A program made the position numbers and the translations under genes. Source: an uncultured Magnetovibrio sp. (GTDB lineage: Bacteria > Pseudomonadota > Alphaproteobacteria > Rhodospirillales > Magnetovibrionaceae). Taken from it: a stretch of 64,000 nt of DNA. A model generated the notes under the pieces. It did no database searches and was not told the DNA's origin. It saw only the letters and a program-made list of their open reading frames with translations. Location: positions 6,521 through 70,520 of the forward strand of contig CAYVHU010000014.1 of assembly GCA_964451415.1 (NCBI GenBank). The letters run 5' to 3'. Positions within the stretch are counted from its first letter, which is position 1, and the number at the start of each line of letters is the position of its first letter. This document shows, one piece after another, positions 1 to 64,000 of the stretch.

Positions 1-9
1 TCGCCGGCC

Positions 10-1437
10 ATGCGCGGTTTGACGCGTCGTTTGCTGTTGAGTGGGGCCGCCGTGCCCAAGGGCATCAAGCCCGGATCGTTGATTTCGTTGCGTGCGCGGG
101 AATTGGCGGCCATGGGCGATTTTGCGGGCGTCAACGCTCTGCTGGGCGTGGTGCCGGGCTATCGCGGCAATCCGAACCTGCTGCGCGTTGAAATGGACAC
201 ACGTCTGTTGACCGGTGATGTGGCGCGGGCGTGTCAACTCGCCAATGCGAACATCCAAAGTCAGAAATCGGTCTATTGGCAACAGACCTTTAATTTTTGT
301 CAGGCCCTGGATGGGCAGATGGATTCCGCCCGACTGGGCTTGTCCTTGCTGGATGAAATGGGCGTCAAAGATCCCGTTTACACGAAGCTGATCGACGCCA
401 TCATCAACCAAGACAAGACACCTCCGGTGATCGACAGCCTGCCCGATCCGACCCCCTTGCAGTTGGCACTGGCGCGCGTGGCCAACGCCAAATTGCCCCC
501 CGACGTGATTTCGTCGAACCGTTTGGGCGTTCTACGGGCCATCGCCATCAGCCCCAACGCCAACGCGGAACTGCGCCTGGAAGCGGCCGAACGTGCCGAG
601 TCCGCAGGCGCGTTGCCCGTCGATTCCCTGCGTCAGCTTTACGCTTCGATCCGCTTTTCCGCCGATGAATTGAAAAATCCGTTGTCCGCCGCCGCGCGAC
701 GCTCCGGACCCATGAGCCGGGCTTTGCTGTATCGCGCCACGTTGATGCAAACGCTGCCCGCCGCGCAGGCCGAAGCTTTGCAGAGCGCCTTGAAACTGGC
801 GCGCGAGGGGGGGCGATACGCTTCCACCGTGCGCGCGTTTCTGCCCCAGTTGACCCGCCTGAAAGCCAGCAACGATCTGGTCTGGTTTGCCCCCGAGGCG
901 ATTCGTGCGTTTCTCATCATCGGACGCGATCAAGAAGCCACGGCCTGGTTCAATCTTCTGAAGGAAACCGCAGCGACCGATCCGCAAATGGCGCGTGCAC
1001 TGGAATCCCTGATGCCGGTGGCCCGGCTTTCGGGGTTCAAGGGCGCGGACACCTGGAACATGGACCGCCTGGATCCCTGGTGGACGTCCATCAAGGCGCA
1101 GCCGGATGCACGGCGTAAAGGGGCCGTTCTCGGGGCCGCTCTAGCGGGGTTGGGTGAAAATGTTTCCGACAGGATGTGGCTTAAATTAATCGACGGGCCA
1201 ACCCATAAAACCATGCTGGCGCCCTATCCTGCATTGTGGTTTTTGCTCGATAGCGCCGCAACCCAGTCGCGGGTCGGCGAAACGGTTCTGTTGAGCCTGG
1301 TGGTTATGGGTGACGGCGGTCCCGCACGTGCTGAACCGATCGTTTTGTATCGCATCTTGAAATCTTTGCGTTTTATCGGCCTCGATCATGAGGCCCGCGC
1401 GTTGGCACTGGAAGCGGTCGTGGCTGCGGGGATATAG
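10..1437 (+). CDS. conserved hypothetical protein (475 aa in the track). The frame is open back to nt 1, so the true 5' end may lie outside the window.
   Basis: Long ORF with GC-rich third positions, co-directional with and 9 nt upstream of xerD. All overlapping ORFs are antisense or off-frame shadows. I recognised no catalytic motif. Confidence 0.5.
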   Translation: MRGLTRRLLLSGAAVPKGIKPGSLISLRARELAAMGDFAGVNALLGVVPGYRGNPNLLRVEMDTRLLTGDVARACQLANANIQSQKSVYWQQTFNFCQALDGQMDSARLGLSLLDEMGVKDPVYTKLIDAIINQDKTPPVIDSLPDPTPLQLALARVANAKLPPDVISSNRLGVLRAIAISPNANAELRLEAAERAESAGALPVDSLRQLYASIRFSADELKNPLSAAARRSGPMSRALLYRATLMQTLPAAQAEALQSALKLAREGGRYASTVRAFLPQLTRLKASNDLVWFAPEAIRAFLIIGRDQEATAWFNLLKETAATDPQMARALESLMPVARLSGFKGADTWNMDRLDPWWTSIKAQPDARRKGAVLGAALAGLGENVSDRMWLKLIDGPTHKTMLAPYPALWFLLDSAATQSRVGETVLLSLVVMGDGGPARAEPIVLYRILKSLRFIGLDHEARALALEAVVAAGI

Positions 1438-1446
1438 GAAAAGCCG

Positions 1447-2403
1447 ATGGGATGCCGGCGGATTGAGGAAGGACCGGCACCGCGTTCGCTTGGGGTGTTC
1501 CTGGAAATGCTGGCGGCCGAACGTGGTGCGGCGTTCAATACGCTGGAAGGCTACCGCCGCGATCTTGTGGATTTTGCGGCCTTTGCGCAGCGCCGCAAGA
1601 TCGAACTTGAGGATGCGGACGCACAGACTATTCGCGCTTACCTCAAGCATTTGTCGGCGCGCGGCATGGCGGCGCGGACCCAGGCCAGACGTCTGTCGGC
1701 CCTGCGCCAGTTCTATCATTTCCTGTTTGCCGAGCGTTTGCGCGCCGACGATCCCAGCGTTGCGATCGATGGTCCCAAAGCCGGTCGGCCCCTGCCCAAG
1801 TACCTTTCCGAAAAAGAGGTCGAGCGTCTATTGACGTGCGCCGCCAAACACAAGGGGGTGGAGGGCAAGCGGTTGGTGGCGTTGATGGAAATTCTCTATG
1901 CCACGGGGTTGCGCGTGTCGGAACTGGTGGGGCTGCCGGTGGATGCGCTTTCGCGTGACGGACAGGTTCTGATCGTGCGGGGCAAGGGTGCGAAGGAGCG
2001 CATGGCTCCTTTGAGTGAACCGGCGCGCGATGCGATTGCGGCGTATCTTAAGGTGCGGACGCATTTCATTGCACGCACCGTGAAAAGCGTACCGTCCCGG
2101 ATCACATCACGTTATCTGTTTCCCTCGCGCGCGAAGCAGGGCTTTTTGACGCGGGCCCGGTTTGCGCAAATTCTCAAGGCCCTGGCCGTTGATGCCGAAC
2201 TGGATCCGCGGCGCGTGTCTCCCCATGTTTTGCGCCATTCCTTCGCCAGCCATCTTCTGGCCCATGGCGTGGACCTGCGCGCCTTGCAACAGATGCTGGG
2301 TCATGCGGATATCTCCACCACGCAAATTTATACCCATGTTCTGGATGAAAGGCTTAAGCGTCTGGTACAAAGCGCGCACCCCCTGGCGAAGCAAGAGCCT
2401 TGA
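1447..2403 (+). CDS. xerD: site-specific tyrosine recombinase XerD
   Basis: N-terminal core-binding segment 'FLEMLAAERGAAFNTLEGYRRDL'. C-terminal catalytic region 'VSPHVLRHSFASHLLAHGVDLRALQQMLGHADISTTQIYTHV' (HxxR ... nucleophile Y), typical of XerC/XerD. About 318 aa. Confidence 0.9.
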   Translation: MGCRRIEEGPAPRSLGVFLEMLAAERGAAFNTLEGYRRDLVDFAAFAQRRKIELEDADAQTIRAYLKHLSARGMAARTQARRLSALRQFYHFLFAERLRADDPSVAIDGPKAGRPLPKYLSEKEVERLLTCAAKHKGVEGKRLVALMEILYATGLRVSELVGLPVDALSRDGQVLIVRGKGAKERMAPLSEPARDAIAAYLKVRTHFIARTVKSVPSRITSRYLFPSRAKQGFLTRARFAQILKALAVDAELDPRRVSPHVLRHSFASHLLAHGVDLRALQQMLGHADISTTQIYTHVLDERLKRLVQSAHPLAKQEP

Positions 2404-2445
2404 AGCCCCTATCTTTCCTGAGGACCTGTATGTTAGAAAGCCGAC

Positions 2446-3402
2446 ATGAATCATTATCTGGATTTTGAAAAACCCATTGCCGAGTTGGAAGGCAAGATCG
2501 CCGAGCTGCGTCACTTGACGGGCGAAGGCGAAGTCAACATTGTCGAAGAAGTGGGCCGCCTGCAAGCCAAAGTGAACAAGCAGTTGCGCACCCTTTACAC
2601 CAAGTTGACGCCGTGGCAGAAGGCCCAGGTGGCCCGCCATCCGGATCGTCCCCATACCGTGGATTACATAGAAGAGATGATCACGGACTTCACGCCCTTG
2701 GCGGGGGACCGTTTATATGGGGAAGACGCCGCCATGATTGGTGGTCTGGGGCGCTTTCGCGGACGCTCGGTGATGATCATCGGGATCGAAAAAGGGGCCG
2801 ATACGGAAAGCCGTGTGAAGCACAATTTCGGTATGGCCAAGCCCGAAGGGTATCGCAAAGCCCAGCGTTTGATGAAAATGGCGGACCGTTTCAATTTGCC
2901 GGTGATTACCCTTGTGGATACCTCCGGCGCGTTTCCCGGCGCCGACGCCGAGGCCCGCGGTCAGGCGGAGGCCATCGCCAAATCCATCGAGGTCTGTTTC
3001 CAAATTCGTGTGCCTCTGGTTTGTGTCGTAATCGGCGAAGGGGGCTCCGGCGGTGCCATCGCCCTGGCCGGAGCCAACGCGGTTTTGATGCTGGAACACT
3101 CCATTTATTCGGTTATCTCGCCGGAAGGCTGTGCCTCGATTTTGTGGCGTGACGGGGCGATGAACAAGGAAGCCGCCGCTGCCTTGCGTTTGACCGTTCA
3201 AGACCTGGACCAGTTGGGGGTGATCGACGCGGTGATCCCCGAACCTCTGGGCGGGGCGCACCGCGACCCCAAAGCGGCGATCCACGCGGTGGCGGAAGAA
3301 ATTTCCCGCCAGTTAGAAGCGTTGACCGCCTTCGATGGCGGGCAACTGCGTGCCAAGCGGCGTGAGAAATTTCTCGAAATGGGGCAAAAGGGCCTGGGGT
3401 GA
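2446..3402 (+). CDS. accA: acetyl-CoA carboxylase carboxyltransferase alpha subunit
   Basis: '[18 protein letters not shown]', '[29 protein letters not shown]' and '[15 protein letters not shown]' are hallmark AccA segments. 318 aa. Confidence 0.93.
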
Positions 3403-3423
3403 GGGTGTCGCCTCGGGCTTTTC

Positions 3424-3494
3424 GTTCACAGCATGAACAAAGGATTGACGGCCCTTGTGAAGGGGCGTTAAAAAGGTGTGTTCAGTCTGTGAAC
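3424..3494 (+). promoter_or_regulatory. candidate promoter/operator: two copies of the palindrome GTTCA-N5-TGAAC flanking a sigma70-like TTGACG-17nt-TTAAAA
   Basis: GTTCAcagcaTGAAC at 3424..3438 and GTTCAgtctgTGAAC at 3480..3494. TTGACG at 3445..3450, a 17-nt spacer, TTAAAA at 3468..3473. It lies in the accA-regulator intergenic region. Confidence 0.35.
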
Positions 3495-3514
3495 GTGGGA
3501 GGAGCCCTAGGGTC

Positions 3515-4168
3515 GTGTCCGAACAAGGCGGCGTAAAAGGTGAACTGAAGCTGACGGACCGCACTATGTTGGGTCTGTTGGCGGAGCTTGAAGACAGCAA
3601 GGCTGTGACCCAGCGCGGTCTGGCCGTACGGCTCGGCGTTGCTTTGGGCTTGGTCAACAGTTTGCTGAAACGTGCGATACGAAAGGGTCTGGTCAAGGTC
3701 GTTCAGGTGCCGGCCAGGCGCTACGCCTATTACGTCACGCCCAAGGGTTTCGGCGAGAAAAGTCGTTTGGTGGCGGAATACCTTTCCAGTTCCTTGGACT
3801 TTTTCCGTCAGGCGCGCGATGAATTTTCGGCTGTTTACGCTGCCGCGGAAGCTCGTGGTTTGAGCCGCGTGGTTTTTTTCGGCACGGGGGAACTGGCGGA
3901 AATCGCTATGTTGTCGGCGCGCGACAGCGGCCTTGATGTTGTGGGCGTTGTCCAGCCCGGGGCTAATCAGGCGCGTTTTTCAGGTCTTTCGGTGATTAAT
4001 AGCTTAGATGCGCTTAAGGACATGGACATTGAAGCGGTGGTCATCACCGGCACCGATGATCCGCAACGCGCCTATACTTTATTGCGCGAGCATTTCGCCG
4101 ATGGGCGTATTTTGGTCGCGCCGTTGCTGCACGTCAGCCGCCAACCCGATGGGGAGGGCGCACAATGA
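3515..4168 (+). CDS. winged-helix (MarR-like) transcriptional regulator with a C-terminal Rossmann-like domain. The start is ambiguous (track 3476, GTG 3515, ATG 3566).
   Basis: wHTH segment 'AVTQRGLAVRLGVALGLVNSLLKRAIRKGLVKVVQVPARRYAYYVTPKGF', then 'RVVFFGTGELAEIAMLSA...VVGVVQP'. AGGAG at 3500..3504 precedes GTG 3515. The track start at 3476 would overlap the second palindrome and the putative -10. The stop overlaps the next start (ATGA). Confidence 0.6.
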   Translation: MSEQGGVKGELKLTDRTMLGLLAELEDSKAVTQRGLAVRLGVALGLVNSLLKRAIRKGLVKVVQVPARRYAYYVTPKGFGEKSRLVAEYLSSSLDFFRQARDEFSAVYAAAEARGLSRVVFFGTGELAEIAMLSARDSGLDVVGVVQPGANQARFSGLSVINSLDALKDMDIEAVVITGTDDPQRAYTLLREHFADGRILVAPLLHVSRQPDGEGAQ

Positions 4169-4662
4169 AGGCGTGGTTCGTGGTGCGCACCAAGACCGGC
4201 GCGGAAGATCGCGCGCGGTGGCATTTGAACAATCAGGATTTTGAGGTTTATCTGCCTCGATATCGCAAGACCATCCGTCACGCGCGCAAGACCTCAACCG
4301 TGTTGCGCGCGCTGTTTCCGGGATATTTGTTTGTGCGCATGGACACCGAACAGCAACGCTGGCGCGCCATCAACGGCACGCTGGGGGTCATTTCCCTGGT
4401 GCAGCTTGGCGATGGCCCATGTGCGATTTCCGACGGGATCGTCAACGCCGTTCGCGAACGTGAAGAAGGCGGTGTGGTGAGCTTGGCTCCCAACGGCCTG
4501 AAACCCGGAGACCACGTCCGCGTGCGCGAAGGTGTGTTCGCCGATCACACGGCCTTGCTGGCGGAAGTGTCCGACGACAGACGTGTGATCTTGCTTTTAA
4601 ACCTGATGGGCCGCGAAGTGCGCGTCAGTGCAAGCAGAGAAGACCTCGCCAAGGCGTCTTAA
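4165..4662 (+). CDS. NusG-family operon-specific antiterminator, RfaH-like (NGN + KOW domains)
   Basis: 165 aa. 'WFVVRTKTGAEDRARWHL...', 'LFPGYLFVRMD' (NGN), 'PGDHVRVREGVFADHTALL' (KOW) and 'LLLNLMGREVRVS' parallel the E. coli RfaH architecture. It sits directly upstream of the glycan operons. Confidence 0.75.
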   Translation: MKAWFVVRTKTGAEDRARWHLNNQDFEVYLPRYRKTIRHARKTSTVLRALFPGYLFVRMDTEQQRWRAINGTLGVISLVQLGDGPCAISDGIVNAVREREEGGVVSLAPNGLKPGDHVRVREGVFADHTALLAEVSDDRRVILLLNLMGREVRVSASREDLAKAS

Positions 4663-4717
4663 AAGAGCGTGCGAGGAAAAAAACTGAAATTTGGCACTTC
4701 GGAGATTTCACCCGGAG

Positions 4718-4729
4718 TGCGGTAGCGTG
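4718..4729 (+). promoter_or_regulatory. ops-like (operon polarity suppressor) element, TGCGGTAGCGTG
   Basis: 11/12 match to the enterobacterial ops GGCGGTAGCGTG (consensus GGCGGTAGnnTG). It is on the non-template strand, in the leader between the RfaH-like gene and the first NulO gene (ATG 4751). Confidence 0.5.
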
Positions 4730-4750
4730 TCTGAAGTTTGGATTCTTCAT

Positions 4751-5824
4751 ATGAGTACTTTTGTGATCGCCGAGGCTGGTGTCAACCATAATGGCCAGTT
4801 GGATCTGGCGATGAAGTTGATTGACGTCGCCGCCGATGCCGGTGCGGATGCGGTGAAGTTCCAGACTTTCAAGGCCGAGAAACTGGCCATGGAAAGCGCC
4901 GCCATGGCACGTTATCAAAAGCAAAACATCGGGCGCGATGAGCCACAGGTGGACATGCTGCGCCGTCTGGAATTGGCCCCCGAAGATCACGCCGTTCTGG
5001 TTGAACATTGTGCTGAGCGGAAGATCGAATTTCTGTCTTCCCCGTTTGACAATGACAGTGTGCGTTTCTTGTGTGGAGAACTGGGGCTGAAGACGATCAA
5101 AATTCCATCGGGTGAGTTAACCAACGCCCCCTATCTGTACGCCATTGCGACGTTCGGGGTGGATGTGATCCTGTCCACCGGCATGGCGGATATGAGCGAG
5201 ATTCGCGACGCATTGGATGTGCTGGCCTATGGCCTGCTGGGGGGGGGCGCGCCCAAAGGGGGCGACGCTGTAAAGGGCGCCTCGCAAACCCCGGAAGGCC
5301 GTGACGTTCTGGCACGCAAGGTGACGCTTTTGCATTGTACCAGCGAATATCCGGCCCCTCTGGACACCATAAATCTGAAAGCCATGGATACCTTGAGCGA
5401 TGCTTTTTGTGTGGCTGTCGGCCTGTCGGATCACAGCGAAGGCACGGCTGTGCCCATCGCTGCCGTGGCGCGTGGTGCGGTTGTGATCGAAAAGCACATC
5501 ACCTTGGACCGGACTTTGGCGGGGCCGGATCACAAGGCTTCCATCGAACCGGGAGAGTTGGCGCGCATGGTCAAAGGTATTCGCGATGTTGAAATGGCGC
5601 TGGGGACAGGTGACAAGGTTCCGTACGCGCAGGAACTTGAAAACCGTGCCATCGTGCGCAAGGGTCTGTTTTGTGCGCGCGACATCGCGGCGGGTGAGCT
5701 TTTCGGTCCCAACGATTTTCTGGTGCGTCGCCCGGAACAAGGGGCATCGCCCATGCGTTATTGGGATTTGCTGGGCACGCCCGCTGCGCGGGCCTATGTC
5801 AAGGGTGAGGCTGTGGACCCATGA
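4751..5824 (+). CDS. NeuB-family nonulosonic acid synthase (legionaminic/N-acetylneuraminic acid synthase type) with a C-terminal SAF domain
   Basis: 'FVIAEAGVNHNGQLDLAMKLIDVAADAGADAVKFQTF', 'LLHCTSEYPAP', 'GLSDHSEGTAVPIAAVARGAVVIEKHITLD', and a C-terminal 'RKGLFCARDIAAGELF' antifreeze-like/SAF domain. I chose ATG 4751 because the track start (4691) would swallow the ops-like leader. Confidence 0.85.
   Translation: MSTFVIAEAGVNHNGQLDLAMKLIDVAADAGADAVKFQTFKAEKLAMESAAMARYQKQNIGRDEPQVDMLRRLELAPEDHAVLVEHCAERKIEFLSSPFDNDSVRFLCGELGLKTIKIPSGELTNAPYLYAIATFGVDVILSTGMADMSEIRDALDVLAYGLLGGGAPKGGDAVKGASQTPEGRDVLARKVTLLHCTSEYPAPLDTINLKAMDTLSDAFCVAVGLSDHSEGTAVPIAAVARGAVVIEKHITLDRTLAGPDHKASIEPGELARMVKGIRDVEMALGTGDKVPYAQELENRAIVRKGLFCARDIAAGELFGPNDFLVRRPEQGASPMRYWDLLGTPAARAYVKGEAVDP
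5239..5247 (+). repeat. G9 homopolymer inside the NeuB-family gene (currently in frame)
   Basis: ctgctGGGGGGGGGcgcg encodes 'LLGGGAP' within a Gly/Pro/Lys-rich stretch that looks like an insertion relative to typical NeuB proteins. Confidence 0.9.
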
Positions 5825-6477
5825 ACGCACCTTTCCTCATCATCGGGGCGGGTGGTCATGGTCAGGTGGTGGCGGATTTGTTGCTGGAAATGGGCGAAGA
5901 CGTTGTCGGGTTCACGGACATTGATTCCGCACGTCACGCAGCCACGATCTTGGGTGTTCCGGTTCTGGGCGGTGACGAGGTGTTGGACGGTTTTGCCCCG
6001 CACGCCGTCAATCTGGCTCTGGGTATCGGGGCTGCGGGGGATGATCTGATCGGGGCGTTGGCCGCACGTCAGGTCATTGCCAAACGTTTACAAGGCCAGG
6101 GTTATTCGTTTCCCGCTCTGGTGCATCTGGATGCCATCGTCGGGCGCGGGTGTGTCCTTGGGGATGGTACACAACTGATGGCCGGGGCGGTGGTGCAGGC
6201 GGGTACGCACATCGGCGCGTTCGCCATTGTCAATTCGCGGGCGTGCGTTGATCATGATTGCCGGATCGCAACAGGGGTGCATATTGCGCCGGGGGCGACG
6301 CTGGGCGGCAACGTTGACGTGGGCGAGGGCGCATACATCGGCATCGGTGCGGCGGTGGTGCACGGTGTGCGGATCGGGCGCGGTGCCCTGATCGGGGCTG
6401 GCGCGGCGGTGCTTGAAGATGTAAAAGACGCAACGTGTGTTGTGGGCGTTCCGGCCAGGGAAATAAAGCGATGTTGA
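5821..6477 (+). CDS. NeuD/PglD-family hexapeptide-repeat sugar N/O-acetyltransferase
   Basis: N-terminal Rossmann-like 'LIIGAGGHGQVVADLL...VVGFTD', then left-handed beta-helix repeats 'IGAFAIVNSRACVDHDCRIATGVHIAPGATLGGNVDVGEGAYIGIGAAVVHGVRIG'. ATGA overlap with the upstream gene. Confidence 0.8.
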   Translation: MNAPFLIIGAGGHGQVVADLLLEMGEDVVGFTDIDSARHAATILGVPVLGGDEVLDGFAPHAVNLALGIGAAGDDLIGALAARQVIAKRLQGQGYSFPALVHLDAIVGRGCVLGDGTQLMAGAVVQAGTHIGAFAIVNSRACVDHDCRIATGVHIAPGATLGGNVDVGEGAYIGIGAAVVHGVRIGRGALIGAGAAVLEDVKDATCVVGVPAREIKRC

Positions 6478-7523
6478 AACACTGGCGTGAGACGCTGATC
6501 CAGCCCGCGTCCACCATTATGGACGCGATGGAAACCCTTGAAGACACCGCCATGCAGATTTTGCTGGTGGTGGACGATGAACACCACCTCAAGGGCGTGG
6601 TCACGGACGGCGATATTCGTCGTGCGTTACTTGCGGGCAAGGGCATGGACGCGGGCGTGTCGGAGATCATGGTCCAGGATCCGACGCACGGTCATCCGAG
6701 CGATAGCCGCGACATGTTGATCAGCCGTATGCGTTCCTTGGGCCTGAACCATATTCCGGTCGTTGATGACGGCGGTGTTCTGGTCGATTTGGTCACCTCT
6801 GAGCCGCCGGGGACGCGATCCAATTGGGTGGTGTTGATGGCCGGGGGACTGGGTTCGCGTTTGCGTCCGCTGACTGACGATGTGCCGAAGCCGATGCTGC
6901 GCATTGGGGAACGACCGATCCTTGAAACCATCATCGGCCAGTTGCACGAGTTCGGTTTTGGGCGGTTCTATATTTCCCTGAATTATCTGGCGGAACAAAT
7001 CGAGGATTATTTCGGCGACGGTTCGCGTTGGGGCATTGAGATCGATTACCTGCGCGAAGATGAGCCGCTGGGTACGGCGGGGGCGCTGTCTTTATTGAAG
7101 GAACAGACCGATGCGCCGTTGATTTTGATGAACGGCGATCTTCTGACCAAGCTTAACTTCGGCAAACTGATAGACTTTCATGAAGAACACAAAGCTTCGA
7201 TGAGTGTATGTGTGCGCGAATATTCGTATTCGGTTCCTTACGGTGTTTTGGAAATCGAAGGTGCGTTTCTCACCGCGATCAAGGAAAAACCAAAACGCCG
7301 CGCCTTGGTCAATGCGGGGATTTACGTGATTTCACCTGAAGTTCTGGATCGTATCAGGCCTGGTGAGCGTGTCGATATCACCGACATCATCACGCAGCTT
7401 CTGGATGAGGGTAAAAGGCCTGCCGTTTTCCCGGTTCACGAATATTGGATCGATATTGGCCAGAAACATGATATGGAGCGTGCGACCCGGGAGTTTTCCG
7501 AGATCTTCAATGCGGATCATTAG
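6471..7523 (+). CDS. CBS-domain + sugar-1-phosphate nucleotidyltransferase fusion (PtmE-like architecture)
   Basis: CBS pair ('LLVVDDEHHLKGVVTDGDIRRALL', 'HIPVVDDGGVLVDLV'), then 'VVLMAGGLGSRLRPLTDDVPKPML' (G-x-G-x-R NTP-transferase loop). Start ATG 6471 overlaps the upstream stop. Confidence 0.75.
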   Translation: MLKHWRETLIQPASTIMDAMETLEDTAMQILLVVDDEHHLKGVVTDGDIRRALLAGKGMDAGVSEIMVQDPTHGHPSDSRDMLISRMRSLGLNHIPVVDDGGVLVDLVTSEPPGTRSNWVVLMAGGLGSRLRPLTDDVPKPMLRIGERPILETIIGQLHEFGFGRFYISLNYLAEQIEDYFGDGSRWGIEIDYLREDEPLGTAGALSLLKEQTDAPLILMNGDLLTKLNFGKLIDFHEEHKASMSVCVREYSYSVPYGVLEIEGAFLTAIKEKPKRRALVNAGIYVISPEVLDRIRPGERVDITDIITQLLDEGKRPAVFPVHEYWIDIGQKHDMERATREFSEIFNADH

Positions 7524-7540
7524 GTAAGGACAATTTTTTA

Positions 7541-8707
7541 ATGAAAACCGATTTCTTTTTTCAAATTGACAATCGCCTCTATTATGGCATCGGCAAGTCG
7601 CGTGAACTCAATGCGTTGATCGCGGACGAAGGCTGGCAGAACGTGACCATACTGGTCGACGAAGGTGTCGCCAAAAACAGCGCCTACTACACCGAAATCA
7701 AAGGGGTCATCGAAGGGGCCGCCGACGGCGTGACAGAAATTCAGTTGCGCGGTTCGGAAGAACCGTCCTACGACTATCTGGACGTCATCGCCGATCAGGT
7801 GCGCGCGCTGGACAAGGTCGATGCGATCATTGCCATCGGTGGCGGTTCCGCCCTGGATATTGCCAAGGCCGTTGCCGGTCTGCGCACCAACCCGGGTCCG
7901 GGCATCCAGTATCGCGGCTTCGATCAGTTGAGTGTGCCCGCCGTGCCCAGCGTATGTATTCCCACCACGGCCGGAACCGGTTCGGAAGTCACCATTAATG
8001 CGGTGTTTACCGATAAGAGCGAGATGAAAAAACTGGGCATCAATGGTCGCTATATGAACGCGACCTATGCGGTGCTGGACGCATTGTGGCTGGACAGCTG
8101 TCCGCGCGAAGTTGCCATTTCGGCGGGCATGGACGCCATGGTTCACACCCTGGAAAGCTTCATGACCAACAACGCCAACCCGATGACGCGCGCGTTCAAC
8201 CGCGAGGCCTTTGTGACGTTGTACAAGAACCTGCCGACGCTGGTGAACGCACCGCACGACAAGGATGCCAGACAGGCCATCTTGATGGGAGCTTATCTGG
8301 CGGCGGCGGGACTATTCAATTCCGGTTCCGGTATTTCCGGCGCGTTGTCCTATCCGTTGGGCGTGCACTACAAGGTGCCCCACGGCATCGGTGGCGGCAT
8401 CTTTATCGCTTCGGTGGTGGATTACAATGTCGATCACGGCTGGTATGAATACGCCGAGCTTCTTGATTTGATCGAACCGCACATCGATTGGAACGATGAG
8501 CAAAAAGCCAAACGCTTTGCGGAAATTATGCGCGAATTGTCAGATACCATGGGCGTCCCCAAGACCCTGAGCCAGTGGGGCGTCACCAAGGATAACGTTG
8601 AACAGGTGGGCGAACTGATGCACCCCTTGCAAGGCGCGTTCGACCAAAACCCCGTTGCCTTTAACGCCAAAACCGACGCACTGGATATGCTGCGCCGCCA
8701 CGTTTAA
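7541..8707 (+). CDS. iron-containing (group III) alcohol dehydrogenase family oxidoreductase
   Basis: 'AIIAIGGGSALDIAKAVA', 'IPTTAGTGSEVT' and 'AGMDAMVHTLESF' are classic Fe-ADH motifs. 388 aa. Confidence 0.75.
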   Translation: MKTDFFFQIDNRLYYGIGKSRELNALIADEGWQNVTILVDEGVAKNSAYYTEIKGVIEGAADGVTEIQLRGSEEPSYDYLDVIADQVRALDKVDAIIAIGGGSALDIAKAVAGLRTNPGPGIQYRGFDQLSVPAVPSVCIPTTAGTGSEVTINAVFTDKSEMKKLGINGRYMNATYAVLDALWLDSCPREVAISAGMDAMVHTLESFMTNNANPMTRAFNREAFVTLYKNLPTLVNAPHDKDARQAILMGAYLAAAGLFNSGSGISGALSYPLGVHYKVPHGIGGGIFIASVVDYNVDHGWYEYAELLDLIEPHIDWNDEQKAKRFAEIMRELSDTMGVPKTLSQWGVTKDNVEQVGELMHPLQGAFDQNPVAFNAKTDALDMLRRHV

Positions 8708-8729
8708 AAAGTTAGAAGGATTTTAGATT

Positions 8730-9899
8730 ATGCCTGGTTTTGAAGTCTTCGGCGAAGAAGAACGCCAAGCCATTAACGAACTGTTCGATCTTAACGGCGG
8801 CATCTTGTTCGCCCACGGGTTTGACGCCATGCGTGCGGGTGTGTACCGCGTACGAGAATATGAACGCGCCTTTGCCGACACCATGGGGGCCGCGCACGGC
8901 CAGGCCGTGGCGTCCGGTACAGCGGCGATCAAGGTTGCGTTGAAGGCTTTGGGGGTGGGTCCCGGTGATGAAGTCATCACTCAGGCCTATACCTTCGTCG
9001 CCACCGCGGAAGCGATTTTTGAAACCGGGGCGACCCCGGTGATCGTCGATATTGACGAAACCTTGAACATGGACCCCGCCGCTTTGGAAGCCGCAATCAC
9101 GGACAAGACCAAGGTCATCGTACCGGTACACATGATGGGTGAAGGCGCGGATATGGACGCGGTGATGGCCATCGCCAAAAAGCACAATCTGCTGGTCATG
9201 GAAGATACCGCCCAGGCGCTGGGGGCGTCGATGAATGGCAGGCGTCTTGGCACCATCGGCCACATGGGGGCGTTCAGCACCGATGCCGGCAAGACGCTGA
9301 ACACCGGTGAAGGTGGCATGGTGCTGTCCAATGATGAGCAGCTTTACATCAACGCGCGTTCCTATCATGACCATGGTCATGAGTATTCGACCACCATCGG
9401 GCGTGGCGAAGAAGGCGCCTTGTGCCGTGGGTTCAACTACCGCATGACCGAACTTCACGCGGCCATCGGTCTGGTACAGCTTAAAAAACTCGACATGATC
9501 ATCAAGGCCCAGCGCGCCAACAAGGCCAAGATGATGACAGGCCTGAAGGATCTGGGCGTGCCGTTTCGCAAGTCGCTGGATCCCGCGGGCGACATCGGCG
9601 ACACCATCGTGTTCTACATGCCGGATCGTGCGCGGTGCGATAAATTCGTTACCGCCATGGGCGCGGCGGGTCTGGGCACCAAGAACCTGCCCGATGCCAT
9701 CCGCTGGCACTTTTCCAAGCACTGGGCGCACATGTTGAATGATCACCCGATCTATGGTGGCAAGCTTGATACGGCGTGGGAAAAGACCGCCGATATCCTG
9801 GAGCGCTCCGTCGCGCTGCCGGTGATGGTGAAAATGGACGACGAGCGCATTTCGTTTGTCTGTGAAACCCTCAACAAGATCGCTAAAGATATCTTGTGA
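8730..9899 (+). CDS. DegT/DnrJ/EryC1/StrS-family PLP-dependent sugar aminotransferase
   Basis: 'ASGTAAIKVALKALGVGPGDEVI', 'EDTAQALGA' and 'FSTDAGKTLNTGEGGMV' (PLP lysine context). Confidence 0.8.
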   Translation: MPGFEVFGEEERQAINELFDLNGGILFAHGFDAMRAGVYRVREYERAFADTMGAAHGQAVASGTAAIKVALKALGVGPGDEVITQAYTFVATAEAIFETGATPVIVDIDETLNMDPAALEAAITDKTKVIVPVHMMGEGADMDAVMAIAKKHNLLVMEDTAQALGASMNGRRLGTIGHMGAFSTDAGKTLNTGEGGMVLSNDEQLYINARSYHDHGHEYSTTIGRGEEGALCRGFNYRMTELHAAIGLVQLKKLDMIIKAQRANKAKMMTGLKDLGVPFRKSLDPAGDIGDTIVFYMPDRARCDKFVTAMGAAGLGTKNLPDAIRWHFSKHWAHMLNDHPIYGGKLDTAWEKTADILERSVALPVMVKMDDERISFVCETLNKIAKDIL

Positions 9900-10654
9900 G
9901 CCTGCCCGTAAAACTTCTGGCGATCGTTCCTGCGCGCGGTGGCTCCAAGGGCATTACGGGCAAAAATCTTGCCCGGGTGGGCGGGCGTTCACTGGTCGTG
10001 CGCGCGTTGGATGCTGCAAGGCGGGCAAAGGCTGTGAGTGACGTTTTTGTCACCACTGACGACGATGCCATCGCCCTTGAGTGTGAAAGGGCGGGCGTGT
10101 CGGTTGGGTATCGTCGACCGGCGCATCTGGCGGGTGACGAGACGGGCATGATGGAGGTGGTTCTGGACGCGCTCGATCATTATAAGGGCGAGCATGGTCA
10201 GGATCCCGAGGTCATCGTATTGTTGCAGCCGACCTGTCCGTTTCGCTGTGCAGAGGATGTTGACGGGGCGTGGGGTGTGCTGTGTGACGGCGGTTTCGAG
10301 ACCGTGGTCTCGGTTCATGAAATGCGCGAAAGTCCGTACGAGTGCCTACGTGAAAATGCCGAAGGCTACCGCATGTTGGCCCAATCCGCTGGTGCGGTGC
10401 GTCGTCAGGACTATCAAGAAGACTTTTATTTTATCAACGGGGCCGTTTATATGGCGCGTAGCGAGTATGTGCGCCGTGAAAAGGTTTTGTTCAAGGAAGG
10501 CGAAAGCGGTCTGTTTCATATGGATCCGCTGTACGGTATCGACATTGACCAGCCCGGGGATTTGCTTATGGCCCAGGCATTGGCCAATCATCCTGAGTTT
10601 ATAGACCGACTTTATCCCGAGGATCCTCATGCCCATCTCACCGACGTATCTTAA
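9896..10654 (+). CDS. acylneuraminate cytidylyltransferase family (CMP-NulO synthetase, NeuA/LegF-like)
   Basis: 'LLAIVPARGGSKGITGKNLARVGGRSLV', 'LLQPTCPFR' and 'RRQDYQEDFYFINGAVYM' are CTP_transf_3 hallmarks. Confidence 0.8.
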   Translation: MSLPVKLLAIVPARGGSKGITGKNLARVGGRSLVVRALDAARRAKAVSDVFVTTDDDAIALECERAGVSVGYRRPAHLAGDETGMMEVVLDALDHYKGEHGQDPEVIVLLQPTCPFRCAEDVDGAWGVLCDGGFETVVSVHEMRESPYECLRENAEGYRMLAQSAGAVRRQDYQEDFYFINGAVYMARSEYVRREKVLFKEGESGLFHMDPLYGIDIDQPGDLLMAQALANHPEFIDRLYPEDPHAHLTDVS

Positions 10655-11777
10655 AAAACTTCAATATCGCGTTTTTGATGCCACCGACGCCGAAGTGCCG
10701 GACGATTTCCGCAAACGCATGTACGCAGAAGGCGAACGCGTGGCGCGCGAAGTTCTCGAACCCAAGGGCCTTGAAGATCGCAAGGTGCTCATTATCGGCG
10801 GGGCCGGTTATATCGGCGTGCCGCTGACCACCCATCTTCTGGCGCGCGGTTATGGGGTGCGCTGTCTGGATTTGTTTTTGTTTGAAAACCGCGACGTGGT
10901 GCATCCGTTTCTGGGCGAAGAAGGCTACGAGTTCATGTTCGGCGACATGGCCGACAAGGATACCGTGGCGCGCGCGCTGGACGGCGTCACCGATGTGATC
11001 TTGCTGGCCGGTCTGGTGGGGGATCCGATCACCAAGAAGTACCCCGACGAAAGCGCCGCCATCAATGATCGCGGGGTCCTCAACGTGATCGAACAGTGCA
11101 ATGGCAAAGGCCTCAACAAGGTCGTGTTCGTGTCCACGTGTTCCAACTACGGTGAAATTCCGCCCGACACCACGGCGGACGAAAACTATGAACTCAAACC
11201 GCTGTCCTTGTATGCCAAGTCCAAGGTCGCTGCGGAAAAAGCAATGCTGAGCAACAAGGGCAACGTCGATTACGTTGGCAGTGTGATGCGCTTTTCCACA
11301 GCCTTCGGCCTGAGTGGTCGCATGCGCTTCGACTTGACGGTGAGCGAATTCACCCGCGAGCTGTTCGTCGGCAACAAGCTGGAAGTCTACGATGCCGACA
11401 CGTGGCGGCCATATTGTCACATGCAGGATTTTGCGCGCGGCCTGACCCGTCTTTTGGAAGCGCCCGCCGATGAGGTGGCGTTCGAAGTGTTCAATGCCGG
11501 CGGCGACGTCAACAACTATACCAAGGGCATGATGGTCGAGGCCATCTTGAAACAAATTCCCGACGGCGACGTGAGCTACGTCAAAGGCGGGTTTGATCGG
11601 CGCAATTACAAGGTCGATTTCTCGCGTATTCGCGAACGTCTGCATTTCACGCCGAAATACACGGTGGACGACGGTATTCGCGAGTTGATCTCTGTAATGA
11701 AGCAGGGCTTCTTCCTCGATTACGACCAGCGTCTCAATTATTATCGCAACAACGAAATCACATATCGCGTCAAATGA
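10629..11777 (+). CDS. NAD-dependent sugar-nucleotide epimerase/dehydratase (extended SDR)
   Basis: 'KVLIIGGAGYIGVPLTTHLLARGYGV' (GxxGxxG) and 'YAKSK' (YxxxK). 382 aa. Confidence 0.8.
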   Translation: MPISPTYLKKLQYRVFDATDAEVPDDFRKRMYAEGERVAREVLEPKGLEDRKVLIIGGAGYIGVPLTTHLLARGYGVRCLDLFLFENRDVVHPFLGEEGYEFMFGDMADKDTVARALDGVTDVILLAGLVGDPITKKYPDESAAINDRGVLNVIEQCNGKGLNKVVFVSTCSNYGEIPPDTTADENYELKPLSLYAKSKVAAEKAMLSNKGNVDYVGSVMRFSTAFGLSGRMRFDLTVSEFTRELFVGNKLEVYDADTWRPYCHMQDFARGLTRLLEAPADEVAFEVFNAGGDVNNYTKGMMVEAILKQIPDGDVSYVKGGFDRRNYKVDFSRIRERLHFTPKYTVDDGIRELISVMKQGFFLDYDQRLNYYRNNEITYRVK

Positions 11778-12946
11778 GCCTTGAACCCGACGATATTCTG
11801 AACGCCGTCAGCGGCGTTCTGGGACCGGCAGAAAGCTTTACACCGCTGCATGAGCCGGAATTTTCCGGCAACGAGTGGACCTATGTGAAGGACTGCATCG
11901 ACACCGGGTGGGTGTCGTCGGTGGGCGCGTATGTGGAGCGGATCGAGAAAGATCTGGCGGCTTACACCGGTGCAAAATTCGCGGTGGCCATGGTCAACGG
12001 CACGGCGGCGCTGCATATGGCGCTGATCGTGGCGGGGGTCGAGGCCGGTGACGAGGTCATCGCGCCGACCTTGAGTTTCGTCGCCACAGCCAACGCCATT
12101 GCGTACTGTCACGCCACGGCCCACTTCGTCGATATCGAGGAAGCCACCTTGGGCCTGGATGCCGTCAAACTGGATGCCTACCTGGGTGAAATCGCGCACA
12201 GGACGGATGCGGGTGTGGTCAATAAGCTCACCGGTCAGCGCATTGCCTGCGTGGTTTGCATGCACACCTTCGGTCATCCGGTGGACGTGGATGCGCTGCT
12301 TGACGTGTGTGATCGCTGGGGACTGACGCTGGTCGAAGATGCAGCGGAATCGTTGGGGTCACGCTACAAGGACAGGCATTGCGGCACGTTCGGCCACGTT
12401 GCGGCAATCAGCTTCAACGGCAACAAGATCGTGACCACCGGCGGCGGCGGTGCGTTGCTCACCAGTGACGAAGATCTGGCCCGGCGCGCCAAGCACCTCA
12501 GCACAACGGCCAAAACGCCGCATCCGTGGCTCTATGTTCACGATCAAGTGGGCTACAACTACCGTATGCCCAATATCAATGCGGCGCTTGGCTGTGCTCA
12601 ACTGGAACAATTGGATGGTTTTCTGGCGCAAAAACGTGAGCTGACCCGCAGCTACACCAGGGCGTTTGCGGGTCTGGACGGTGTGCGTGTGTTTGGCGAG
12701 GCCGATTTCGCCACCTCGAACTTTTGGCTCAACGCCATCATTCTGGATGATAAAAAACTGCGCGATCCGGTGCTGAAAATCCTTAACGCGGCAAACTACA
12801 TGGCGCGTCCGGCATGGACGCTCCTACACAAACTGCCGCCCTATGCGGGTGCGCCGCGCATGAGCGATCTGAGCGTGGCCGAACGTATCGAGGGGACGTT
12901 GATCAATATTCCCAGTTCTCCCAAGTTGGCGCGAAAGCGGACATAA
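11774..12946 (+). CDS. DegT-family aminotransferase, LegC-like
   Basis: 'VNGTAALHMALIVAGVEAGDEVI', 'VEDAAESLGS' and 'ISFNGNKIVTTGGGGALL'. Confidence 0.8.
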   Translation: MSLEPDDILNAVSGVLGPAESFTPLHEPEFSGNEWTYVKDCIDTGWVSSVGAYVERIEKDLAAYTGAKFAVAMVNGTAALHMALIVAGVEAGDEVIAPTLSFVATANAIAYCHATAHFVDIEEATLGLDAVKLDAYLGEIAHRTDAGVVNKLTGQRIACVVCMHTFGHPVDVDALLDVCDRWGLTLVEDAAESLGSRYKDRHCGTFGHVAAISFNGNKIVTTGGGGALLTSDEDLARRAKHLSTTAKTPHPWLYVHDQVGYNYRMPNINAALGCAQLEQLDGFLAQKRELTRSYTRAFAGLDGVRVFGEADFATSNFWLNAIILDDKKLRDPVLKILNAANYMARPAWTLLHKLPPYAGAPRMSDLSVAERIEGTLINIPSSPKLARKRT

Positions 12947-12951
12947 GAGCC

Positions 12952-14115
12952 ATGCGCAAGATTTGCGTTTTTACCGGTACGCGCGCGGAATACGGTCTGT
13001 TGTACTGGACCATGCGACAGGTTCAAGACGATCTGGATTTGCAGTTGCAAATTCTGGTCAGCGGGGCGCACCTGTCGGAACGTCTGGGCGCGACCTACCG
13101 GCAGATCGAGGCCGACGGTTTTGTTGTTGATGCCAAAGTGCCGATGAATTTGGAAGACGACAGCGACGCCGCCCTTGCCGTTGCCATGGGACAGGAACTT
13201 GCGGGTGTGGCGCGGGTTCTGGATGAATTGAAGCCCGATATCCTGGTGCTTTTGGGGGATCGCTACGAAACGTTTACGGCGGCAACGGCAGCCATGATGC
13301 TGCGCATTCCCATTGCGCATATTCATGGTGGTGAAGTGACCGAGGGGGCCCTGGATGATGCCATGCGTCACGGCATCACCAAGATGGCGCATCTGCATTT
13401 TACGGCGGCTGAGCCCTATCGCCAACGGGTCATCCAGCTTGGTGAAAACCCGGATCGTGTATTTAACGTTGGCGCACCGGGGCTGGAAGCCATTACCCGC
13501 ACGCCACTCATGAACCGGGAAGATCTGGCGCAAGATTTGGGGTTTTTCCTGGATGGCAGCGTGTTTGTGGTGACTTATCACCCCGAAACTCTGGGTAAAG
13601 TGGACGCGTCGAGCGGCATTGAAGACCTGTTGCAGGCCCTGAACCTGTTTCCTGAAGCGCGGATCATCCTTACCAAGGCGAACGCGGACAGCCAGGGGCG
13701 TGTCGTTAATGACCGGTTGGAGACCTACGCCGAACGCAACAAGGATCGTGTTTTCCTTAGCGCCTCCCTGGGCCAGCGCCGCTATTATTCTGCCGTTGCT
13801 CTGGCGGATGTGGTGATCGGCAATTCGTCCAGCGGCATTATCGAGGCGCCAGCACTGGGGACGCCTAGCGTCAACATCGGCGATCGGCAGAAGGGGCGCT
13901 TGCGCGCCGCATCGGTTGTGGATTGCGCCGAAAGCGCCAGTGCCATTGCAACCGCCATCGACGAAGCGTTGCACCGGGATCACCAAATTTCGGTCAATCC
14001 CTACGGCACAGGCGAGACGTCCAGCAAAATCATCACGGTGCTCAAGGCGTTTTTAAGGGCGCCGAGCGTGTCAAAAACATTCTTCGATCAGTCTGCGTAT
14101 CCATCAAAATCTTGA
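12952..14115 (+). CDS. hydrolysing UDP/GDP-N-acetylhexosamine 2-epimerase (NeuC/LegG family)
   Basis: 'MRKICVFTGTRAEYGLLYW', 'LGDRYETFTAATAAMMLRIPIAHIHGGE' and 'GNSSSGIIEAPALGTPSVNIGDRQKGR'. ATG 12952 lies 6 nt after the upstream stop. The track's longer start (12814) overlaps the previous gene. Confidence 0.85.
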   Translation: MRKICVFTGTRAEYGLLYWTMRQVQDDLDLQLQILVSGAHLSERLGATYRQIEADGFVVDAKVPMNLEDDSDAALAVAMGQELAGVARVLDELKPDILVLLGDRYETFTAATAAMMLRIPIAHIHGGEVTEGALDDAMRHGITKMAHLHFTAAEPYRQRVIQLGENPDRVFNVGAPGLEAITRTPLMNREDLAQDLGFFLDGSVFVVTYHPETLGKVDASSGIEDLLQALNLFPEARIILTKANADSQGRVVNDRLETYAERNKDRVFLSASLGQRRYYSAVALADVVIGNSSSGIIEAPALGTPSVNIGDRQKGRLRAASVVDCAESASAIATAIDEALHRDHQISVNPYGTGETSSKIITVLKAFLRAPSVSKTFFDQSAYPSKS

Positions 14116-14201
14116 TACACAGGATAATGGGAATGGATTTTTGTCTTCGATGGTGATGAACGCGATCTTTAAAGAACAATTTTCACGGTATTTGCCCAAG
14201 C

Positions 14202-15476
14202 ATGCATAAACGTTATTTTATTTTACATGGGAATATATTCTCCCAGCGTGATTGGGAACGTTTCGGGTGTGATTTCTTCCTTCAGCGCGGTTATGACGTT
14301 ATCCCCGTGGAACTGGTCGAGTTGCTGAGTCCCGGAACGTATTCTCAAATGACGAAAGGTACGTTCACGTCTAGGCAAAATGTTGTGCGCATCAATACCG
14401 AACAGGAAATGGATGAACTGGTGACGCATTTCGGCCCTGCGGACTTTGTACTTATGGCCTTTTACCTTAATGCGAAATCGGCCTTCGTGTTTCGAATTCT
14501 CACAAAATATAAGATTGACTATATGTCTTTGACCATCGGAGGAATTCCGACGAATGACTTCCGGAACTTTCGTAGTGCGCTCAACTTGAAAGAGTACCTT
14601 AAGTTTAAATATATGACGGTGAAGACGAAGGCATATTTGCTTAAACGGTATGTTTGGACGATGTTTGCTGATGGCGTGGGGTGGGTGTTTTTGCGCCCGC
14701 CACGTTGGTGGATGCGTGCGGGACGTTATCATAACGCGCTCAGCGCTGTTGCGCCCAAGCCTTGGAAGGCCGAGCTTATCTCCGTTCGTTCATTTGACAT
14801 GCAAGTGATTGATGCCGTTCAAAATCAAAATAAAAAAGAAGGCGAAATCTTCGAGAAGCCATATGCTGTTTTAATTGATGATGATTTTTTAGATCATCCG
14901 GATTTTATATATATGGGCATAAACCGTCCTGTGACAAAAGAACGGTTTAGCTGCGCCATGCAGTCGTTTATTGCAAAACTTGAAAAGGATCTAAGGCTGC
15001 GCGTTGTTGTCGCCGGGCACCCCAAGGCCTTGCCTGAAAATGCGTCCATTGTTTATGGGGCGTACCCGTTCATTCAAGATAGGACGGCAGAACTTGTCGC
15101 ACACAGCGAACTGGTCGTTGTGTGTTGCAGTACGGCGCTTTCGTTTGCCGTTCGTTTGCGTAAACCTGTGATTGTCATCACGACCGACGAAATCGAACGA
15201 AATAGATTTTACGGTGGTTTCGTTGCTAACATGTCGAGCTGGTTAGGTTTGCGTCGTACGAATATTGATCGTCTAAAAGCGCATGATTCGTTGGTGATGC
15301 CCGTGGTTGATCAGCGCTGCTACGAGAGCTATGAACAAAATTTTTTGGCGGAGAAGGGGGTTGGTTCGCATTCAATCTGGGAAGAAGCCGCACGCCATTT
15401 TGAGGCGCATATTTCAAAACGTGCATCGGACTCCATAAAAAGACGTAAAAATCCGGAGCTTAAAATTGAGAAATAA
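14202..15476 (+). CDS. hypothetical protein, possibly a GT-B-like glycosyl/NulO or polyol-phosphate transferase
   Basis: 424-aa ORF at the start of a visibly AT-richer block. C-terminal half 'RVVVAGHPKALP...TAELVAHSELVVVCCSTALSFAVRLRKPVIVI' resembles the HP-motif / nucleotide-sugar-binding half of GT-B enzymes. There is no closer match I can assert. Confidence 0.45.
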   Translation: MHKRYFILHGNIFSQRDWERFGCDFFLQRGYDVIPVELVELLSPGTYSQMTKGTFTSRQNVVRINTEQEMDELVTHFGPADFVLMAFYLNAKSAFVFRILTKYKIDYMSLTIGGIPTNDFRNFRSALNLKEYLKFKYMTVKTKAYLLKRYVWTMFADGVGWVFLRPPRWWMRAGRYHNALSAVAPKPWKAELISVRSFDMQVIDAVQNQNKKEGEIFEKPYAVLIDDDFLDHPDFIYMGINRPVTKERFSCAMQSFIAKLEKDLRLRVVVAGHPKALPENASIVYGAYPFIQDRTAELVAHSELVVVCCSTALSFAVRLRKPVIVITTDEIERNRFYGGFVANMSSWLGLRRTNIDRLKAHDSLVMPVVDQRCYESYEQNFLAEKGVGSHSIWEEAARHFEAHISKRASDSIKRRKNPELKIEK

Positions 15477-16443
15477 TCCCTTTCAATCTATCTATGACGC
15501 CTGCAATCAGGGCAATTCCATGGACAAGTTTAAAGAATTGCCGCCGTTTCCACGGCTTATTGATATTGAGGCGACCAATGCATGCAACTTCAGTTGTTTG
15601 ATGTGTCCGACCGGAAACCGTTCAATGACCCGAAAGACCGGTATGATGGAGCCGGCGGTTTTTGACAAGATTCTTGATGAATGCGCCCAGTGGAATTGTG
15701 CGTTGCGTTGGGTGCAATGGGGCGAAAACGTTATGCACCCGGACTTGCTTGATCATATTTCCGCAGCACATGAGCGAGGTGTTCTTACGCATTTGAACAC
15801 CAACGGCAGCAAGTTGGACGCAGAGGCAGTTGAACGTTTGATTTCGACGGGCCTTGATTCCATCAAATTTTCTTTCCAGGGTGTGGATCAAAACAGTTAC
15901 GCAGAGATGCGCAACAAGGACTTCTTTGAAGAATTGATGGCTGTTATCGAGCAGTTTCAGAAGATCCGAGGAGATCGGGAGGCTCCGTATATTCACATTT
16001 CAACCTCCATTACATACGAAGGCCCGGAACTTGTGGCGGCTTTTGAGAAACGGGCAAGACAGATTGCTGATTATGTGTCTGTAGGACGAACGGTTTTTGA
16101 TAACCTTAATCTTGATGGTGTGCGTATGAAGCCTGAGGAGGTTGCACGTCTGCAGCGTCTCAAAGAACAAGAATCTGTCGTCAAGGTTCACCCTGAATGC
16201 CCGAAGGTCTTTGACAAGATGTCCATCTTTTGGGATGGGGCGGTGTCGGCTTGTTGCGGCGATGCCGATAAGGTGATGCTTATTGGGTCCGTCTCTGATA
16301 ACACGCTTAAGGACATTTGGCATTCAAATAGAATGAACGAATATCGCACGATATTGGCGGATATGCGTCATAATGAACTTGATTTATGCCGCAATTGCTA
16401 TGATTACCAGGACTTGCAGAAAACCGGATCTCAGGAATTTTAG
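15466..16443 (+). CDS. radical SAM protein with a SPASM/twitch-like C-terminal Cys-rich domain
   Basis: 'IEATNACNFSCLMCP' (CxxxCxxC). C-terminal 'CPKVFDKMSIFWDGAVSACCGD...LDLCRNC'. Confidence 0.8.
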   Translation: MRNNPFQSIYDACNQGNSMDKFKELPPFPRLIDIEATNACNFSCLMCPTGNRSMTRKTGMMEPAVFDKILDECAQWNCALRWVQWGENVMHPDLLDHISAAHERGVLTHLNTNGSKLDAEAVERLISTGLDSIKFSFQGVDQNSYAEMRNKDFFEELMAVIEQFQKIRGDREAPYIHISTSITYEGPELVAAFEKRARQIADYVSVGRTVFDNLNLDGVRMKPEEVARLQRLKEQESVVKVHPECPKVFDKMSIFWDGAVSACCGDADKVMLIGSVSDNTLKDIWHSNRMNEYRTILADMRHNELDLCRNCYDYQDLQKTGSQEF

Positions 16444-16449
16444 TAAATT

Positions 16450-17124
16450 ATGCCCGATTACCTGAATGTCATTTATGACGAGAAATCACATCCGTTTACC
16501 GACTATCCCTCACGGCTTGCCGCATATCTCTATCAAGCATTCAAGCTGAATGAACGAGATACAATGCTTGAGTTGGGAAGCGGTCGTGGCGAGATGTTGA
16601 AGTGCTTTTCCGATCTCGGGATGACGGTTAAAGGCGTTGACTTGTCCCAAGAGGCGCAAGTTTTATCACCTGGGCTGGAAATGTCGAGTTGCGATTTGGA
16701 AACGGAAAAACTTCCCTTTCCGGATAGCTGTTTTGATGTTGTCTTTAATAAATCTGTTCTTGAACATATTCGGAATACGGATCATCTTATCCGTGAAATA
16801 CGACGCGTTCTAAAACCGGGCGGGTTAATCCTGTGCATGGTTCCAGACTGGGAATCGAATTATAAAATTTTCTTTGATGACTATACCCATAAATCGCCGT
16901 TTACGACCGTGTCGCTTAATGATTTATTGCGTATCCATGATTTTGTAGATGTCCGTGTTTACAAATTCAGGCAATTGCCCATCGTTTGGCGGCATCCTTG
17001 GCTGAATTTTGTTTGCGCGTTGATGAGTCCATTTGTGCCGATCAGAACCAATATCGGGTTTTTGCGATGGTCGCGCGAATTGATGATTGTTGCGTGTGGT
17101 ACCCAGCGAGAATCTGAACAATGA
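16450..17124 (+). CDS. class I SAM-dependent methyltransferase
   Basis: 'MLELGSGRGEMLKCFSDLGMTVKGVDLS' (motif I, post-I acidic residue), 'FDVVFNKSVLEHI' and 'LKPGGLIL'. Confidence 0.8.
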   Translation: MPDYLNVIYDEKSHPFTDYPSRLAAYLYQAFKLNERDTMLELGSGRGEMLKCFSDLGMTVKGVDLSQEAQVLSPGLEMSSCDLETEKLPFPDSCFDVVFNKSVLEHIRNTDHLIREIRRVLKPGGLILCMVPDWESNYKIFFDDYTHKSPFTTVSLNDLLRIHDFVDVRVYKFRQLPIVWRHPWLNFVCALMSPFVPIRTNIGFLRWSRELMIVACGTQRESEQ

Positions 17125-19281
17125 GTAAGAACAGACCTGTAAAAATTTTTCTCGGTGATCTTGTGCACACGTGGGAAAAAGCCAGTACCTGGACCTTTCC
17201 ACTGAATATCGGTTTTATTAGCGCATACGCCAGCAAGATCTTGGGCGATGACGTCGAGTTTCGTCTGTTCAAACGTCCCGAAAAAATGATCGAAGCGCTT
17301 CGCAACGATCCCCCCGATGTGGTTGGCTTTTCCTATTATGTGTGGAATGCGAACCTGAACGGCCTTTTGTGCAAGATCGCAAAGGATGCCAATCCCCATG
17401 TGCTTAGCGTCGGTGGGGGGCCGAATTTCACCTCCATCAACACCACCGAAGAGAAGGCGGCCCAAGTCTTCCAGAACCAGCCTCAACTGGATGCGTATGT
17501 GGTAAACCAAGGTGAGCGCGGTTTTGTCGAACTGATGCGAGCATTTTTGGGTGCGCGGCGAGACGTTGTCAAGTTGCGTACTTTGACGGTTGATGGATGC
17601 GTTATCAATGGTGACGTGACGGTGGGGCGCATACAAATCGGCCCGCCCCTGGACGCAATGCGCGATTTGGAAGAGGTGCCATCGCCGTACCTGAGCGGTA
17701 TTTTGGATGAGTTCTTTGACGAACCCTTTGCCCCGATTTTGGAAACCAATCGCTCATGCCCATACCGCTGTACCTTTTGCGCGTGGGGGATTGGAACTGC
17801 GAAAATGGCGCGCTTTAGCGTAGAACGCGTGGTTGAGGAAATTGACTACATTGGCCAGCGGTGCAAGAACGCGGCGCAAATGTTTATTGCAGATGCCAAT
17901 TTCGGCATGCTTAAACGCGACACCGATATCGCACGTAACCTGAATAATTCACACAAAAAATACGGCTTTCCTGGCCATTTGGCGGTGCAGTGGCACAAGT
18001 CACGCCCCGATCTGATTATTTCAGCAGCGCGCGAGGTCAAAGATATCGCGCGCATCGGTGCATCGATGCAGTCTTTGCACCCCGAAACCCTGGAGGCCGT
18101 GAAGCGCAAAAACCTGCCGTTGGAACAGGTCAAGGATATGCTTGAAGAGTTGAGTGCCGACGGCGAGGAAATGCCACTGGTCTCAGAGCTGATTCTAGGG
18201 TTGCCCCTGGAAACACGGGAGTCGCATCTGGAAGCCAACCGCACCATGATCAACGCGGGTGCAGAGATGATCAATTATAATCTCTACCTTCTTCCGGGTA
18301 CAGAAATGGATAGCCAGGAAAGTCGCAAAAAGTATTTCAAGGAAACGGGCTGGCGGTTGATGGACAACGCGTTCGGCGTCTATGACGGGGTCAGGGTGTT
18401 TGAGGGCCAGGAAACGGTACAGGCAACCTCGACCATGTCACGTGACGAGTTGCGGGGCTTTCGCTTTTATCATTTCCTTCTGCAGTTCATGTGGGGGGGG
18501 GCGCTGGTACTATGACTACATCAATCTGTTTCACGGGTTGGGCACCCATCCTGTCGACCTGCTTGATCGGATCAGCCGGACTTTTCCGCGTGATGACAGT
18601 TCGTTGGGCCGGTTGTATCAGGACTTCAAGGCCGACCACGAACTGGAAACGTTCAAGACTTACGAAGACATGTGTGGATATTGGACTGAGGATGAAGCCC
18701 TGGAACGTTTGCGTACCGGCGGTTATGGTAAGCTGAACTTTGCCTATACATATAAAGTACTGTTGGAATGTCGTTCCGAATTCGACCAGTTTTTGTTGCA
18801 AACGGCGGAATGCATGATCAAAGAAAACGTGCCGGATGATGCGGTTCGGATTATGGATGTTACGCGCGACATTTTGAGTTTCGGTGCAGCATTACAGGTG
18901 AAACTCAACGAAGATATGTCTCTGGTTCCGGTCAACTGGGGCGATTTTGGTTATGATATCTTAAGGTGGCGCAATAACGATTATCAAGGCTTGCCCGCGC
19001 CCTGCGAAGGCAATGCAGTGCACTACAAATTCAGCGTGCCCGACGCACAGCACGAAAAACTGACGCGCCTGTTGTCTCAATACAAATCGCATAACAAAAA
19101 TTTGACGTTGCGCAAGATGAGCGAGTACATCAAGCCGCATGAATTTTTCTATACTGTTGAACCCGTGGATGAACTTTTCAATGACGCCAAGAATGAAAAA
19201 ATACCGATGGTGCCACAGTCGGGAACTCATGACAGTTGGTCTTATCTTAAGGGGCGTCAGTCTGGTGATGACCAACGCTAA
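17121..19281 (+). pseudogene. B12-binding-domain radical SAM enzyme, split by a +1 frameshift at a G9 tract (track ORFs 17121..18515 and 18382..19281)
   Basis: N-terminal cobalamin-binding-like domain ('DVVGFSYYVWNANLN...SVGGGPNF') and radical SAM core 'ILETNRSCPYRCTFCAWG'. Frame A ends 'FMWGGALVL*' at 18515. Frame B continues '..GGGRWYYDYINLFHGLG...' to 19281. Removing one G gives a single 719-aa ORF. Confidence 0.65.
18493..18501 (+). repeat. G9 homopolymer at the frameshift point of the B12-radical SAM gene
   Basis: catgtGGGGGGGGGcgctgg. The reading frames switch exactly here. Confidence 0.9.
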
Positions 19282-19486
19282 CGACCACCATATGACACTC
19301 TGATGCCGGGGGGCAGGGGCCGTCCACACCATCACCTCATCGAAGATGGTTTGCGGCGCGGGTCTCGGCTTTTCTGCAAGTGCGCGTTGATATATAATGG
19401 ATGGATGTGGATGCAATGCCAGTTCCTGGTAATAAATACAAATTCATGGTGAATAGTACCGACCATCTTGCAGGTATTCAGGTCGT

Positions 19487-20641
19487 TTGATGAGAATACT
19501 GATGGCCGACGCAAAGAATAGTGACTTTCGAGAGCTGATTTCGCCTTTTCTTCGTGGAAAAATTGCAGATTTGGAAGAAAAGTACGGCTCCGACAGCCTT
19601 GAGTTGCGAGCCATTACAAGACAGTACCTGCGCGATCCTTTGGAAAATATCATTCACTCCAGGGAACGACGTCGGCATTACGAATCCGAGGTTCATCTCA
19701 TGTTTGACGGCGAGCCCGTCGTTGGGGTTGAACGCTTGTACAGGCGAACCGTATTGATCGAACCCACTACGGTGTGTGCGGCGCATTGCCGATGGTGCTT
19801 GCGTGGTCAGTATCCCGTGAAAACCATGAGTAATGAACAAATTGTGCACGCGACACGCTACATTGGTTCCAACGATTTGCGCGACGATATTGATGAGGTG
19901 CTGATTACAGGTGGGGATCCGTTAATGTCACAGCCCATGCTGGCGTTGACGTTGAGTGAATTGCGCCGCAATGCGCCAAACGTGCGTACGGTACGTATCG
20001 GCAGCCGACTGATTTTTCAGGAACCGAAAAAAATAAATGCGGATATGATGGATATTTTTGGCCGGTATCCAGACTTCAAGTTCGAAGTTGGCGTGAACGT
20101 CAACCATCCCATCGAGTTTTGGCCGGAGTGTATCGATGCGGTTCATCGTCTGCAAGACGGGGGCTTTCGGATTTACAACCAGCATCCGCTTTTGCGTGGT
20201 GTAAACGATGATCTCGAAACCTTGATCGAATTGTACGATGCGATGCGCCACAATGGGATCGAAGCTCATTACCTGTTCCATGCCATACCCTTGCGTGGTA
20301 TGAGCCATCACCGCACGTCCTTGCGCCGCGGTGCGAAGTTGGCGGGACTGCTGTGTAGCAACGGCCACTTCTCGGGTCGGGTCAAACCGCGGTATGCGGT
20401 GTTGAGCGATATTGGCAAGATCGTAATATACGAAGGTACGATCGTTGATCGTTGCCGTTCCGACAATACGGTGCTGTTGCAGTCTGGGTATCGGTTGGAA
20501 GAGCGTCAACGCTGGGTGCCGTCGTGGCAGATGCCCGATAGCGTCGTGCTCGACAATGACGGCTACATGCGTACGCGCTACCAAGACGGAACCGACGAAG
20601 ATGAAACTGAGAGCGCCGTTCCCCTTTCATACAGCGCCTGA
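19487..20641 (+). CDS. KamA-family (lysine 2,3-aminomutase-like) radical SAM/PLP aminomutase
   Basis: 'LIEPTTVCAAHCRWCLRGQY' (KamA-type CxxxCxxC), 'EVLITGGDPLM', 'YNQHPLLRGVNDD' and 'HYLFHAIPLRG'. 384 aa. Confidence 0.8.
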   Translation: MMRILMADAKNSDFRELISPFLRGKIADLEEKYGSDSLELRAITRQYLRDPLENIIHSRERRRHYESEVHLMFDGEPVVGVERLYRRTVLIEPTTVCAAHCRWCLRGQYPVKTMSNEQIVHATRYIGSNDLRDDIDEVLITGGDPLMSQPMLALTLSELRRNAPNVRTVRIGSRLIFQEPKKINADMMDIFGRYPDFKFEVGVNVNHPIEFWPECIDAVHRLQDGGFRIYNQHPLLRGVNDDLETLIELYDAMRHNGIEAHYLFHAIPLRGMSHHRTSLRRGAKLAGLLCSNGHFSGRVKPRYAVLSDIGKIVIYEGTIVDRCRSDNTVLLQSGYRLEERQRWVPSWQMPDSVVLDNDGYMRTRYQDGTDEDETESAVPLSYSA

Positions 20642-20695
20642 TTCTTTGAAATAAACAGTTAAAAACAAAAACTCTCAGACAAGGAAACAACGGAT

Positions 20696-21694
20696 ATGGG
20701 CTCACTTGATGGCCGTAAGGTTCTTTTAACAGGTGGCACGGGTTCATTTGGCAAGGCCTTTGTGAAGAAGCTCTTGCAAGAGCACGACGTGAAAAGGTTG
20801 GTTGTGTATTCGCGCGATGAACTCAAGCAATTCGATATGGCACAGGATATTGACGCGCCGAACTTGCGTTATTTTATTGGCGACGTCAGGGATGGAAATC
20901 GTTTGGAACGGGCGTTTGACGGCATTGATACCGTCATCCACGCTGCTGCGTTGAAGCAGGTGGTCACGGCTGAGTACAATCCCATCGAATGCATCATGAC
21001 CAACATCCTGGGTGCTGAAAACGTAATTAACGCCGCGATCAACAAAGGGGTCAGGCATGTGATTGCCCTGTCTACGGACAAGGCTGTTAATCCGCTTAAT
21101 CTTTATGGTGCAACCAAGTTGTGTTCCGACAAACTTTTCGTTGCCGCCAACAACATGTCGGGCAAGAGTGGATGCAAGTTTTCGGTCGTGCGTTACGGCA
21201 ACGTTATCGCATCGCGCGGCAGTGTTGTGCCGGTGTTTCGCAAGCAAAAACAGACGGGAACGTTAACCATAACCGACCCGCGCATGACGCGTTTCTGGCT
21301 GACTTTGGAACAGGGTACAGATTTTGTCATCAAGTGTCTGCGGTTGATGCGTGGGGGAGAAGTTTTCATTCCAAAAATTCCGTCCATGCGTATTGCTGAT
21401 TTGGCGACGGCTATGGCGCCGCAGTGCAAGCAAAAAGTTATCGGCATTCGCCCCGGTGAGAAACTGCATGAAGTGTTAATCCCCGCCGATGAGGCGGGTT
21501 ACACGCTTGAATTCAAGGATTATTATATTATCAATCCCAGTATCCATATGTGGGAAGAAAATCGCACCCGGGTCTACGGTGGTGAAGACGGGCACGCGGT
21601 TTCCGAAAATTTTGAATATTCCAGTGACGCCAACACCCAGTGGATTAGCGGCCAGGAATTGGCCGATATGATTGAGGGTGAGGTTGAAACTTGA
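20696..21694 (+). CDS. pseB: UDP-N-acetylglucosamine 4,6-dehydratase (inverting), PseB/FlaA1 type
   Basis: 'KVLLTGGTGSFGKAFVKKLL', 'VIHAAALKQVVTAEYNPIECIMTNILGAENVINAAI', 'STDKAVNPLNLYGATKL' and 'VVRYGNVIASRGSVVP'. Confidence 0.88.
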   Translation: MGSLDGRKVLLTGGTGSFGKAFVKKLLQEHDVKRLVVYSRDELKQFDMAQDIDAPNLRYFIGDVRDGNRLERAFDGIDTVIHAAALKQVVTAEYNPIECIMTNILGAENVINAAINKGVRHVIALSTDKAVNPLNLYGATKLCSDKLFVAANNMSGKSGCKFSVVRYGNVIASRGSVVPVFRKQKQTGTLTITDPRMTRFWLTLEQGTDFVIKCLRLMRGGEVFIPKIPSMRIADLATAMAPQCKQKVIGIRPGEKLHEVLIPADEAGYTLEFKDYYIINPSIHMWEENRTRVYGGEDGHAVSENFEYSSDANTQWISGQELADMIEGEVET

Positions 21695-22890
21695 ACCCTC
21701 GTTTTTTGGGCTATGGTTCGCAGAGTCTTGATGAACGGGACATAGAGGCCGTCGTTGAGGTTCTGAAAAGCGATTTTTTGACGCAGGGACCGGCGGTTGC
21801 GCGTTTCGAAGCGGCATTGGCCGAACGCGTTGGCGCAAAATACGCGGTCGCGGTATCGAGTGGAACGGCGGCTCTGCACCTTGCGTGTCTGGCGTCGGGG
21901 ATGAAACCCGGCGATGTCGGCGTAACGTCGGCGTTGACGTTTGTCGCTTCGGCCAATGCGTTTCTCTATGCGCAGGGACGGGCGCTGCTGAGTGATATTG
22001 ATGCGCAAACCTTGTGCATGTCCAAAGATACCCTGGCCCGGGCTTTGACCGGAGAGTCGCCGTTGAAGGCCGTCACGCCCGTTCACTTTGCAGGATTGAG
22101 TGTAGGACTGTCCGCTATTCGCAAGCATGTTGGCAATGATGTTTCTATTATTGAAGATGCCTGTCACGCCCTGGGGGGGGACGATGAAGACGGCCTGCCT
22201 GTGGGGTGTTGCGCGCATTCCAATATGACCGTGTTTTCGTTTCATCCCGTCAAACCAATTACGACGGGCGAGGGCGGGGCAATCACGACCAACGACCCGT
22301 ATCTTCGCGATTTATTGCAACGGTTGCGTAGCCACGGTATCGAAAAAGAGCCTGAGCTGCTGCAATTGCGTGATCAGGGTGTTGATGAGGATTCCGGGGC
22401 CGTTTTTCCGTGGTACTACGAACAACAGATGCTGGGGTACAATTACCGCATGAGCGATATCCATGCCGCTCTGGGGCTGTCGCAGTTGGCGAAACTGGAC
22501 GGCTTTATCGCCCGTCGCCGCGAAATTGCCTTGTTTTACGACCGGAAGGTGTCCCGGCTTGCCCATGTGCGTGGCGTGCATAGCGCGCCGGAAATGCGCA
22601 AACGTTCCGGCCTGCACCTTTACGTTATTCGTTGTAATTACAAAGCCTTGGGCAAAACCCGTGAACGGGTCATGACGGAATTGAAGACACGCGGTATCGG
22701 CAGCCAGGTCCACTATATTCCGCTTTACCGCCAGCCTTTCCATATGAAGAGGGAAAAATGGTGTTCCGGGGACTTTCCCATATGCGAAGGCTACTACGCG
22801 GAGGCGCTCAGCATTCCTTTGTTTGCGTCCATGAGGGATGAGGATGTTGAGCGCGTAAGCCAGGCTCTTGATGAAGTCCTCACGTCTTGA
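21691..22890 (+). CDS. pseC: UDP-4-amino-4,6-dideoxy-N-acetyl-beta-L-altrosamine transaminase, PseC type
   Basis: 'YGSQSLDERDIEAVVEVLKSDFLTQGP', 'EDACHALGG' and 'FSFHPVKPITTGEGGAITTND'. Follows pseB with an overlapping junction. Confidence 0.82.
   Translation: MNPRFLGYGSQSLDERDIEAVVEVLKSDFLTQGPAVARFEAALAERVGAKYAVAVSSGTAALHLACLASGMKPGDVGVTSALTFVASANAFLYAQGRALLSDIDAQTLCMSKDTLARALTGESPLKAVTPVHFAGLSVGLSAIRKHVGNDVSIIEDACHALGGDDEDGLPVGCCAHSNMTVFSFHPVKPITTGEGGAITTNDPYLRDLLQRLRSHGIEKEPELLQLRDQGVDEDSGAVFPWYYEQQMLGYNYRMSDIHAALGLSQLAKLDGFIARRREIALFYDRKVSRLAHVRGVHSAPEMRKRSGLHLYVIRCNYKALGKTRERVMTELKTRGIGSQVHYIPLYRQPFHMKREKWCSGDFPICEGYYAEALSIPLFASMRDEDVERVSQALDEVLTS
22173..22180 (+). repeat. G8 homopolymer inside pseC (in frame)
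   Basis: gccctGGGGGGGGacgat encodes 'ALGGDD'. Confidence 0.9.
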
Positions 22891-22939
22891 ACAGTAAGTC
22901 CCATGTCGCCAAGCCGCTCTGTCAGGTGCAACAAATCCC

Positions 22940-24745
22940 ATGAATTTCATGCATGAAGCCCTCAATTATATTCGCGAGGAAGCGAAATTATTCGCGTTGT
23001 TCCTCGGCTTGTCGCTCTTTCTGGCTCTCAGCGAGGGCTTGAGCGTTTCCCTGCTCATTCCCATCCTCGGGGCAGGTGGTGGCGGGGATACATTGTCGTC
23101 ATTGCCGGTTATCGGGCATTTTTTCAGGCCTTTGATGCAAATGAACGTTTCGCAGCGCATTTTGACGGTATCGGTCTTGTTATCCGCAGTGCTTGTTGTC
23201 CGTGGAGGATTGCAGTATGCAACCCAAATCCTTAGTGCCACATTGCCCTTGCGGATTCAGCGCAGAATCATGACGCAGGTGTTCGATCTTTTGATGCATG
23301 TGCAGTTGAATTATTTGCATGGGAAAAAAATCGGTGAACTCAAAACCTTGATTCAGGAACATCCCGTTCGCGTGGCTACGGCTTTGAGGAGTATCGCGGA
23401 TATCGTTTCAAGCTTCATTTTAATTTTTATTTACATGCTGTTGATGATTGCCATTTCCTGGCAGATTACCATCGTGACGATAGGGTTTGTCGGGGTTCTG
23501 CTGCTGATTTTGCGCTGGATCAGTGCGCGGCGTCTTGTTTTTGCTGGAACCCAGTTGTCAAAGACCATGGACAGGATGCATGAGGTCTTTTTTGGGGCGA
23601 TTCAGGGGGTGAAGCTGGTGCGTCTGGCCAATGCCGAAACGCGGATGAGCGATGAGTTCACGACGGCTGTAAATAATTTTTACGCCGTGGATTTAAAGCG
23701 ATACCAGATCGGTGAATTGCAATCTCCACTGTTTATGACCCTGGCCGGGCTGTTTGTCTGTGCGATTTTGATATTCGGTGCCTTAACGCAAAGTGGTAGC
23801 GCTTGGGTAGTCTTGGCCTTGATGTTTATCATCAGCTTGTATCGGATGCTTGGTCCCGCCAGCCGGATCGTCACCGCGCAGGTGTCGATTCACGCCAACA
23901 AGGATTCGTTCCAAAGATTGAAAAGTTTGTTTGCCGAGGCGACGGCAATGCGCCAGAAAAACGGCACGATCCGGGCAAGCGGATTGAACACGGGCATTTG
24001 TTTTGAGGACGTTACCTTTTCGTATCCGGCAACGGATGTTCCCGCCGTCCGCAATCTTTCCTTGATTATACCAGTGGGTAAAATGGTTGCGTTGGTGGGG
24101 CCATCTGGCAGCGGCAAAAGTACCATAGTCGGATTGGTGGCGCGTTTGTTCGATCCTCAAAAAGGACGTATTATGATTGATGGCGAGGATCTCAAAGATC
24201 TTGAAATCGGATCCTGGCGCCGGCGCATCGGGACGGTGACGCAAGAAACCTTCCTGTTCAACGACACCATATACAATAACATTTCGTTCGGACGCGACGA
24301 TGTGCCTCTGTCCGAAGTGCGTATGGCGGCGAAGTGGGCGGCGGCCGACACTTTTATCGAAGTCCTTCCCGATGGGTATGAAACGCGGGTTGGTGAGCGT
24401 GGCGCACGCCTTTCAGGCGGCCAGGCCCAGCGCCTGGCTCTGGCGCGCGCCATTATCAACAATCCGGACTTTCTGATTCTGGATGAGGCCACCAGTCATC
24501 TGGATAGCCTGAATGAACAGGTGATTCAAAAAACAATACAAGCCATGCATGGCAAAAAAACAATCCTTGTTGTCGCGCATCGCCTATCAACCATCAGAAA
24601 TGCCGACATGATTGCCGTCGTGAAAAACGGCACTATCGTGGAAACGGGCGTACATGAGGACTTGATGCAAAAACCTAGTGTTTACAAACGTCTGTTCGAA
24701 ACCCAGAGTCTGGAACTGACCGATATCGACACGGCAACATCATGA
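22940..24745 (+). CDS. MsbA-like ABC exporter (fused permease + ATPase)
   Basis: Six-TM N-terminal half. 'LVGPSGSGKST' (Walker A), 'LSGGQAQRLALARA' (signature) and 'FLILDEATSHLD' (Walker B). Confidence 0.88.
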   Translation: MNFMHEALNYIREEAKLFALFLGLSLFLALSEGLSVSLLIPILGAGGGGDTLSSLPVIGHFFRPLMQMNVSQRILTVSVLLSAVLVVRGGLQYATQILSATLPLRIQRRIMTQVFDLLMHVQLNYLHGKKIGELKTLIQEHPVRVATALRSIADIVSSFILIFIYMLLMIAISWQITIVTIGFVGVLLLILRWISARRLVFAGTQLSKTMDRMHEVFFGAIQGVKLVRLANAETRMSDEFTTAVNNFYAVDLKRYQIGELQSPLFMTLAGLFVCAILIFGALTQSGSAWVVLALMFIISLYRMLGPASRIVTAQVSIHANKDSFQRLKSLFAEATAMRQKNGTIRASGLNTGICFEDVTFSYPATDVPAVRNLSLIIPVGKMVALVGPSGSGKSTIVGLVARLFDPQKGRIMIDGEDLKDLEIGSWRRRIGTVTQETFLFNDTIYNNISFGRDDVPLSEVRMAAKWAAADTFIEVLPDGYETRVGERGARLSGGQAQRLALARAIINNPDFLILDEATSHLDSLNEQVIQKTIQAMHGKKTILVVAHRLSTIRNADMIAVVKNGTIVETGVHEDLMQKPSVYKRLFETQSLELTDIDTATS

Positions 24746-25815
24746 CAAACGACTTCCCTCTTAACGTTTTGCTGGTTACCTTTCAAACGGGGTGCGCAAA
24801 TTCGATTGTTTTGATCGCCAAGGCGCTACGCCAGCGCGGCGCACGCATCCATGGCGTATGCGCGGGGGCTTGCGTTCGCGTGTTTGAAAGAGAAGCCGTT
24901 TCCCATCAGGTTCTGGACGTCAATGTGTCCGATGCGCAAATTGATGCGCTCCTCGATGCACAGGCGCCGGATCTGGTGATCACGGGTTCAAACGCCGCCA
25001 ATCGTTTTGAATTCAATTTTCGCCTAAGGGCGCGTCAGCGCGGCGTACAGGTGATAACGACCTTGGACTATTGGAGCGCCTACCAGGGACGTTTCCACGA
25101 TAACGAAACCGGTGTGACGTCGCTTCCGGATAAACTTCTGGTCACCGACGCGGTAATGCGCGATGAGTTGCGCAAGGCCGGTTTCAAGGATGCGCGGATC
25201 GAGATTGTCGGAAATCCGTATTTTGAACATTTGGCCCTTGAGGCGTCGGCGACAAGAAATCCGCGAATACGTGCGTACAAACGGATTTTGTTTACGTCCC
25301 AGCCAATCGCTGCTCTGTTTGGGACATCTTCGAAAAATCCTCGCTTTCTCGGCTACGAAGAAGGTGGCGTTTTTGACGCCCTGGTTGACGACCTCAAGGC
25401 CCGGCCCGAGTGCCGTCTATACGTCAAACCGCATCCCAGAGAAGATCTTACGGTGTGGAGGGGACGTTTGAAAAAAGCGAAAGCGGTAGAGAAACAGATT
25501 TTCTTCATTGGGGGGCGTGGTCGCTCCCTGGGCCTGTTGCAAGCGGCCGATGTCGTGGTTGGGATGACCAGCAATATGTTGCTGGAAGCACTCGTTGTCG
25601 GCACGGCGGCGGTATCGTTCCAACCCGACACGAACGGCAAATTTGAATTTTATGGGACTTCGTCGGGACTGGTACCGACGGCGCGCAAGATCGACAGGTT
25701 GCCCCCCTTGATTGATGAGGCCCTGACACGCAGCGCGACGACGGTACGCGAAAAGGTTGGTGTTTTATATAAAGGCGCCCTTGCGCGCTGCATTGACGTC
25801 ATAACGGCGAAATAA
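24742..25815 (+). CDS. hypothetical GT-B-like protein (candidate glycosyl/NulO transferase). Its 3' end is duplicated as a decayed remnant at 29969..30200.
   Basis: 'RILFTSQP...', 'LYVKPHPRED' and 'LLQAADVVVGMTSNMLLEALVVGTAAVSFQP' resemble the C-terminal half of GT-B transferases. 357 aa. Confidence 0.5.
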   Translation: MTNDFPLNVLLVTFQTGCANSIVLIAKALRQRGARIHGVCAGACVRVFEREAVSHQVLDVNVSDAQIDALLDAQAPDLVITGSNAANRFEFNFRLRARQRGVQVITTLDYWSAYQGRFHDNETGVTSLPDKLLVTDAVMRDELRKAGFKDARIEIVGNPYFEHLALEASATRNPRIRAYKRILFTSQPIAALFGTSSKNPRFLGYEEGGVFDALVDDLKARPECRLYVKPHPREDLTVWRGRLKKAKAVEKQIFFIGGRGRSLGLLQAADVVVGMTSNMLLEALVVGTAAVSFQPDTNGKFEFYGTSSGLVPTARKIDRLPPLIDEALTRSATTVREKVGVLYKGALARCIDVITAK

Positions 25816-25828
25816 CGAATAGCACGGG

Positions 25829-26620
25829 GTGAACGCGTTGAAAGTTGCAGCCATTATTGAAGCCCGCATGCGTTCTTCTCGCCTGCCGGGCAAGCTCATG
25901 TTGCCTATTGTGGAGAAGCCTGCTCTGGCGCATTTGTTCGAGCGGTTGAGGCGATGCAAAAAACTTGACGATATCATCCTTGCTACCACCGAAACGCCCT
26001 GCGACGTTGTGTTGGCGGATTTTGCGCAACGTCAGGACGTAAATTTCTTCCGTGGTAGCGAAAATGACGTCATGTCGCGGGTTTTATATGCTGCGCGTGA
26101 ATTTGATGTTGATGTCATCGTCGAGATCACCAGCGATTGCCCTTTGGTTGACACTGCCATGGTGGACGCGGCTATAGATCAGTTTTTTACTGGGAAACTG
26201 GAGTATTTATCCAACGTTATCAAGCGCACGTATCCGCGCGGTCTGGATGTCCAGATTTTCACACGCACGGCTCTTGAGCGGACGTTTGAGAGCACCGGCG
26301 ATCCGGTGGACCGGGAACATGTTTCGTTGTTTATTTACGAACACCCGGAAATTTTCAGACTGGGTCATTTCGGATGTGAAGGCACGCGGTTGGAGTGGCC
26401 AGAGCAAAGAATCACTCTGGACACGCCCGAGGATTATTTTGTGATCCGGTCCGTTTTTGAAAATCTTTATCCCGAAAATCCGGAATTCGGTTATGCGGAC
26501 ATCCATGGGTTTTTGCAAGAAAACCCTGATATTGCCGCGATAAACATGGAAATTGTCCAAAAGCGGGCGCGTGGTTACGATTTCACGCTCAAGGCCCGTC
26601 AGGCCTTGGGGTTGGAGTAG
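25829..26620 (+). CDS. SpsF-type cytidylyltransferase (CTP_transf_3 family; candidate CMP-pseudaminic acid synthetase), copy 1
   Basis: 'VAAIIEARMRSSRLPGKLMLPI', 'ITSDCPLVD' and 'TLDTPEDYFVIRSVFE'. Confidence 0.8.
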   Translation: MNALKVAAIIEARMRSSRLPGKLMLPIVEKPALAHLFERLRRCKKLDDIILATTETPCDVVLADFAQRQDVNFFRGSENDVMSRVLYAAREFDVDVIVEITSDCPLVDTAMVDAAIDQFFTGKLEYLSNVIKRTYPRGLDVQIFTRTALERTFESTGDPVDREHVSLFIYEHPEIFRLGHFGCEGTRLEWPEQRITLDTPEDYFVIRSVFENLYPENPEFGYADIHGFLQENPDIAAINMEIVQKRARGYDFTLKARQALGLE

Positions 26621-26639
26621 GTTGAGCGGGTATCATCGC

Positions 26640-26666
26640 CTGTAAGCGGATTGCCGGGGCTTACAG
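26640..26666 (+). other. stem-loop CTGTAAGC-N11-GCTTACAG just downstream of cytidylyltransferase copy 1 (conserved in copy 2)
   Basis: 8-bp perfect inverted repeat with no trailing T-run. The identical structure occurs at 31032..31058. Confidence 0.4.
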
Positions 26667-26917
26667 TTATGGCTGTCAGGAACATGGGGAACACGTCATG
26701 CGCTCTCGCCGATGAGGCCGAAGACGTTCAGTCAACGGCTGGAATGTATCGGCGTCAACGCCCGTCAGGGTGCGATATTGTCGTTTGGGAATAAGCCACT
26801 CGCTGTTACTTTAGCATCGGAAGGGCCTCCTGCGCCCTTCCTCCGTTGAATCACGGATCAGTTAACAAAGATTCACCAGACTTTTGCAACAGGTCTAATA
26901 ATTGGAAGTTTTTCGCT

Positions 26918-28069
26918 ATGATTAAGTACTGCACTCAATGCCTCTATCCCGAGACCAAACCGGATCTTCATATTGACGCCGAAGGCGTGTGTAGTGCCTG
27001 TCGCAGTTATGAAAAAAGAACAAAAATAAATTGGGAAGATCGTGCCCTGGATTTAGAGCGAATCCTTGAAAAATATCGGAATCGAGATGGTTCAAATTAT
27101 GATTGTATCGTTCCCGTAAGCGGTGGAAAAGATAGTACGTATCAAGTTCTAAAAGTTTTAGAATTCGGGTTAAACCCGCTGTGCGTAACAGGCACGACTT
27201 GTTCTTTATCTGAGATTGGGCGTCGAAATATAGAGAATTTAAAAAATCTCGGTGTGGACTATATCGAGGTCACGACCAATCCCATTGTACGAAGGAAAAT
27301 GAACCGTTTGTGCTTGCGCACGATCGGTGATATTTCCTGGCCGGAACACGTTAAAATCTTCACAATTCCCGTTCAGGTCGCTGTGAAATATAACGTTAAG
27401 CTCATCATCTGGGGGGAAAATCCTCAACATGAGTATGGCGGTCCTGCCGCTTCGCAACAAAGCAATGTGCTCGACCGGAATTGGTTGGAAGAGTTCGGTG
27501 GCCTTCTTGGTTTTCGCGTGACTGATTTTATCGATCAGGAAGGAATTGAAAAACGACACCTTATTCCTTTCACGTACCCGAGTGACAAGGAACTTCAGGC
27601 GGTGGGAGTAACGGGCCTGTTTCTCGGCTACTATGTTCCCTGGGATGGGTACACCAATGCCTTGTATGCGCAAGCCTACGGGTTCGAGACCTATCCAAAT
27701 GTCGTGGAAGGCTCTCTCGCAGACTATGAAAATTTAGATAATCACCATATGGGTATTCATGATTATTTTAAATATTTGAAGTTTGGCTTTGGTCGTGCGA
27801 GTGATATTGCATCCAACCATATTCGAAGGGGGCGTCTCCGTCGGGCAGATGCGCTCAATCTTATTAAACGACATGACGGTAAATTTCCGTGGACCTATCT
27901 TGGAAAACCTGTTGAGGACATCCTTTCGGAAATTTCGGTTCCCTTTGATGAATTCATTAAAATTTGCGATCAGTTTACGAACAAGAGATTGTTTGAATGC
28001 GATCATGACAACGTTTTGATCAAGGATAAGAACTTGAACTTGACCAAGACGAATGACGATAATTTGTAA
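26918..28069 (+). CDS. N-acetyl sugar amidotransferase (WbpG/PseA-like PP-loop ATP pyrophosphatase)
   Basis: N-terminal zinc-ribbon 'CTQCLYPETKPDL...GVCSACRSYE' and PP-loop 'CIVPVSGGKDSTYQ'. AT-rich gene. ATG 26918 chosen over the longer track start. Confidence 0.8.
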   Translation: MIKYCTQCLYPETKPDLHIDAEGVCSACRSYEKRTKINWEDRALDLERILEKYRNRDGSNYDCIVPVSGGKDSTYQVLKVLEFGLNPLCVTGTTCSLSEIGRRNIENLKNLGVDYIEVTTNPIVRRKMNRLCLRTIGDISWPEHVKIFTIPVQVAVKYNVKLIIWGENPQHEYGGPAASQQSNVLDRNWLEEFGGLLGFRVTDFIDQEGIEKRHLIPFTYPSDKELQAVGVTGLFLGYYVPWDGYTNALYAQAYGFETYPNVVEGSLADYENLDNHHMGIHDYFKYLKFGFGRASDIASNHIRRGRLRRADALNLIKRHDGKFPWTYLGKPVEDILSEISVPFDEFIKICDQFTNKRLFECDHDNVLIKDKNLNLTKTNDDNL

Positions 28070-28695
28070 TGCGTGTCGCCATCATAGATTATGGCCTTTG
28101 CAATTTAGGATCCGTATGCCGTGCCGTTGAAGTCAATGGCGGCTCGCCGTTCATAACGGCGGAGCCCAAGGAAGCGGTAACGGCCGACAAATTTATTTTG
28201 CCGGGCGTTGGTGCTTTTCCCGATGCGATGTCCAATCTTAATGCTTCTGGAATGAGCGAAGCCTTGCGCGAAATGGTGCTTGGTAAATCACGTCTCTTCC
28301 TTGGCGTGTGTCTTGGTATGCAACTTCTTGCGGACAGTTCGACGGAGGGGGGGCGAACTCCGGGTTTGGGTTGGGTGCCGGGGATCGTGAAAAAACTTGA
28401 ACCAGCAGAAGAAACACCTAAAAAAAGAGAGCGTGTGCCTCATGTCGGCTGGAATGAGGTTATTCCGAACGCCGCAAACCGATTATTTGCGAACATAGAC
28501 AAGGAAGCGGATTTTTATTTTGTTCACAGTTACCATTTCGATGTTTTATCGGAAGATCATGTTTTAGCGACAACGCCATATTGCAACGGTTTCGTGTCGG
28601 CGGTACAAAAAGACAATATTTTTGGGACGCAATTTCATCCCGAAAAAAGCCAAAAGAACGGTCTGAATTTGTTGGCTAATTTCCTTGCCCTTTAA
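28069..28695 (+). CDS. HisH-like glutamine amidotransferase subunit (glycan-locus paralog, WbuY-type)
   Basis: 'MRVAIIDYGLCNLGSVCRAV', 'ILPGVGAFPDAM', 'FLGVCLGMQLL' (catalytic Cys) and 'FGTQFHPEKS'. Confidence 0.85.
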   Translation: MRVAIIDYGLCNLGSVCRAVEVNGGSPFITAEPKEAVTADKFILPGVGAFPDAMSNLNASGMSEALREMVLGKSRLFLGVCLGMQLLADSSTEGGRTPGLGWVPGIVKKLEPAEETPKKRERVPHVGWNEVIPNAANRLFANIDKEADFYFVHSYHFDVLSEDHVLATTPYCNGFVSAVQKDNIFGTQFHPEKSQKNGLNLLANFLAL

Positions 28696-28697
28696 CA

Positions 28698-29453
28698 ATG
28701 CTTAAATCTCGCATCATCCCGACCTTGTTGTATCGAGACCTTGGTTTGGTCAAAGGGATCAGTTTTGATTCCTGGCGGCGTATCGGTCCTGCGATGCAAG
28801 CCATAAAAGTTTACAATATGCGCGATGTCGATGAACTTGCGTTTCTCGATATCACGGCGACCAACGATCACCGGGAGCCGGATTATGCTCTTATCGAAAG
28901 CTTGGCGACGGAATGTTTCGCACCGTTTGCGGTCGGTGGCGGAATTTGTAAGCTGGAACACGTTCGGAAATTATTAATGGCGGGAGCGGACAAGGTCATC
29001 ATCAATACAGCTGCGGTTCAGTCTCCGGAATTTATCGGCGCCGTCGCGGATAAATTTGGAAGTCAATGCGTTGTCGTTTCTATCGACGTGCGAAAATCAA
29101 AAGATATTGGGTATGAGGTCTATACCGAATCCGCGACCAAGCCGACAGGTTTTGGCCTTGTGGAAATCATCTCTAAAGCCGAAGCGTGCGGAGCCGGTGA
29201 AATTTTGATTACGTCCATCGAACGTGATGGAACCATGAAAGGGTGCGATTTGGATCTGATCGAAATTGCATGTGAAAGTGTTTCCATCCCGGTTATAGCC
29301 TCTGGCGGGGTTGGCAATTACGACCATATGGGCCAAGCCTTGAGCGTTGGCGCTTCCGCCGTTGCTGCGGCCAGCATTTTCCATTTTACGCAACAAACGC
29401 CCTTGGAGGCTAAAAAGTATCTGCGACGTCAAGGCTATAGCGTTAGGCTTTGA
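28698..29453 (+). CDS. HisF-like cyclase subunit (glycan-locus paralog, WbuZ-type)
   Basis: 'RIIPTLLYRDLGLVKG', 'DELAFLDITA', 'GGGICKLEHVRKLLMAGADKVIINTAAV', 'GAGEILITSIERDGTMKG' and 'PVIASGGVGN'. Confidence 0.85.
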   Translation: MLKSRIIPTLLYRDLGLVKGISFDSWRRIGPAMQAIKVYNMRDVDELAFLDITATNDHREPDYALIESLATECFAPFAVGGGICKLEHVRKLLMAGADKVIINTAAVQSPEFIGAVADKFGSQCVVVSIDVRKSKDIGYEVYTESATKPTGFGLVEIISKAEACGAGEILITSIERDGTMKGCDLDLIEIACESVSIPVIASGGVGNYDHMGQALSVGASAVAAASIFHFTQQTPLEAKKYLRRQGYSVRL

Positions 29454-29515
29454 CGCAGGCGAAAGCCTGCTTGCGATCGGAAATGAAATGATGTTGGAAT
29501 CTCCTGACGTTTTGG

Positions 29516-29893
29516 TTGTGGTTGAATTCGAGGGTCAGATTGCGCAGGCTCTTGAACGCACGATGGCACATACGAAAGACGATGACCCTGTGCCCCGGTG
29601 CGTGGCTGTCGTTTGGCGAAGGGAATCCGCACAAAGCCCTGTCCACCTTCATGCGCTTGCACAAAAGCGCCATCACCCCGAGGACAAAGTTGGAGCCGAT
29701 GGACATTGACGAAGAGTTGGAAAACCTGGCTCCCGATCTGATCGCGTTCTCCGTGGAGGAGTTGTCCCGGACCAGGCTTGCACAGGCAAACCCATCCGCG
29801 CCACCAGCCAATCAGAACCAGCCAAAAGTCGGAAGGAACGATCCGTGCCCCTGCGGCTCCGGAAAGAAATTCAAAAAATGCAGCCTGAACTGA
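29516..29893 (+). CDS. small SEC-C-motif protein, possibly a gene remnant
   Basis: C-terminal '[17 protein letters not shown]' is the SecA-type SEC-C metal-binding motif. The N-terminal part looks non-genic, and an overlapping frame (29478..29709) is also open, which suggests a frameshifted relic. Confidence 0.35.
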
Positions 29894-29968
29894 AATCATA
29901 AACCGCGTGGTTTCCCGGACGTTTACGAAGAAATCAAGATTTACGGAACAGCAAATCGCCTTTATTTT

Positions 29969-30200
29969 GAAGCCCTCGTTGTCGGCACGGCGGTGGTATC
30001 GTTCCAACTCGACACGAACGGCAAATTTGAATTCTATGGGACTTCGTTGTGATTAAACAGCTAGTGCCGATGGCGCGCAGGACCGACAGGTTGGCCCCCT
30101 TGATCGATGAGGCCCTGATGCGCAGCGTGACGGCGGTGCGCGACAAGGTCGGTGTTTTGTATAAAGACGGCCCTTGCGCACTGCATTGACGGTATACGGC
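29969..30200 (+). pseudogene. decayed 3' remnant of the GT-B-like gene (paralog of 25585..25815)
   Basis: Translates 'EALVVGTAVVSFQLDTNGKFEFYGTS' (compare 'EALVVGTAAVSFQPDTNGKFEFYGTS' in the intact gene), then hits stops ('tgattaa') and frame breaks. No N-terminal part is present. Confidence 0.7.
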
Positions 30201-30220
30201 GAAATAACGAATAGTACGGG

Positions 30221-31012
30221 GTGAACACGTTGAAAGTTGCAGCCATTATTGAAGCCCGCATGCGGTCCTCACGCCTGCCGGGGAAGATCATGTTGCCTAT
30301 TGTGGGGAAGCCCGCCTTGGCGCATTTGTTCGAGCGGTTGAGGCGATGCAAGAATCTTGACGATGTCATCCTTGCAACCCCTGAAACGCCCTGCGACGTT
30401 GTGTTGGCGGACTTTGCGCAGCGTCAGGGCGTAAATTTTTTCCGTGGTAGCGAAAACGATGTCATGTCGCGGGTTTTATATGCCGCGCGTGAATTTGATG
30501 TCGATGTCATCGTCGAGATCACCAGCGATTGCCCTTTGGTTGACCCTGCCATGGTGGATGCGGCCATCGACCAGTTTTTTTCCGAGAAACTGGAGTATTT
30601 ATCCAACGTTATCAAGCGCACGTATCCGCGCGGTCTGGATGTCCAGATTTTCACTCGCACGGCTCTGGAGCGGGCGTTTGAGAACACCGGCGATCCGGTT
30701 GACCGGGAACATGTTGCGTTGTTTATTTACGAACACCCGGAAATTTTCAAACTGGGTCATTTCGGATGCGAAGGTACGCGGTTGGAGTGGCCAGAGCAGA
30801 GAATCACCCTGGACACGCCCGAGGATTATTTTGTTATCCGGTCCGTTTTTGAGAACCTTTATGCTGAAAACCCGGAGTTCGGTTATGTGGATATCCATGG
30901 GTTTTTGCAAAAAAACCCTGATATCGCCGCGATAAACATGGAAATTGTCCAAAAGCGAGCACGCGGTTACGATTTCACGCTCAAGGCCCGTCAGGCCTTG
31001 GGGTTGGAGTAG
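30221..31012 (+). CDS. SpsF-type cytidylyltransferase, copy 2
   Basis: 263 aa, same length as copy 1. By eye about 17 substitutions (for example A3T, E29G, D70G, T109P) and no indels. Confidence 0.8.
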   Translation: MNTLKVAAIIEARMRSSRLPGKIMLPIVGKPALAHLFERLRRCKNLDDVILATPETPCDVVLADFAQRQGVNFFRGSENDVMSRVLYAAREFDVDVIVEITSDCPLVDPAMVDAAIDQFFSEKLEYLSNVIKRTYPRGLDVQIFTRTALERAFENTGDPVDREHVALFIYEHPEIFKLGHFGCEGTRLEWPEQRITLDTPEDYFVIRSVFENLYAENPEFGYVDIHGFLQKNPDIAAINMEIVQKRARGYDFTLKARQALGLE

Positions 31013-31031
31013 GTTGAGCGGGTATCATCGC

Positions 31032-31058
31032 CTGTAAGCGGATTGCCGGGGCTTACAG
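31032..31058 (+). other. stem-loop CTGTAAGC-N11-GCTTACAG (copy 2)
   Basis: Identical to 26640..26666. Confidence 0.4.
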
Positions 31059-31142
31059 TTATGGCTGTCAGGCAAACGGGTTTGCCCCGGCACGCATGCG
31101 CAGGCTTACCCTTTATATTGTGCGTGTGATCCCGACCTCCTG

Positions 31143-31457
31143 GTGCACCGGCATTTTTCGGATGCCTTCGGTGTCGGCAATACGGACCTTGATGCTGCTC
31201 AAATGTTAAAAGATGTGTGCCTTGATACGGTTAGTATATGCACGCCGACCGCTACCCATGAAGTCATTCTCAAGCAAGGCCTGGATGCGGGCGTACGTGC
31301 GATTTGGTGTGAAAAGCCCTTGGGTCGGGACGTGTTGCCTTTGCAGCGACGGGTTGCCCAGGCCGTTGATATCGACACTTCGGAGGATTACGCCCGGGTG
31401 ACAACCATGGTCGAGGTGAACGTCAGGGCCGATATGCGCACCAGGGAAGGACAATAG
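31143..31457 (+). pseudogene. fragment of a Gfo/Idh/MocA-family oxidoreductase
   Basis: 'LDTVSICTPTATHEVILKQGLDAGVRAIWCEKPL' is the end of the N-terminal Rossmann domain of this family. The GxGxxG start and the whole C-terminal domain are missing (104 aa in total). Confidence 0.55.
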
Positions 31458-31458
31458 C

Positions 31459-33378
31459 TTGAGTACGAAGCAGAACAAGGTTGTGGTTTTTCGCTGGTTG
31501 TCATGGATGAATTTGCCTGTGGCCTTGCTGATGCGTTTGTTTGGTATGCGCGTTGTGTTCATTGAGACAACAAATCGGCTGCGCTCTCTGTGCGGACATG
31601 CTCGCCTTGACGCACTGGGCCTGGAATGGGTCAATTATCCCGCTTACAAAGGATATCAAGTCGATGCCGAACTGAAGCTTGTGCCCGCTTTTGCGCTGAA
31701 GATTCTTGAGACTTCTTTTGGCACCCTTGAATGTGATGTGCTTATACAAAACGTTTCAGCATTACAAGGCGACGAGGGGAAGGCACGGGCTGTGTTGTTG
31801 GCTGTTTTGCAAACGTCTCTAGAGCCATACGCTCACTCTTATGCCCTTGCAGAATATTTTCAAGAAAACGGGATGCAGGCCTACATTTTCCAGGCACGCG
31901 ATGTGTTTTGTGCAATGCTGAACGATCCCAGGATTACAAGGGTTCGTAATCTCAATCCGTTCTTTCGCGTGCCTTGGGTGCTTTTGAGACAAATTGCCAA
32001 TGTGATTTCGGCAAGATCTATGCGGCGGCTTCGGCAGGTTCTCAGAACACGAACCCAAGGACATGCGACGCATTGCGCTGATGTGGAAAGCACCCCTGCT
32101 TACGCGCCAAAGGTTTTGTATTTCCCCCACAAAGGGATCAGTTACGGGGACTTGTTCCTTAAGGATCAATACTATGTCGACGATCCGGACAGCCCTTTCC
32201 ATCGGGAGCGGATCCAGCATGTGGAATTGAACTGGATGTTGTCACAAGCTGAGCGTAAGTCCATTGCCGCAGATTATGAAAAGCATGGTCTTAATGTGGA
32301 GTTTGTGGATCTCCCTCAAATTTCGGTAGACACTGTTGTGCGCGGTATGGTCGTTATGGCCAAGGTGCTATTTGGGCGCCCGAGATTTCTGACCAAGACC
32401 TTGATGTTTGCCCGAATTTTGAAACAAGTGAGTGCGTGTGAGAAAGCTTTTTCACATTATTCAGGTGCTCAGGTCGCACTCCTTGGGCATGACTATTTAT
32501 TTCCGAAGATCGCTATCGTTGCTCTTCAAGCTATTGGTGTTAAAGTTGTTGCCGTGCAGGAAAGATTTGTTAGTGCATTTATTCCTTCGCATTCTATACT
32601 TGCTGACGTTTATTGTGTTCACGGAAATCTTGTTAAACGACAACTTGAAAAAGCACCCTACGCGCACATTAAGACTTTGAGTGTTACCGGAGATCCCAGA
32701 GCGTCTAAAATTTTTCAATATCAAGATGTGGCTCTGGCGGAAAGAGCAGAGCGGTTTTCGGCTTTTCGTAACGTCTGTCTTGTCCTTGATTTTCATTCCG
32801 ATCCGGACCCCTTCGCAAATGCGATGTACTGCCATGCCTGCAACTGGTCCAGTAATATATATTTTTACGAGGTCGTGGCCAGGCTTGCCGAGGATCACCC
32901 CGAATGTATGTTTATTATTCGAGGCAAAAATGCAAAGTGGTTGAATATCCCCGCATTGCGGAGCGTTGCCTTACGCTTGGACGCCTATCCCAATGTGATT
33001 GTTGATCAGCGTTACGATTTAATGGATCGTTCTTATTGTCTGGCTGCAATGGCAGATATTATTATTGCCCGTCAGACGTCACTTTGTGACCAGTGTCTGG
33101 CGGCAGGTCGCCCTGTCTTGATATATGATGTGTTGGAAAATGGTGATCCCATTGTTGCCCCGTGGTTCGATTATGAGCCGTTTTCGATTCTGATCAACAA
33201 TGAACAAGATCTGCACCGACGCTTTCATGATGTACTTTATGCAGATGATTATATATCAGAAGAATTGTTTCGTGAAATGCGTCAGGACCACTACAACGTC
33301 ACATCGGATGCAGACGTTATCGCCGCCCCTCAACGTGTGAAATCAGTCGTTCATGGGGTTTTGGATCGGAACCTTTAA
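31459..33378 (+). CDS. large hypothetical protein (639 aa), possibly a GT-B-like/polymer-forming transferase
   Basis: AT-richer ORF. C-terminal half 'VALLGHDYLFPKIAIVALQAIGVKVVAVQERF...', 'FIIRGKNAKW' and 'MADIIIARQTSLCDQCLAAGRPVLIYD' resemble Rossmann-like transferase halves. No firm family assignment. Confidence 0.5.
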   Translation: MSTKQNKVVVFRWLSWMNLPVALLMRLFGMRVVFIETTNRLRSLCGHARLDALGLEWVNYPAYKGYQVDAELKLVPAFALKILETSFGTLECDVLIQNVSALQGDEGKARAVLLAVLQTSLEPYAHSYALAEYFQENGMQAYIFQARDVFCAMLNDPRITRVRNLNPFFRVPWVLLRQIANVISARSMRRLRQVLRTRTQGHATHCADVESTPAYAPKVLYFPHKGISYGDLFLKDQYYVDDPDSPFHRERIQHVELNWMLSQAERKSIAADYEKHGLNVEFVDLPQISVDTVVRGMVVMAKVLFGRPRFLTKTLMFARILKQVSACEKAFSHYSGAQVALLGHDYLFPKIAIVALQAIGVKVVAVQERFVSAFIPSHSILADVYCVHGNLVKRQLEKAPYAHIKTLSVTGDPRASKIFQYQDVALAERAERFSAFRNVCLVLDFHSDPDPFANAMYCHACNWSSNIYFYEVVARLAEDHPECMFIIRGKNAKWLNIPALRSVALRLDAYPNVIVDQRYDLMDRSYCLAAMADIIIARQTSLCDQCLAAGRPVLIYDVLENGDPIVAPWFDYEPFSILINNEQDLHRRFHDVLYADDYISEELFREMRQDHYNVTSDADVIAAPQRVKSVVHGVLDRNL

Positions 33379-34886
33379 TGTGCGACAATCGAGCTGTCTT
33401 CTACACACAGGCTTCATCTGTGATTGGTGGGGGGCATGTCATGCGTTGTCTTTCATTGGCGGAACGATTGCAGGCGATGGGGTGGTCGAGCACATTTATT
33501 TGTACGCCCGAAACCCTGAAAATTATTTCTTCTTTCACTTTGGGATCGCTTGAAATTTGTGTGATTGATCAGCGCGAATGGGGCTCAGTAGACGCTTTGT
33601 CGGCTGTCTTTTCTGAAACTTGTGATGTTTTGATCATTGATGATTACAAGATTGAACGCACATTCGAATCCAAGTGTAGATCTTGGGCAAAACGGATTGT
33701 AATTATTGATGATCTTGCGGATCGTTGCCACGACTGTGACGTGCTGATTGACCAGAGCGCGGGTCGGGATTCCGCAGATTACCGTGATCTCACGTCGGAT
33801 AAAACCACTCTATTACTCGGGACTGATTATGCCTTGTTGCGCCCTGAATTTGCCAATAAGCGTGGGGCTTCTATTGCGCGCCGAAAACGGGCCGGGACGA
33901 CAAAGCGCATTTTGGTGTCTCTAGGGATGACGGATCCTTCTCATGTAACCGGCGCCGTGCTAAGCGCTTTTGATCAGTGCGCGATTGATATGGAAGTGGA
34001 GGTTGTTCTTGGTTCTTCGGCACCACATTTGGATAAGGTGCGCGCGCAAATCGAAACCATGAAAACCCCAGTACACCTTCATGTGGACCATCCTCGGATC
34101 GCAGATTTGATGGTGCAGGCCGACCTCGCCATTGGTGCAGCCGGAAGCACATCTTGGGAACGGTGTTGCTTGGGGTTGCCTTGCTTGATGGTTGTCATTG
34201 CGGATAACCAGCGCGAAATTTCCAAGGCACTGGAAGCGCGTGGTGTTGCGATTGTCTTGGGCGATACAAGGCATTTTTCCTCACAAATCATCCCGGAGAT
34301 CTTGAAAAAGGTGTTTGATGATCCAGACCGTCTGTCTCAAATGTCAACCCGCGCGCTGGACGTATGTGATGGCCTTGGTGTAGCGCGTGTTCTGAACGCA
34401 CTTGTTCCTGTTTATGCGCAAAGAGGAGTGTGTGTTTGTTCCCGCCCGGTTCGAAATTCGGATGTGCAATTGATTTACGGCTGGCAGAGAATGGAAGGTG
34501 CGCGGATATATTGTCGCAATCCCACGCCTCCCACTTGGGACGAACACGTTGAATGGTTCGAACGCCGCCTGCACCAGGTTACGGGCGTATTCGAATTATT
34601 GGAGGTGCATGGAGAGCCGGTCGGGGTTGTGCGTTTGGACCCGTTTGATCATCAGGAAAATGAATATGAGGTCTCTATTCTCGTGGCACTCGACCGGCAA
34701 GGACAAGGCGTGGGCACGGCCGGTTTGGAAATTTTACATCGTCTTATGCCTGAGGGCATAATGTGGGCTCATATCCTGAGCGCTAACGAAGCCTCGCGGA
34801 AAATGTTTCGCCGGGCGGGTTTTTTCTCCGTTGAAGAAGAATTATTTTGCCGTACTCCGGGAGAATCCCAAAACTTTGAAGTGTAA
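33378..34886 (+). CDS. bifunctional PseG (UDP-2,4-diacetamido-2,4,6-trideoxy-beta-L-altropyranose hydrolase) / PseH-like GNAT N-acetyltransferase fusion
   Basis: N-terminal 'FYTQASSVIGGGHVMRCLSLAERLQAMGW' (PseG signature). C-terminal 'RPVRNSDVQLIYGWQ...WDEHVEWF...VALDRQGQGVGTAGLEILH...NEASRKMFRRAGF' (GNAT). Confidence 0.8.
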   Translation: MCDNRAVFYTQASSVIGGGHVMRCLSLAERLQAMGWSSTFICTPETLKIISSFTLGSLEICVIDQREWGSVDALSAVFSETCDVLIIDDYKIERTFESKCRSWAKRIVIIDDLADRCHDCDVLIDQSAGRDSADYRDLTSDKTTLLLGTDYALLRPEFANKRGASIARRKRAGTTKRILVSLGMTDPSHVTGAVLSAFDQCAIDMEVEVVLGSSAPHLDKVRAQIETMKTPVHLHVDHPRIADLMVQADLAIGAAGSTSWERCCLGLPCLMVVIADNQREISKALEARGVAIVLGDTRHFSSQIIPEILKKVFDDPDRLSQMSTRALDVCDGLGVARVLNALVPVYAQRGVCVCSRPVRNSDVQLIYGWQRMEGARIYCRNPTPPTWDEHVEWFERRLHQVTGVFELLEVHGEPVGVVRLDPFDHQENEYEVSILVALDRQGQGVGTAGLEILHRLMPEGIMWAHILSANEASRKMFRRAGFFSVEEELFCRTPGESQNFEV

Positions 34887-34906
34887 TGTATTGAGACGTG
34901 AAATAG

Positions 34907-35983
34907 ATGCCTTTAGTTAAATCACAAGATATGGAAAACAGTATTATTCATGACCGCTCCATCGGTGCAGGTTGTTCGCCGTACATTATTGCGGAACTGT
35001 CGGGCAATCATAATGGTAAATTGGATCGTGCCCTTGCAATCATGGAGGCCGCTAAAGCGGCCGGTGCTGACGCCCTCAAGTTGCAGACCTATACCGCTGA
35101 CACGTTAACAATTGACTGCGATGGTCCGGGGTTTGTTTTGAAGGGCGGCTTGTGGCATGGCCGAACGTTGTATGATTTGTACAGTGAAGCTTCAACGCCT
35201 TGGGCATGGCATGAAGTTTTATTCGCCAAGGGACGGGAATTGGGGCTTAGCGTATTGAGTTCTCCGTTCGATGAAACGGCGGTCGATTTTCTTGAAGATT
35301 TAGGCTGCCCAGCCTACAAGATCGCTTCGTTTGAAGCCGCCGATTTTCCGCTGATTGAAAAAGTGGCGTCAACGGGTAAGCCGATGATTGTTTCTACGGG
35401 AATGATCTCAGAAGATGAAATAGATGAACTTGTGGCTTGTATCAAACGAGCAGGAGGAGGCCCGTTAACCCTCTTGCATTGTGTCAGTGCATATCCGGCA
35501 TTGCCGGAATCTTGTAATTTGCGGACACTACCCCGCTTGGCCGAAAAGTATGGCTGTGTTGTCGGTTTGTCTGATCATACCATGGGGACAGCTGTATCGA
35601 TTGCGGCCGTAGCAGTGGGCGCATCTGTGATCGAAAAACATGTGACCTTGTGCCGTTCCGATGGCGGGCCAGATGCGGCATTTTCCCTTGAGCCCAACGA
35701 ACTGGGCGACTTGGTGCGGGATTGTCGTATAACTTGGGCGGCCCTGGGGGACGTGCGGTTTGGGCAACAAAAAGAGGCGGAAGAAAACCTCGTTTTTCGA
35801 CGCTCACTGTATGCTGTGCAAGATATTTTCGCTGGGGAACGGTTGAGCTATGAAAACGTTAGATCTATTCGTCCGGGATATGGCTTGCCTCCCCAAATGA
35901 TTTCTAAAGTCGTTGGCAAAACAGCGACGGTCAATATAAAACGCGGAACGCCAATGTCTTGGGATTTATGCGATGAAACGTGA
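34907..35983 (+). CDS. pseI: pseudaminic acid synthase
   Basis: 'PYIIAELSGNHNGKLDRALAIMEAAKAAGADALKLQTYTADTLT', 'LLHCVSAYPA', 'GLSDHTMGTAVSIAAVAVGASVIEKHVTL' and a C-terminal SAF domain. Confidence 0.85.
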   Translation: MPLVKSQDMENSIIHDRSIGAGCSPYIIAELSGNHNGKLDRALAIMEAAKAAGADALKLQTYTADTLTIDCDGPGFVLKGGLWHGRTLYDLYSEASTPWAWHEVLFAKGRELGLSVLSSPFDETAVDFLEDLGCPAYKIASFEAADFPLIEKVASTGKPMIVSTGMISEDEIDELVACIKRAGGGPLTLLHCVSAYPALPESCNLRTLPRLAEKYGCVVGLSDHTMGTAVSIAAVAVGASVIEKHVTLCRSDGGPDAAFSLEPNELGDLVRDCRITWAALGDVRFGQQKEAEENLVFRRSLYAVQDIFAGERLSYENVRSIRPGYGLPPQMISKVVGKTATVNIKRGTPMSWDLCDET

Positions 35984-36110
35984 CGTGATCAAGACGTCAT
36001 TTCCTGGCCGGATTATGTCGACGAAACTGAGGCCAATGCTTCTGGGGGTCGTGCCTTTGCCAATGTGCCGATGCTGAACCAGCTGACGGCGGCAATCAAT
36101 ACCATTCCGG

Positions 36111-36449
36111 TTGGGGTCTCGCTTGTTGGCGGTGCTGGTGCGCGCCATGCTGTCCCAACCCGATGTGTTGGTTCTGGATGAAGCGACGAGCCATTTGGAT
36201 ACCATTACCGCGTCGGCAATCCAGCGTGCAATTCAAGAAGTTTGTACCCATCACACGGTGGTGATCGTTGCGCATCGCTTGTCCACGATTCGCTACGCTG
36301 AGCGCCTTGTGGTGATGGAAGCGGGTAAAGTTGCTGAAATTGACAACCATGACGAATTGTTTGAAAAGGGTGACGTTTACCGGCGCCTGTTTGATAGCCA
36401 GAAGTTGGATCTGAACGTGAACGAGGGCGCACAACATGACATCGCTTAA
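36111..36449 (+). pseudogene. C-terminal remnant of an ABC-transporter ATPase domain
   Basis: 'PDVLVLDEATSHLD' (Walker B), 'VVIVAHRLSTIRYAERLVVMEAGKVAEIDNHDELF' and 'YRRLFDSQ'. No Walker A, signature motif or TM domain. In-frame stops lie just upstream (36075, 36084). Confidence 0.6.
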
Positions 36450-37431
36450 AGCCGTCATCACCACCGTGCCGTTCGGCGCTATTGATCCCAAGCCCATCGA
36501 ACTTCTGGAAGGTGCCGGACTGGCGTACGAGATCAATCCCCTTGGGCGTAAGCTGCGTCCCGAAGAAGTGGCAGGTGTGATCGGTGATGCTGACATCGTC
36601 ATTGCGGGAACCGAACCCATTACCGCCGATGTGATGGCTGCATGTGCGAATCTGAAAGCCATTTGCCGCGTTGGTATCGGGTTGGACAGCGTGGATTTGC
36701 TGGCGGCGCGTAAACGCAACATCGGGGTGTCGTTTACTCCCGACGGGCCGTCGCCCGCAGTGGCGGAACTGACCATAGGTTTGATCGTCGATTTGCTACG
36801 TGAAGTCACCAAGGCGGATCGCGATATCCGCGTGGGAACCTGGTTTCGTAAGGCCGGACGGCGTGTGTCTGAATGCACAGTGGGGGTGATCGGCTGCGGG
36901 CGCGCCGGCGGCAGGGTGATCCGCCACCTGGTGGGCGGCTTTCCCGGTGTGAAGGTGCTCGCCAACGACCTTCGCAAGGTACCGGAACTGGACGGACTGG
37001 TTACGTGGACGGACAAGAAAACGATTTACCGAGAATGCGACGTGATCACGCTTCATGTCCCTCTGACCCCGGAAACGCAAAACCTGATTTCCGCAAAGGA
37101 ATTGGCAGATTTCAAGGCGCGAGCGATACTGTTGAACACAGCGCGTGGCGGCGTGGTGAACGAGGTTGATCTGGCGTGCGCTTTGCGTGACGGTATTCTG
37201 GGGGCCGCGGCCATAGATGCTTTTGAAGAAGAGCCGTATAAGGGCGAATTGTGTGGTCTGGACAACGTGGTGTTGACCTGTCACTTGGGATCGATGAGTG
37301 AAGATTGCCGTGCGCGCATGGAAATCGAAGCCACGCAAGAAGCCATACGTTTTGTTCAGGGCAAGCCTTTCTCCACGCCTGTTCCTGAAGACGAATATGC
37401 TATGGCTGCACGCTTGATGGATAGGAACTAG
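36436..37431 (+). CDS. D-isomer-specific 2-hydroxyacid dehydrogenase (phosphoglycerate dehydrogenase-like)
   Basis: 'VGVIGCGRAGGRVIRHL' (NAD fold), 'ECDVITLHVPLTPETQNLI', 'LLNTARGGVVNE' and 'AAAIDAFEEEP'. Confidence 0.8.
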   Translation: MTSLKAVITTVPFGAIDPKPIELLEGAGLAYEINPLGRKLRPEEVAGVIGDADIVIAGTEPITADVMAACANLKAICRVGIGLDSVDLLAARKRNIGVSFTPDGPSPAVAELTIGLIVDLLREVTKADRDIRVGTWFRKAGRRVSECTVGVIGCGRAGGRVIRHLVGGFPGVKVLANDLRKVPELDGLVTWTDKKTIYRECDVITLHVPLTPETQNLISAKELADFKARAILLNTARGGVVNEVDLACALRDGILGAAAIDAFEEEPYKGELCGLDNVVLTCHLGSMSEDCRARMEIEATQEAIRFVQGKPFSTPVPEDEYAMAARLMDRN

Positions 37432-37438
37432 GGCGATT

Positions 37439-38344
37439 ATGAAAATACTGGTAACGGGTGGTTCCGGCTTTTTAGGCAGCCACGTGGCGGATGCGCTGAG
37501 TGAGGCGGGTCACGACGTGACAGTGTTCGACATCAAGCCGTCGGCGTATCTGCAAGACACGCAAAGAATGCTCGTCGGTGACGTCACCGATTTTGAACAG
37601 GTTAGCCGGGCCGTTCAGGGCTGCGACGTTATCTATCATCTGGCCGCCCTCGCCGACATCGACGAGGCCATCAACAAACCGGTAGATACCATGACGGTGA
37701 ACCTGATGGGCACGCTCAACATGCTGGAAGCGGTCCGTAAACACGGCATCAAGCGGTTTGTTTTCTCCAGTTCCATCTATGTGTATTCGAACCAGGGTTC
37801 ATTTTACCGGACCTCCAAGCAGGCTTGTGAGCATTTGATTCAGGATTATCATGAGCGCTATGGAATTGAATATACAATATTACGCTATGGTTCTCTTTAT
37901 GGTCCACGGGCGGATGGAAGCAACTCGGTCTTCAAGATGATCACGTCTGCCTTGGAAGTGGGCAAAATCGAATACAGTGGCAATGGTCGGGAAGTCCGTG
38001 AATACATCCATATCCGTGATGCTGCTTTGATGAGCGCGGACGTTCTGGACGATGAATTCAAGGGTGCCATTTTGCATTTGACGGGACGCGAACGCATGAC
38101 GACGCGCGCCATGCTGGAAATGCTTGCAGAGATGCTGAACGGTGATGTTGATGTTGTTTTCGGGGATGGAAACATCGCCGGCCACTATTTGCAAACCCCC
38201 TACAATTACACGCCGCGCATCGGTCGCAAGATGACGCGCAACACCTACATTGATTTAGGACTCGGGCTTTTGGACTGTATTCAATTTCTTGATAGGTCCA
38301 ACTCCCCAATGCATCCGTCCTGCAGACACGATACGGACGGCTGA
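37439..38344 (+). CDS. NAD-dependent epimerase/dehydratase (extended SDR)
   Basis: 'MKILVTGGSGFLGSHVADAL', 'FSSSIYVY' and 'YRTSK' (YxxxK). Confidence 0.8.
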   Translation: MKILVTGGSGFLGSHVADALSEAGHDVTVFDIKPSAYLQDTQRMLVGDVTDFEQVSRAVQGCDVIYHLAALADIDEAINKPVDTMTVNLMGTLNMLEAVRKHGIKRFVFSSSIYVYSNQGSFYRTSKQACEHLIQDYHERYGIEYTILRYGSLYGPRADGSNSVFKMITSALEVGKIEYSGNGREVREYIHIRDAALMSADVLDDEFKGAILHLTGRERMTTRAMLEMLAEMLNGDVDVVFGDGNIAGHYLQTPYNYTPRIGRKMTRNTYIDLGLGLLDCIQFLDRSNSPMHPSCRHDTDG

Positions 38345-38365
38345 AAAAACTAGAGGAAGACCATT

Positions 38366-39112
38366 ATGATCGCAGCGATTTTGATCGGCCGCGAAGGATC
38401 CACCGGGTTTCCCGGCAAGAACGTATACCCTGTTTTGGGCCGTCCTCTGGTTGCCTATCCGTTGATGGCCGCCCAGGCGGCACCCAGCATTGATCGCACC
38501 TATGTGTCCACCGACAGCGAAGCGATCAAGACGATTGCGCATGATTTCGGTGTGCACGTTATCGATCGTCCAGATTATCTTTGCACCAAGGAAGCCCTGG
38601 GTGAAGATGCCTATGTTCATGCCTATGGGCTGATCAAGGCGCAGTGCGAAGAAAAGGGCGAGGAACTGGAACTGCTGGTCTTGCTGATGGCCAACGCACC
38701 GACCATTTCGAGCGTGCAGTTGGAAGAGGGCATCGCCGTGCTGCGCAAGCAACCCAAAACCGACAGTGCCGTGACGGTGAGTTGTTACAACATGTGGAGT
38801 CCGTTGCGGGCACGCAAGGTGGATGCCTCTGGGCATTTGCAGCCGTTCGTTCCCTTTGAGACTTTTGGGAACCCCAAAACCTTGAATTGCGACCGTGACA
38901 GTCAAGGTGAGGTGTGGTTCGCCGATATGGGCGTATCCATCGTGCGGCCTGAAAACCTCGACACCATGGAAGATGGTTTGTTGCCGCAAAAGTGGATGGG
39001 GAAAAATATCTGGCCAATCAAGAACGTTGGCGGGCTGGATGTGGATTATAATTATCAAATGCCACAGGCCGAATTCTGGTTAAAGGAAAATGGCATTCAA
39101 AAGGCCGATTAG
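38366..39112 (+). CDS. cytidylyltransferase (CTP_transf_3 family), the fourth member in this window
   Basis: 'MIAAILIGREGSTGFPGKNVYPVLGRPLVAYPL' and 'LLMANAPTI'. 248 aa. Confidence 0.7.
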   Translation: MIAAILIGREGSTGFPGKNVYPVLGRPLVAYPLMAAQAAPSIDRTYVSTDSEAIKTIAHDFGVHVIDRPDYLCTKEALGEDAYVHAYGLIKAQCEEKGEELELLVLLMANAPTISSVQLEEGIAVLRKQPKTDSAVTVSCYNMWSPLRARKVDASGHLQPFVPFETFGNPKTLNCDRDSQGEVWFADMGVSIVRPENLDTMEDGLLPQKWMGKNIWPIKNVGGLDVDYNYQMPQAEFWLKENGIQKAD

Positions 39113-39114
39113 TC

Positions 39115-39780
39115 TTATCCGGTAACAATGAATACGCGTGTGTGGTTCTGGTGCAGGATGTAACGTACCGGGTAATCCCGTGGGGAACCTGACGTGCTGG
39201 CTTTTTCCAGGGTATCGCGTTTGTTTTTACCGGGTGCGACCAACACAATGATCCGACTGTCGAGCAGGGCTGCAGGGGTGAGGCTGATACGGGGATGGTC
39301 CGTTCTGTCTACGGCCAATACGCTTAAAGGCGGGGTAAGGCACGCAACGTGCGGGAAAATGGATGCAACGTGGCCGTCTTCCCCCATGCCCAGGAAGGTT
39401 ACAGAAAACGGACGAGTGATGGGGCGTAGGCGGGATTCTATCTCGTCCAGGGCTTGTGTCGGATGAGCCGCAGCCGTTTTCAATCCGGTGAAGGTGGCGA
39501 GTCTGGTGCCGCTGTTCGACAGGATTTTTTGAACCAGCCGTTCGTTACTGTCGGGATGCTCTGCGTCAACCCAACGTTCGTCCGACAGGATAATGTCGAC
39601 GTGTTCCCAGGTTACGTTTTGTTGCGCTAATAAAGGTAGAACTAATCCAGCGGTGCGTCCACCCGGAACGACCAAAGAGGCGCGAGACGTTATCTCTAAA
39701 CCTTGCCGTAGATGAGTGGCGATAATCTCTGCCGCTGTTTCGGCCCAGTTGTCTGGAGAGTGGATGGTGTCATGAACCAT
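39115..39780 (-). CDS. pgl: 6-phosphogluconolactonase
   Basis: 'LVVPGGRTAGLVL', 'ILSDERWV' and 'FLGMGEDGHVASIFP' are typical of the 6PGL/NagB-family lactonase. It is the only convincing minus-strand gene in the window. Confidence 0.8.
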   Translation of the reverse strand: MVHDTIHSPDNWAETAAEIIATHLRQGLEITSRASLVVPGGRTAGLVLPLLAQQNVTWEHVDIILSDERWVDAEHPDSNERLVQKILSNSGTRLATFTGLKTAAAHPTQALDEIESRLRPITRPFSVTFLGMGEDGHVASIFPHVACLTPPLSVLAVDRTDHPRISLTPAALLDSRIIVLVAPGKNKRDTLEKASTSGSPRDYPVRYILHQNHTRVFIVTG

Positions 39781-39860
39781 ATGTACAATTTCATGTTGTT
39801 TTCAGGGTGCCGAACCCTAAGCCGGGTCAGGACAATCAAGTAGCAGGAGTGATTCAGGGT

Positions 39861-40910
39861 ATGTCTGATCTGGTTAAACTGGATGGTTATACATGCGGCG
39901 TTTGTGGATACGATGAGTTCTTACCCGTGGACTTTACGTCCTATACCATGGCCTCGGGGTCGAGCAACACCGACGTAAACGACTTCGTTAATCATATTTG
40001 CGATAACTGCGGCGTGGTGACACCTTATCCGCAGCCCGATCTGGATAAATTAGCGAAGCATTACAATGATGCCTACCGAAAGGACCGGTACGCCCTAGAC
40101 TTGGATGGCGAGTTCTTTCGCCCCCCGGTACAAATTCCTTGGAGCGGGGTAAGCTTTCTGCGGTTCCAGTCATTTTTTGATATGGTTCAGCGTCACAAGG
40201 GGAACGTTCCGGAACTGGTTCCGACCGCATCTGATACCTTCATTGATTACGGTGCATATCAAGGTATGTTTTTGTACGGTGCGAAACAGGCCTGGGGCTG
40301 TAATGGTATTGCCTATGATTACAACGAAGATGGCATCGCCTTTGCGCGCAATGCTCTTGACATGGGAAATTCCGTGGTTGCCCGGAACATTTACAGTGAC
40401 ACGTTTGCCGTGAGGGCGAAGTACGTTTCGTTGGTCCACGCGTTTGAACATCTTCAATATCCTGGAAAGTTTCTGGATCATCTGAAGCGTGAAGTTATGA
40501 CCGACGGCGGGTGGCTTTACATTGAAGTGCCAAATGCTTTTGGCTTTCCGATGTCCGACCCGACCCATTATTATTCCTACACGCTCGATGCCTTGAAGCG
40601 CACCATGGAAACCAATGGCTTTAAAGTGCATGATATCTGGATTGGCAACTATCCAATTTTAAAAGAATATGAATGGTCCACGCCAATTCAGAACATTTAT
40701 TGTTTGGCGCGACCATCCAGCAGTACCGAGACCAACGACCATCCGCGCGTACGTGCACAGAGCGTCTATAATGAACTGCGCAAAAGTTATCGCGTTCTGT
40801 CCTCTCGTTACGTCTGGGACGAATTCAGAAAGTTGATGTGGGATTGCGTGCGCATGGTCAAACACATATGGAAACTGGTTACACTTGATTTTCTGGGAAT
40901 GAAACGGTAA
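39861..40910 (+). CDS. class I SAM-dependent methyltransferase with an N-terminal Cys4 zinc-ribbon
   Basis: 'CGVCGYDEF...CDNCGVV', then 'FIDYGAYQGMFLYGA', 'KYVSLVHAFEHLQYP' and 'GGWLYIEVPN'. GGAG precedes ATG 39861. Confidence 0.7.
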   Translation: MSDLVKLDGYTCGVCGYDEFLPVDFTSYTMASGSSNTDVNDFVNHICDNCGVVTPYPQPDLDKLAKHYNDAYRKDRYALDLDGEFFRPPVQIPWSGVSFLRFQSFFDMVQRHKGNVPELVPTASDTFIDYGAYQGMFLYGAKQAWGCNGIAYDYNEDGIAFARNALDMGNSVVARNIYSDTFAVRAKYVSLVHAFEHLQYPGKFLDHLKREVMTDGGWLYIEVPNAFGFPMSDPTHYYSYTLDALKRTMETNGFKVHDIWIGNYPILKEYEWSTPIQNIYCLARPSSSTETNDHPRVRAQSVYNELRKSYRVLSSRYVWDEFRKLMWDCVRMVKHIWKLVTLDFLGMKR

Positions 40911-41725
40911 TGCCGTTTTCCGTTTCCAATATTGGGTTACCGCCGCATGGGTGTGAACCCAGGTTTGATAAAGTTAAAGAGCTTGGTTTTGATGGCGTTG
41001 AAGTTGCGCCGAGCCGGGTGTGGTGTGATACGTGGAAAGGCTTGCGTGCCGCAGATGTCGAGCGATACCGTCAACAGATTGAGGCGGCGGGGCTCAAAGT
41101 GGTTGGCCTGCATTCTTTGTTTTTCGATCAACCCGATTTGACGATTTTTGGTGACGATCACACGCGCGCCAGGTCTGTGGAATTTTTAGCGCATCTCTCT
41201 ACGGTATGCCGGGACCTAGGTGGCAAAACATTGATTTTCGGTTCACCGAACGCTCGACGACGAGGCCCCATGACGAAGCCGCAGGCTCTGGATTTGGCGG
41301 CGCGAACTTTTGATGAACTGAGCGCAAAAACCCAAGGCCATGGCACCCTGTTTTGTATGGAGCCCTTGGGGCCCACGGAAACGGATTTTTGCAATACCAT
41401 TGCCGAGATCGAAGACCTGTATGCACGCATTGACACGGATATTGTGCGCTTTCAAATTGATGTGCGGGCGTTGAGTGCCAACGGTGAGGTCGTCTCGAGC
41501 GTGTTCGAAAAGGTTAAATCCCTGCTGGCGCATGTGCACGTGAACGCGGCCGATCTCGGGGCGTTGCGCACCGATGATGGCGTTGAACATAAGATGGCGG
41601 GGAATTTTTTGAAACAGATCAAGTATGCCAGCTTCTTGTCTCTCGAACAGCGTAGCGTGGATGAGAGTGATTACTGGACGCCCCTTGCCCAAAGCATGAA
41701 AATTATGAAAGAATTTTATGCATGA
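40910..41725 (+). CDS. sugar phosphate isomerase/epimerase (xylose-isomerase-like TIM barrel)
   Basis: 'ELGFDGVEVAP', 'GLKVVGLHSLF', 'LIFGSP' and 'FCMEPLGPTETDF' are typical AP_endonuc_2/TIM-barrel segments. Confidence 0.65.
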   Translation: MPFSVSNIGLPPHGCEPRFDKVKELGFDGVEVAPSRVWCDTWKGLRAADVERYRQQIEAAGLKVVGLHSLFFDQPDLTIFGDDHTRARSVEFLAHLSTVCRDLGGKTLIFGSPNARRRGPMTKPQALDLAARTFDELSAKTQGHGTLFCMEPLGPTETDFCNTIAEIEDLYARIDTDIVRFQIDVRALSANGEVVSSVFEKVKSLLAHVHVNAADLGALRTDDGVEHKMAGNFLKQIKYASFLSLEQRSVDESDYWTPLAQSMKIMKEFYA

Positions 41726-42486
41726 CACCTTTTGCTAAGCCCGATTGGACTCCCAGGGTGCCTGACAACGCAAAGATTTTGGTTGTCGGTGCTTCCGGTG
41801 GCATCGGCCAGGCTGTGGTTCGGATGTTGACCGACGGTTCGTCGTGTATGATCGGTGTCCATGGCCGCAATGGCAGTTGTTTGAACCCGGGCAACACCAT
41901 CGTGCCTTTGGTGGCGTCTTTGAAAACGATGGACGATTGTGAGGCGCTGGTTGCAAAATTTGTTGGCGCGGCTGGCGGTATTGATGGTTTGGTTGTGCTG
42001 TCAGGCAGTATTTCTTCGACTGCACATTGGTCCGAAGTGTCTGAAGACAGTTGGCTTGATGATATGAACGCCAACCTCAATGTGCCGTTCTATCTGGCTC
42101 GGGCAGCTTTTGAACGGATGAAAAAGAAAGGCGGAAAGATCGTCCTCAACGGGACGGAATCCGCGCTTCATGGGGGGAGTTCGACAGCCTTTGCCTATGG
42201 CGTCGCCAAACACGGTGTTGAATGTATGGTGAAAGGATTGGCGCGTGATGGGGCGCCGCATGATATTTTAGTCAATGGCGTGCGTATAGGCTTCGTTGAT
42301 AGCGGTTTTCACAAACGCTGGCAGAACAAAACAGATGCTGATTTGGAGAATAGAGTTGATATGATTCCGCTCAAACGTGCCGGACATGTTGATGAGGTCG
42401 CCGCACTCGTCATATATCTAATGTCTGGATATGCTGATTTCATCACGGGTCAGATGATTGGTTTGACGGGTGGGGATTGGCTTTAA
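41722..42486 (+). CDS. short-chain dehydrogenase/reductase (classical SDR)
   Basis: 'ILVVGASGGIGQAVVRML' (TGxxxGxG-like), 'YGVAKHG' (YxxxK) and 'RAGHVDEVAALVIYLMSGYADFITGQMIGLTGG'. Confidence 0.8.
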   Translation: MTPFAKPDWTPRVPDNAKILVVGASGGIGQAVVRMLTDGSSCMIGVHGRNGSCLNPGNTIVPLVASLKTMDDCEALVAKFVGAAGGIDGLVVLSGSISSTAHWSEVSEDSWLDDMNANLNVPFYLARAAFERMKKKGGKIVLNGTESALHGGSSTAFAYGVAKHGVECMVKGLARDGAPHDILVNGVRIGFVDSGFHKRWQNKTDADLENRVDMIPLKRAGHVDEVAALVIYLMSGYADFITGQMIGLTGGDWL

Positions 42487-42555
42487 ACTGTTGTTTGCGG
42501 ATAAGTTACTTGATTTTGCAAGTGTATTTGCACCTTGATAAGGAAATAGGACTTC

Positions 42556-44133
42556 ATGGGAATTCGCGTGCTTTTCGTCTATCCCAATACCTTTGGGATG
42601 AACATGCTGCCGCCCGCGATTGCATTGTTTTCGGCGCTGTTGAAGCGCGAAGGCCATCAGATCGCAGTGTTTGATGCGACCTATTATCAGACCGATTACG
42701 GTATCGACAGCGATGGTACCAAAATGGAAATGCTGAACGTTGTGCCCTACAATATGGATGGGCGCGGCATTAATTTGCGCACTACCGAGTGGCGGCAGGA
42801 CTTACATGAACAGGTGGAACGCTTCCAGCCGGACTTAATTGCCGTGTCCTCGACCGAGGACATGTGGGAATTGGGTATGCACATTCTGGAGGAGGTTGAA
42901 GACTATAAAACGCGCAACGCTGTGCCGGTAATTGCCGGTGGCGTGTTTCCCACATTTGCCCCCGATATCACGCTCAACTGGCCATTGATCGATATGGTGT
43001 GCGTGGGAGAAGGGGAAAATGCACTGGTCGATTTGTGTGCCAAAATCGAGCGTGGCGAAGATTATTTCGACGTGACCAACCTGTGGCTTAAGGACAAGGA
43101 CGGACGGATTGTCAAGAATGCAGTGACCAAGCCTGTCGATATTAACGCCCTGCCCATGATTGACATTGGTATCTTTGAAGATGCACGCTTGTATCGGCCC
43201 ATGGCCGGGCGTGTATACCGCATGTTGCCGATCGAAACCATTCGCGGCTGTCCGTATTCCTGCCGCTACTGCAATTCGCCGACACAAATGGCTCTCTATA
43301 AGGAAATGACGGGCGCAAAATTCCTGCGCAAGAAGAAAATGGATCTGGTGCACAAGGAATTGCGCTATTTCAAAGATGAACTGAATCTGGAATACGCATA
43401 TTTCTGGGCTGATACATTTCTGGCAATGAACAACCGCGAGCTGGATGAGTTCTGCGAAATGTATTCCGACATCAAGTTGCCGTTTTGGATGCAGACGCGT
43501 CCCGAAACCATCAATCACGACAATATCAAAAAGCTCAGTGAAGTGGGTTTGCACAGGATTTCGTTTGGTCTGGAGCACGGCAACGAGGAATTTCGCGCGC
43601 GCATGTTAGGTCGGCGCTGGAAAAACGAGGATATCATCGAATCCTTGAAAATACCGCACCAGTACGGAGTGCAGTTCTCGGTCAACAACATCACCGGGTT
43701 TCCTGAGGAAACCCGTGAAATCGCCATGGATACGGTGGAGCTTAATCGCCATATCGGTGCGGACAATGCCAATATTTATTCGTTCGTTCCGTTTCACGGA
43801 ACGCCCTTGCGCAAGGTGTGTGAGGACAAGGGATTGATTGCTCACGAAACCATCACGAAGTGCCTCACCGATGCCCCGGTGTTTGAGATGGAGCAATATT
43901 CCATCGACGAAATAATGGGCCTGCGCAAATGCTTTGTACTCTATGTGGCGTTCCCGAAAAACCGCTGGAAGGACATTGCGCGCGCCGAAGCGAACACCCC
44001 TGAAGGCAACCGTATTTTTGCGGAATTGAAGGAAGAGTACATGGATAAGTATTTCCATGCTCCGGCGGACAATCCCAATGCCGAAATCGCCAATGTGGCG
44101 GATTTGGAATACGGTATGCAGGCCAGCACTTAA
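42556..44133 (+). CDS. B12-binding-domain radical SAM enzyme
   Basis: N-terminal 'IRVLFVYPNTFGMNMLPPAIALFSALLKREGH...IAVSSTEDMW...VIAGGVFPTF' and radical SAM core 'IETIRGCPYSCRYCNSP'. 525 aa. Confidence 0.8.
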   Translation: MGIRVLFVYPNTFGMNMLPPAIALFSALLKREGHQIAVFDATYYQTDYGIDSDGTKMEMLNVVPYNMDGRGINLRTTEWRQDLHEQVERFQPDLIAVSSTEDMWELGMHILEEVEDYKTRNAVPVIAGGVFPTFAPDITLNWPLIDMVCVGEGENALVDLCAKIERGEDYFDVTNLWLKDKDGRIVKNAVTKPVDINALPMIDIGIFEDARLYRPMAGRVYRMLPIETIRGCPYSCRYCNSPTQMALYKEMTGAKFLRKKKMDLVHKELRYFKDELNLEYAYFWADTFLAMNNRELDEFCEMYSDIKLPFWMQTRPETINHDNIKKLSEVGLHRISFGLEHGNEEFRARMLGRRWKNEDIIESLKIPHQYGVQFSVNNITGFPEETREIAMDTVELNRHIGADNANIYSFVPFHGTPLRKVCEDKGLIAHETITKCLTDAPVFEMEQYSIDEIMGLRKCFVLYVAFPKNRWKDIARAEANTPEGNRIFAELKEEYMDKYFHAPADNPNAEIANVADLEYGMQAST

Positions 44134-44151
44134 ACAGTCCAGTACTTAAAG

Positions 44152-45297
44152 GTGAAGCCCATCATATATACCAAGGACAACAGCTTCGTCGGTTTTTCCG
44201 GCGTGGATCGAGACATCACGGCCATTCTGACCCGGGTGCGGGCGTTGGCGTCCGGGCTGGACGATATGAATCTGGACGCGCACCGTCTGGAAATTTTGCG
44301 CCGCGTCTGCGGCAACCTGCTTGCCGACGAAGGCAAAGGCGTCGACGGATTTTGGCTGCGCCCACACATCGTCGAAGAGCTACGCCGGATTAGCGATGAT
44401 GAGTTGCCGCGCTATTTGTTCTATCGTTTCCGTTACGACGTGTTTCCGGCAAAGAAGGAACTGGACGCCTTTCCGCCGTGCGTACAGATCGAGCCGACCT
44501 CGGTGTGTAATTACCGTTGCGTGTTTTGCTACCAGACCGACCCCAAGCTGCAAGACAGGAAAGCCGGACACAAGGGCCGCATGAGCCTGGATGTGTTCAA
44601 GGCCGTGGTTGATCAGATCGAAGGCGAGGTCGAAGCCGTAAGTCTGGCCAGTCGCGGTGAACCGTTGCTGTGCAAGGATATCGTCCCCATGCTGGAATAC
44701 ATTTCCGGCAAATTTTTAGGGTTAAAGATCAATACCAACGCTTGGTATTTAACGGAAGAAAAGGCCCATGCCTTGCTGTCTGCGGACTGCAACACCATCG
44801 TTTTTTCCGCCGATGCGGCGGACGACGAACTGTACGCCAAGCTGCGCGTCAACGGACGACTGGATCAGGTGTTGGCAAATATACGCATGTTCGCCGACAT
44901 CCGGGCCAAACACTATTCCGCTTCGCGCACCATTACGCGAGTTTCGGGGGTGAAGTTTTCCGATCAGCAGGATTTCGCAGCCATCGAGAACTTCTGGAAG
45001 GACTACGTCGATCAGGTGGCGTTCGTCGAATATAACCCGTGGGTCAGCGTTTACGATGCGCAGCCCAGCGGTGTGGAGGCGGCCTGTTCGGATTTGTGGC
45101 GGCGCACCTTTGTGTGGTGGGACGGGCGCGTCAATCCGTGTGACGTGGACTACCTGTCCCATCTGGCGGTGGGCGACATCACCGAGACGCCCCTGTCGGA
45201 AATCTGGCGCGGCGAAGGGTACGAGGCCCTGCGCCAACAGCATTTGGACGGCGATCGTGCAAACCTGATGCCGTGTCGCAATTGTTCTTTGGTGTAG
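44152..45297 (+). CDS. radical SAM protein with a SPASM-like C-terminal domain (GTG start)
   Basis: 'IEPTSVCNYRCVFCYQ'. C-terminal 'ACSDLWRRTFVWWDGRVNPCDVD...MPCRNCS'. Confidence 0.8.
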   Translation: MKPIIYTKDNSFVGFSGVDRDITAILTRVRALASGLDDMNLDAHRLEILRRVCGNLLADEGKGVDGFWLRPHIVEELRRISDDELPRYLFYRFRYDVFPAKKELDAFPPCVQIEPTSVCNYRCVFCYQTDPKLQDRKAGHKGRMSLDVFKAVVDQIEGEVEAVSLASRGEPLLCKDIVPMLEYISGKFLGLKINTNAWYLTEEKAHALLSADCNTIVFSADAADDELYAKLRVNGRLDQVLANIRMFADIRAKHYSASRTITRVSGVKFSDQQDFAAIENFWKDYVDQVAFVEYNPWVSVYDAQPSGVEAACSDLWRRTFVWWDGRVNPCDVDYLSHLAVGDITETPLSEIWRGEGYEALRQQHLDGDRANLMPCRNCSLV

Positions 45298-45303
45298 GGT
45301 CCC

Positions 45304-45975
45304 ATGGCATTCCCCCTCGACCTTGAGCGTTACCGCAGTGTGGTTTTCGATTGCGATGGTGTGTTGCTGGATTCCAACTTGGTCAAGACCGAAGCCTTCC
45401 GCCGTGCCGTGGGGCATTACGGCCATGATGTCACGGAAAAACTGGTTGAGCACCACGTCACCAACGGCGGCATTTCCAGGTTCAAGAAATTCGCTTATTT
45501 TTTTGAGGTGCTTTTGGGGCGTGCACCGCATGAAGGGGAAATGGAAGACGTTCTGGCGCGATTTTCCGCGGCGACGAAACAAGGTCTGGTGGATTGTGAC
45601 GAGGCCCCGAAATTGCGTGAGATTTTGTCTTCTATTCCCGAAGATCGGCCCCGTTTGGTGGTTTCCGGGGGCGCCCAGGACGAACTGCACGAGGTCTTTT
45701 CCAAACGGGGTTTGACACCGTATTTCACGGCCATTTTTGGCAGTCCCGACACCAAGGAGGAAATTTTGTCCCGGGAAATCGCCAACGGAAACCTGCTTGA
45801 ACCCGCCTTGTATATTGGCGATTCCCGTTACGATTACCTTGCGGCCAAGGCTTGCGGTCTGGACTTTGTTTTTGTTTCCGGGTGGACGGAATTTTCCGGT
45901 TGGGAAGACTTTTGCGCCGACAAAAACATTCGCGTTTTTGAGAGCGTGTCCGCTATTTTTAACGCAAGCACCTGA
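45304..45975 (+). CDS. HAD-superfamily hydrolase (phosphatase/phosphomutase-like)
   Basis: 'VVFDCDGVLLDSN' (DxDG motif I), 'VVSGGAQ' and 'LYIGDSRYDYLAAKACG' (motif IV). Confidence 0.75.
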   Translation: MAFPLDLERYRSVVFDCDGVLLDSNLVKTEAFRRAVGHYGHDVTEKLVEHHVTNGGISRFKKFAYFFEVLLGRAPHEGEMEDVLARFSAATKQGLVDCDEAPKLREILSSIPEDRPRLVVSGGAQDELHEVFSKRGLTPYFTAIFGSPDTKEEILSREIANGNLLEPALYIGDSRYDYLAAKACGLDFVFVSGWTEFSGWEDFCADKNIRVFESVSAIFNAST

Positions 45976-45979
45976 TCTT

Positions 45980-47800
45980 ATGAACGCCTCGAAAAATCAA
46001 GCAGTGATCGCAACCCTGACGCGGCACGCCAAAAAGGTCTGCGCCATGGTGTCCCGGGGTGGCGCGTTTACGGTGTGGGTTTTCGGGGGTGACGCCAAGC
46101 TGCGTTTGAACTTGTCGAGCATGTTGCCATTGAACGCAACGTTGGGCGTTTTGGGGACCCGCCTTGATGAAGCCGCCGATACGGTGGAACGTGAATTGCT
46201 GGATTTGGATCAACAGGTCTTGTCGGAAGAAAAGGACCGTCTGGCCTGGTGCGCCAGTTTGATCGGTGATCGCAGCCCGTATGCCGGGGATCTTCAGCTT
46301 AACACGGCGCGCTATATAGTTATGGATGGCATCGTTCGTGCGGGCGGGCGACATTTATTTTTTGTTGAAAACGATATTATCGCTCAGGCATTGGTACGTG
46401 CCGCCCAGACCAACGCTCTTCACGTGAGTTGGCATGGTGGGCAACGCCGAGCGTCTTCGTTCATGAAGACGGTGCGCGCCAAGATGTCAGCGTTAAGGAC
46501 CCATTGGCGACAATCGAGCGTGTTGAAAAAAATGCGGCGCACCCGTCCGGCACCATGGGGAAAGCTGGAAGAATGTGACGTTTTGCTGATCGATTGGGCG
46601 GGTGTCAATGGCTTTGACCCCGTGCACCACACCGGGCGCACGCACAATCTTGTGCGCATGGCGGAGATCTTGCGCAAGGCGGGACTCAAGGTTGGCTTCA
46701 TCGCCAATGCATTGAGTTGGACCCAGCCGTATGAGGCCATCGCCGCCAACGTCACCGCTGCTTTTGACCCAGTGGTTTTGATTGATGAATGTCGGAGCAT
46801 GGGCTCGGTTGTGCGCGGAGCATGGGCGACGTGGGGCATGCTGCGGCGGCTTAAATTTAACTTTCGAGCAGCGGGCCATGATCTGAGTGCACTGTTTGAA
46901 CTGGAATGCAACAAAGATAAAATCTATCCGCAATCCACATTGGCCTACACCCTTGCTGACGTGGCCAGGACCTTGGCAACGCACAAGGTTATGCCCAAAG
47001 CAATTGTCTATCCGTTTGAGAATCAGGGCTGGGAACGTGCCTTGATTGTCGGCATGCGCAGGCATTTGCCGAATACGCGTCTGATTGCGTATCAGCACTC
47101 TCCGTTTGCAGCGCGCTATATCGGCATTTTCCCACCGCGTAATGACATCAATGTTGATCGATTGCCGGACCGGTTTGTGGTGATGGGGCCGCACTATGTA
47201 AAATTGTTTGCGGACCATGGTTGGCCTTGGAAGCGTCTGGTGCTCGGCGGCAGCGTGCGTTTCGAAGCGGCTCTGGCCGATCCCCCGCAACCCGTTCGCG
47301 GTGGAATCAAGACGGTTCTGGCGGTGCCTTCTATTGATTTTGCCGAAGCTTTGGATCTGGTGGTCAAGGTGGGAACGGCGATCAAATTTGTTCCCGGCGC
47401 ACATTTGGTGGTGAATTTTCATCCCGTGGTAGATCAGGCTTTTCGGGATGATTTGGTTGAGGCCGTGGGGAAGGACATCATGGAAAAAGCCAAGGTTTCG
47501 TATGCCCGCGCAGCGGATTTGATCGCTGGGGCCGACGTTTTGGTTTACAACAGTTCCGGTGCGGTGTTTGACGCGTGTTTTGCCGGAGTGCCCGCGGTGC
47601 ACGTTGCCGTGGATGGTTGCTTGAGTTATGACAAGGTGCCGGGCACGATATCGCGGCGCGTTTATACAGTGGATGACCTGACAGACGTGTTGCGTGAACT
47701 TTTATCCAAACGTCAGAATGTGGCTCCTGATTTGTCTGTTGGCGGTGTGGTTGGGCCGGTTGACGAAGGTGCCATCGTGAGCGCCGTGAGGGGGGCATGA
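45980..47800 (+). CDS. large hypothetical protein (about 606 aa), possibly a GT-B-like transferase
   Basis: ATG 45980 lies 4 nt after the HAD stop. The track start (45737) overlaps the HAD gene. C-terminal 'HLVVNFHPVVDQ...ADLIAGADVLVYNSSGAVFDACFAGVPAVHV' resembles a GT-B C-terminal half. Confidence 0.5.
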   Translation: MNASKNQAVIATLTRHAKKVCAMVSRGGAFTVWVFGGDAKLRLNLSSMLPLNATLGVLGTRLDEAADTVERELLDLDQQVLSEEKDRLAWCASLIGDRSPYAGDLQLNTARYIVMDGIVRAGGRHLFFVENDIIAQALVRAAQTNALHVSWHGGQRRASSFMKTVRAKMSALRTHWRQSSVLKKMRRTRPAPWGKLEECDVLLIDWAGVNGFDPVHHTGRTHNLVRMAEILRKAGLKVGFIANALSWTQPYEAIAANVTAAFDPVVLIDECRSMGSVVRGAWATWGMLRRLKFNFRAAGHDLSALFELECNKDKIYPQSTLAYTLADVARTLATHKVMPKAIVYPFENQGWERALIVGMRRHLPNTRLIAYQHSPFAARYIGIFPPRNDINVDRLPDRFVVMGPHYVKLFADHGWPWKRLVLGGSVRFEAALADPPQPVRGGIKTVLAVPSIDFAEALDLVVKVGTAIKFVPGAHLVVNFHPVVDQAFRDDLVEAVGKDIMEKAKVSYARAADLIAGADVLVYNSSGAVFDACFAGVPAVHVAVDGCLSYDKVPGTISRRVYTVDDLTDVLRELLSKRQNVAPDLSVGGVVGPVDEGAIVSAVRGA

Positions 47801-48705
47801 ACCCCGTCCCGACCCTCAGTGTCATCATGACCGTTTTCAATGGCGATGCGTTTTTGCAAGAAACGCTGGATGGCGTTTGGGCGCAGACGTTTACGGATTT
47901 TGAGCTGGTGGTGGTCAACAACGGTTCCACCGATGGCACCCAGGCGATTTTGGACGCCGTGGACGATGCACGGTTGCGGGTTATCCAGGCGCCCGCACGC
48001 GGCGGCACCTTCGGCGATGGTATCCGCCTTGCCTACGCGCATGCGTGCGGCACGTACATCGCGGTGCAAGACGCCGACGATGTGTCCTTGCCGACGCGCT
48101 TTGAGAAACAGGTTGCCGCGCTTGAGGCGAACGGCAGCCTTGGCCTTGTTTTTGGCGCGTATCAGGACATGGACGCCGACGGCAATGTGGATGTCGTTCA
48201 CCATCCGCCGGGCGAGCAGCACGATTTGGCCAACGCATTACAGTCTCACAATCCACTGGCCCATTCCACGTACATGTACCGCAAGGCGGCGTCCGATCAG
48301 GTGGGGGGCTATGCGGGCGAATACGCCTACGGTCCCGATTTTGCGCTGGTGGTGCGGCTGATGAAAAAGGGCTGGGGCGTGAAGGGGCTTGACGATGTGG
48401 TGTTGAAACTGCGCTGTCATCCGGGGCAGGTTTCCATCGCGTCTGATTTTAGTGTTATGCGGGCGCACGATGCGTTGTATCTGTTTCGCGAAGCCTCCGG
48501 TTTGGCGGGGATATCGCCTCAGGCCAGACGTGCGGGACGTCACCGGATTGCGAAGTGCGCGGTTCAATACGCCCTGGCTTTGCTTAAGGAAGGACGCGTG
48601 CGTGAAGGCGTCAAACAGATGCTGATGGGATTGTTGCGCTATCCCCTTTATGGCTCTGCCTACTTGGTGTATCGATTAGCCTTCCAAAAGGGGAGAAAAA
48701 CATGA
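47797..48705 (+). CDS. family 2 glycosyltransferase
   Basis: 'LSVIMTVFNGDAFLQETLDGVWAQTFTDFELVVVNNGSTDGT' and 'QDADDVSLPTR' (DxD). Confidence 0.85.
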   Translation: MNPVPTLSVIMTVFNGDAFLQETLDGVWAQTFTDFELVVVNNGSTDGTQAILDAVDDARLRVIQAPARGGTFGDGIRLAYAHACGTYIAVQDADDVSLPTRFEKQVAALEANGSLGLVFGAYQDMDADGNVDVVHHPPGEQHDLANALQSHNPLAHSTYMYRKAASDQVGGYAGEYAYGPDFALVVRLMKKGWGVKGLDDVVLKLRCHPGQVSIASDFSVMRAHDALYLFREASGLAGISPQARRAGRHRIAKCAVQYALALLKEGRVREGVKQMLMGLLRYPLYGSAYLVYRLAFQKGRKT

Positions 48706-49487
48706 AAGTCGTGATTCTGTGTGGCGGTAAGGGGACGCGTATCCGCGGTGTGGATGACAGCCTGCCCAAGCCCATGATCCCGGTTGGCCCCTATCCGATC
48801 GTGTGGCACATCATGCGTTCTTACGCTCATTTCGGCTTTAAGGATTTTGTCTTGTGTCTTGGATACAAGGGTGGGGCGATCAAGGATTTTTTCCTGAATT
48901 ACCGCTCAACGGTGTCGGATTTCACCATTGATTTCGCCAAAGGCGGTGAAACCACATTTGATAAAGCGAACGAACAGCTCGACTGGCGTGTGACCCTGGC
49001 AGAAACCGGCGAAAATACCCTGACCGGTTCGCGGGTGAAAAAGATAGAACACTATATTGGTGATGATGAAAGTTTTATGCTGACCTACGGCGACGGCGTG
49101 TGCGACATCGACATTCATGAATTGTTGGCCTTTCACAAAAGCCATGGCAAGCACATGAGCGTCTCGGGTGTGCGTCCGCCGGGACGTTTCGGCGAACTGG
49201 ATCATGACGAAAAGGGCCAAATCGTTGAGTTCAATGAAAAGCCCCAAGCCACCGGGGGGCGGATTTCCGGCGGGTTCTTTGTCTGTCAGCGCGAAGTTCT
49301 CGATTATCTCGACGCGGAGCGTGATGATGAAACGCTGGAAACCGAACCCATGCGCCATCTGGCGCGTGACGGACAAATGATGATGTACGGCCACGACGGC
49401 TTTTGGCAGTGCATGGATACATATCGGGACTATGCGTTGCTCAATGATCTGGTCGAAAACGGTACCGCGCCATGGATCAAATGGTAG
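48702..49487 (+). CDS. rfbF: glucose-1-phosphate cytidylyltransferase
   Basis: 'MKVVILCGGKGTRIRG...LPKPMIPVGPYPIVWHIM', 'FVLCLGYKG' and 'HDGFWQCMDTYRD'. Confidence 0.9.
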   Translation: MKVVILCGGKGTRIRGVDDSLPKPMIPVGPYPIVWHIMRSYAHFGFKDFVLCLGYKGGAIKDFFLNYRSTVSDFTIDFAKGGETTFDKANEQLDWRVTLAETGENTLTGSRVKKIEHYIGDDESFMLTYGDGVCDIDIHELLAFHKSHGKHMSVSGVRPPGRFGELDHDEKGQIVEFNEKPQATGGRISGGFFVCQREVLDYLDAERDDETLETEPMRHLARDGQMMMYGHDGFWQCMDTYRDYALLNDLVENGTAPWIKW

Positions 49488-50551
49488 AGCTTATGGACTC
49501 CATGGCTTTCAAGGGACGGCGTGTCCTCGTCACCGGCTCCACCGGGTTCAAGGGCAGCTGGTTGTGTACGTGGCTTTTGCATCTGGGCGCGGACGTTTCC
49601 GGTTTTGCGTTGCCGCCGGAACCCGATGCGCCGTTGTTCGATCAGTTGCGCCTGCGCGATCGCCTCGACCAGCACGACGGCGACATCCGCGATATGAATA
49701 CCGTGCGCGCCATGCTGGACGCGACGCAGCCGGAAATCATCTTCCATCTGGCCGCCCAGCCGCTGGTGCGTTACAGCTATCTTGAGCCGAAACTGACGTT
49801 CGATACCAACGTCGGCGGCGCGGTGAACCTGCTGGACGGGATCAGGGCATCCAAGGGCGTGAAGGCGCTGGTGTTCGTGACCTCCGACAAGGCCTATCGC
49901 AACAAGGAATGGGTGTGGGGGTATCGCGAAAACGATGAACTGGGCGGGCACGACCCGTATTCCGCTTCCAAGGCGGCGGCGGAAATCGTGTTCGCGGGCT
50001 ATCAGGACAGTTTTTTTAAGGACCGTGCGGATTTTGCCGCCGCTTCGGTGCGCGCGGGCAACGTGATCGGCGGTGGAGACATGTCGGCGGATCGCATCGT
50101 CCCCGATTGTATCCGTGCCTTCAAAAACGCAGATGAAATCGTGTTGCGTAACCCGGATTCCACGCGCCCCTGGCAGCATGTGCTGGAGCCGTTGTCGGGC
50201 TACATGGCGGTTGCGCAGGGTTTGCTGGTCGATGCGGATCGCACCCGCGGGGCGTGGAATTTCGGTCCCGATGCGCAAAACGTGCGCACCGTGCGCGAGC
50301 TTGCCGAAACCGCCTCGAAAATTTGGGGTGCGGGCAGCGTGCGTGTGGAACGCGATCCCAACCAGCCCCACGAAGCAAACCTTCTGATGCTCAACTCAGA
50401 CAAGGCCAAGTCGGAACTGGGCTGGCGCGTGCACTGGGATTTCGAGGCGGCGGTCGCCCATACGGTGAACTGGTATAAACGTGTCCATGACGGCGAAGAT
50501 GCGTTTGACGTGACCAAGGAACAGTTGGAAGCCTTTGTGGGAGACGCCTAG
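49472..50551 (+). CDS. rfbG: CDP-glucose 4,6-dehydratase
   Basis: 'RVLVTGSTGFKGSWLCTWLLHLGADVSGF', 'VFVTSDKAYRN', 'DPYSASKAAAE' and 'VRAGNVIGGGD'. Confidence 0.9.
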   Translation: MDQMVELMDSMAFKGRRVLVTGSTGFKGSWLCTWLLHLGADVSGFALPPEPDAPLFDQLRLRDRLDQHDGDIRDMNTVRAMLDATQPEIIFHLAAQPLVRYSYLEPKLTFDTNVGGAVNLLDGIRASKGVKALVFVTSDKAYRNKEWVWGYRENDELGGHDPYSASKAAAEIVFAGYQDSFFKDRADFAAASVRAGNVIGGGDMSADRIVPDCIRAFKNADEIVLRNPDSTRPWQHVLEPLSGYMAVAQGLLVDADRTRGAWNFGPDAQNVRTVRELAETASKIWGAGSVRVERDPNQPHEANLLMLNSDKAKSELGWRVHWDFEAAVAHTVNWYKRVHDGEDAFDVTKEQLEAFVGDA

Positions 50552-50992
50552 GTGATTGACGGCCTTGTCATCACGCCGCTGGAACAAATCCGCGATGAAC
50601 GCGGTGCCGTTTTGCACATGTTGCGCCGTGACGCGCCGCACTTCGCGGGCTTTGGCGAGGTGTATTTTTCCGTCGTCAATCCGGGCGTGGTGAAGGGCTG
50701 GCGGCGGCACCGGGAAATGGTCATGAGCCTTTGTGTGCCCAAGGGCCGCGTCAAGCTGGTGTTGGCCGATCAGCGCGAAGGCAGTGTTACCGCCGGTGAA
50801 ATTCAAGAGATCGTTCTGGGCGAAGCGCCACCCGATTATCGTCTGGTGAGCGTGCCTGCCATGGTGTGGAGCGGCTTTCAGTGTATCGGTGAGGAGCCCG
50901 CGATGATCGCCAATTGCGCCTCGATCCCCCACGCGCCGGATGAGGTCGAACGCCTTCCCCTTGAGAGCGATGCCATCCGTTATGTCTGGTAA
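50552..50992 (+). CDS. cupin-fold sugar-nucleotide 3,5-epimerase/isomerase-like protein (RmlC/WxcM-like), GTG start
   Basis: 'ITPLEQIRDERGAVLHML...GEVYFSVVNPGVVKGWRRH'. 146 aa. Confidence 0.6.
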   Translation: MIDGLVITPLEQIRDERGAVLHMLRRDAPHFAGFGEVYFSVVNPGVVKGWRRHREMVMSLCVPKGRVKLVLADQREGSVTAGEIQEIVLGEAPPDYRLVSVPAMVWSGFQCIGEEPAMIANCASIPHAPDEVERLPLESDAIRYVW

Positions 50993-51914
50993 AACCGTCG
51001 TCGTCACCGGGGTTAGCAGCTTTGTCGGCTGTCATCTGGCACAGGCTTTCGCGGACTCAGGAGATCGCGTGATCGCGGTCACGTCGCGCCCGCAAACGGC
51101 CTATGAAGGCGTGCGCGCCCGGCGCTTGGCGTATATTCAAGACGACGTTGAATTTCAGGTGTGCGATTTGTGCGATGCGGATGCGTTGGCGGCGCTCACC
51201 GAAACGTGCCAGCCCGACGTGTGGGTGCAACATGCCGGTTACGCCGACAACTACGCCTCGCGCGATTACAATCTGGAAAAGTCTCTTGCGTTGAACGTCG
51301 TGGCGCTGGAGCCGTTGTATAAACGTTTGGCGCACACACATTGCGGCGTCATCGTCACCGGCTCCTCCATGGAATATGCCTCAAGCGAGGTCGCGAACCG
51401 CGAAGACGATGTGTGTTGGCCGGACTTGCCCTACGGCGTGTCCAAGCTGGCGGAGACGATTGAGGCCTCGCGCCTTGCGCGTCAATACGCGGTGGCGACC
51501 CGCGTGGCCCGGCTTTACATTCCCGTCGGTCCGCTGGATGCGCCGGGGAAGCTGCTGGATTTTGTGATCGGGCAATTGTCGAAGGGCGAAGTTGCAGACT
51601 TGTCGGCGTGTACGCAACGCCGGGATTTCGTCGGCGTTGCCGACATTGCCAACGCGTATACCTTGTTGGCGAAGGATATGGATCGACAAATTTTCGATGT
51701 TTTCAACATTTGCTCGGGCGAAGCGGTGGAACTCAAATCCCTGTTGCAGGAACTAGCGCGTATCATGGGGGCAAACGAGGCTTTATTGAATTTTGGCGCG
51801 AAACCTATGCGTCCCGGCGAGCCGATGGTGTCCTTTGGCGACAACGCCAAGGCGAAAGCCGTGCTGGGCTGGCAGCCGCGCCCGCTCCAAAGCGCGCTTC
51901 AGGTGTTGTTGTAA
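50982..51914 (+). CDS. NAD(P)-dependent epimerase/reductase (extended SDR)
   Basis: 'KTVVVTGVSSFVGCHLAQAF' and 'YGVSK' (YxxxK). Start ATG 50982 overlaps the upstream gene end. Confidence 0.75.
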   Translation: MSGKTVVVTGVSSFVGCHLAQAFADSGDRVIAVTSRPQTAYEGVRARRLAYIQDDVEFQVCDLCDADALAALTETCQPDVWVQHAGYADNYASRDYNLEKSLALNVVALEPLYKRLAHTHCGVIVTGSSMEYASSEVANREDDVCWPDLPYGVSKLAETIEASRLARQYAVATRVARLYIPVGPLDAPGKLLDFVIGQLSKGEVADLSACTQRRDFVGVADIANAYTLLAKDMDRQIFDVFNICSGEAVELKSLLQELARIMGANEALLNFGAKPMRPGEPMVSFGDNAKAKAVLGWQPRPLQSALQVLL

Positions 51915-51917
51915 GCC

Positions 51918-52910
51918 ATGCGTCTGGAACATCTTCACTATTTGCGCTGTCCAAAAAGCGGAACCCCCCTTGAACTCGTGGACGAGATCGTCGAGGCGGG
52001 CCGCGTTAAAACGGGGCGTCTGGTGGCTCCGGGCGGACAAAGCTATCCCATCGTCGATTTCATTCCGCGCTTTGTGGGGGGCGATAACTATGCTGCCAAT
52101 TTCGGTTTTGAGTGGCAGGTCCACGCCCGCACCCAGTTCGACGCGGATGCGCGCCACAATATGTCCGAAGAGCGCGTTTTTGGCGTTTCAAAGTGGGATC
52201 GCGATTTAAGCGGCGAGATCATTTTGGAGGCCGGTTCCGGGTCGGGGCGCTTTAGCGAACACCTGTTGGGCACCGGCGCGATGGTGGTGTCGTTCGATTA
52301 TTCGCAAGCCGTCGAACCCAACTATGCTTCCAACGGCGCGCACGAAAACCTGTTGTTGGTGCAGGCCGACATTTACAATATGCCCTTTGCAAAAGCGTCC
52401 TTCGACAAGGTGTTTTGTTTTGGCGTGTTGCAGCACACCCCCGATCCCCATGCTTCGTTTCAGGCCCTTGTGGCGATGATGAAGCCCGGCGCAAAAATTG
52501 CCACCGACATTTATCTGAAGACCTTCAAACGCTATTATCTGAACACACGCTATTGGGTGCGTCCGCTGACGCGCACCATGAACCCGCAGAAACTCTATGC
52601 TAGGTGCAAGGCCTACATTGATTTCATGTGGCCGCTGGCGCGTCTGATCCGTCGTATCCCCAAGGTGGGCGAGGCCATCAACTGGCGGCTTCTGATTGCC
52701 GATTACGCCGTACAAATGCCCGATGCCAGCGACGAAACACTCAAGACGTGGGCCTATCTGGATACCTTCGACATGCTCTCGCCCGCCTTCGACATTCCGC
52801 AAACGCCGGGGACGTTCCGGCGCTGGCATGAAGAGGCCGGGTTGGCGGACATTGACGTAGGCCTCGGTCCCAACGGTGTGGTCGGCACCGCCGTCAAAGC
52901 GAAAGCCTGA
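51918..52910 (+). CDS. class I SAM-dependent methyltransferase with an N-terminal Trm112-like segment
   Basis: 'LRCPKSGTPLEL', 'ILEAGSGSGRFSEHLL', 'FDKVFCFGVLQHTPDP' and 'MKPGAKI'. Confidence 0.75.
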   Translation: MRLEHLHYLRCPKSGTPLELVDEIVEAGRVKTGRLVAPGGQSYPIVDFIPRFVGGDNYAANFGFEWQVHARTQFDADARHNMSEERVFGVSKWDRDLSGEIILEAGSGSGRFSEHLLGTGAMVVSFDYSQAVEPNYASNGAHENLLLVQADIYNMPFAKASFDKVFCFGVLQHTPDPHASFQALVAMMKPGAKIATDIYLKTFKRYYLNTRYWVRPLTRTMNPQKLYARCKAYIDFMWPLARLIRRIPKVGEAINWRLLIADYAVQMPDASDETLKTWAYLDTFDMLSPAFDIPQTPGTFRRWHEEAGLADIDVGLGPNGVVGTAVKAKA

Positions 52911-52912
52911 AC

Positions 52913-54859
52913 ATGTGCGGCATCGCCGGATATATCGACTTGAAGACGTCCACGTCTGAAGAGGTGCTGGAACGCCATGCCCTCGCTATGGCGGGGGCGA
53001 TGGTGCGCCGCGGTCCCGACGATCAAGGCGCATGGACGGATGCGCAAGCCGGTGTTGCGCTGGCGCAGGCGCGACTTTCGATCATCGACTTGAGCGAGGC
53101 GGGTCACCAGCCGATGGTTTCTCACAACGGACGTTATGTGATCGTCTACAATGGCGAGGTCTATAATGCCGAGGATTTGCGCGCCCATCTGGACGGTGTG
53201 GATTGGCGCGGGCACTCCGACACCGAAGTAATCCTGGAAGCGTGCGCGCGTTGGGGGCTGACGGTAACGCTTGAAAAACTGATTGGCATGTTTGCCTTTG
53301 CCCTTTGGGACCGTGAAGAGCGGACCTTGAGCCTGGTGCGCGATCGCTTCGGCATCAAGCCATTGTATTGGGGCGAGGTCGATGGAAAGTTCCTGTTCGC
53401 CAGTGAACTAAAGGCGTTGATGGCGCTGAAAGGATGGACGCGCAGGATTGATCGCAATGCCTTAGCGTCGTACATGCGCTTCAACTACGTCCCCGCGCCG
53501 CAGTCGATTTTTCAAGGCCTGCACAAGCTGCAACCGGGTCATATCCTGACCTTTCATGCCGGGCGCGGTGCCGTTGATATAGAACGCTATTGGAATGTGC
53601 GCGCCATCGCCGCCGCCGGGGCGCGCAATCCGTTGAAACTGGACGACGCGCAGGCCGAAGACGAATTGGATCGTCTGGTGCGCGACGCGGTCAAACGGCG
53701 CATGGTGGCCGACGTGCCGCTGGGCGCATTTCTGTCCGGTGGCATCGACAGTTCCACCGTGGTGGCCGCCATGCAGGCGCAAAGCGTGCGCGCCGTCAAA
53801 ACGTTTACCATCGGCTTCGATGTCGAGGGCTATGACGAAAGTGCGCATGCCGCCGCCATTGCCAAACATCTGGGTACGGATCATACCGAGCTTCGCGTGA
53901 CCCCACAGCATGCTTTGGATGTAGTGCCCGATTTGGCGACATGGTACGACGAGCCGTTTGCTGACTCCTCGCAAATCCCAACTTTTCTCATCAGCAAGCT
54001 GGCGCGCGAACACGTCACGGTGTCCCTGTCCGGTGATGGTGGGGATGAGTTGTTCGCAGGCTATGAGCGTCACAAATGGGGCGAAGCCCTGTGGCGTCGT
54101 ACCGGCTGGCTGCCGCGTCCGGCGGCGCGTTTGGGGGCTGCGGCCTTGCGCCTGCCGCCGGATGCGCTGTGGCGCGGCGTGAATGCGATTTTGCCGCACC
54201 GCTTGAAGGTCTCCCACCCCGCACTGAAGGCGCACAAGCTGGCTGACGTGTTGGCGTTGAGCGATCCGCAGGCCCTGTATCGCCGTCTGGTCACCGCCTG
54301 GGACGATCCGAACGCCTTGGTGCCGGGGGCGCATGAACCGCACGGTTTGGAATGGGACACAACACTGGCCCGGGATATTCCGGGCGTGATGGAACAAATG
54401 CAGGTGCTGGATGCGCTGACGTATCTGCCGGACGATATTTTGACCAAGGTGGACCGCGCGTCCATGGCGGTGTCTTTGGAAGCGCGCGTGCCACTGCTGG
54501 ATCACCGTATTGCGGAATTCGCCTTTGGCTTGCCGCGGTCCCTGCGCCATCGTGGGGGACAGGGCAAATGGCTGTTGCGCAAGGTGCTGGCGCGTTACGT
54601 TCCGCCAAGCCTGTTTGAACGCCCGAAAATGGGCTTCGGCATTCCCGTCGGTCCATGGCTGCGCGGTCCCTTGCGCGATTGGGCCGAAAATCTTCTGAGT
54701 GTCGAGGCCCTGGAAGACGGCGGCTATCTGGCGTCTGCGCCGATTCGAAAAACATGGGCGGAGCATTTGTCGGGACGGGCGGACTGGACCACCCACCTGT
54801 GGACGGTGTTGATGTTTCAGGCGTGGCGGGAACGCTGGAAAGATGGGGCCGCGCGATGA
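52913..54859 (+). CDS. asnB: asparagine synthase (glutamine-hydrolysing) family amidotransferase, glycan-locus type
   Basis: 'MCGIAGYI' (Ntn Cys2), 'YNGEVYN', 'HSDTEV', 'GAFLSGGIDSSTVVA' (PP-loop), 'LSGDGGDELFAGY' and 'DRASMAVSLEARVPLLD'. Confidence 0.88.
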   Translation: MCGIAGYIDLKTSTSEEVLERHALAMAGAMVRRGPDDQGAWTDAQAGVALAQARLSIIDLSEAGHQPMVSHNGRYVIVYNGEVYNAEDLRAHLDGVDWRGHSDTEVILEACARWGLTVTLEKLIGMFAFALWDREERTLSLVRDRFGIKPLYWGEVDGKFLFASELKALMALKGWTRRIDRNALASYMRFNYVPAPQSIFQGLHKLQPGHILTFHAGRGAVDIERYWNVRAIAAAGARNPLKLDDAQAEDELDRLVRDAVKRRMVADVPLGAFLSGGIDSSTVVAAMQAQSVRAVKTFTIGFDVEGYDESAHAAAIAKHLGTDHTELRVTPQHALDVVPDLATWYDEPFADSSQIPTFLISKLAREHVTVSLSGDGGDELFAGYERHKWGEALWRRTGWLPRPAARLGAAALRLPPDALWRGVNAILPHRLKVSHPALKAHKLADVLALSDPQALYRRLVTAWDDPNALVPGAHEPHGLEWDTTLARDIPGVMEQMQVLDALTYLPDDILTKVDRASMAVSLEARVPLLDHRIAEFAFGLPRSLRHRGGQGKWLLRKVLARYVPPSLFERPKMGFGIPVGPWLRGPLRDWAENLLSVEALEDGGYLASAPIRKTWAEHLSGRADWTTHLWTVLMFQAWRERWKDGAAR

Positions 54860-55923
54860 AGATTTGCGCGCTTGGTGCTGCCACAAGTGCGCATGTCATG
54901 GCGCGTGCGGCCGTTTTTCGCGAATTCGGCCATGAGGTTACGGTCATTTCGCCGTGTGAGGTGCATGATAATCATGGCCTGCAAACGATTGCGTGTCCGC
55001 GCGCAGGGCGTGGCCGTGCGGCGTGGTTGTGGTCCGTTATTCAGGCGGTGCGCGGTGTTCATGCCGATGTCTATCATGCCCATTACGCCGCTGAGTTGAC
55101 GACGTGGGCGTGCTGGGTATTGCGCAAGCGTCCGTTGGTGATCACGGTGATGGGGGGCGACGTTTTGTTCGACGAGCAGGGCAGCCTCGGCTTCGTGGGC
55201 CGCTGGCTCACCCGGCGCGCGTTGAAAAGTGCCGATCTGGTCACGGTGAAGTCTGCGCTGCTGGGCGATGTGGTGGCGGGCTTCGGCGTGGCCCGCGAAC
55301 GTATCATGGACGTGGTGTGGGGCGTGGACGCGCGGGTTTTCAAGCCTGACGCCGAAGGGGCCTTGGCGCGCCGTGCGGACTGGGGATGTCGCGTGCAAGA
55401 CAGGGTCCTGTTCAGCCCGCGCATGCTGAAGCCCCTGTACAATCAGGTGCTGATGGTCGAAGCGCTGGCGCATATTCCAGATGCCAAACTGGTGCTGAGT
55501 ACCTACAATGAAGACCCGATCTATCGTGCCGAGGTCGAAGCGAAGGCACGCGATTTGAATGTGGGGGACCGCGTCGTCTTTGTGCCCGCCGTGGAGCCGG
55601 GCGAGATGGCGGCGAGTTACAGTGCTGCCGATGTGGTGTTGAGCCTGCCGCCCAGCGACGGCACGCCCCAGTCGGTGATGGAGGCCATGGCCTGCGCCAC
55701 GCCGGTGGTGATGACGGACCTGGAGCGCTTCAAGCCGTTTTTTACCCATAATCAGACCGTCTGGTTCACGGCCCTGAAGGCGCAAAGCGTCGCTGCCGCC
55801 GTGGCGGCGCTTCTGGCGGAAGACGGTGCGCGCGTGGCGGTGGCGGCGCGAGAACTGGTGCGTGAGCACGCTGATTTTGAAACCCAGGCGTGCGCCCTTG
55901 AGCGGCGTCTGGCGGACCTTTAG
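54856..55923 (+). CDS. GT4-type (GT-B) glycosyltransferase
   Basis: 'MKICALGAATSAHVMARA', 'HAHYAAE' and 'DGTPQSVMEAMACATPVVMTD' (E-x7-E region). ATG 54856 overlaps the asnB stop (ATGA). Confidence 0.8.
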   Translation: MKICALGAATSAHVMARAAVFREFGHEVTVISPCEVHDNHGLQTIACPRAGRGRAAWLWSVIQAVRGVHADVYHAHYAAELTTWACWVLRKRPLVITVMGGDVLFDEQGSLGFVGRWLTRRALKSADLVTVKSALLGDVVAGFGVARERIMDVVWGVDARVFKPDAEGALARRADWGCRVQDRVLFSPRMLKPLYNQVLMVEALAHIPDAKLVLSTYNEDPIYRAEVEAKARDLNVGDRVVFVPAVEPGEMAASYSAADVVLSLPPSDGTPQSVMEAMACATPVVMTDLERFKPFFTHNQTVWFTALKAQSVAAAVAALLAEDGARVAVAARELVREHADFETQACALERRLADL

Positions 55924-55925
55924 CC

Positions 55926-57784
55926 ATGTGCGGGATCGCGGGGATCATCAATCCGCCGGGCAAGGCGGTGGCGGCATTGGACATCCAGATGATGTCAACC
56001 GCCATGGAACATCGCGGGCCGGACGATCTGGGCTTTTTGGGTTGGCGCGAAGGTGGCTCTGTCAGGATCGAGCGCGAGGCTCTTCGCGCCGTAGATGCTG
56101 CGCAACTGGCGGTTGCCCATCGTAGGCTATCCATTATCGACGAAGGGGCAGGCGGCTGGCAGCCCATGGCCACGGCGGACGGGCGTTTCGCCATCACCTT
56201 CGTTTCCGCATCCGATACCGAAGTCCTGTTGGCGGCCCTGTCCCACTGGGGTGTGGAAAAGACGCTGCCGAAACTCACCGGCATGTTCGCCTTTGCCGTG
56301 CTGGATACCCGGGCGCGCACCGTGACGCTGGCGCGCGATCCCTTTGGCATCGAGCCGTTGAGCTATGCGTGTGTCAAGGGTGGTCTGGCGTTTGCCTCGG
56401 AACTGACCGGGTTGCTGATGCTGGCGGGGGTGGGGCGCGTGGTCGAGTCATCGGCTCTTTACGATTATCTGCGTTTCGGTTTTACTGACCGGGGCGAACG
56501 CACGTTGTTCGCCGTCATCAAACATCTGCCGCCCGCGCATTTTGCGGTTGTCGATCTGGACCATCCCCAGGTCGTTTGTCCGCAGCGCAATTGGACGGTC
56601 TGATTCAGACTCAGGGTGAGCCGTTCGGTTCCACGTCTATTTTTGCTCAAAATCGGGTGTTTAAGCTGGCCGCCGCCGCCGGCATCAAGGTGACGCTGGA
56701 CGGGCAGGGGGCCGACGAAATTCTGGCGGTCTATATGTCGTTTCTGGCGGCAAGGCTGGCGAGTATGATCATGTCCGGTCACTGGGGACGCGGGATCAGG
56801 CTTTTCGGGGCGCTGGATGGCAAAACAGGAATGGCTTTGCGCGCCATGCGCTTTATTCTGCCGCAAGCTCTGCAAGATCCGGCACGCCGTCTGATCGGTG
56901 AGGGACTGGTTCCGTCATGGGTGAACGGTGCGTGGTTCGCCCGCCATGGTGTCGAACCCGAAGCCCCGCAAAAGCCGGTATCGGGAGACATCTTGCGTCA
57001 TGAGCTGCGCGAAAGCCTTACCGATCGCATTCTTCCCTCCTTGCTGCGCTATCAGGATCGAAATTCGATGGCTCTCTCCGTGGAAAGCCGGGTTCCTTTT
57101 TTAACGACCAGTCTGGTTGATTTTCTATATGCGCTTCCTGAAGAATATTTAATTTCGGATACGGGGGAAACGAAGCCCGTCTTTTGTGCTGCCATGCGCG
57201 GCCTTGTGCCGGATGCGATTTTGGACCGGCGTGACAAAATCGGGTTCGCCACACCGCAAAAGGCGTGGCTGAGCGAGGCCGGGACATGGTTGGACGATGC
57301 GGCGTGGCCCACCGCCGTGCACGCGGTGTTCGCAGGCGACGGGGTGGAACGCCCGGCGGTGGAAGCGACGGCCAAACGTCTGGACCACGTCCACTTTTTG
57401 GGTCGTGTGCCCTATGATATGCTGCCCGCCATTGCGGCGCGCGCGGTGGGCTCGTTCGTGTGTACGGAAAATCTTCAAAGTCGGGCATCAAGCGGTCTGG
57501 CGCCGTTGAAGCTTTTTGAAAGTCTGGCCTGCGGATTGCCGGTGATCGCCATCGATCAGCCGTTTCAAGCCGATGTGGTCCGTGATGCGAAATGTGGTCT
57601 GGTGATCGAAGCGGGCGATTCGCATGCGCTTGCCGGTGCGGTGGTGCAGTTGACGGACCGTCCGCAAGAACGCCATAAAATGGCTGAAAATGCGCGCGCG
57701 GTGGCGCTTGAAGACCATTCCTGGGCGGCGCGCGCGCGCGAAACGCAAAACGTTCTTTTGCGTGTCCTGAAACACGATGCATAA
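55926..57784 (+). pseudogene. eroded mosaic: asparagine-synthase-like N-terminus, then (after a frameshift) the synthetase C-terminal part lacking the PP-loop, fused to a GT4 C-terminal fragment
   Basis: Track ORFs 55926..56603 ('MCGIAGII...' but 'FAITFVSASDTEV' lacks the NGEIYN segment) and 56576..57784 ('GEPFGSTSIFAQNRVFKLAAAAGIKVTLDGQGADE', 'YQDRNSMALSVESRVPFL', then 'HFLGRVPYDML...LKLFESLACGLPVIA...GLVIEAGD'). There is no SGGxDS loop anywhere. Confidence 0.55.
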
Positions 57785-57813
57785 TCGCTTATCAAAATTT
57801 AGGAAGTGAGAGA

Positions 57814-58755
57814 ATGAAGAAATTTGCTTTGATCGGTGCGGCGGGCTACGTCGCGCCGCGCCACATGAAGGCCATCAAAAGCGTCGGTGGCGATCTGGTT
57901 GCGGCGTTCGATCCCGCCGACAGCGTGGGCGTGATCGACAGCCATTTTCCGGATGCGCGCTTTTTTACCGAGTTTGAGCGTTTCGATCGCCACATCGACA
58001 AGATCGCCCGCCAGGGCAAGGGCGTTGATTATGTGAGCATCTGTTCACCCAACTACCTGCACGATGCCCACGCGCGGTTTGGTTTGCGCTCAGGTGCGGA
58101 CGTGATCTGCGAAAAACCGCTGGTGTTGAACCCGTGGAATCTGGACGGTCTGGCGGAGATGGAGCAACACACCGGCAAACGCCTGTACACCATTTTGCAG
58201 TTGCGTTTGCACCCGGCCATTCTGGCCTTGAAAGCACGCATCGACGCGCTGCCCGCCGATCAGGTATTTGAAGTGGATCTGACCTACATCACCTCGCGCG
58301 GGGCGTGGTACTTCGTGTCGTGGAAGGGGGACGAGGCCAAGTCCGGCGGCATCGCCACCAATATCGGCGTGCATTTCTACGACATGCTGGCGTTCGTGTT
58401 CGGTGATTTGCAAACCAGTCACGTGCATTTGCGCACGCCCGCCCACGCGGCGGGCTATCTGGAATTCAAACGCGCTCGTGTGCGCTGGTTCCTGTCAGTG
58501 GATCGCAACGATCTGCCCGCGCACACACCCGAAGGCCAGACCACCTATCGTTCCATCACCGTGGACGGGGACGAAGTGGAATTTTCCGGCGGCTTCACCG
58601 ACCTGCACACTTTGAGCTACCAAGACGTGTTGGACGGTGGCGGTTTCGGCATCGACGTGGTGCGCCCGTCCATTGAACTGGTATCGAAAATCCGCACCTG
58701 CGATGTGGAACCGGGTCGTGGCGAAATGCATCCCTTTGCTCAGGGCAAGGCTTAA
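57814..58755 (+). CDS. wbpB: Gfo/Idh/MocA oxidoreductase, WbpB-like (UDP-2-acetamido-2-deoxy-glucuronate 3-dehydrogenase type)
   Basis: 'MKKFALIGAAGYVAPRHMKAIKSVGGDLVAAFDPADSVGVIDSHFPDARFFTEFERFDRH' and 'CEKPLVLN'. Confidence 0.8.
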   Translation: MKKFALIGAAGYVAPRHMKAIKSVGGDLVAAFDPADSVGVIDSHFPDARFFTEFERFDRHIDKIARQGKGVDYVSICSPNYLHDAHARFGLRSGADVICEKPLVLNPWNLDGLAEMEQHTGKRLYTILQLRLHPAILALKARIDALPADQVFEVDLTYITSRGAWYFVSWKGDEAKSGGIATNIGVHFYDMLAFVFGDLQTSHVHLRTPAHAAGYLEFKRARVRWFLSVDRNDLPAHTPEGQTTYRSITVDGDEVEFSGGFTDLHTLSYQDVLDGGGFGIDVVRPSIELVSKIRTCDVEPGRGEMHPFAQGKA

Positions 58756-58758
58756 GCG

Positions 58759-59343
58759 GTGGGTCGCGCACCGCACATCGAAGGCGTGAGCATTCACGAA
58801 AGCGCCTATGTCGATGAGCCGTGTGAAATTGGCCAAGGCACCAAAATCTGGCACTTCTCCCACGTGTTGGCGGATACAAAAATCGGCGAAAACTGTGTAT
58901 TGGGGCAAAACGTGGTGGTCGGGCCGGATGTTTCTATCGGCAACCACGTCAAGATCCAGAACAACGTCAGCATCTACAAGGGCGTGACCTTGGAAGACGG
59001 CGTGTTTTGCGGACCGTCGTGCGTGTTCACCAACGTCAACAATCCGCGTGCGGAAATCTCGCGCAAGGATGAATTTCGCGACACGTATGTCAGGCGCGGC
59101 GCCACCATCGGCGCCAACGCCACCATCGTGTGCGGGCATACACTGGGGGCGTATTGTTTTATCGCCGCCGGTGCGGTGGTGGCGTGCGATGTCCCCGACT
59201 ATGCCCTGATGGCCGGTGTTCCGGCGCGACGCATCGGCTGGATGAGCCGCGCGGGTGTGAAGCTGGGCATTGATCTGGTGTGCCCGAGAGAGGGCACGCG
59301 CTACCGTTTGAACGGCGCGGGTGTGTTGGAGCTGGTGGAATAA
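58759..59343 (+). CDS. wbpD: hexapeptide-repeat N-acetyltransferase, WbpD-like
   Basis: '[62 protein letters not shown]'. Confidence 0.8.
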
Positions 59344-60480
59344 ATGGCCATTCCTTTTATTGATTTACAGGCCCAGCGCCGCGCCCTGGGCAGCGAACTG
59401 AATGAGGCTATCGCACGGGTTCTGGCGCGCGGTGATTTCATTCAAGGTCATGAAGTGCGTGAATTCGAACGCGCCTTGGCGGACTTTACAGGGGCCGTCC
59501 ATGTGGTGAGCTGCGCCAACGGCACCGATGCCTTGAGCCTGGTCGGTATGGCCGAAGATGTGGGGGCCGGGGACGCGGTATTCGTGCCCGCGTTTACCTT
59601 TGTCGCCACAGCCGAGGCCTTTGCGCTTCTGGGTGCGACACCGTATTTCGTGGATGTGGACGCGCGGACCTTCAACATGGATGTCGAGAGCCTTAAGGCG
59701 GGCATTGCGGACGCGCGGACCCGGGGCCTCACCCCTAAAATGGTAGTCGCGGTTGATCTGTTCGGTCAGCCTGCGGACTATGAAGCCATTGCCCCCGTGG
59801 TGCGTGAAAACGACATGGTGCTGGTCGCCGACGCCGCCCAGGCGCTGGGTGCGGCCCAGGCGCTGGGGGGCTCACTCCATGGCAAGAAAGTGGGGACGCT
59901 GGCGGATTACACCACCACCAGCTTTTTTCCCGCCAAGCCGCTGGGATGTTACGGCGACGGCGGCGCGGTGCTGTGCGCGGATGGGGACAAGGCGGCGCTG
60001 ATCAAGTCCCTCACCCAGCACGGCAAGGGCAGGGAAAAGTACGACAACGTGCGCATCGGCATGAACAGCCGCTTGGATACGCTGCAAGGCGCGATTTTGA
60101 TGGAAAAGCTGAAGATTTACGAAACCGAAGTGGCGGCGCGAAACGCAAGCGCCGCGCGCTATACCCAGGCGCTCAGGGATGTTGTCGAGACACCTGTTGT
60201 GCGGGACGGGGCGACGTCGTGCTGGGCGCAGTACACCTTGAAGCTTGAGAATCGCGACGCCGTACGGGCGCACTTGAAAGACGCCGGCGTCCCCAGTGCG
60301 GTGTACTACCCCATGCCCCTCAACCGACAGGGCGGCTATGCCGATTGTCCATCTGTTCCCGGCGGCGTGGCGGTGTCGGAGGCCCTGTCCCAACAGGTCC
60401 TGAGCCTGCCCATGCACGCCTATCTGGACACTCCCACACAGAACATTATCATTGAGGCCGTGAAGGCAATGCTTAAATGA
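59344..60480 (+). CDS. wbpE: DegT-family aminotransferase, WbpE-like
   Basis: 'IPFIDLQAQRRALGSELNEAIARVL', 'CANGTDAL' and 'TSFFPAKPLGCYGDGGAV'. Confidence 0.85.
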   Translation: MAIPFIDLQAQRRALGSELNEAIARVLARGDFIQGHEVREFERALADFTGAVHVVSCANGTDALSLVGMAEDVGAGDAVFVPAFTFVATAEAFALLGATPYFVDVDARTFNMDVESLKAGIADARTRGLTPKMVVAVDLFGQPADYEAIAPVVRENDMVLVADAAQALGAAQALGGSLHGKKVGTLADYTTTSFFPAKPLGCYGDGGAVLCADGDKAALIKSLTQHGKGREKYDNVRIGMNSRLDTLQGAILMEKLKIYETEVAARNASAARYTQALRDVVETPVVRDGATSCWAQYTLKLENRDAVRAHLKDAGVPSAVYYPMPLNRQGGYADCPSVPGGVAVSEALSQQVLSLPMHAYLDTPTQNIIIEAVKAMLK

Positions 60481-60512
60481 AAGTGAAATGCGCAATCCGG
60501 TGAGGACATAGG

Positions 60513-63500
60513 ATGCAGTTCATCAAAAACGGCCCGGATATTCCCGAACGCTTACTACAAGCGCATGAAGAGGGGCGCGTGGTGTTTTTTTGTGGTGCTG
60601 GCATTTCTTACCCAGCCGGGTTGCCAGACTTCGAGAAACTTGTAAAACAGATATTTAAGTTTCTTGAAATGACACCCGATGCTGTGCAGAACACAGCAAC
60701 CAAGGCCAAGCAATTCGATACAGCTATTAACCTTCTGGAATCCAACATCATTGGCGGGCGTGAGGCCGTGCGCAATGCCTTGGCAAATATCTTGACCCCT
60801 GACCTTGGCAAGCGGGATGCTACAGCGACACATGATGCATTGTTGACGTTAGGAAGGAACCGTGAAAGGCAAACGCGCCTGATCACCACCAACTTTGACC
60901 GGCTGTTTGAGACGGTGATTGTAAACAAAGAACTGTCGGTTGAACGTTTTCGCGCCCCGTTGCTACCGGTTCCAAAAAAACGCTGGGATGGGCTTGTTTA
61001 CCTGCATGGTCTGCTGACAGAAACACCAACTTCAAATGACCTGGATCGTCTGGTTCTGTCCAGCGGCGACTTTGGCCTAGCATACCTTACCGAACGCTGG
61101 GCATCCCGCTTCGTCAGTGAACTGTTTCGTAACTACATTGTTTGTTTTGTCGGTTACAGTATCAACGACCCAGTTCTGCGATACATGATGGACGCGCTCG
61201 CTGCCGACCTTTTGTTGGGTGAGAGCCCACCGGAAATGTTTGCATTCGGTAGCTATTCCAAGGGCAAGGAAGAGAAATGCACCAACGAATGGCAAGCCAA
61301 GAATGTGACACCCATTCTCTATCGCGAACACAAGCGTCATGCATACTTGCACAAGACCTTGAGAACCTGGGCCGAGATTTATCGTGATGGTATTCGCGGC
61401 AAGGAACGCATCGTCGTCGAAAGTGCCATGGCTCGCCCTTTGGCGAGCACCAAGCAGGACGATTTTGTAGGTCGTCTCCTTTGGGCAATAAGCGATCCCC
61501 AAGGTCTACCGGCCAAGCGCTTTGCAGAGCATAATCCAGTGCCTTCTCTGGATTGGCTGGAACCATTGAGTGAAAACCGTTATGGACATGCCGACCTGCG
61601 CCGTTTTGGCGTGACGCCAAGGCCCGCTCAAGACGATAAACTTTCATTCAGTCTTACTTGTAGGCCGCTGCCCTACGACCTAGCCCCACGGATGGCTCTT
61701 GTCGGTGTTGGTGTATACAGCACACTATGGGACAAAGTGATGCTGCAGCTTGCCCAATGGTTGGTGCGGCATCTTGGTGATCCGGCCCTCCTGCTATGGT
61801 TGGTTAAGCGTGGTGGTCAGTTGCACGAAGACCTAATCCGGTTAATCAAAGGTGAGCTGAGCAAGTTAACCAAGCTCGAACGCGATGGCGACACGGGTGA
61901 ATTGAACCGGACCCGCGCCAACGCTCCGAATGCTATTCCGGACTCAAACATGCGAACGCTTTGGCGTTTGCTACTGTCCGGGCGTGTGAAATCATTTGCG
62001 TACAAAAATGATCTCTATTCGTGGTGTGACAGCTTCAAGCGCGACAGCCTGACAACCACCTTGCGCTTAGAACTTCGCAAAATACTGACTCCTCGCGTGT
62101 TACTGCGCGAACCGTTTTTCGGATCAGAGGGGAACGGCGAAAATGGCGATCCACAACACGTAGAGGACATCGTCGATTGGGATGTCGTGCTATTCACGGA
62201 CCATGTTCATTCTGGCCTATCCAATCTAACAAATGATCAGGGCTGGGCTGATGTTCTCCCCGACCTATTGCCTGACTTTGGCTCGCTGCTACGTGATGCT
62301 CTCGACCTCAAGCGGGAACTCGGAGGGGCTGACGATAAAAGAGATTTGTCCTACATAAATCAGCCTTCAATCAGCCAGCATGCGCAAAATAGTAACTTTC
62401 GCGACTGGACGGCTCTTATTGAACTGACGCGTGACGCCTGGTTGGCAACATTAGCCAAATCTCCTGAACGAGCCCGTCTTACAGCCGAATCCTGGTGGTT
62501 CGTGCCCTATCCTTTATTCCGGCGTTTAGCGTTTTTTGCTGCGACACAAGAATCCGTCATCCCTACTCACCAAGCACTCGACTGGTTGCTAAACGACGAT
62601 CATTGGTGGCTTTGGTCGACTGAAACCAAACATGAAGCTCTACGTCTTCTGATCTTCTTGGCACCGAAAATAGATCAGACTGATCGGGATAGACTCGTGC
62701 AAGCTATCTTAGGCGGCCCCCCGCGCGCCATGTTTGAGAAGGACATTGAGACCGAGAATTTGAACCAAATAATGGAACGAGATATTTGGTTGCGTCTTGC
62801 CAAAATGGAAAATATCGGATCAATGTTAAATATTGCCGGGAAAAAGCGCCTGGACGAACTTTCAATCAAATATCCACAATGGAAACTTGCTAAAGACGAG
62901 CAGGACGAATTCCCGTACTGGCGTGATGATGGTAATGAATGGCGAAAATTTGTTGCCACGCCGCGTCTTCGTCGCGATCTGATCGAATGGCTCAAGCAAC
63001 ATCCCAGCGCGGATCCTTGGCACGGTGATGATTGGCAAAAACGCTGCCGAGACGACTTTGCCACCACAGCATGTGCCTTGCGTGCGCTAGCCAATGAGAA
63101 AAAGTGGTCTGAAGACCGGTGGCGCAAAGCATTGCAAGCTTGGTCAGAGGAAAAACTAATCAAGCGCGCGTGGCGTTACATGGCACCAGTGGTCGTTGAT
63201 ATTCCTGACGAGGTGTTGCAAGAGCTCGCCCACGCTATCAGTCGGTGGCTGCAAAGCATCTCCAAGATTTTAGACTGCCATGACGCCCTCTTTTTTAACC
63301 TTGCTCACCGTATCCTGTCGTTGGATCATCAAGATGGGACCGACACCGACGATCCCGTAACACGCGCCATTAACCACCCCGTAGGCCATGTGACAGAGGC
63401 ATTGCTGAACTGGTGGTATCAAAAAAAACCGGAAGATGAGCAAGGCTTGCCTGACGAGATCAGGCCAATTTTAACCGAACTTTGTGATACACAATCCGAC

Positions 63501-64000
63501 AAGTTCAGACATGGCCGAGTATTGCTGGCGGCGCATGCGATCTTCTTGTTTCGCGTTGACAGGCAATGGACTGAAGAATACCTGTTGCCACTGTTTGACT
63601 GGAATCGCTCCGTGGATGAGGCCCGTGCCGCATGGGAAGGGTTTCTCTGGTCGTCACGCTTTTATGGTCCTTTAATGGAAGCGATCAAGCCCGCCTTCCT
63701 CGACACCGCACAACATTATACATCTTTCAGTAAACATAACGAACAGTACGCTGACTTCCTGACATTTTCTGCACTTGAGCACAGAGACATCTTTACAATC
63801 ACAGAATTGGCCAGTGCTACCCGCGCATTGCCGTCAGACGGTCTTATAAAAGCCGTTCAGGTTCTGGTTTGTACTCTCGAAGAAGCGGGGGGGCAGCGTT
63901 CCAACTATTGGAAAAATAGGATTGTTCCCTATCTCAATAAGATTTGGCCAAAGGCGCGGGACCGCAAATCGCCGGCTATTGCGGAAAGTCTTGGGCGCTT
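60513..64000 (+). CDS. very large SIR2-domain (SIR2_2-type) protein, 3' end outside the window (more than 1,162 codons). Candidate sirtuin-type NADase defence effector (DSR-like).
   Basis: Not in the supplied ORF track because it has no stop in the window. I translated the frame by hand from ATG 60513 (GAGGA 7 nt upstream) to 64000 and saw no stop. N-terminus: 'RVVFFCGAGISYPAGLPDFEKL', 'RLITTNFDRLFE', 'WDGLVYLHGL', 'LVLSSGDFGLAY' and 'FVGYSINDPVL'. This matches the GAG / TTN.D / H-G / G-Y-S pattern of the SIR2_2 family and is followed by about 900 aa of W-rich, helical-looking sequence. Confidence 0.65.
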   Translation, partial: MQFIKNGPDIPERLLQAHEEGRVVFFCGAGISYPAGLPDFEKLVKQIFKFLEMTPDAVQNTATKAKQFDTAINLLESNIIGGREAVRNALANILTPDLGKRDATATHDALLTLGRNRERQTRLITTNFDRLFETVIVNKELSVERFRAPLLPVPKKRWDGLVYLHGLLTETPTSNDLDRLVLSSGDFGLAYLTERWASRFVSELFRNYIVCFVGYSINDPVLRYMMDALAADLLLGESPPEMFAFGSYSKGKEEKCTNEWQAKNVTPILYREHKRHAYLHKTLRTWAEIYRDGIRGKERIVVESAMARPLASTKQDDFVGRLLWAISDPQGLPAKRFAEHNPVPSLDWLEPLSENRYGHADLRRFGVTPRPAQDDKLSFSLTCRPLPYDLAPRMALVGVGVYSTLWDKVMLQLAQWLVRHLGDPALLLWLVKRGGQLHEDLIRLIKGELSKLTKLERDGDTGELNRTRANAPNAIPDSNMRTLWRLLLSGRVKSFAYKNDLYSWCDSFKRDSLTTTLRLELRKILTPRVLLREPFFGSEGNGENGDPQHVEDIVDWDVVLFTDHVHSGLSNLTNDQGWADVLPDLLPDFGSLLRDALDLKRELGGADDKRDLSYINQPSISQHAQNSNFRDWTALIELTRDAWLATLAKSPERARLTAESWWFVPYPLFRRLAFFAATQESVIPTHQALDWLLNDDHWWLWSTETKHEALRLLIFLAPKIDQTDRDRLVQAILGGPPRAMFEKDIETENLNQIMERDIWLRLAKMENIGSMLNIAGKKRLDELSIKYPQWKLAKDEQDEFPYWRDDGNEWRKFVATPRLRRDLIEWLKQHPSADPWHGDDWQKRCRDDFATTACALRALANEKKWSEDRWRKALQAWSEEKLIKRAWRYMAPVVVDIPDEVLQELAHAISRWLQSISKILDCHDALFFNLAHRILSLDHQDGTDTDDPVTRAINHPVGHVTEALLNWWYQKKPEDEQGLPDEIRPILTELCDTQSDKFRHGRVLLAAHAIFLFRVDRQWTEEYLLPLFDWNRSVDEARAAWEGFLWSSRFYGPLMEAIKPAFLDTAQHYTSFSKHNEQYADFLTFSALEHRDIFTITELASATRALPSDGLIKAVQVLVCTLEEAGGQRSNYWKNRIVPYLNKIWPKARDRKSPAIAESLGR

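Follow-up and report, generated by a model that had tools for sequence, protein, structure and literature searches.

The window, a stretch of 64,000 nucleotides from an uncultured Magnetovibrio sp., carries five genes on the forward strand between a legionaminic-type nonulosonic acid (NulO) cluster and pseB (14202-20641; Table 1), and the question is whether these genes form a pathway of their own or serve the sugars made next to them. An earlier note had described them, in order, as genes for a GT-B-like protein, a SPASM radical SAM enzyme, a class I methyltransferase, a B12-binding radical SAM enzyme and a KamA-type aminomutase, and this order, the identities and the coordinates were confirmed by checking the open reading frames and by Pfam and NCBIfam searches. 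With moderate confidence, and with roles taken from homology, we read the block as a mosaic of accessory genes for the tailoring or transfer of NulOs, mainly of the legionaminic type, and not as a stand-alone pathway. They reappear in NulO clusters of many uncultured bacteria, where their probable effect is to decorate the sugar with unusual carbon-methyl or acyl groups.

The two flanks are well defined: NeuB, LegC and the final gene NeuC of the upstream cluster all score above curated cut-offs, and so do PseB, PseC, PseG-PseH and PseI downstream. None of the block proteins reached a curated NCBIfam cut-off for a named function. The block had been called AT-richer, and its genes indeed have GC contents of 0.457, 0.468, 0.444, 0.509 and 0.521 in order, compared with 0.592 for LegC, 0.572 for NeuC and 0.598 for the window flanks. 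This holds for the upstream edge, where GC falls sharply from 0.58 to 0.45 at about 14.0 kb, but there is no edge downstream, since PseB has a GC of 0.50 and the entire 14-44 kb stretch is GC-poorer. The tight packing ascribed to the block applies generally, except for 205 nt (19282-19486) that hold the remnant of a ligase gene.

Table 1. Features of the block and of its two neighbouring clusters in the window.
Feature	Position	Strand	Content or evidence
Legionaminic-type NulO cluster (context)	4691..14115	+	NeuB, PglD/NeuD-like, CBS-NTP transferase, Fe-ADH, aminotransferase, cytidylyltransferase, LegB-like, LegC, NeuC
GT-B-fold protein, 424 aa, candidate CMP-NulO (TagB/sialyltransferase-like) transferase	14202..15476	+	AlphaFold2 fold, NulO context
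Twitch-type radical SAM enzyme, 325 aa from TTG start	15466..16443	+	Pfam Radical_SAM 58 bits, SPASM 51 bits
Class I SAM-dependent methyltransferase, 224 aa	16450..17124	+	Pfam Methyltransf_11 70 bits, above cut-off
Cobalamin-dependent (class B) radical SAM enzyme, TokK/CysS type, frameshifted	17121..19281	+	Pfam B12-binding and Radical_SAM
G9 homopolymer causing +1 frameshift	18493..18501	+	G8 would restore the frame
PaaK-like AMP-binding ligase, 3' end remnant, about 48 codons, in-frame stop	19344..19484	+	tblastn
KamA-family radical SAM/PLP aminomutase-like protein	19487..20641	+	Start perhaps ATG 19490 or 19502
Pseudaminic acid cluster (context)	20696..35983	+	PseB, PseC, ABC exporter, GT4, cytidylyltransferase, WbuX, HisH, HisF/WbuZ, cytidylyltransferase, unknown 639 aa, PseG-PseH fusion, PseI

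Each of the five families is represented next to NulO biosynthesis genes in genomes and metagenomes of unrelated origin. Four of them, the twitch enzyme, the B12 enzyme, the methyltransferase and the GT-B protein, form a quartet that reappears with its order changed beside or within legionaminic or pseudaminic acid clusters of at least three other lineages: as twitch, B12, GT-B and methyltransferase followed by PseB (L058/L059), as twitch, B12, methyltransferase and GT-B followed by PseB (L060), and as twitch, B12 and GT-B within a legionaminic acid operon (L005/L006). Desulfovibrio and Desulfocurvus have the trio of B12 enzyme, twitch enzyme and methyltransferase, and methyltransferase homologues with 30-39% identity lie alongside twitch and B12 genes in L005, L013, L014, L058 and L060. 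Orthologues of the B12 enzyme (41-59% identity) were found in 18 genomes, with NulO pathway genes at all ten loci that had full 10-kb flanks (e.g. LegB-LegC-B12-NeuC-NeuB in L011). Among metagenome loci with a twitch orthologue, 26 spanned 10 kb or more; 24 of them had NulO genes in a legionaminic acid cluster, usually in the order NTP-transferase, CMP-transferase, twitch, WbuX, HisF and further on LegC, NeuC, NeuB, and a B12 gene was present at three of the 26. Each of the two radical SAM families is thus linked to NulO genes independently. Their orthologues usually occur without each other, and their cooperation is not required. None of the 80 twitch loci had a KamA gene, which is part of a separate cassette together with a ligase. 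The proposal of a single five-gene module was therefore not supported, as the quartet is shuffled and KamA comes from another cassette.

The first protein of the block had no match in Pfam or NCBIfam. Its family, which lacks a Pfam model, comprises 4275 representative clusters in a full HMMER profile search, and its homologues are found in NulO clusters, in one case fused to a methyltransferase domain. AlphaFold2 modelled a GT-B fold (pLDDT 85.5) with Foldseek matches to GT-B glycosyltransferases, UDP-GlcNAc 2-epimerases, PseG and TagF (probability 1.0, TM 0.35-0.47); for this predicted structure Foldseek does not discriminate between glycosyltransferases and nucleotide-sugar epimerases or hydrolases, as 2-epimerases and PseG rank equally high. 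Invariant positions in the close family include H232-P233-D234 (with the HP motif), P274, S310-T311 and K321-P322. A length of about 400-445 aa, the GT-B/TagB-like fold, the HP motif and the location in NulO clusters are shared with TagB/TagF, with bacterial sialyltransferases and, by description and not by alignment, with the NulO transferases Tanf_01245 and TFUB4_00887 of Tannerella forsythia (PMC5420450). A difference is that the protein does not match Glyphos_transf or any other Pfam model. It would most likely pass a CMP-activated sugar to an acceptor. It also diverges much faster than the surrounding biosynthetic enzymes, with 35% identity between the window and L058 against 80% for the B12 enzyme, 73% for the twitch enzyme and 88% for LegB.

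The true start of the second gene is a TTG that overlaps the stop of the upstream gene, and the resulting N-terminus agrees with that of homologues. The twitch enzyme contains the cluster motif CNFSCLMC, and its C-terminal part has five conserved Cys, which are predicted to suffice for one auxiliary cluster. The analogy with BtrN drawn in the earlier note was reasonable: this 2-deoxy-scyllo-inosamine dehydrogenase of butirosin biosynthesis is the best solved relative (E 2.6e-13), followed by tetraether lipid synthase and by DesII and BlsE, which also act on sugars. Both proteins combine a radical SAM core with a short C-terminal Cys-rich domain able to hold one auxiliary [4Fe-4S] cluster, and both belong to an amino-sugar biosynthesis context. 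However, their similarity is low and confined to two short stretches, the twitch enzyme is about 60 residues longer with five instead of four conserved C-terminal Cys, and it sits in NulO clusters whereas BtrN sits in an aminoglycoside cluster; its reaction type is putative. The twitch enzyme would most likely take hydrogen off a sugar carbon, which may oxidise a secondary alcohol in the way of BtrN, or alternatively lead to epimerisation or dehydration. Based on homology, the class I methyltransferase would add an O- or N-methyl group.

The B12 gene had been taken as intact at 17121-18515. This open reading frame and a +1-frame one ending at 19281 are in fact a single gene of about 719 codons, which in this genome is in the OFF frame (G9). 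Removal of one G gives a protein of 719 aa that aligns over 94-99% of intact homologues of 680-715 aa and is 80% identical to one of them (P0010). After repair the junction reads FMWGGRWYYDY, in agreement with FMWGRRWYYDY as the consensus of the family, and relatives encode this peptide with interrupted G runs. Past the frameshift the gene is 74% identical to P0010 and contains no more stops. The best NCBIfam model for the enzyme was the KedN5 family (E 1.2e-58), with 199 bits against a cut-off of 700 bits. In the PDB the sequence matched TokK (2.9e-45) and CysS (1.2e-33) at 20-23% identity, and the AlphaFold2 model of P0010 matched the same two proteins (TM 0.68-0.74 and 0.65-0.76), followed by TsrM at 0.39-0.53. 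The C-methylation chemistry suggested by analogy to GenK and Fom3 is reasonable, but TokK and CysS are closer, with a full-length structural match, and GenK and Fom3 were absent from the sequence matches. With TokK/ThnK (carbapenem side chain) and CysS (cystobactamid) the enzyme shares a B12 Rossmann domain, a radical SAM barrel, a C-terminal helical domain and the CxxxCxxC motif. TokK and CysS are iterative sp3-carbon methylases that act on pantetheine-linked substrates and not on sugars, in polyketide, NRPS or beta-lactam clusters, whereas the B12 enzyme lies in a NulO sugar cluster without an adjacent carrier protein and its substrate is putative. Most likely its target for C-methylation, which may be iterative, would be an unactivated sp3 carbon in a legionaminic acid intermediate or in its N-acyl group. 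For both radical SAM enzymes, substrate, site and reaction type are suggested by these distant relationships to TokK/CysS and BtrN.

The KamA-like protein resembles KamA (PDB 2A5H), EpmB, glutamate 2,3-aminomutase and the arginine 2,3-aminomutase BlsG (CxxxCxxC, E 1e-24 to 1e-39), and it matches the KamA-family models of NCBIfam (E 1e-32 to 1e-39) below every equivalog cut-off. Aligned with lysine 2,3-aminomutase 2A5H, it keeps the carboxylate-binding Arg134 as Arg106 and a Lys in a G-K motif near the position of the PLP-lysine (K311), whereas Asp293 and Asp330, which bind the lysine side chain, are Ile267 and Leu306. Residues I267, L306 and K311 are invariant across 20 family members, and the protein in the window retains every family-invariant residue. 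It is predicted not to be lysine-specific, as Ile and Leu replace the lysine-binding aspartates, and it belongs to a distinct group with over 1000 clusters, whose members are linked in NulO clusters to genes for ligases, carriers and N-acyltransferases. At all five other loci that were examined, the gene lies in a NulO or amino-sugar cluster next to an AMP-binding ligase. In this genome a 48-codon stub is what deletion has left of the partner ligase; it was found with the ligases located immediately upstream of KamA in L056 (residues 387-426 of 434, 42.5% identity, E 4.8e-6) and L057 (residues 388-429 of 437); no other ligase was found within the window. The complete cassette would convert a non-basic amino acid into a beta-amino acid, with which an amino sugar would then be N-acylated in a ligase-dependent step.

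The reactions of the two sugar-related radical SAM enzymes may also be read differently. The B12 enzyme could methylate an acyl unit tethered to a carrier or to CoA, which afterwards ends up as the N-acyl group (for example with acetyl turned into propionyl or isobutyryl, or as a beta-aminoacyl group), and not the sugar backbone. Pantetheinylated substrates were used in solving the structures of TokK and CysS, and in L141 and L142 paralogues of about 690 aa (31-36% identity) have KamA, ligase and carrier genes within 10 kb; however, the B12 orthologues in Rhodospirillales, L005, L058 and L060 have no neighbouring carrier protein or ligase, and we regard this route as rather unlikely. B12-domain radical SAM enzymes also catalyse reactions besides methylation, which counts against a methylase role. 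Somewhat less likely still, the twitch enzyme may be a sugar epimerase comparable to NeoN or HygY, producing 4-epi- or 8-epi-legionaminic acid independently of the B12 enzyme, instead of a BtrN-like dehydrogenase. Its orthologues are mostly in legionaminic acid clusters without a B12 gene (23 of 26 long loci), placed between CMP-transferase and WbuX genes, radical SAM epimerases of amino sugars have the same kind of auxiliary-cluster domain, and we know of no genetic basis for 4-epi-legionaminic acid. Against it, the dehydrogenase BtrN is the most similar in sequence among solved structures, in a comparison set without epimerase sequences.

The NulO context recurs, as the proposal of a novel substituent on a NulO or its N-acyl group would have it, but with the B12 gene frameshifted and the ligase a stub this chemistry may not operate here; the locus is partly decayed in this genome, or at best switchable. 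The cassette could be a decaying remnant that contributes little or nothing to the glycan, with a B12 pseudogene and a KamA orphaned by recombination. We consider this doubtful: the frameshift is present in two assemblies, the ligase stub has an internal stop in a window without any other ligase, and the gene order of this GC-poor mosaic is unlike that of every relative, but the B12 sequence beyond the slip is free of additional lesions, KamA has all family-invariant residues, the genes for the GT-B protein, twitch enzyme and methyltransferase are intact, and a single-G slip is reversible or could be an assembly error. Such an error, with an intact G8 gene in the organism, seems about equally doubtful. 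A single extra base in a run of nine G is the lesion and the remainder of the gene is undamaged, whereas the identical G9 in the Logan assembly (L001) of SRR6439370 argues weakly against it, since that assembly possibly derives from the same reads as the window. Far less credible than either is that an unrelated RiPP, cofactor or lipid pathway lies by chance between two sugar clusters. For the twitch enzyme the best NCBIfam matches are maturase-type SPASM families, and the B12 enzyme has some weak matches to RiPP or hopanoid methylases, yet all are far below cut-offs and the locus contains no precursor peptide and no cofactor genes. The RiPP or cofactor origin that the earlier note had named as refuting its proposal is also not what the genomic context shows, because all five families recur beside NulO biosynthesis genes across phyla.

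Among known systems, the preferred reading as accessory NulO genes has a parallel in Campylobacter, where PtmG/PseA (acetamidino formation) and PtmH (methylation) tailor NulOs: there too, genes for accessory enzymes lie among the core NulO genes, and the enzymes use nucleotide-activated intermediates as substrates. The radical SAM enzymes set the window apart, since our literature searches returned no paper linking such enzymes to any NulO pathway, in agreement with the earlier note, which was not aware of this chemistry in legionaminic or pseudaminic acid tailoring. The combination of a class I methyltransferase with a B12 radical SAM methylase is also found in the gentamicin logic of GenD2-GenS2-GenN-GenD1. 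More speculatively, a TokK-like methylase could account for the C10 ulosonic acids of Magnetospirillum, which have no known genetic explanation. Lastly, WbuX, HisH and HisF occur in the window.

The five genes that the earlier note had placed between the legionaminic-type (Leg) cluster and pseB are all present, in the same order and on the + strand from 14202 to 20641 (see table), and the locus sequence is identical in the Logan assemblies of SRR6439370 and SRR6439372 and in GCA_006243245.1. Upstream, NeuB, LegC and NeuC exceed their curated cut-offs, and the pseudaminic (Pse) stretch downstream also holds WbuX, the HisH and HisF amidotransfer genes, an ABC exporter and two cytidylyltransferases. 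The description of the block as AT-richer holds on its upstream side, where the GC content falls sharply from 0.592 (LegC) and 0.572 (NeuC) to 0.457, 0.468 and 0.444 in the first three genes, but not at its other end, where the cobalamin-binding (B12) radical SAM gene (0.509) and the KamA-like gene (0.521) do not stand apart from PseB (0.501). The region from 14 to 44 kb as a whole is GC-poorer than the window flanks (0.598). A scan of the + strand of the block found no promoter-like site, and its terminator-like matches were all located inside coding sequence. Curated NCBIfam equivalog cut-offs were reached by none of the five block proteins and, judged from their sequences, they are relatives of named enzymes and not members of those families.

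Features of the block, its flanking clusters and a second radical SAM pair in the window
Feature	Coordinates	Strand or location	Content or match
GT-B-fold protein, 424 aa	14202-15476	+	no Pfam or NCBIfam match
Twitch radical SAM gene	15466-16443	+	Radical_SAM and SPASM
Class I methyltransferase	16450-17124	+	Pfam match
B12 radical SAM ORF, 464 aa	17121-18515	+	B12-binding and Radical_SAM
PaaK-like AMP-binding ligase remnant	19344-19484		last ~48 residues, one internal stop
KamA-like gene	19487-20641	+	KamA family match
Leg-type cluster	4691-14115	upstream of block	NeuB, PglD/NeuD-like acetyltransferase, CBS-NTP transferase, Fe-ADH, aminotransferase, cytidylyltransferase, LegB-like dehydratase, LegC, NeuC
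Complete pseudaminic set	20696-35983	downstream of block	PseB, PseC, PseG-PseH, PseI, all above cut-offs
B12-binding radical SAM, 525 aa	42556-44133		second pair
Radical SAM/SPASM, 381 aa	44152-45297		second pair

The B12 enzyme belongs to a family of over 570 homologue clusters. The window protein matches PF02310 with an E-value of 1.8e-7 (31.5 bits, slightly below the 32.1-bit cut-off), most of its homologues carry a precomputed match to the same model, and its radical SAM motif SCPYRCTFC (CxxxCxxC) is invariant in 13 orthologues. The best NCBIfam model was the KedN5 family, to which the window fragment scored 198.8 bits and P0010, an intact orthologue, 188.4 bits, against a cut-off of 700 bits, so that the enzyme is best regarded as a relative and not a member of that family. 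The nearest solved structures are TokK (E 2.9e-45) and CysS (E 1.2e-33), which have the same three-domain fold and CxxxCxxC motif. In an AlphaFold2 model of P0010 (pLDDT 83.9) all three domains superpose on TokK/CysS with TM-scores of 0.65-0.76, and the next structural match was TsrM at 0.39-0.53. TokK and CysS are iterative methylases that act on unactivated sp3 carbons.

The B12 gene is frameshifted in the window. The 464-aa ORF and an ORF in the +1 frame that ends at 19281 form a single gene, whose frame is broken by a run of nine G at 18493-18501. Removal of one G gives a protein of 719 aa that aligns over 94-99% of its length to hundreds of intact homologues of 680-715 aa, with P0010 as best match (80% identity), and the sequence restored at the junction, FMWGGRWYYDY, agrees with the family consensus FMWGRRWYYDY. 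In close relatives the G runs that encode this peptide are interrupted (TGGGGCGGGCGC and similar), which implies that the window lineage first gained a run of eight G by a synonymous change and one more G later. The nine-G run was also found in the Logan assembly of SRR6439370. The segment past the shift is 74% identical to P0010 and free of other lesions, and the frameshift is therefore recent, reversible or an error. A designed, phase-variable contingency locus was considered and rejected, since G/C runs in the window are not enriched relative to composition-matched shuffles (three runs of at least 8 nt against 4.1 expected and two of at least 9 nt against 1.3 expected). Further long G runs are an in-frame G9 within NeuB (5239-5247) and a G8 within PseC (22173-22180).

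The second gene of the block, for which TTG at 15466 is the real start, encodes a radical SAM enzyme with matches above cut-off to PF04055 (58 bits) and PF13186 (51 bits) and with the CxxxCxxC motif. It had been labeled SPASM/twitch, and the Cys-rich auxiliary-cluster domain is indeed present. The full seven-Cys SPASM motif with two auxiliary clusters is absent, however, and the family alignment shows five conserved C-terminal cysteines (C227, C245, C246, C290 and C293), which suffice for one auxiliary cluster and make the enzyme twitch-like. Its top solved relative is BtrN (E 2.6e-13, in two short stretches), followed by tetraether lipid synthase and then by the sugar-acting enzymes DesII and BlsE. 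All NCBIfam equivalogs were far below cut-off for this protein, and no orthology to BtrN or another named enzyme was found. The class I methyltransferase has a Rossmann-type SAM-binding domain (PF08241, 70.2 bits against a cut-off of 21.2 bits) and reached no NCBIfam equivalog.

The first protein of the block has a two-Rossmann-domain GT-B fold in its AlphaFold2 model (pLDDT 85.5, pTM 0.84), and Foldseek matched it with probability 1.0 to many GT-B proteins, among them glycosyltransferases, 2-epimerases, PseG and TagF. Neither Pfam nor NCBIfam assigned a glycosyltransferase sequence family to the window protein or to 27 sampled distant relatives, among which one methyltransferase fusion was the sole Pfam result, and a search of PDB sequences with the family profile found nothing. 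Within the close family the H232-P233 pair, an HP motif, does not vary. D226, part of a DD(D/G) stretch, lies only six residues upstream of it, a spacing unlike that of the HP and D/E-D/E-G motifs of solved sialyltransferases, so that a correspondence with those motifs is no more than possible. A word-indexed search had suggested a tiny family of 9 proteins, which was a sensitivity artefact: full HMMER searches gave about 4275 representative clusters, for which there is no Pfam model. Homologues were located within nonulosonic acid (NulO) clusters in every case examined. One library protein, P0341 (722 aa), consists of a class I methyltransferase domain fused to a GT-B-like domain of this family. 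Its methyltransferase domain is only 24% identical to the methyltransferase of the block, and the fusion is therefore weak evidence on the family.

The twitch, B12, methyltransferase and GT-B genes (the quartet) recur together elsewhere in changing order. In the homologous loci L058/L059 the order is Leg genes, twitch, B12, GT-B, methyltransferase and PseB, and in L060 the last two quartet genes are exchanged (Leg genes, twitch, B12, methyltransferase, GT-B, PseB). In L005/L006, from a Hyphomicrobiales MAG, twitch, B12 and GT-B are located within the Leg operon and the methyltransferase follows it, and Desulfovibrio and Desulfocurvus contain the trio B12, twitch and methyltransferase. Conservation of content while order is shuffled argues for a functional linkage of the four genes. 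Compared with L058, the biosynthetic enzymes of the window are 73-88% identical (LegB 88%, NTP-transferase 84%, B12 80%, twitch 73%), whereas GT-B (35%) and the methyltransferase (30%) are far more diverged; this is the pattern that would be expected of a transferase (and its partner) with a changing acceptor.

A scan of one genome per species yielded 18 B12 orthologues with 41-59% identity, whose hosts include Paramagnetospirillum, Magnetospirillum, Rhodospirillales, Magnetococcales, Desulfovibrionales, Pelagibacteraceae and a Falkowbacteria MAG. NulO pathway genes are present at each of the ten B12 loci that have full flanks; in L011, for instance, the order is LegB-LegC-B12-NeuC-NeuB. A metagenome scan gave 80 loci with a twitch orthologue. 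Of these, 26 span 10 kb or more, and 24 of the 26 contain NulO genes, usually in the order NTP-transferase, CMP-transferase, twitch, WbuX, HisF ... LegC, NeuC, NeuB. Within these 26 loci B12 and the methyltransferase each occur in three and GT-B in two. A second B12-binding radical SAM gene, of 567 aa, accompanies the B12 orthologue in six loci (L010, L011, L012, L017, L018 and L019; hosts Rhodospirillales, Pelagibacteraceae and a Deltaproteobacteria MAG), and a Maf-type (MptE-like, PF01973) gene is also present in L010, L011 and L017 and suggests that these are islands for flagellin glycosylation.

The single five-gene module that the earlier note had proposed is not supported. The KamA-like gene was found in none of the 80 twitch loci, the order of the quartet is not fixed, and KamA probably belongs to a separate cassette with a ligase. 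The family, with over 1100 homologue clusters, was in NulO or amino-sugar clusters at all five other loci examined. In three of these the KamA-like gene directly follows a gene for a PaaK-like ligase, two show the arrangement KamA, Antibiotic_NAT, AMP-binding, a carrier-sized ORF of ~80 aa and DUF4910, and in two a TokK-like paralogue of ~690 aa (31-36% identity) is located within 10 kb. In the window the only sizeable gap of the block (19282-19486) is not empty, as it contains the ligase remnant, which is a recombination or deletion scar; elsewhere an intact ligase is found immediately upstream of the KamA-like gene. Beyond this 3' stub, no intact ligase, carrier protein or N-acyltransferase for KamA was found in the window.

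The KamA-like protein scored 125.9 bits against TIGR00238, below the cut-off of 199.2 bits, and aligned to lysine 2,3-aminomutase (LAM; 2A5H) with an E-value of 9.8e-25. The CxxxCxxC cysteines C97, C101 and C104 are invariant and the carboxylate-binding Arg is retained in the alignment with 2A5H. An invariant lysine, K311, is found in a D-x-G-K motif. It is located immediately beyond the part aligned by HMMER and is displaced by two residues relative to K337, the PLP-binding lysine of LAM. The lysine-side-chain binders Asp293 and Asp330 are replaced by Ile267 and Leu306, which are invariant in 20 family members. On the basis of these residues the protein is predicted to be no lysine aminomutase, and its substrate is probably a non-basic amino acid, hydrophobic or small.

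The occurrence of the quartet genes in NulO clusters across phyla supports well the claim of the earlier note that the block tailors NulOs, and an assignment to a RiPP or cofactor pathway was rejected on the same genomic context. The identities, folds, motifs and lesions and the statistical tie to NulO clusters are observed. As to mechanism, we propose that the B12 enzyme would C-methylate a Leg pathway intermediate, or the N-acyl group of that intermediate, at an sp3 carbon and perhaps more than once. The twitch enzyme would take a hydrogen atom from a sugar carbon, with oxidation, epimerization or dehydration as possible outcomes, the class I methyltransferase may add an O- or N-methyl group, and the GT-B protein is a putative transferase of the CMP-sugar. 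KamA would be part of a separate cassette for beta-aminoacyl N-acylation, which may have lost its ligase in the event that brought KamA next to the 3' end of the B12 gene. The function of the pathway in this genome is doubtful: it would be at least partly disabled, unless the nine-G run reflects an error or an OFF state that can revert.

Flagella, capsules, S-layers and LPS are decorated by pseudaminic and legionaminic acids, whose side groups control phage recognition, immune recognition and surface charge. The NulO tailoring known to date consists entirely of conventional acyl, amidino, formyl or O/N-methyl chemistry. In the biosynthesis of aminoglycoside and nucleoside antibiotics, amino sugars are routinely tailored by radical SAM enzymes (BtrN, GenK, GenD1, DesII, BlsE). 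The earlier note was not aware of a description of such chemistry for legionaminic or pseudaminic acid, and full-text searches likewise returned no paper that links radical SAM to legionaminic, pseudaminic or nonulosonic acids, to flagellin glycosylation or to NulO gene names; these searches, and that for aminomutase together with NulO, gave irrelevant co-mentions only. The new element would be a set of accessory genes by which NulO clusters tailor their sugars through radical chemistry. If radical SAM enzymes, above all a TokK-like iterative C-methylase, do act on these sugars, this would add a class of modifications that standard annotation misses (C-methyl or chain-extended backbones, keto/epi forms and beta-aminoacyl groups) and would give a function to large families that lack a model (GT-B-like, B12 and KamA-like). 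These families are present in abundant environmental lineages such as SAR11, Rhodospirillales, Desulfovibrionales and a bacterium of a candidate phylum (Ca. Falkowbacteria).

A possible product is found in Magnetospirillum gryphiswaldense, in which mass spectrometry detected ulosonic acids with a backbone marker fragment that is one CH2 heavier (m/z 311.10 versus 297.09) (Kleikamp et al. PMC8157484; bioRxiv 10.64898/2026.04.20.719630) and which has CMP-sugars of m/z 679.198, 693.214 and 707.230, spaced 14.016 Da (bioRxiv 10.64898/2026.04.20.719630, a 2026 preprint). Neither source names a gene for these C10 ulosonic acids or mentions radical SAM or cobalamin (PMC8157484; bioRxiv 10.64898/2026.04.20.719630). 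Paramagnetospirillum kuznetsovii and an uncultured Magnetospirillum (L008, L015) have B12 orthologues within their Leg clusters, and Magnetospirillum sp. WYHS-4 (L141) has a paralogue in its NulO cluster. A TokK-like C-methylase between LegC and NeuC in genomes related to magnetospirilla is an obvious candidate for the C10 sugars. We tentatively suggest, as a lead that is rather unlikely to prove correct, that the TokK/CysS-like B12 enzyme of Leg clusters extends the sugar carbon skeleton by C-methylation to give the CMP-activated C10 ulosonic acids of M. gryphiswaldense. This species itself was absent from the matches of the motif-based genome scan, which misses paralogues without the scanned motifs, such as that of WYHS-4. 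If the suggestion is true, the unexplained C10 ulosonic acids would gain a specific candidate gene, and the importance of the block lies mainly in this question having become testable and in the families being widespread and un-annotated.

Several other features of the window concern sugar biosynthesis. The Leg cluster contains, at 7541-9899, an Fe-dependent alcohol dehydrogenase and an extra class I/DegT-type aminotransferase; among the loci examined this pair occurs only where the quartet is also present (L005, L058, L060), and it may belong with the quartet to one extended pathway. Four CTP_transf_3 cytidylyltransferase genes start within one 30-kb stretch (at 9896, 25829, 30221 and 38366), which implies several distinct CMP-activated sugars. 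A third sugar sub-cluster at 36.4-47.8 kb contains a second radical SAM pair (42556-45297) that is unrelated to that of the block (only 22-24% identity), with as neighbors a 2-hydroxyacid dehydrogenase, an epimerase, a cytidylyltransferase, a methyltransferase, an AP_endonuc_2 TIM barrel, an SDR, a HAD and a TIGR04326-like surface-carbohydrate protein. An AsnB-like amidotransferase is seemingly split into a GATase (55926-56603) and an overlapping ORF in which Asn_synthase is fused to Glycos_transf_1 (56576-57784), and either a further frameshift or an unusual type of fusion may account for this. Lastly, the region directly upstream of NeuB (3476-4690) encodes a MarR_EPS-type regulator (3476-4168) and a NusG-like protein, identified as PF02357 in the identical locus L002. 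An HTH and NusG pair likewise heads the NulO cluster of WYHS-4, which suggests a dedicated antitermination system.

Follow-up and report, generated by a model that had tools for sequence, protein, structure and literature searches.

A G9 frameshift splits a predicted cobalamin-dependent radical SAM methylase gene in a nonulosonic-acid island of an uncultured Magnetovibrio-like bacterium

Within the window (the whole stretch of 64,000 nucleotides that was analysed), a run of nine guanines (G9) coincides with a break in the reading frame of a gene annotated as two open reading frames. Is this tract a phase-variation switch, a sequencing error, or the site of an accidental mutation? The gene is located within a large legionaminic/pseudaminic-acid island, which comprises two NeuB, PseB, PseC, a NeuC-type epimerase and several CMP-sugar synthetase-type cytidylyltransferases, in agreement with the nonulosonic-acid (NulO) setting proposed in an earlier note on this DNA. 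The alphaproteobacterial host proposed there is also supported, as its AccA shares 80-83% identity with proteins of Magnetovibrio/Rhodospirillaceae; this Rhodospirillales bacterium, Magnetovibrio-like and of a marine type, is uncultured and known from metagenomes alone. The label "GC-rich" is less appropriate, as the gene region shows a GC content of ~51%, with flanks of 57-64%.

The G9 homopolymer was confirmed exactly at the expected position on the + strand (Table 1). It is the longest homopolymer of the gene and the joint longest of the window, together with an in-frame G9 at 5239. The gene is split into an upstream ORF of 464 residues and a downstream ORF of 299 residues (18382..19281). 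At the junction, the upstream ORF reads M457, W458, G459 and G460, followed by four out-of-frame residues, ALVL. Upon deletion of one G (G8), the gene encodes a 719-aa protein reading ..FLLQFMWGGRWYYDYINLF.., whose junction, FMWGGRWYYDY, is the same as in the nearest intact homologues. A G11 run also restores the frame and yields 720 residues, with one additional glycine. A change in the length of this intragenic run therefore toggles the reading frame, which is lost with G9 and restored with G8 or G11. A search with the repaired protein returned 582 matches; the family consists of single ORFs of ~680-715 aa that cross the junction, and 118 full-length homologues among the matches were used for the family alignment. 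As these single-ORF homologues span the junction, as W458 is invariant among the 118 sequences, and as the closest ones carry an identical FMWGGRWY, the frame switch can be pinned to the G9 tract itself. The earlier note was thus correct in regarding both ORFs as parts of a single B12-radical SAM gene, which G8 or G11 would make continuous, and 17121..19281 should be treated in annotation as a single disrupted gene, not two. A promoter and terminator scan around the disrupted gene revealed nothing beyond shuffle expectation on the + strand.

Table 1. Position of the disrupted gene, its parts, its neighbours and the two control tracts in the window.
Feature	Position	Strand	Remarks
Control tract, NeuB	5239..5247	+	In-frame G9, CTG GGG GGG GGC (Leu-Gly-Gly-Gly)
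Hypothetical protein, 424 aa	14202..15476	+	Upstream co-conserved partner
SPASM radical SAM	15466..16443	+	Upstream co-conserved partner
Class-I methyltransferase	16450..17124	+	Upstream co-conserved partner
Whole disrupted gene	17121..19281	+	Predicted TokK/CysS-like cobalamin-dependent radical SAM C-methyltransferase, 719 aa with G8
Upstream ORF, 464 aa	17121..18515	+	Residues 1-460 authentic; Cbl-binding Rossmann domain and radical SAM core
G9 homopolymer, +1 insertion site	18493..18501	+	Probable in-frame ancestral G8, TGG GGG GGG (Trp458-Gly459-Gly460)
Rest of gene, +1 frame, residues 461-719	18502..19281	+	Helical/mixed C-terminal domain
Premature TGA stop	18513..18515	+	12 nt past the tract
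KamA-family (2,3-aminomutase-like) radical SAM gene	19487..20641	+	Downstream; followed by PseB, then PseC
Control tract, PseC	22173..22180	+	In-frame G8, CTG GGG GGG GAC

The repaired protein covers 99% of its nearest intact homologue (P0001, 714 aa) at 80% identity. It exhibits a PF04055 Radical_SAM match of 37.6 bits, above the cut-off of 29.5, with a CxxxCxxC motif at C213, C217 and C220 that is invariant in the family alignment. The PF02310 B12-binding match, at 30.4 bits, is slightly under its cut-off of 32.1. Nevertheless, the family profile matches TokK (E=7.5e-71, residues 20-469), and the tryptophan located at the lower face of the cobalamin in TokK, W76, corresponds to the invariant W75 of the window protein and to W73 of P0001, which indicates a Rossmann cobalamin-binding domain. 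The AlphaFold model of P0001 shows a pLDDT of 89, and its Foldseek alignments extend over ~720 columns, with TM-scores of 0.72/0.77 to 7kdx and 0.70/0.79 to 9n1b. As the phmmer alignment reaches residue 611 of TokK, both methods point to a C-terminal domain of the TokK type. Based on these sequence and model comparisons, the gene is predicted to encode a three-domain TokK/CysS-like cobalamin radical SAM C-methylase.

This architecture, with a Rossmann cobalamin domain, a tryptophan under the corrin, a CxxxCxxC core and a homologous C-terminal domain (TM-scores of 0.70-0.79), is shared with TokK/ThnK and CysS, which act in carbapenem and cystobactamid biosynthesis, respectively (PDB 7kdx and 9n1b). 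However, the identity between these enzymes and the family of the disrupted gene is only 20-23%. In addition, the substrate-binding Arg280 of TokK aligns to an alanine, which suggests a substrate different from that of TokK. The genetic context also differs, being antibiotic biosynthesis for TokK and CysS and nonulosonic-acid biosynthesis for the disrupted gene. Assignment to KedN5, a curated subfamily (NF033712), was considered and rejected, since the match is confined to residues 25-399 and scores 197 bits, where the cut-off is 700; the family is related to the KedN5 subfamily but distinct from it.

The presence of the legionaminic/pseudaminic-acid genes, of the SPASM and methyltransferase genes upstream, and of the KamA-like gene downstream suggests that a NulO side chain could be the substrate of the methylase. 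The upstream module (14202..17124) is also found beside the orthologues in their own NulO loci. Together, the TokK-like B12 radical SAM enzyme, the SPASM radical SAM enzyme, the methyltransferase and the hypothetical protein apparently constitute a conserved and uncharacterised NulO-tailoring module. A literature search for radical SAM enzymes tied to legionaminic acid yielded no relevant paper.

With regard to the effect of the frameshift, the 464-aa product retains the cobalamin and radical SAM domains and loses the entire C-terminal domain of ~260 residues. In TokK, this domain binds the substrate through Asn515 and Tyr652 (bioRxiv 10.1101/2021.07.10.451909). As the lost domain supplies substrate-binding residues in this homologue, the tailoring of the nonulosonic-acid side chain most likely lacks its C-methylation step. 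The gene shows no second lesion, and every family-invariant residue of the C-terminal part is intact. Moreover, the C-terminal part exhibits a mean identity of ~46% to outgroups, against 47% for the intact P0001. The lack of further lesions and this comparable closeness to outgroups suggest that the insertion is recent. In line with a loss of function, the same island contains a further decayed gene pair, at 55926..57784.

Could the additional G be a sequencing or assembly artefact, the true state being G8 and the gene intact? Indel errors occur most often in homopolymers, the gene has no other flaw, its repaired junction equals that of its homologues, and the source is metagenomic; a context-specific systematic error is also possible. 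However, G9 is present in three of the three readable contigs (Logan SRR6439370, Logan SRR6439372 and NCBI GCA_006243245.1), obtained from separately assembled runs and an NCBI assembly, and these contigs are 100% identical to the window, flanks included, across 5.0-7.4 kb. The assemblies derive from a single study (its SRR numbers are consecutive; VAPL/VAPM metagenomes) and may be near-replicates rather than independent populations. That exact k-mer assemblies extend over 5-14 kb at 100% identity probably reflects low-error short reads. In addition, the window contains two long tracts that are in frame, the equally long G9 of NeuB, over which the Pfam match runs unbroken, and the G8 of PseC, whose equivalog match extends in one stretch over residues 6-397. 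These control tracts argue against a general miscalling of homopolymers and, together with the repeated observation of G9 across assemblies, make a sequencing error unlikely. The homopolymer error that the earlier note had put forward as its alternative is therefore disfavoured.

Six contigs carry a record of the exact truncated protein (P0004), and each half-ORF forms a singleton cluster. No in-frame full-length version of the gene is present among 5.8 billion protein clusters, and no tract-length polymorphism was seen between the three readable contigs, which were compared at the level of the assembly consensus, at which a G8 minority within the population is possible. A search of JGI metagenome contigs with the exact flanks and tracts of 4-16 nucleotides gave no match whatever the length, and is hence uninformative on variants. 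Among GTDB representative genomes, the sole match to the repaired protein is a 53%-identical Rhodospirillaceae MAG. When metagenomes were scanned with the family alignment, no relative exceeded 49% identity; the relatives found were used in the codon survey at the tract site.

Another possibility is an evolved contingency locus, in which the poly-G tract is kept by selection as an ON/OFF switch of a glycan-tailoring methylase, the samples having been taken in the OFF phase. The gene belongs to a classic target class, surface-glycan (NulO) tailoring (PMC3068675), and it is whole except for one base, as an OFF variant would look, with one slippage step separating G8 from G9. The situation resembles that of the poly-G genes for flagellin glycosylation and capsule in Campylobacter jejuni (Cj1295; PMC3068675), in which a frameshift likewise turns off a gene decorating a pseudaminic/legionaminic-acid type glycan. 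The tracts of C. jejuni (~30% GC), however, are far beyond chance, affect many genes and vary in length within a culture. In the present window, the number of tracts fits codon usage, and the tract is absent from the closest orthologue; polymorphism was not found.

The first of these points was addressed with a synonymous-codon shuffle of the 53 modelled coding sequences of the window, the broken gene being entered in its repaired form. Three runs of at least eight G were observed, against 1.28 +/- 1.09 expected (P=0.13), and one run of at least nine, against 0.27 expected (P=0.24); GGG represents 22% of the glycine codons. The G runs are thus not over-represented as would be anticipated for contingency loci. 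All three tracts of at least eight G are located in NulO genes, inside 17 kb, which is suggestive, although statistically non-significant. The tract is not retained among orthologues either. The closest one (80% identity) interrupts it with a GGC codon, TGG GGC GGG, and the length of the G run at this site in 16 orthologue genes is 2 (eight genes), 4 (six genes), 5 (one gene) or 8 (one gene), i.e. at most 5 in 15 of 16. The single G8, found in one homologue (TGG GGG GGG CGC, in frame), is compatible with a switch. From this codon survey, the homopolymer appears to be incidental, resulting from a Trp-Gly-Gly motif written as TGG GGG GGG.

Furthermore, a tract of eight G is short for a switch operating at a high rate, and no other length than G9 occurs in the readable contigs or in the protein collection. 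The absence of enrichment, the interrupted tract of the nearest orthologue and the presence of G9 in every readable assembly lead us to set aside the Campylobacter-type phase variation raised in the earlier note and to consider a selected switch as distinctly unlikely. The expectation that a GC-rich genome would seldom use switching of this kind is also weak, since homopolymer phase variants are documented in high-GC bacteria, including Mycobacterium tuberculosis (PMC10334774). The extended version of this proposal, in which the G9 tract would switch the C-methylation of a nonulosonic-acid side chain on and off and would form with the two further long tracts of the island, the NeuB G9 and the PseC G8, a small multi-gene 'phasotype' that diversifies a surface or flagellar glycan, e.g. 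against phage, is likewise distinctly unlikely.

The least probable explanation, which we regard as very improbable, is recoding, i.e. that a full-length enzyme is made from the G9 gene via transcriptional slippage on the G9 run or a +1 shift of the ribosome at GGG GGG G, or that the two halves form a split enzyme: nine identical bases are a potential slippage site, tRNA-Gly would re-pair perfectly upon a +1 shift at GGG-G, and gene callers predict a 247-aa downstream ORF, but 118 of the 118 aligned homologues are single ORFs and the 0-frame codon past the run is the common GCG, the shift site having neither a stop nor a rare codon. Programmed frameshifting was rejected, as the fold of the downstream RNA is no better than that of shuffled sequence (z=0.18) and the frameshift is unconserved. 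A functional two-subunit enzyme is unlikely, as the helix formed by residues 445-457 ends at the break, which lies within an invariant motif (H451, M457 and W458), and the TTG start of the downstream ORF (18538) lacks a convincing ribosome-binding site.

The explanation that we favour, with moderate confidence, is a genuine and recent +1 G insertion by slipped-strand mispairing in an accidental tract, and not an evolved contingency locus. The ancestral gene would have encoded Trp-Gly-Gly as TGG GGG GGG, and slipped-strand mispairing would have inserted one G, converting G8 to G9. Translation would then halt four codons past the insertion, with loss of the C-terminal domain. As a G9 run is mutable by nature, reversion to G8 would be possible, and the site could be either an accidental hot spot or a nascent pseudogene. 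Single-base indels in homopolymer tracts, such as those in the 7C tract of glpK and others, are known in M. tuberculosis (PMC10334774, bioRxiv 10.1101/717272). Both cases exhibit a one-base indel in a G/C run of 7-9 nucleotides, in an otherwise intact gene of a non-AT-rich genome, with a change that is reversible in principle and that causes loss of function in M. tuberculosis, and probably here. In M. tuberculosis, however, recurrence and reversion are observed across thousands of isolates, whereas G9 alone is observed here, in one metagenomic population.

As it stands, the locus is an ordinary homopolymer frameshift allele. Mixed tract lengths, if present, would make it a rare environmental alphaproteobacterial example of glycan phase variation, and with a true switch, the glycan phase variation known from Campylobacter would reach a free-living, environmental alphaproteobacterial lineage of mid/high GC. 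The chemistry of the module is a more interesting question than the frameshift itself, and the comparison of this knock-out allele with the intact 80%-identical orthologue could help to assign it.

The G9 tract splitting the B12 radical SAM gene lies in the sequence ...TTC ATG TGG GGG GGG GCG CTG GTA CTA TGA, and both half ORFs described in the earlier note are present. Read-through with G8 or G11 was likewise reproduced, G8 yielding a protein of 719 amino acids and G11 one of 720 with 1 extra Gly. When the repaired (G8) protein was used as query against 5.8 billion protein clusters, 582 relatives were returned. The full-length relatives are single ORFs of about 680-715 amino acids, and the best match, the intact homologue P0001, shows 80% identity across 99% of the query. 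Across 118 aligned full-length relatives, W458 never varies, and the motif FMWGGRWY(Y/F)D of the nearest relatives recurs in the repaired window protein, which confines the frame change to the interval between the Trp458 and Arg461 codons, i.e. the tract, where it had been placed before.

Features of the island and of the interrupted gene
Feature	Position	Strand	Basis or remark
G9 homopolymer	18493..18501	+	direct reading of sequence
Upstream half ORF, 464 aa	17121..18515	+	ORF prediction
Downstream half ORF, 299 aa	18382..19281	+	ORF prediction
Control tract G9, NeuB (Leu-Gly-Gly-Gly)	5239..5247		in frame
Control tract G8, PseC (Leu-Gly-Gly)	22173..22180		in frame
CTP_transf_3 gene	9896..10654
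CTP_transf_3 gene	25829..26620
CTP_transf_3 gene	30221..31012
CTP_transf_3 gene	38366..39112
Intact AsnB	52913..54859		just upstream of apparently decayed pair
Glycosyltransferase	54655..55923		just upstream of apparently decayed pair
Island head		+	MarR-like regulator, NusG paralogue
Legionaminic-acid-type set, part 1		+	NeuB, PglD-like acetyltransferase, CBS-domain nucleotidyltransferase, Fe-ADH, aminotransferases
Legionaminic-acid-type set, part 2		+	cytidylyltransferase, dehydratase, NeuC-type epimerase
Tailoring module		+	hypothetical 424 aa, SPASM radical SAM, class-I methyltransferase, broken B12 radical SAM, KamA-like aminomutase
Pseudaminic-acid set, part 1		+	PseB, PseC, ABC exporter, glycosyltransferase, cytidylyltransferases
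Pseudaminic-acid set, part 2		+	HisH/HisF-like proteins, GNAT protein, second NeuB
After pseudaminic-acid set		+	more sugar-modification genes

In the broken gene, Radical_SAM scores above the Pfam threshold and the B12-binding domain slightly below it, and NCBIfam gives a sub-threshold match (residues 25-399) to the KedN5 methylcobalamin-dependent C-methyltransferase subfamily. Among solved structures, the family profile matches TokK (E=7.5e-71) and CysS (E=2.4e-51), and the P0001–TokK alignment extends as far as TokK residue 611. The AlphaFold model of P0001 (pLDDT 89, pTM 0.89) superposes on TokK with TM 0.72/0.77 and on CysS with TM 0.70/0.79, each over about 720 alignment columns. As judged from these profile matches and superpositions, the repaired protein is predicted to be a three-domain cobalamin radical-SAM C-methylase. 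TokK W76, the Trp beneath the corrin, aligns with an invariant family Trp (W73 in P0001, W75 in the window). TokK Arg280 is aligned with an Ala, and the substrate therefore probably differs from that of TokK. In the P0001 model, the break comes where helix 445-457 ends: the 464-aa product retains the cobalamin and radical-SAM domains and lacks the entire C-terminal domain, which in TokK provides the substrate contacts Asn515 and Tyr652 (bioRxiv 10.1101/2021.07.10.451909). We infer that this product would be non-functional.

We consider it somewhat more probable than the opposite that an accidental G8 run gained one G through a genuine and recent slipped-strand mutation (+1). The resulting G9 would inactivate, in the genotype that is the consensus of the available assemblies, a NulO-tailoring methylase resembling TokK. 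The sequencing error proposed as an alternative in the earlier note, in which the extra G is not real, appears unlikely. The exact 464-aa product is on record in six contigs, and G9 is present in all three contigs whose DNA was read (Logan SRR6439370, Logan SRR6439372 and NCBI GCA_006243245.1), with 100% identity to the window over 5.0-7.4 kb. The samples apparently come from one study, so the full independence of these assemblies is doubtful. Both half-protein clusters are singletons, and no 100%-identical full-length protein was found in the protein collection; a G8, G10 or G11 version of this strain was thus found in no assembly. The in-frame tracts of NeuB and PseC, over which the family matches are continuous, also speak against a general miscalling of long G runs. 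Both tracts, which lie in core NulO genes and are likewise prone to slippage, are useful internal controls for read-level stutter.

An evolved phase-variable switch, as suggested earlier by analogy with Campylobacter, is quite improbable, although homopolymer phase variants are documented in high-GC M. tuberculosis (PMC10334774). In a synonymous-codon shuffle covering 53 of the window's coding sequences, in which the broken gene was entered in repaired form, G runs were no commoner than codon usage predicts (G>=8, 3 observed against 1.28 +/- 1.09 expected, P=0.13; G>=9, 1 against 0.27, P=0.24). GGG accounts for 22% of Gly codons, and all genic G runs of at least 7 encode Gly-Gly (Gly-Gly-Gly at 5239), GGG codons making up most or all of the run. 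Nor is the tract generally kept at the homologous site in relatives: the orthologue with 80% identity reads TGG GGC GGG there, and run lengths in the 16 orthologue genes with DNA are 2 (eight genes), 4 (six), 5 (one) and 8 (one). The sole G8, in the L088 locus (62% identity), is in frame, the predicted functional state, which indicates that G8 can arise incidentally through synonymous change. No tract-length polymorphism was detected in the three contigs or the protein collection. Together, these results take away the support for a selected switch of the Campylobacter type (PMC3068675); any G9 run is mutable, and reversion is compatible with them.

Recoding, or a split enzyme made from the G9 allele, is highly improbable, since the frameshift is conserved in no homologue, structure in the downstream RNA does not exceed that of shuffled controls (z=0.18), the 0-frame codon past the run is the common GCG, and the candidate restart codon TTG 18538 is without a convincing ribosome-binding site. 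Low-level transcriptional slippage on G9 may occur, but nothing points to its being programmed.

With regard to the age of the slipped-strand mutation, no second lesion was found in the broken gene, and all invariant C-terminal residues are kept. Its C-terminal part is as similar to outgroup proteins (48.0, 48.8, 46.9 and 41.5%) as that of intact P0001 (48.8, 48.4, 48.8 and 43.4%). From these observations, the frameshift is either recent or reversible, or else it is unreal. The island does contain decayed genes. A pair of overlapping ORFs at 55926..57784, which lie in different frames, has the appearance of decayed remnants: in one (225 aa) an AsnB-like protein is reduced to its GATase domain, and the other (402 aa) holds Asn_synthase profile positions 86-307 and a partial GT1 domain (positions 48-171). 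The AsnB fragment is 37% identical to the neighbouring intact AsnB, which makes it an old paralogue rather than a recent duplicate.

The main island genes all lie on the + strand. GC content is 46-53% in the island centre (~14000..45000; one 2-kb bin 55%) against 56-64% in the flanks, and GC skew is positive over the entire island. These features fit a leading-strand glycan island of horizontal or mosaic origin. The window AccA is 80-83% identical to Magnetovibrio and Rhodospirillaceae MAG proteins, in support of the alphaproteobacterial host thought probable earlier; the window DNA is matched in metagenome assemblies only. Neither a flagellin gene nor a Maf gene was recognised. Four CTP_transf_3 (CMP-NulO synthetase-type) and two NeuB genes are present; in the CTP_transf_3 copy at 38366..39112 the match is confined to the first 67 of 217 profile positions, and this copy may have diverged or degenerated. 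A B12-binding radical SAM gene of 525 aa and, directly after it, a SPASM radical SAM gene of 381 aa, each the second of its kind, lie at 42556..45297, ahead of a HAD hydrolase and a protein of 687 aa without Pfam match; the two radical SAM genes possibly form another tailoring pair of the island. The island head (1447..4662) comprises an XerC/D-type tyrosine recombinase, AccA, a MarR/wHTH regulator and a NusG paralogue with a NusG N-terminal domain and KOW. This paralogue may be an RfaH-like operon antiterminator, in which case any polarity from the premature stop would be blunted.

Orthologues of the broken gene occur in comparable NulO loci, every time adjoining a SPASM radical SAM gene, with a methyltransferase and a hypothetical protein (~380-430 aa) nearby. 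This module of SPASM, TokK-like B12 radical SAM, class-I methyltransferase and hypothetical genes spans 14202..20641 in the window, 9021..14124 in L004, 4971..10186 in L087, 3881..8930 in L088 and 4991..9448 in L089; both the window and the P0003 contig additionally carry a radical SAM gene of the KamA-like aminomutase type. A literature search found no paper connecting radical SAM enzymes with legionaminic acid, and the module is apparently a conserved, uncharacterised tailoring module of legionaminic/pseudaminic-acid loci. The frameshift itself is a fresh example of an already well-known type of event, of modest interest.

Follow-up and report, generated by a model that had tools for sequence, protein, structure and literature searches.

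The stretch of DNA analysed here (the window, 64 kb) carries two SpsF-type cytidylyltransferase genes on either side of an amidotransferase gene trio, together with the debris of several other genes. The features of this locus are as follows:

24742..25815, + strand: intact GT-like 'surface carbohydrate biosynthesis' gene, 357 aa, with weak Glyco_trans_4 and TIGR04396 matches
25585..26680, + strand: direct repeat copy 1 (blastn self-match), with the GT 3' end, SpsF1, and ~22 Gfo codons
25829..26620, + strand: SpsF-type cytidylyltransferase copy 1, 263 aa (PF02348, 108 bits); likely true start TTG 25838 (MKVAAII...)
26573..26680, + strand: 108-bp tract, 100% identical to 30965-31072, spanning the final 48 nt of SpsF plus the Gfo relic (60 nt)
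26621..26680, + strand: decayed 5' end of a Gfo/Idh/MocA gene, AGIIACKRIAGAYSYGCQ, cut by the insert at ~codon 22
26681..29968, + strand: inserted mosaic segment, 3288 bp, bounded by the novel junctions J1 (26680/26681) and J2 (29968/29969)
26918..28069, + strand: WbuX/PseA-type N-acetyl sugar amidotransferase, 383-aa form from ATG 26918 (TIGR03573, 341.3 bits vs a cut-off of 203.2)
28069..28695, + strand: HisH-type glutaminase subunit, WbuY-like (TIGR01855, 229 bits vs a cut-off of 105)
28698..29453, + strand: HisF-type cyclase-like subunit, WbuZ/AglZ-HisF2-like (PF00977, 215 bits)
29582..29926, + strand: IS66-family 3' end remnant, ~345 bp, with the C-terminal 103 codons of a UPF0149/SEC-C gene (stop 29893) and the right inverted repeat
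29927..29968, + strand: 42-bp spacer between the IS end and repeat copy 2
29969..31072, + strand: direct repeat copy 2 (blastn self-match; contig VAPM010018244.1 is 100% identical across J2)
29969..30205, + strand: pseudogenised 3' fragment of the GT-like gene (25 of 230 sites substituted; 3 indels; several stops)
30221..31012, + strand: SpsF-type cytidylyltransferase copy 2, 263 aa (PF02348, 115 bits); likely true start TTG 30230
31013..31457, + strand: frameshifted Gfo/Idh/MocA pseudogene relic, ~residues 1-154 of ~330 (tblastn with relatives' Gfo proteins, E 1e-10 to 1e-15)
31459..33378, + strand: 639-aa protein, family not assigned (tblastn vs the 646-aa protein of the relative's locus L027, E 6e-46)

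A single repeat pair and the ancestral gene order

Blastn comparison of the window with itself returned exactly one repeat pair, 25585-26680 versus 29969-31072, whose copies are 91.6% identical over 1105 columns (83 mismatches, 5 gap openings) and share perfect-identity blocks of 108, 69, 42, 37, 34, 33, and 32 bp. A preliminary description had claimed a diverged 1.1-kb direct repeat at this place, each copy carrying the 3' end of the GT-like gene, a 263-aa SpsF-type cytidylyltransferase, and about 60 bp with an 8-bp-stem hairpin; the self-comparison confirmed the repeat to the base, and the alignment the contents of both copies. The edges are sharp, and the outer flanks of both copies lack significant residual homology when tested against shuffles. 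Copy 1 starts within the intact GT-like gene, at codon 282 (position 25585), and includes its last 77 codons.

We read the ancestral state of this region from distant relatives (≤59% amino acid identity). SpsF is followed by Gfo in 12 loci of relatives, with the GT-like gene also upstream in L027-L030; the gene ahead of SpsF in relatives encodes 355-364 aa and is a homolog of the window's GT-like gene (tblastn E 1e-44 to 1e-53). Translation of 26621-26680 fits the relatives' Gfo N-termini (AAIIGCGRIAGGYQ). Since the last 60 bp of the repeat are thus a Gfo 5' end and the order GT-like/SpsF/Gfo is conserved, the duplicated 1.1-kb unit begins at GT codon 282, takes in SpsF, and ends near Gfo codon 22. 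After copy 2, the Gfo relic (PF01408, 33.6 bits vs a cut-off of 24) crosses the repeat edge 31072/31073 unbroken and includes a 104-aa ORF at 31143-31457, whereas no Gfo-like sequence beyond codon 22 was found after copy 1, either by tblastn with relatives' proteins or by translation. The gene for the 639-aa protein abuts this truncated relic; its homologs lie farther downstream of SpsF in relatives. In L024 it comes directly after SpsF. An empty site, that is, a locus without the insert, was not seen among the distant relatives' loci.

The hairpin (CTGTAAGC-N11-GCTTACAG at 26640-26666 and 31032-31058) lies within the last 60 bp of each copy. We considered this stretch as a terminator or regulatory element and rejected it (fold z-score −0.06, no T-tail); it is the decayed Rossmann N-terminus of Gfo/Idh/MocA.

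The insert combines an amidotransferase trio with a dead IS end

The segment between the repeats interrupts the conserved SpsF-to-Gfo adjacency, and its composition is unlike that of the flanks. It holds the WbuX-HisH-HisF trio followed by the IS66-family 3' end, and GC3 is 0.45-0.51 in the trio but 0.73 in the SEC-C ORF; GT, SpsF1, SpsF2, ABC, and PseC lie at 0.57-0.62. These features, i.e., broken GT-like/SpsF/Gfo synteny, lower GC3, and a dead IS66-family end, support the earlier proposal that the trio is an inserted cassette. The three genes abut or overlap (at 28069 and at 28695/28698). Homologs of the amidotransferase measure 382-383 aa and are up to 73% identical to it, while the HisF paralog scores just below the cut-offs of its two best-scoring models (TIGR03572, 280.6 vs 299.7 bits; NF038364, 262.8 vs 310).

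What had been described as a SEC-C relic between the repeats is indeed an ORF with a SEC-C motif, but its reading had to be corrected to the 3' end of an IS66-family element, comprising a truncated UPF0149 gene and the right inverted repeat. The remnant protein is 78% identical to residues 116-218 of P0243, intact homologs of which are the last gene of IS66 elements whose inverted repeats are perfect over 15 nt and whose target duplication measures 8 bp. At the nucleotide level, the remnant is 79% and 75% identical to the IS copies in L038 and L036, and its right inverted repeat (CCCGGACGTTTAC, 29914-29926) aligns to CACCGGACGCTTAC of L038, L036, and L037, where similarity among all loci stops. 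PF03050, the IS66 transposase family, has 0 matches in the whole genome, and TnpA, TnpB, and TnpC of L038 gave no tblastn match in the window. With no transposase in the window or the rest of the genome, this IS66 end is therefore a fossil rather than a mobile or functional element. The adjoining 42-bp spacer has no significant collinear nucleotide homology to the GT gene, and its peptide EEIKIYGTANRLYF fits the GT-family motif only loosely.

Both SpsF copies are maintained while the GT fragment decays

Both SpsF copies match PF02348 over their full length and above the 22.6-bit cut-off, and the motifs ARMxSSRLPGK, RGS, DCP, and REH are present in both. SpsF1 also matches the solved structure 6OEW (E 1e-46, residues 4-236). 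They are each other's closest relatives, 94% identical, against ≤59% to anything outside the genome among 5.8 billion proteins, and the Shine-Dalgarno context is conserved at copy 2. The 17 residue differences estimated earlier between two proteins of identical length proved exact, and the genes differ at 57 nucleotides, 40 of them at third positions. A few nearly invariant positions are replaced, namely G29E and P109T in copy 1 and T54P and P215A in copy 2. By type, the two proteins are putative CMP-nonulosonate synthetases.

The GT fragment of copy 2 tells a different story. It carries stops and indels, as had been noted from the bare letters (several stops, one 8-bp insertion, and two 1-bp indels by the alignment), and diverges by 10.9% from its counterpart with substitutions distributed 3:11:11 over codon positions, versus 11:6:40 in SpsF (Fisher p=0.03). 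Neither SpsF coding sequence contains an indel, against ~10 expected at the indel rate of the GT fragment (P about 3e-5); dN/dS between the copies is 0.11-0.18 (dS 0.18-0.26), and derived replacements are evenly split between them. Collectively, these patterns argue that purifying selection has acted on both SpsF copies since the event, and bear out the suggestion that they are maintained while the fragment decays.

The 108-bp tract at the end of the repeat contains 0 differences where ~8 are expected (P about 2e-4). It is probably a recent gene-conversion tract, although its identity could alternatively come from selection on some element there. The assembled link from copy 1 to the cassette passes through this tract, and other assemblies break inside identical stretches. 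The inner junctions are spanned by 100% identical contigs from other assemblies, namely VAPM010018244.1 and two Logan contigs of SRR6439372.

Discussion

The analysis shows how the locus is built, its ancestral synteny, which relics and IS remnant it holds, and how selection has acted; in what order and by what mechanism the events took place, and what they mean biochemically, we infer. We favour, with some reservation, a reading of the locus as the scar of an old duplication-insertion event within a glycan island for pseudaminic/legionaminic acid, with a horizontally acquired trio and a dead IS end. Originally, the island would have run PseB, PseC, ABC, GT-like, SpsF, Gfo/Idh/MocA, and further genes. 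A foreign mosaic of 3.3 kb would then have come to adjoin Gfo, near codon 22, at its left end (J1) and the GT gene, at codon 282, at its right end (J2). The 1.1-kb stretch between these two codons, with SpsF in it, would for this reason occur before as well as after the insert. Most likely, two copies of the locus underwent a single complex recombination event, either illegitimate or homology-facilitated; they may have belonged to sister chromosomes, or a donor allele may have recombined with the recipient. No clear microhomology is seen at J1 or J2, and J2 is 42 bp away from the IS end. Afterwards, the redundant GT fragment and the Gfo gene would have decayed with both SpsF copies held by purifying selection, and gene conversion homogenising the last 108 bp of the repeat would be the most recent step. 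The absence of codon-position bias in the GT-fragment substitutions makes the event old (dS about 0.2), and this dS together with the decay of the fragment indicates that the two-copy arrangement is long persistent. The island bears a further scar, an ABC tail at about 36135-36416 (E 5e-28); additional scars such as this one indicate that the locus evolves by events of this kind.

If the two copies derive from different alleles, some of their 8% divergence could be older than the event. Taken further, a donor GT'-SpsF'-Gfo'(1-22)-cassette-IS end might have arrived recently by horizontal transfer, through one homologous crossover and one illegitimate join or as a circularised fragment via Campbell-type recombination, so that most of the divergence would be older than the merger. 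The cassette and IS remnant are clearly foreign, the repeat-insert-repeat structure is the exact product of single-crossover integration, and low dN/dS would simply mirror orthologous divergence. We nonetheless consider a recent merger of diverged alleles unlikely: the GT-fragment differences lack third-position bias and come with 3 indels and several stops, hence much of the divergence arose after truncation; the databases hold no donor-like relative above 59% identity; and such a merger does not predict the 108-bp identical tract. There is only a slight chance that the repeat was not made with the insertion at all but is a conversion tract between two older, more divergent modules, the second of which (GT'-SpsF'-Gfo') would have been hit by IS66 in GT' and later partly deleted. 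The sharp identity edges and the perfect 108-bp tract show that conversion operates here, the IS end is only 42 bp from the repeat edge, and the spacer peptide shares its Gly-to-Glu spacing with the GT-family motif. However, this resemblance is weak, the outer flanks retain no significant homology, nothing Gfo-like follows codon 22 after copy 1, and the GC3 of copy 2 and the Gfo relic matches that of the left block.

The preliminary description had further proposed that recombination between the repeats excises the cassette and thereby switches the glycan chemistry. A RecA-mediated crossover deleting or amplifying the cassette in a subpopulation would toggle between acetamido and acetamidino surface glycans. 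Excision by such a crossover is feasible: homologous recombination has enough to work with in the direct orientation and the perfect-identity blocks, the GT gene would stay intact and SpsF become a hybrid wherever past 25815 the crossover fell, and the gene-conversion evidence shows that the copies interact. Yet an active switch is very improbable and the proposal is unsupported, as the arrangement has lasted through a dS of about 0.2 and the decay of the fragment, 8% divergence suppresses recombination, and neither a hybrid SpsF protein nor a deletion contig has been recorded; moreover, the genes annotated between 11.7 and 47.8 kb include no integrase or recombinase, and no tRNA is found in the window. 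Deletion being irreversible, the outcome would be one-way loss rather than a reversible switch. The passage of the assembly through the 108-bp tract raises the further thought that a cassette-free chromosome and a separate 4.39-kb circle, a tandem array, or a second strain were threaded together there. Other assemblies break exactly in the identical stretches, and copy 2 also occurs on a 4486-bp contig whose length (by arithmetic, not sequence) is that of the cassette and the unique part of copy 2, together 4284 bp, with 2 × 101 bp of shared tract added. We hold such an artefact to be hardly credible, for two assemblies establish J2 and the decayed GT fragment as physically real, a Logan contig confirms J1, the 4.39-kb circle would be without a replication gene, and a ~70.6-kb contig of a MAG with 99.5% completeness and 0.02% contamination spans both copies.

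As a mosaic scar, the locus is ordinary, well resolved, and of a type already familiar; it neither reveals a novel class of system nor demonstrates a switch. Its value lies in being a clean case of a tailoring module gained by a surface-glycan locus, with the ancestral order readable, the breakpoints defined to the base, and an IS passenger and decaying relics still visible. It illustrates that duplicate activating enzymes can be held by selection long after such an insertion. For annotation, the four pseudogene relics found here are called ORFs by gene callers. The operon, as judged from its gene content, may have gained N-acetyl to N-acetimidoyl conversion while carrying two slightly different activating enzymes, and the SpsF pair is a candidate for comparing substrate specificity among paralogous CMP-nonulosonate synthetases. 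We see a slim prospect that the copies subfunctionalised after the arrival of the cassette, one activating the acetamido nonulosonate and the other the acetamidino derivative, and that recombination between the repeats, of which the 108-bp conversion tract would be a visible trace, occasionally deletes or amplifies the cassette and so yields heritable surface-glycan heterogeneity.

Comparison with known systems

The expected chemistry of the WbuX/WbuY/WbuZ-type families is the conversion of acetamido to acetamidino groups. The trio has the same three genes in the same order as WbuX/WbuY/WbuZ of E. coli O145, WbpG-HisH-HisF of P. aeruginosa O5, and the PseA system of Campylobacter, and likewise lies within a nonulosonic/amino-sugar glycan locus. 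Unlike in those systems, it sits here inside a Pse operon between two cytidylyltransferase copies and is visibly inserted into a Gfo/Idh/MocA gene along with an IS66 end. The IS remnant resembles the 3' end of IS66-family elements with tnpA, tnpB, the IS66 DDE transposase, and a terminal UPF0149/SEC-C gene; intact elements have GTAAGCG...CGCTTAC termini and an 8-bp target duplication, and the remnant likewise ends in ...CGCTTAC, but only ~345 bp are left and the transposase is absent from the genome. B. subtilis SpsF is a putative CMP-legionaminic acid cytidylyltransferase according to genetic evidence only (PMC7439481). The SpsF copies share with it and with PDB 6OEW the Pfam family PF02348, with a full-length match to the latter, but occur here as two tandem-dispersed copies, each with 1-2 replacements at nearly invariant positions.

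Regarding the architecture, Campbell-type (single-crossover) integration and homology-facilitated illegitimate recombination are textbook routes to direct repeats around inserted DNA with one sharp illegitimate junction. Direct repeats of a homologous segment flank the insert here too, but there is no vector, att site, or recombinase, the event is old with repeats 8% diverged, and the mechanism is inferred. The broader parallel is with mosaic O-antigen, capsule, and flagellin-glycan loci, such as the O-antigen clusters of E. coli and Salmonella, the Acinetobacter K loci, and the pneumococcal cps loci. In these as here, a tailoring cassette is gained modularly by recombination and truncated genes are left behind, in our case the GT fragment, the Gfo relic, and the ABC tail, besides a dead IS end. 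What sets this locus apart is that the insert is bracketed by a 1.1-kb target duplication with a whole gene in two retained copies, which is less usual than simple replacement.

A single diverged repeat pair brackets the amidation genes

Comparison of the whole window against itself with blastn returned one repeat pair only, 25585-26680 (copy 1) and 29969-31072 (copy 2), in exact agreement with the coordinates that the preliminary description had read from the sequence. Aligned in 1105 columns, the two copies are 91.6% identical; 83 columns are mismatches and gaps open 5 times. This search, together with alignment and ORF comparison, bore out every element of what that description had observed. 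At both repeat edges identity drops to background within a few bases, and when the outer flanks were aligned locally and compared with shuffles, no significant collinear homology was detected past them (right outer flank, p=0.35; the left-flank match was non-collinear). All genes of the window lie on the + strand and constitute one large nonulosonic-acid glycan island, carried by a MAG of 2.48 Mb in 27 contigs with 99.5% completeness.

Features of the island around the repeats
11.8-14.1 kb, +: LegC and NeuC-type genes, then radical-SAM tailoring genes
20696, +: PseB
21691, +: PseC
22940-24745, +: intact HepA/MsbA/PglK-like ABC exporter
24742-25815, +: GT-like gene; its 3' end (last 77 codons) lies in each copy, and that of copy 1 is intact and completes this gene
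25585-26680 and 29969-31072, +: repeat copies, each with the GT 3' end, one 263-aa PF02348 cytidylyltransferase ORF (SpsF1 and SpsF2, respectively) and 60 bp 3' of SpsF with the hairpin CTGTAAGC-N11-GCTTACAG
26681-29968, +: insert between SpsF1 and the copy-2 repeat, with, in this order, WbuX (TIGR03573, 341 bits), HisH, WbuZ/HisF paralog and SEC-C ORF
After SpsF2, +: 104-aa ORF, then a 639-aa protein without family
33378, +: PseG-PseH fusion
34907, +: PseI
After PseI, +: more tailoring genes, one of them PseF-like (38366-39112)

Relatives reveal the ancestral gene order and two novel junctions

On the contigs of the closest homologs (L027-L030), SpsF is preceded by a GT-like gene (355-364 aa) and followed by the gene of a Gfo/Idh/MocA oxidoreductase (Gfo) and then a DegT aminotransferase gene; among all loci fetched, Gfo directly follows SpsF in 12 cases. 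The GT-like gene of the window is a homolog of the gene upstream of SpsF in these relatives (tblastn, E 1e-44 to 1e-53). Just 3' of copy 2, positions 31092-31445 match Gfo residues 30-154 (tblastn, E 1e-10 to 1e-15), and Pfam confirms that the 104-aa ORF encodes a fragment of the GFO_IDH_MocA N-domain (33.6 bits; cut-off, 24). Translation of the 60 bp past each SpsF stop gives AGIIACKRIAGAYSYGCQ, which resembles its counterpart in the relatives, AAIIGCGRIAGGYQ, that is, the Gfo start with the Rossmann GxGxxG motif; the downstream 60 bp with the hairpin are thus the decayed 5' end of Gfo. After copy 2 this relic crosses the repeat edge, is frameshifted, reaches about residue 154 and abuts the 639-aa gene, and after copy 1 it is interrupted by the insert.

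The duplicated unit begins at GT codon 282 and stops at about Gfo codon 22. Since copy 1 is contiguous with the ancestral left context and copy 2 with the ancestral right context, exactly two junctions are novel: J1 (26680|26681), where Gfo codon 22 meets the insert, and J2 (29968|29969), where the insert meets GT codon 282. SpsF1 and SpsF2 are 94% identical, the best other protein among 5.8 billion reaches at most 59% and SpsF identity in the 40 nearest genomes is at most 49%, which indicates a duplication specific to this lineage.

The hairpin was also considered as a terminator or regulatory element and rejected, as its fold does not depart from shuffles (z -0.06), it is devoid of a T-run and its stem lies in Gfo-relic codons (CKRIAGAY). 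Its GTAAGCG/GCTTAC motifs match IS66 ends over 7 nt only and are explained by the Gfo codons, so that this likeness was taken as coincidence. Copy 2 alone displays a GC-rich 9-bp stem, GCCGGGGC...GCCCCGGC (31044-31092), which spans the repeat edge within the Gfo relic; with its 3' arm outside the repeat and no T-tail, it is probably incidental.

Both cytidylyltransferases are conserved next to a decaying fragment

As the preliminary description had estimated, SpsF1 and SpsF2 are equally long (263 aa) and differ at 17 residues; 57 nucleotides differ, 40 of them at third positions. Depending on the method, dN/dS is 0.11-0.18 and dS 0.18-0.26. On the other hand, the GT fragment of copy 2 contains several stops, has gained 8 bp at one site and 1-bp indels at two others, and differs from copy 1 at 25 of 230 aligned sites (10.9%), distributed 3:11:11 over codon positions with three indels, versus 11:6:40 without any indel in SpsF (Fisher p=0.03). 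At the indel rate of the GT fragment, a neutral 792-bp copy would be expected to have about 10 indels, and the probability of none is about 3e-5. Polarisation of the 17 replacements against 27 homologs assigned derived states at conserved sites to SpsF1 (I23L, G29E, G70D, P109T) and to SpsF2 (I49V, T54P, G122E, S166A, P215A), with no asymmetry between them. Both SpsF copies have thus been subject to purifying selection over most of their divergence time, during which the GT fragment drifted, in support of the earlier proposal that both cytidylyltransferases are maintained while the fragment decays. The pattern also implies an old event and not two alleles that merged recently.

The final 108 bp of each copy (26573-26680/30965-31072) hold zero differences although 60 of the 108 bases are pseudogene (P about 2e-4). 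Recent gene conversion is the simplest explanation, and the copies would then still interact.

The SpsF ORFs were listed from a GTG (25829-25840/30221-30232 region). Homolog N-termini (MKIGAIVE...) and a Shine-Dalgarno-like GGGGTGA motif favour a TTG three codons further on (25838/30230) as the real start, in which case A3T would fall outside the coding region.

The insert is a mosaic that holds a dead IS66-family right end

The 3288-bp insert is itself a mosaic. GC3 is 0.45 in WbuX, 0.46 in HisH and 0.51 in HisF, 0.57-0.62 in PseC, the ABC exporter, GT, SpsF1 and SpsF2, and 0.73 in the SEC-C ORF. No gene remnant from the donor side was found in the WbuX leader (26681-26917, 237 bp) or in 29454-29581. 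The WbuX ORF as listed (26846, 407 aa) begins at a TTG, and all close homologs have 382-383 aa; judged by homolog length, the ATG at 26918 is the most likely start codon (383 aa).

The SEC-C ORF represents the C-terminus (103 residues) of a UPF0149/YecA-plus-SEC-C protein that has 218-219 aa when complete, and is 78% identical to one such homolog, P0243. Derivation from the genome's own secA was discarded, as that match is limited to a 22-aa motif (59%). In 3/3 contexts retrieved, three unrelated metagenome contigs (L038 1355-4434, L036 and L037), the intact homolog is the terminal gene of an IS66-family element ordered HTH_Tnp_1, TnpB_IS66, DDE_Tnp_IS66 transposase and the UPF0149/SEC-C gene, which overlaps the transposase stop; this suggests a passenger or accessory gene conserved in IS66 elements. 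In L038, the element is bounded by terminal inverted repeats of 15 nt that match perfectly, CGTAAGCGTCCGGTG and CACCGGACGCTTACG, and by 8 bp of duplicated target, GGATCATC. From 29582 the window aligns to the 3' ends of the IS elements (79% and 75% nucleotide identity) and keeps the right inverted repeat as CCCGGACGTTTAC, whose last base is 29926, past which all loci diverge. Positions 29582-29926 thus hold the UPF0149/SEC-C 3' half and the right inverted repeat only and, as the genome contains no IS66 transposase, represent a dead IS66-family right end near J2. The "SEC-C relic" of the preliminary description is hence indeed a truncated remnant between the repeats, but its identity is corrected to the 3' end of an IS66-family element.

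Origin and stability of the arrangement

Repeat and insert form a duplication-insertion scar, old and of a familiar type, within a mosaic glycan island. The IS66 remnant suggests that the foreign segment derived from a locus earlier struck by such an element. The IS end is not itself the junction: J2 was rejected as an IS terminus because the right inverted repeat stops 42 bp before it, and the 42-bp spacer shows no significant similarity to GT at the nucleotide level, its translation bearing only a loose likeness to the GT-family motif. The sequence gives neither a clear microhomology nor a recombinase, so the route of formation is one that we infer. The scar could have arisen in a single complex illegitimate exchange that involved two copies of the locus and trapped foreign DNA where they were joined; a donor allele could have taken part in homology-facilitated illegitimate recombination; or a circularised fragment could have integrated by a Campbell-type event.

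The preliminary description had further proposed that recombination between the repeats would excise the cassette and switch the glycan chemistry. Perfect-identity blocks of 108, 69, 42, 37, 34, 33 and 32 bp render such a crossover mechanistically possible; if located 3' of 25815, it would keep GT intact and fuse the two SpsF genes into a hybrid, with the cassette irreversibly gone. Such a deletion would be a loss and no reversible switch, and there is no sign that it takes place. The third member of the 90% cluster, a candidate for an additional or hybrid SpsF, turned out to be copy 2 with a shorter start call, and an exact scan for other strains with a 43-mer from the identical tract in metagenome and genome contig collections gave no match. 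Contigs of other assemblies, 100% identical to the window, break within stretches common to both copies, which makes the path across the 108-bp tract ambiguous for short k-mers. Copy 2 is also on record on a 4486-bp contig, whose length is the sum of the cassette, the unique part of copy 2 and twice 101 bp of shared tract, as expected by length arithmetic from an unresolved assembly-graph loop. Collectively, there is no evidence for active switching.

A tail remnant of an ABC exporter lies at about 36135-36416, between pseI and the next module, and matches residues 501-594 of the exporter at 22940-24745 with 47% identity (E 5e-28). This C-terminal ATPase tail is another recombination scar and, along with the truncation of Gfo against the 639-aa gene, evidences repeated remodelling of the island. 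The 639-aa protein itself (31459-33378) has no Pfam or NCBIfam family. Its homologs (24-27% identity, E 6e-46) occur in similar nonulosonic-acid clusters, further downstream in L027 (15773-17713) and directly 3' of SpsF in L024 (10838-12592), and it is a conserved, uncharacterised component.

Related gene sets

In O-antigen and flagellin-glycan loci, the WbuX/HisH/HisF trio goes together with acetamidino sugars. Set between pseC and pseG/H/I, it would, by analogy, most likely yield an acetamidino pseudaminic-acid derivative. In B. subtilis, SpsF is a putative cytidylyltransferase of the CMP-legionaminic-acid pathway, needed for sugar transfer and not for sugar synthesis (PMC7439481); the structure of a close SpsF homolog has been solved (6OEW). 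In a genome of the same family (G005, locus L020, 122-2223), an SpsF paralog (35% identical) is directly preceded by HisH and HisF, with a PseG homolog nearby, and in L015 a WbuX-like gene is followed by SpsF and then Gfo. Both arrangements indicate that amidation genes recur with SpsF-type genes in varying order.
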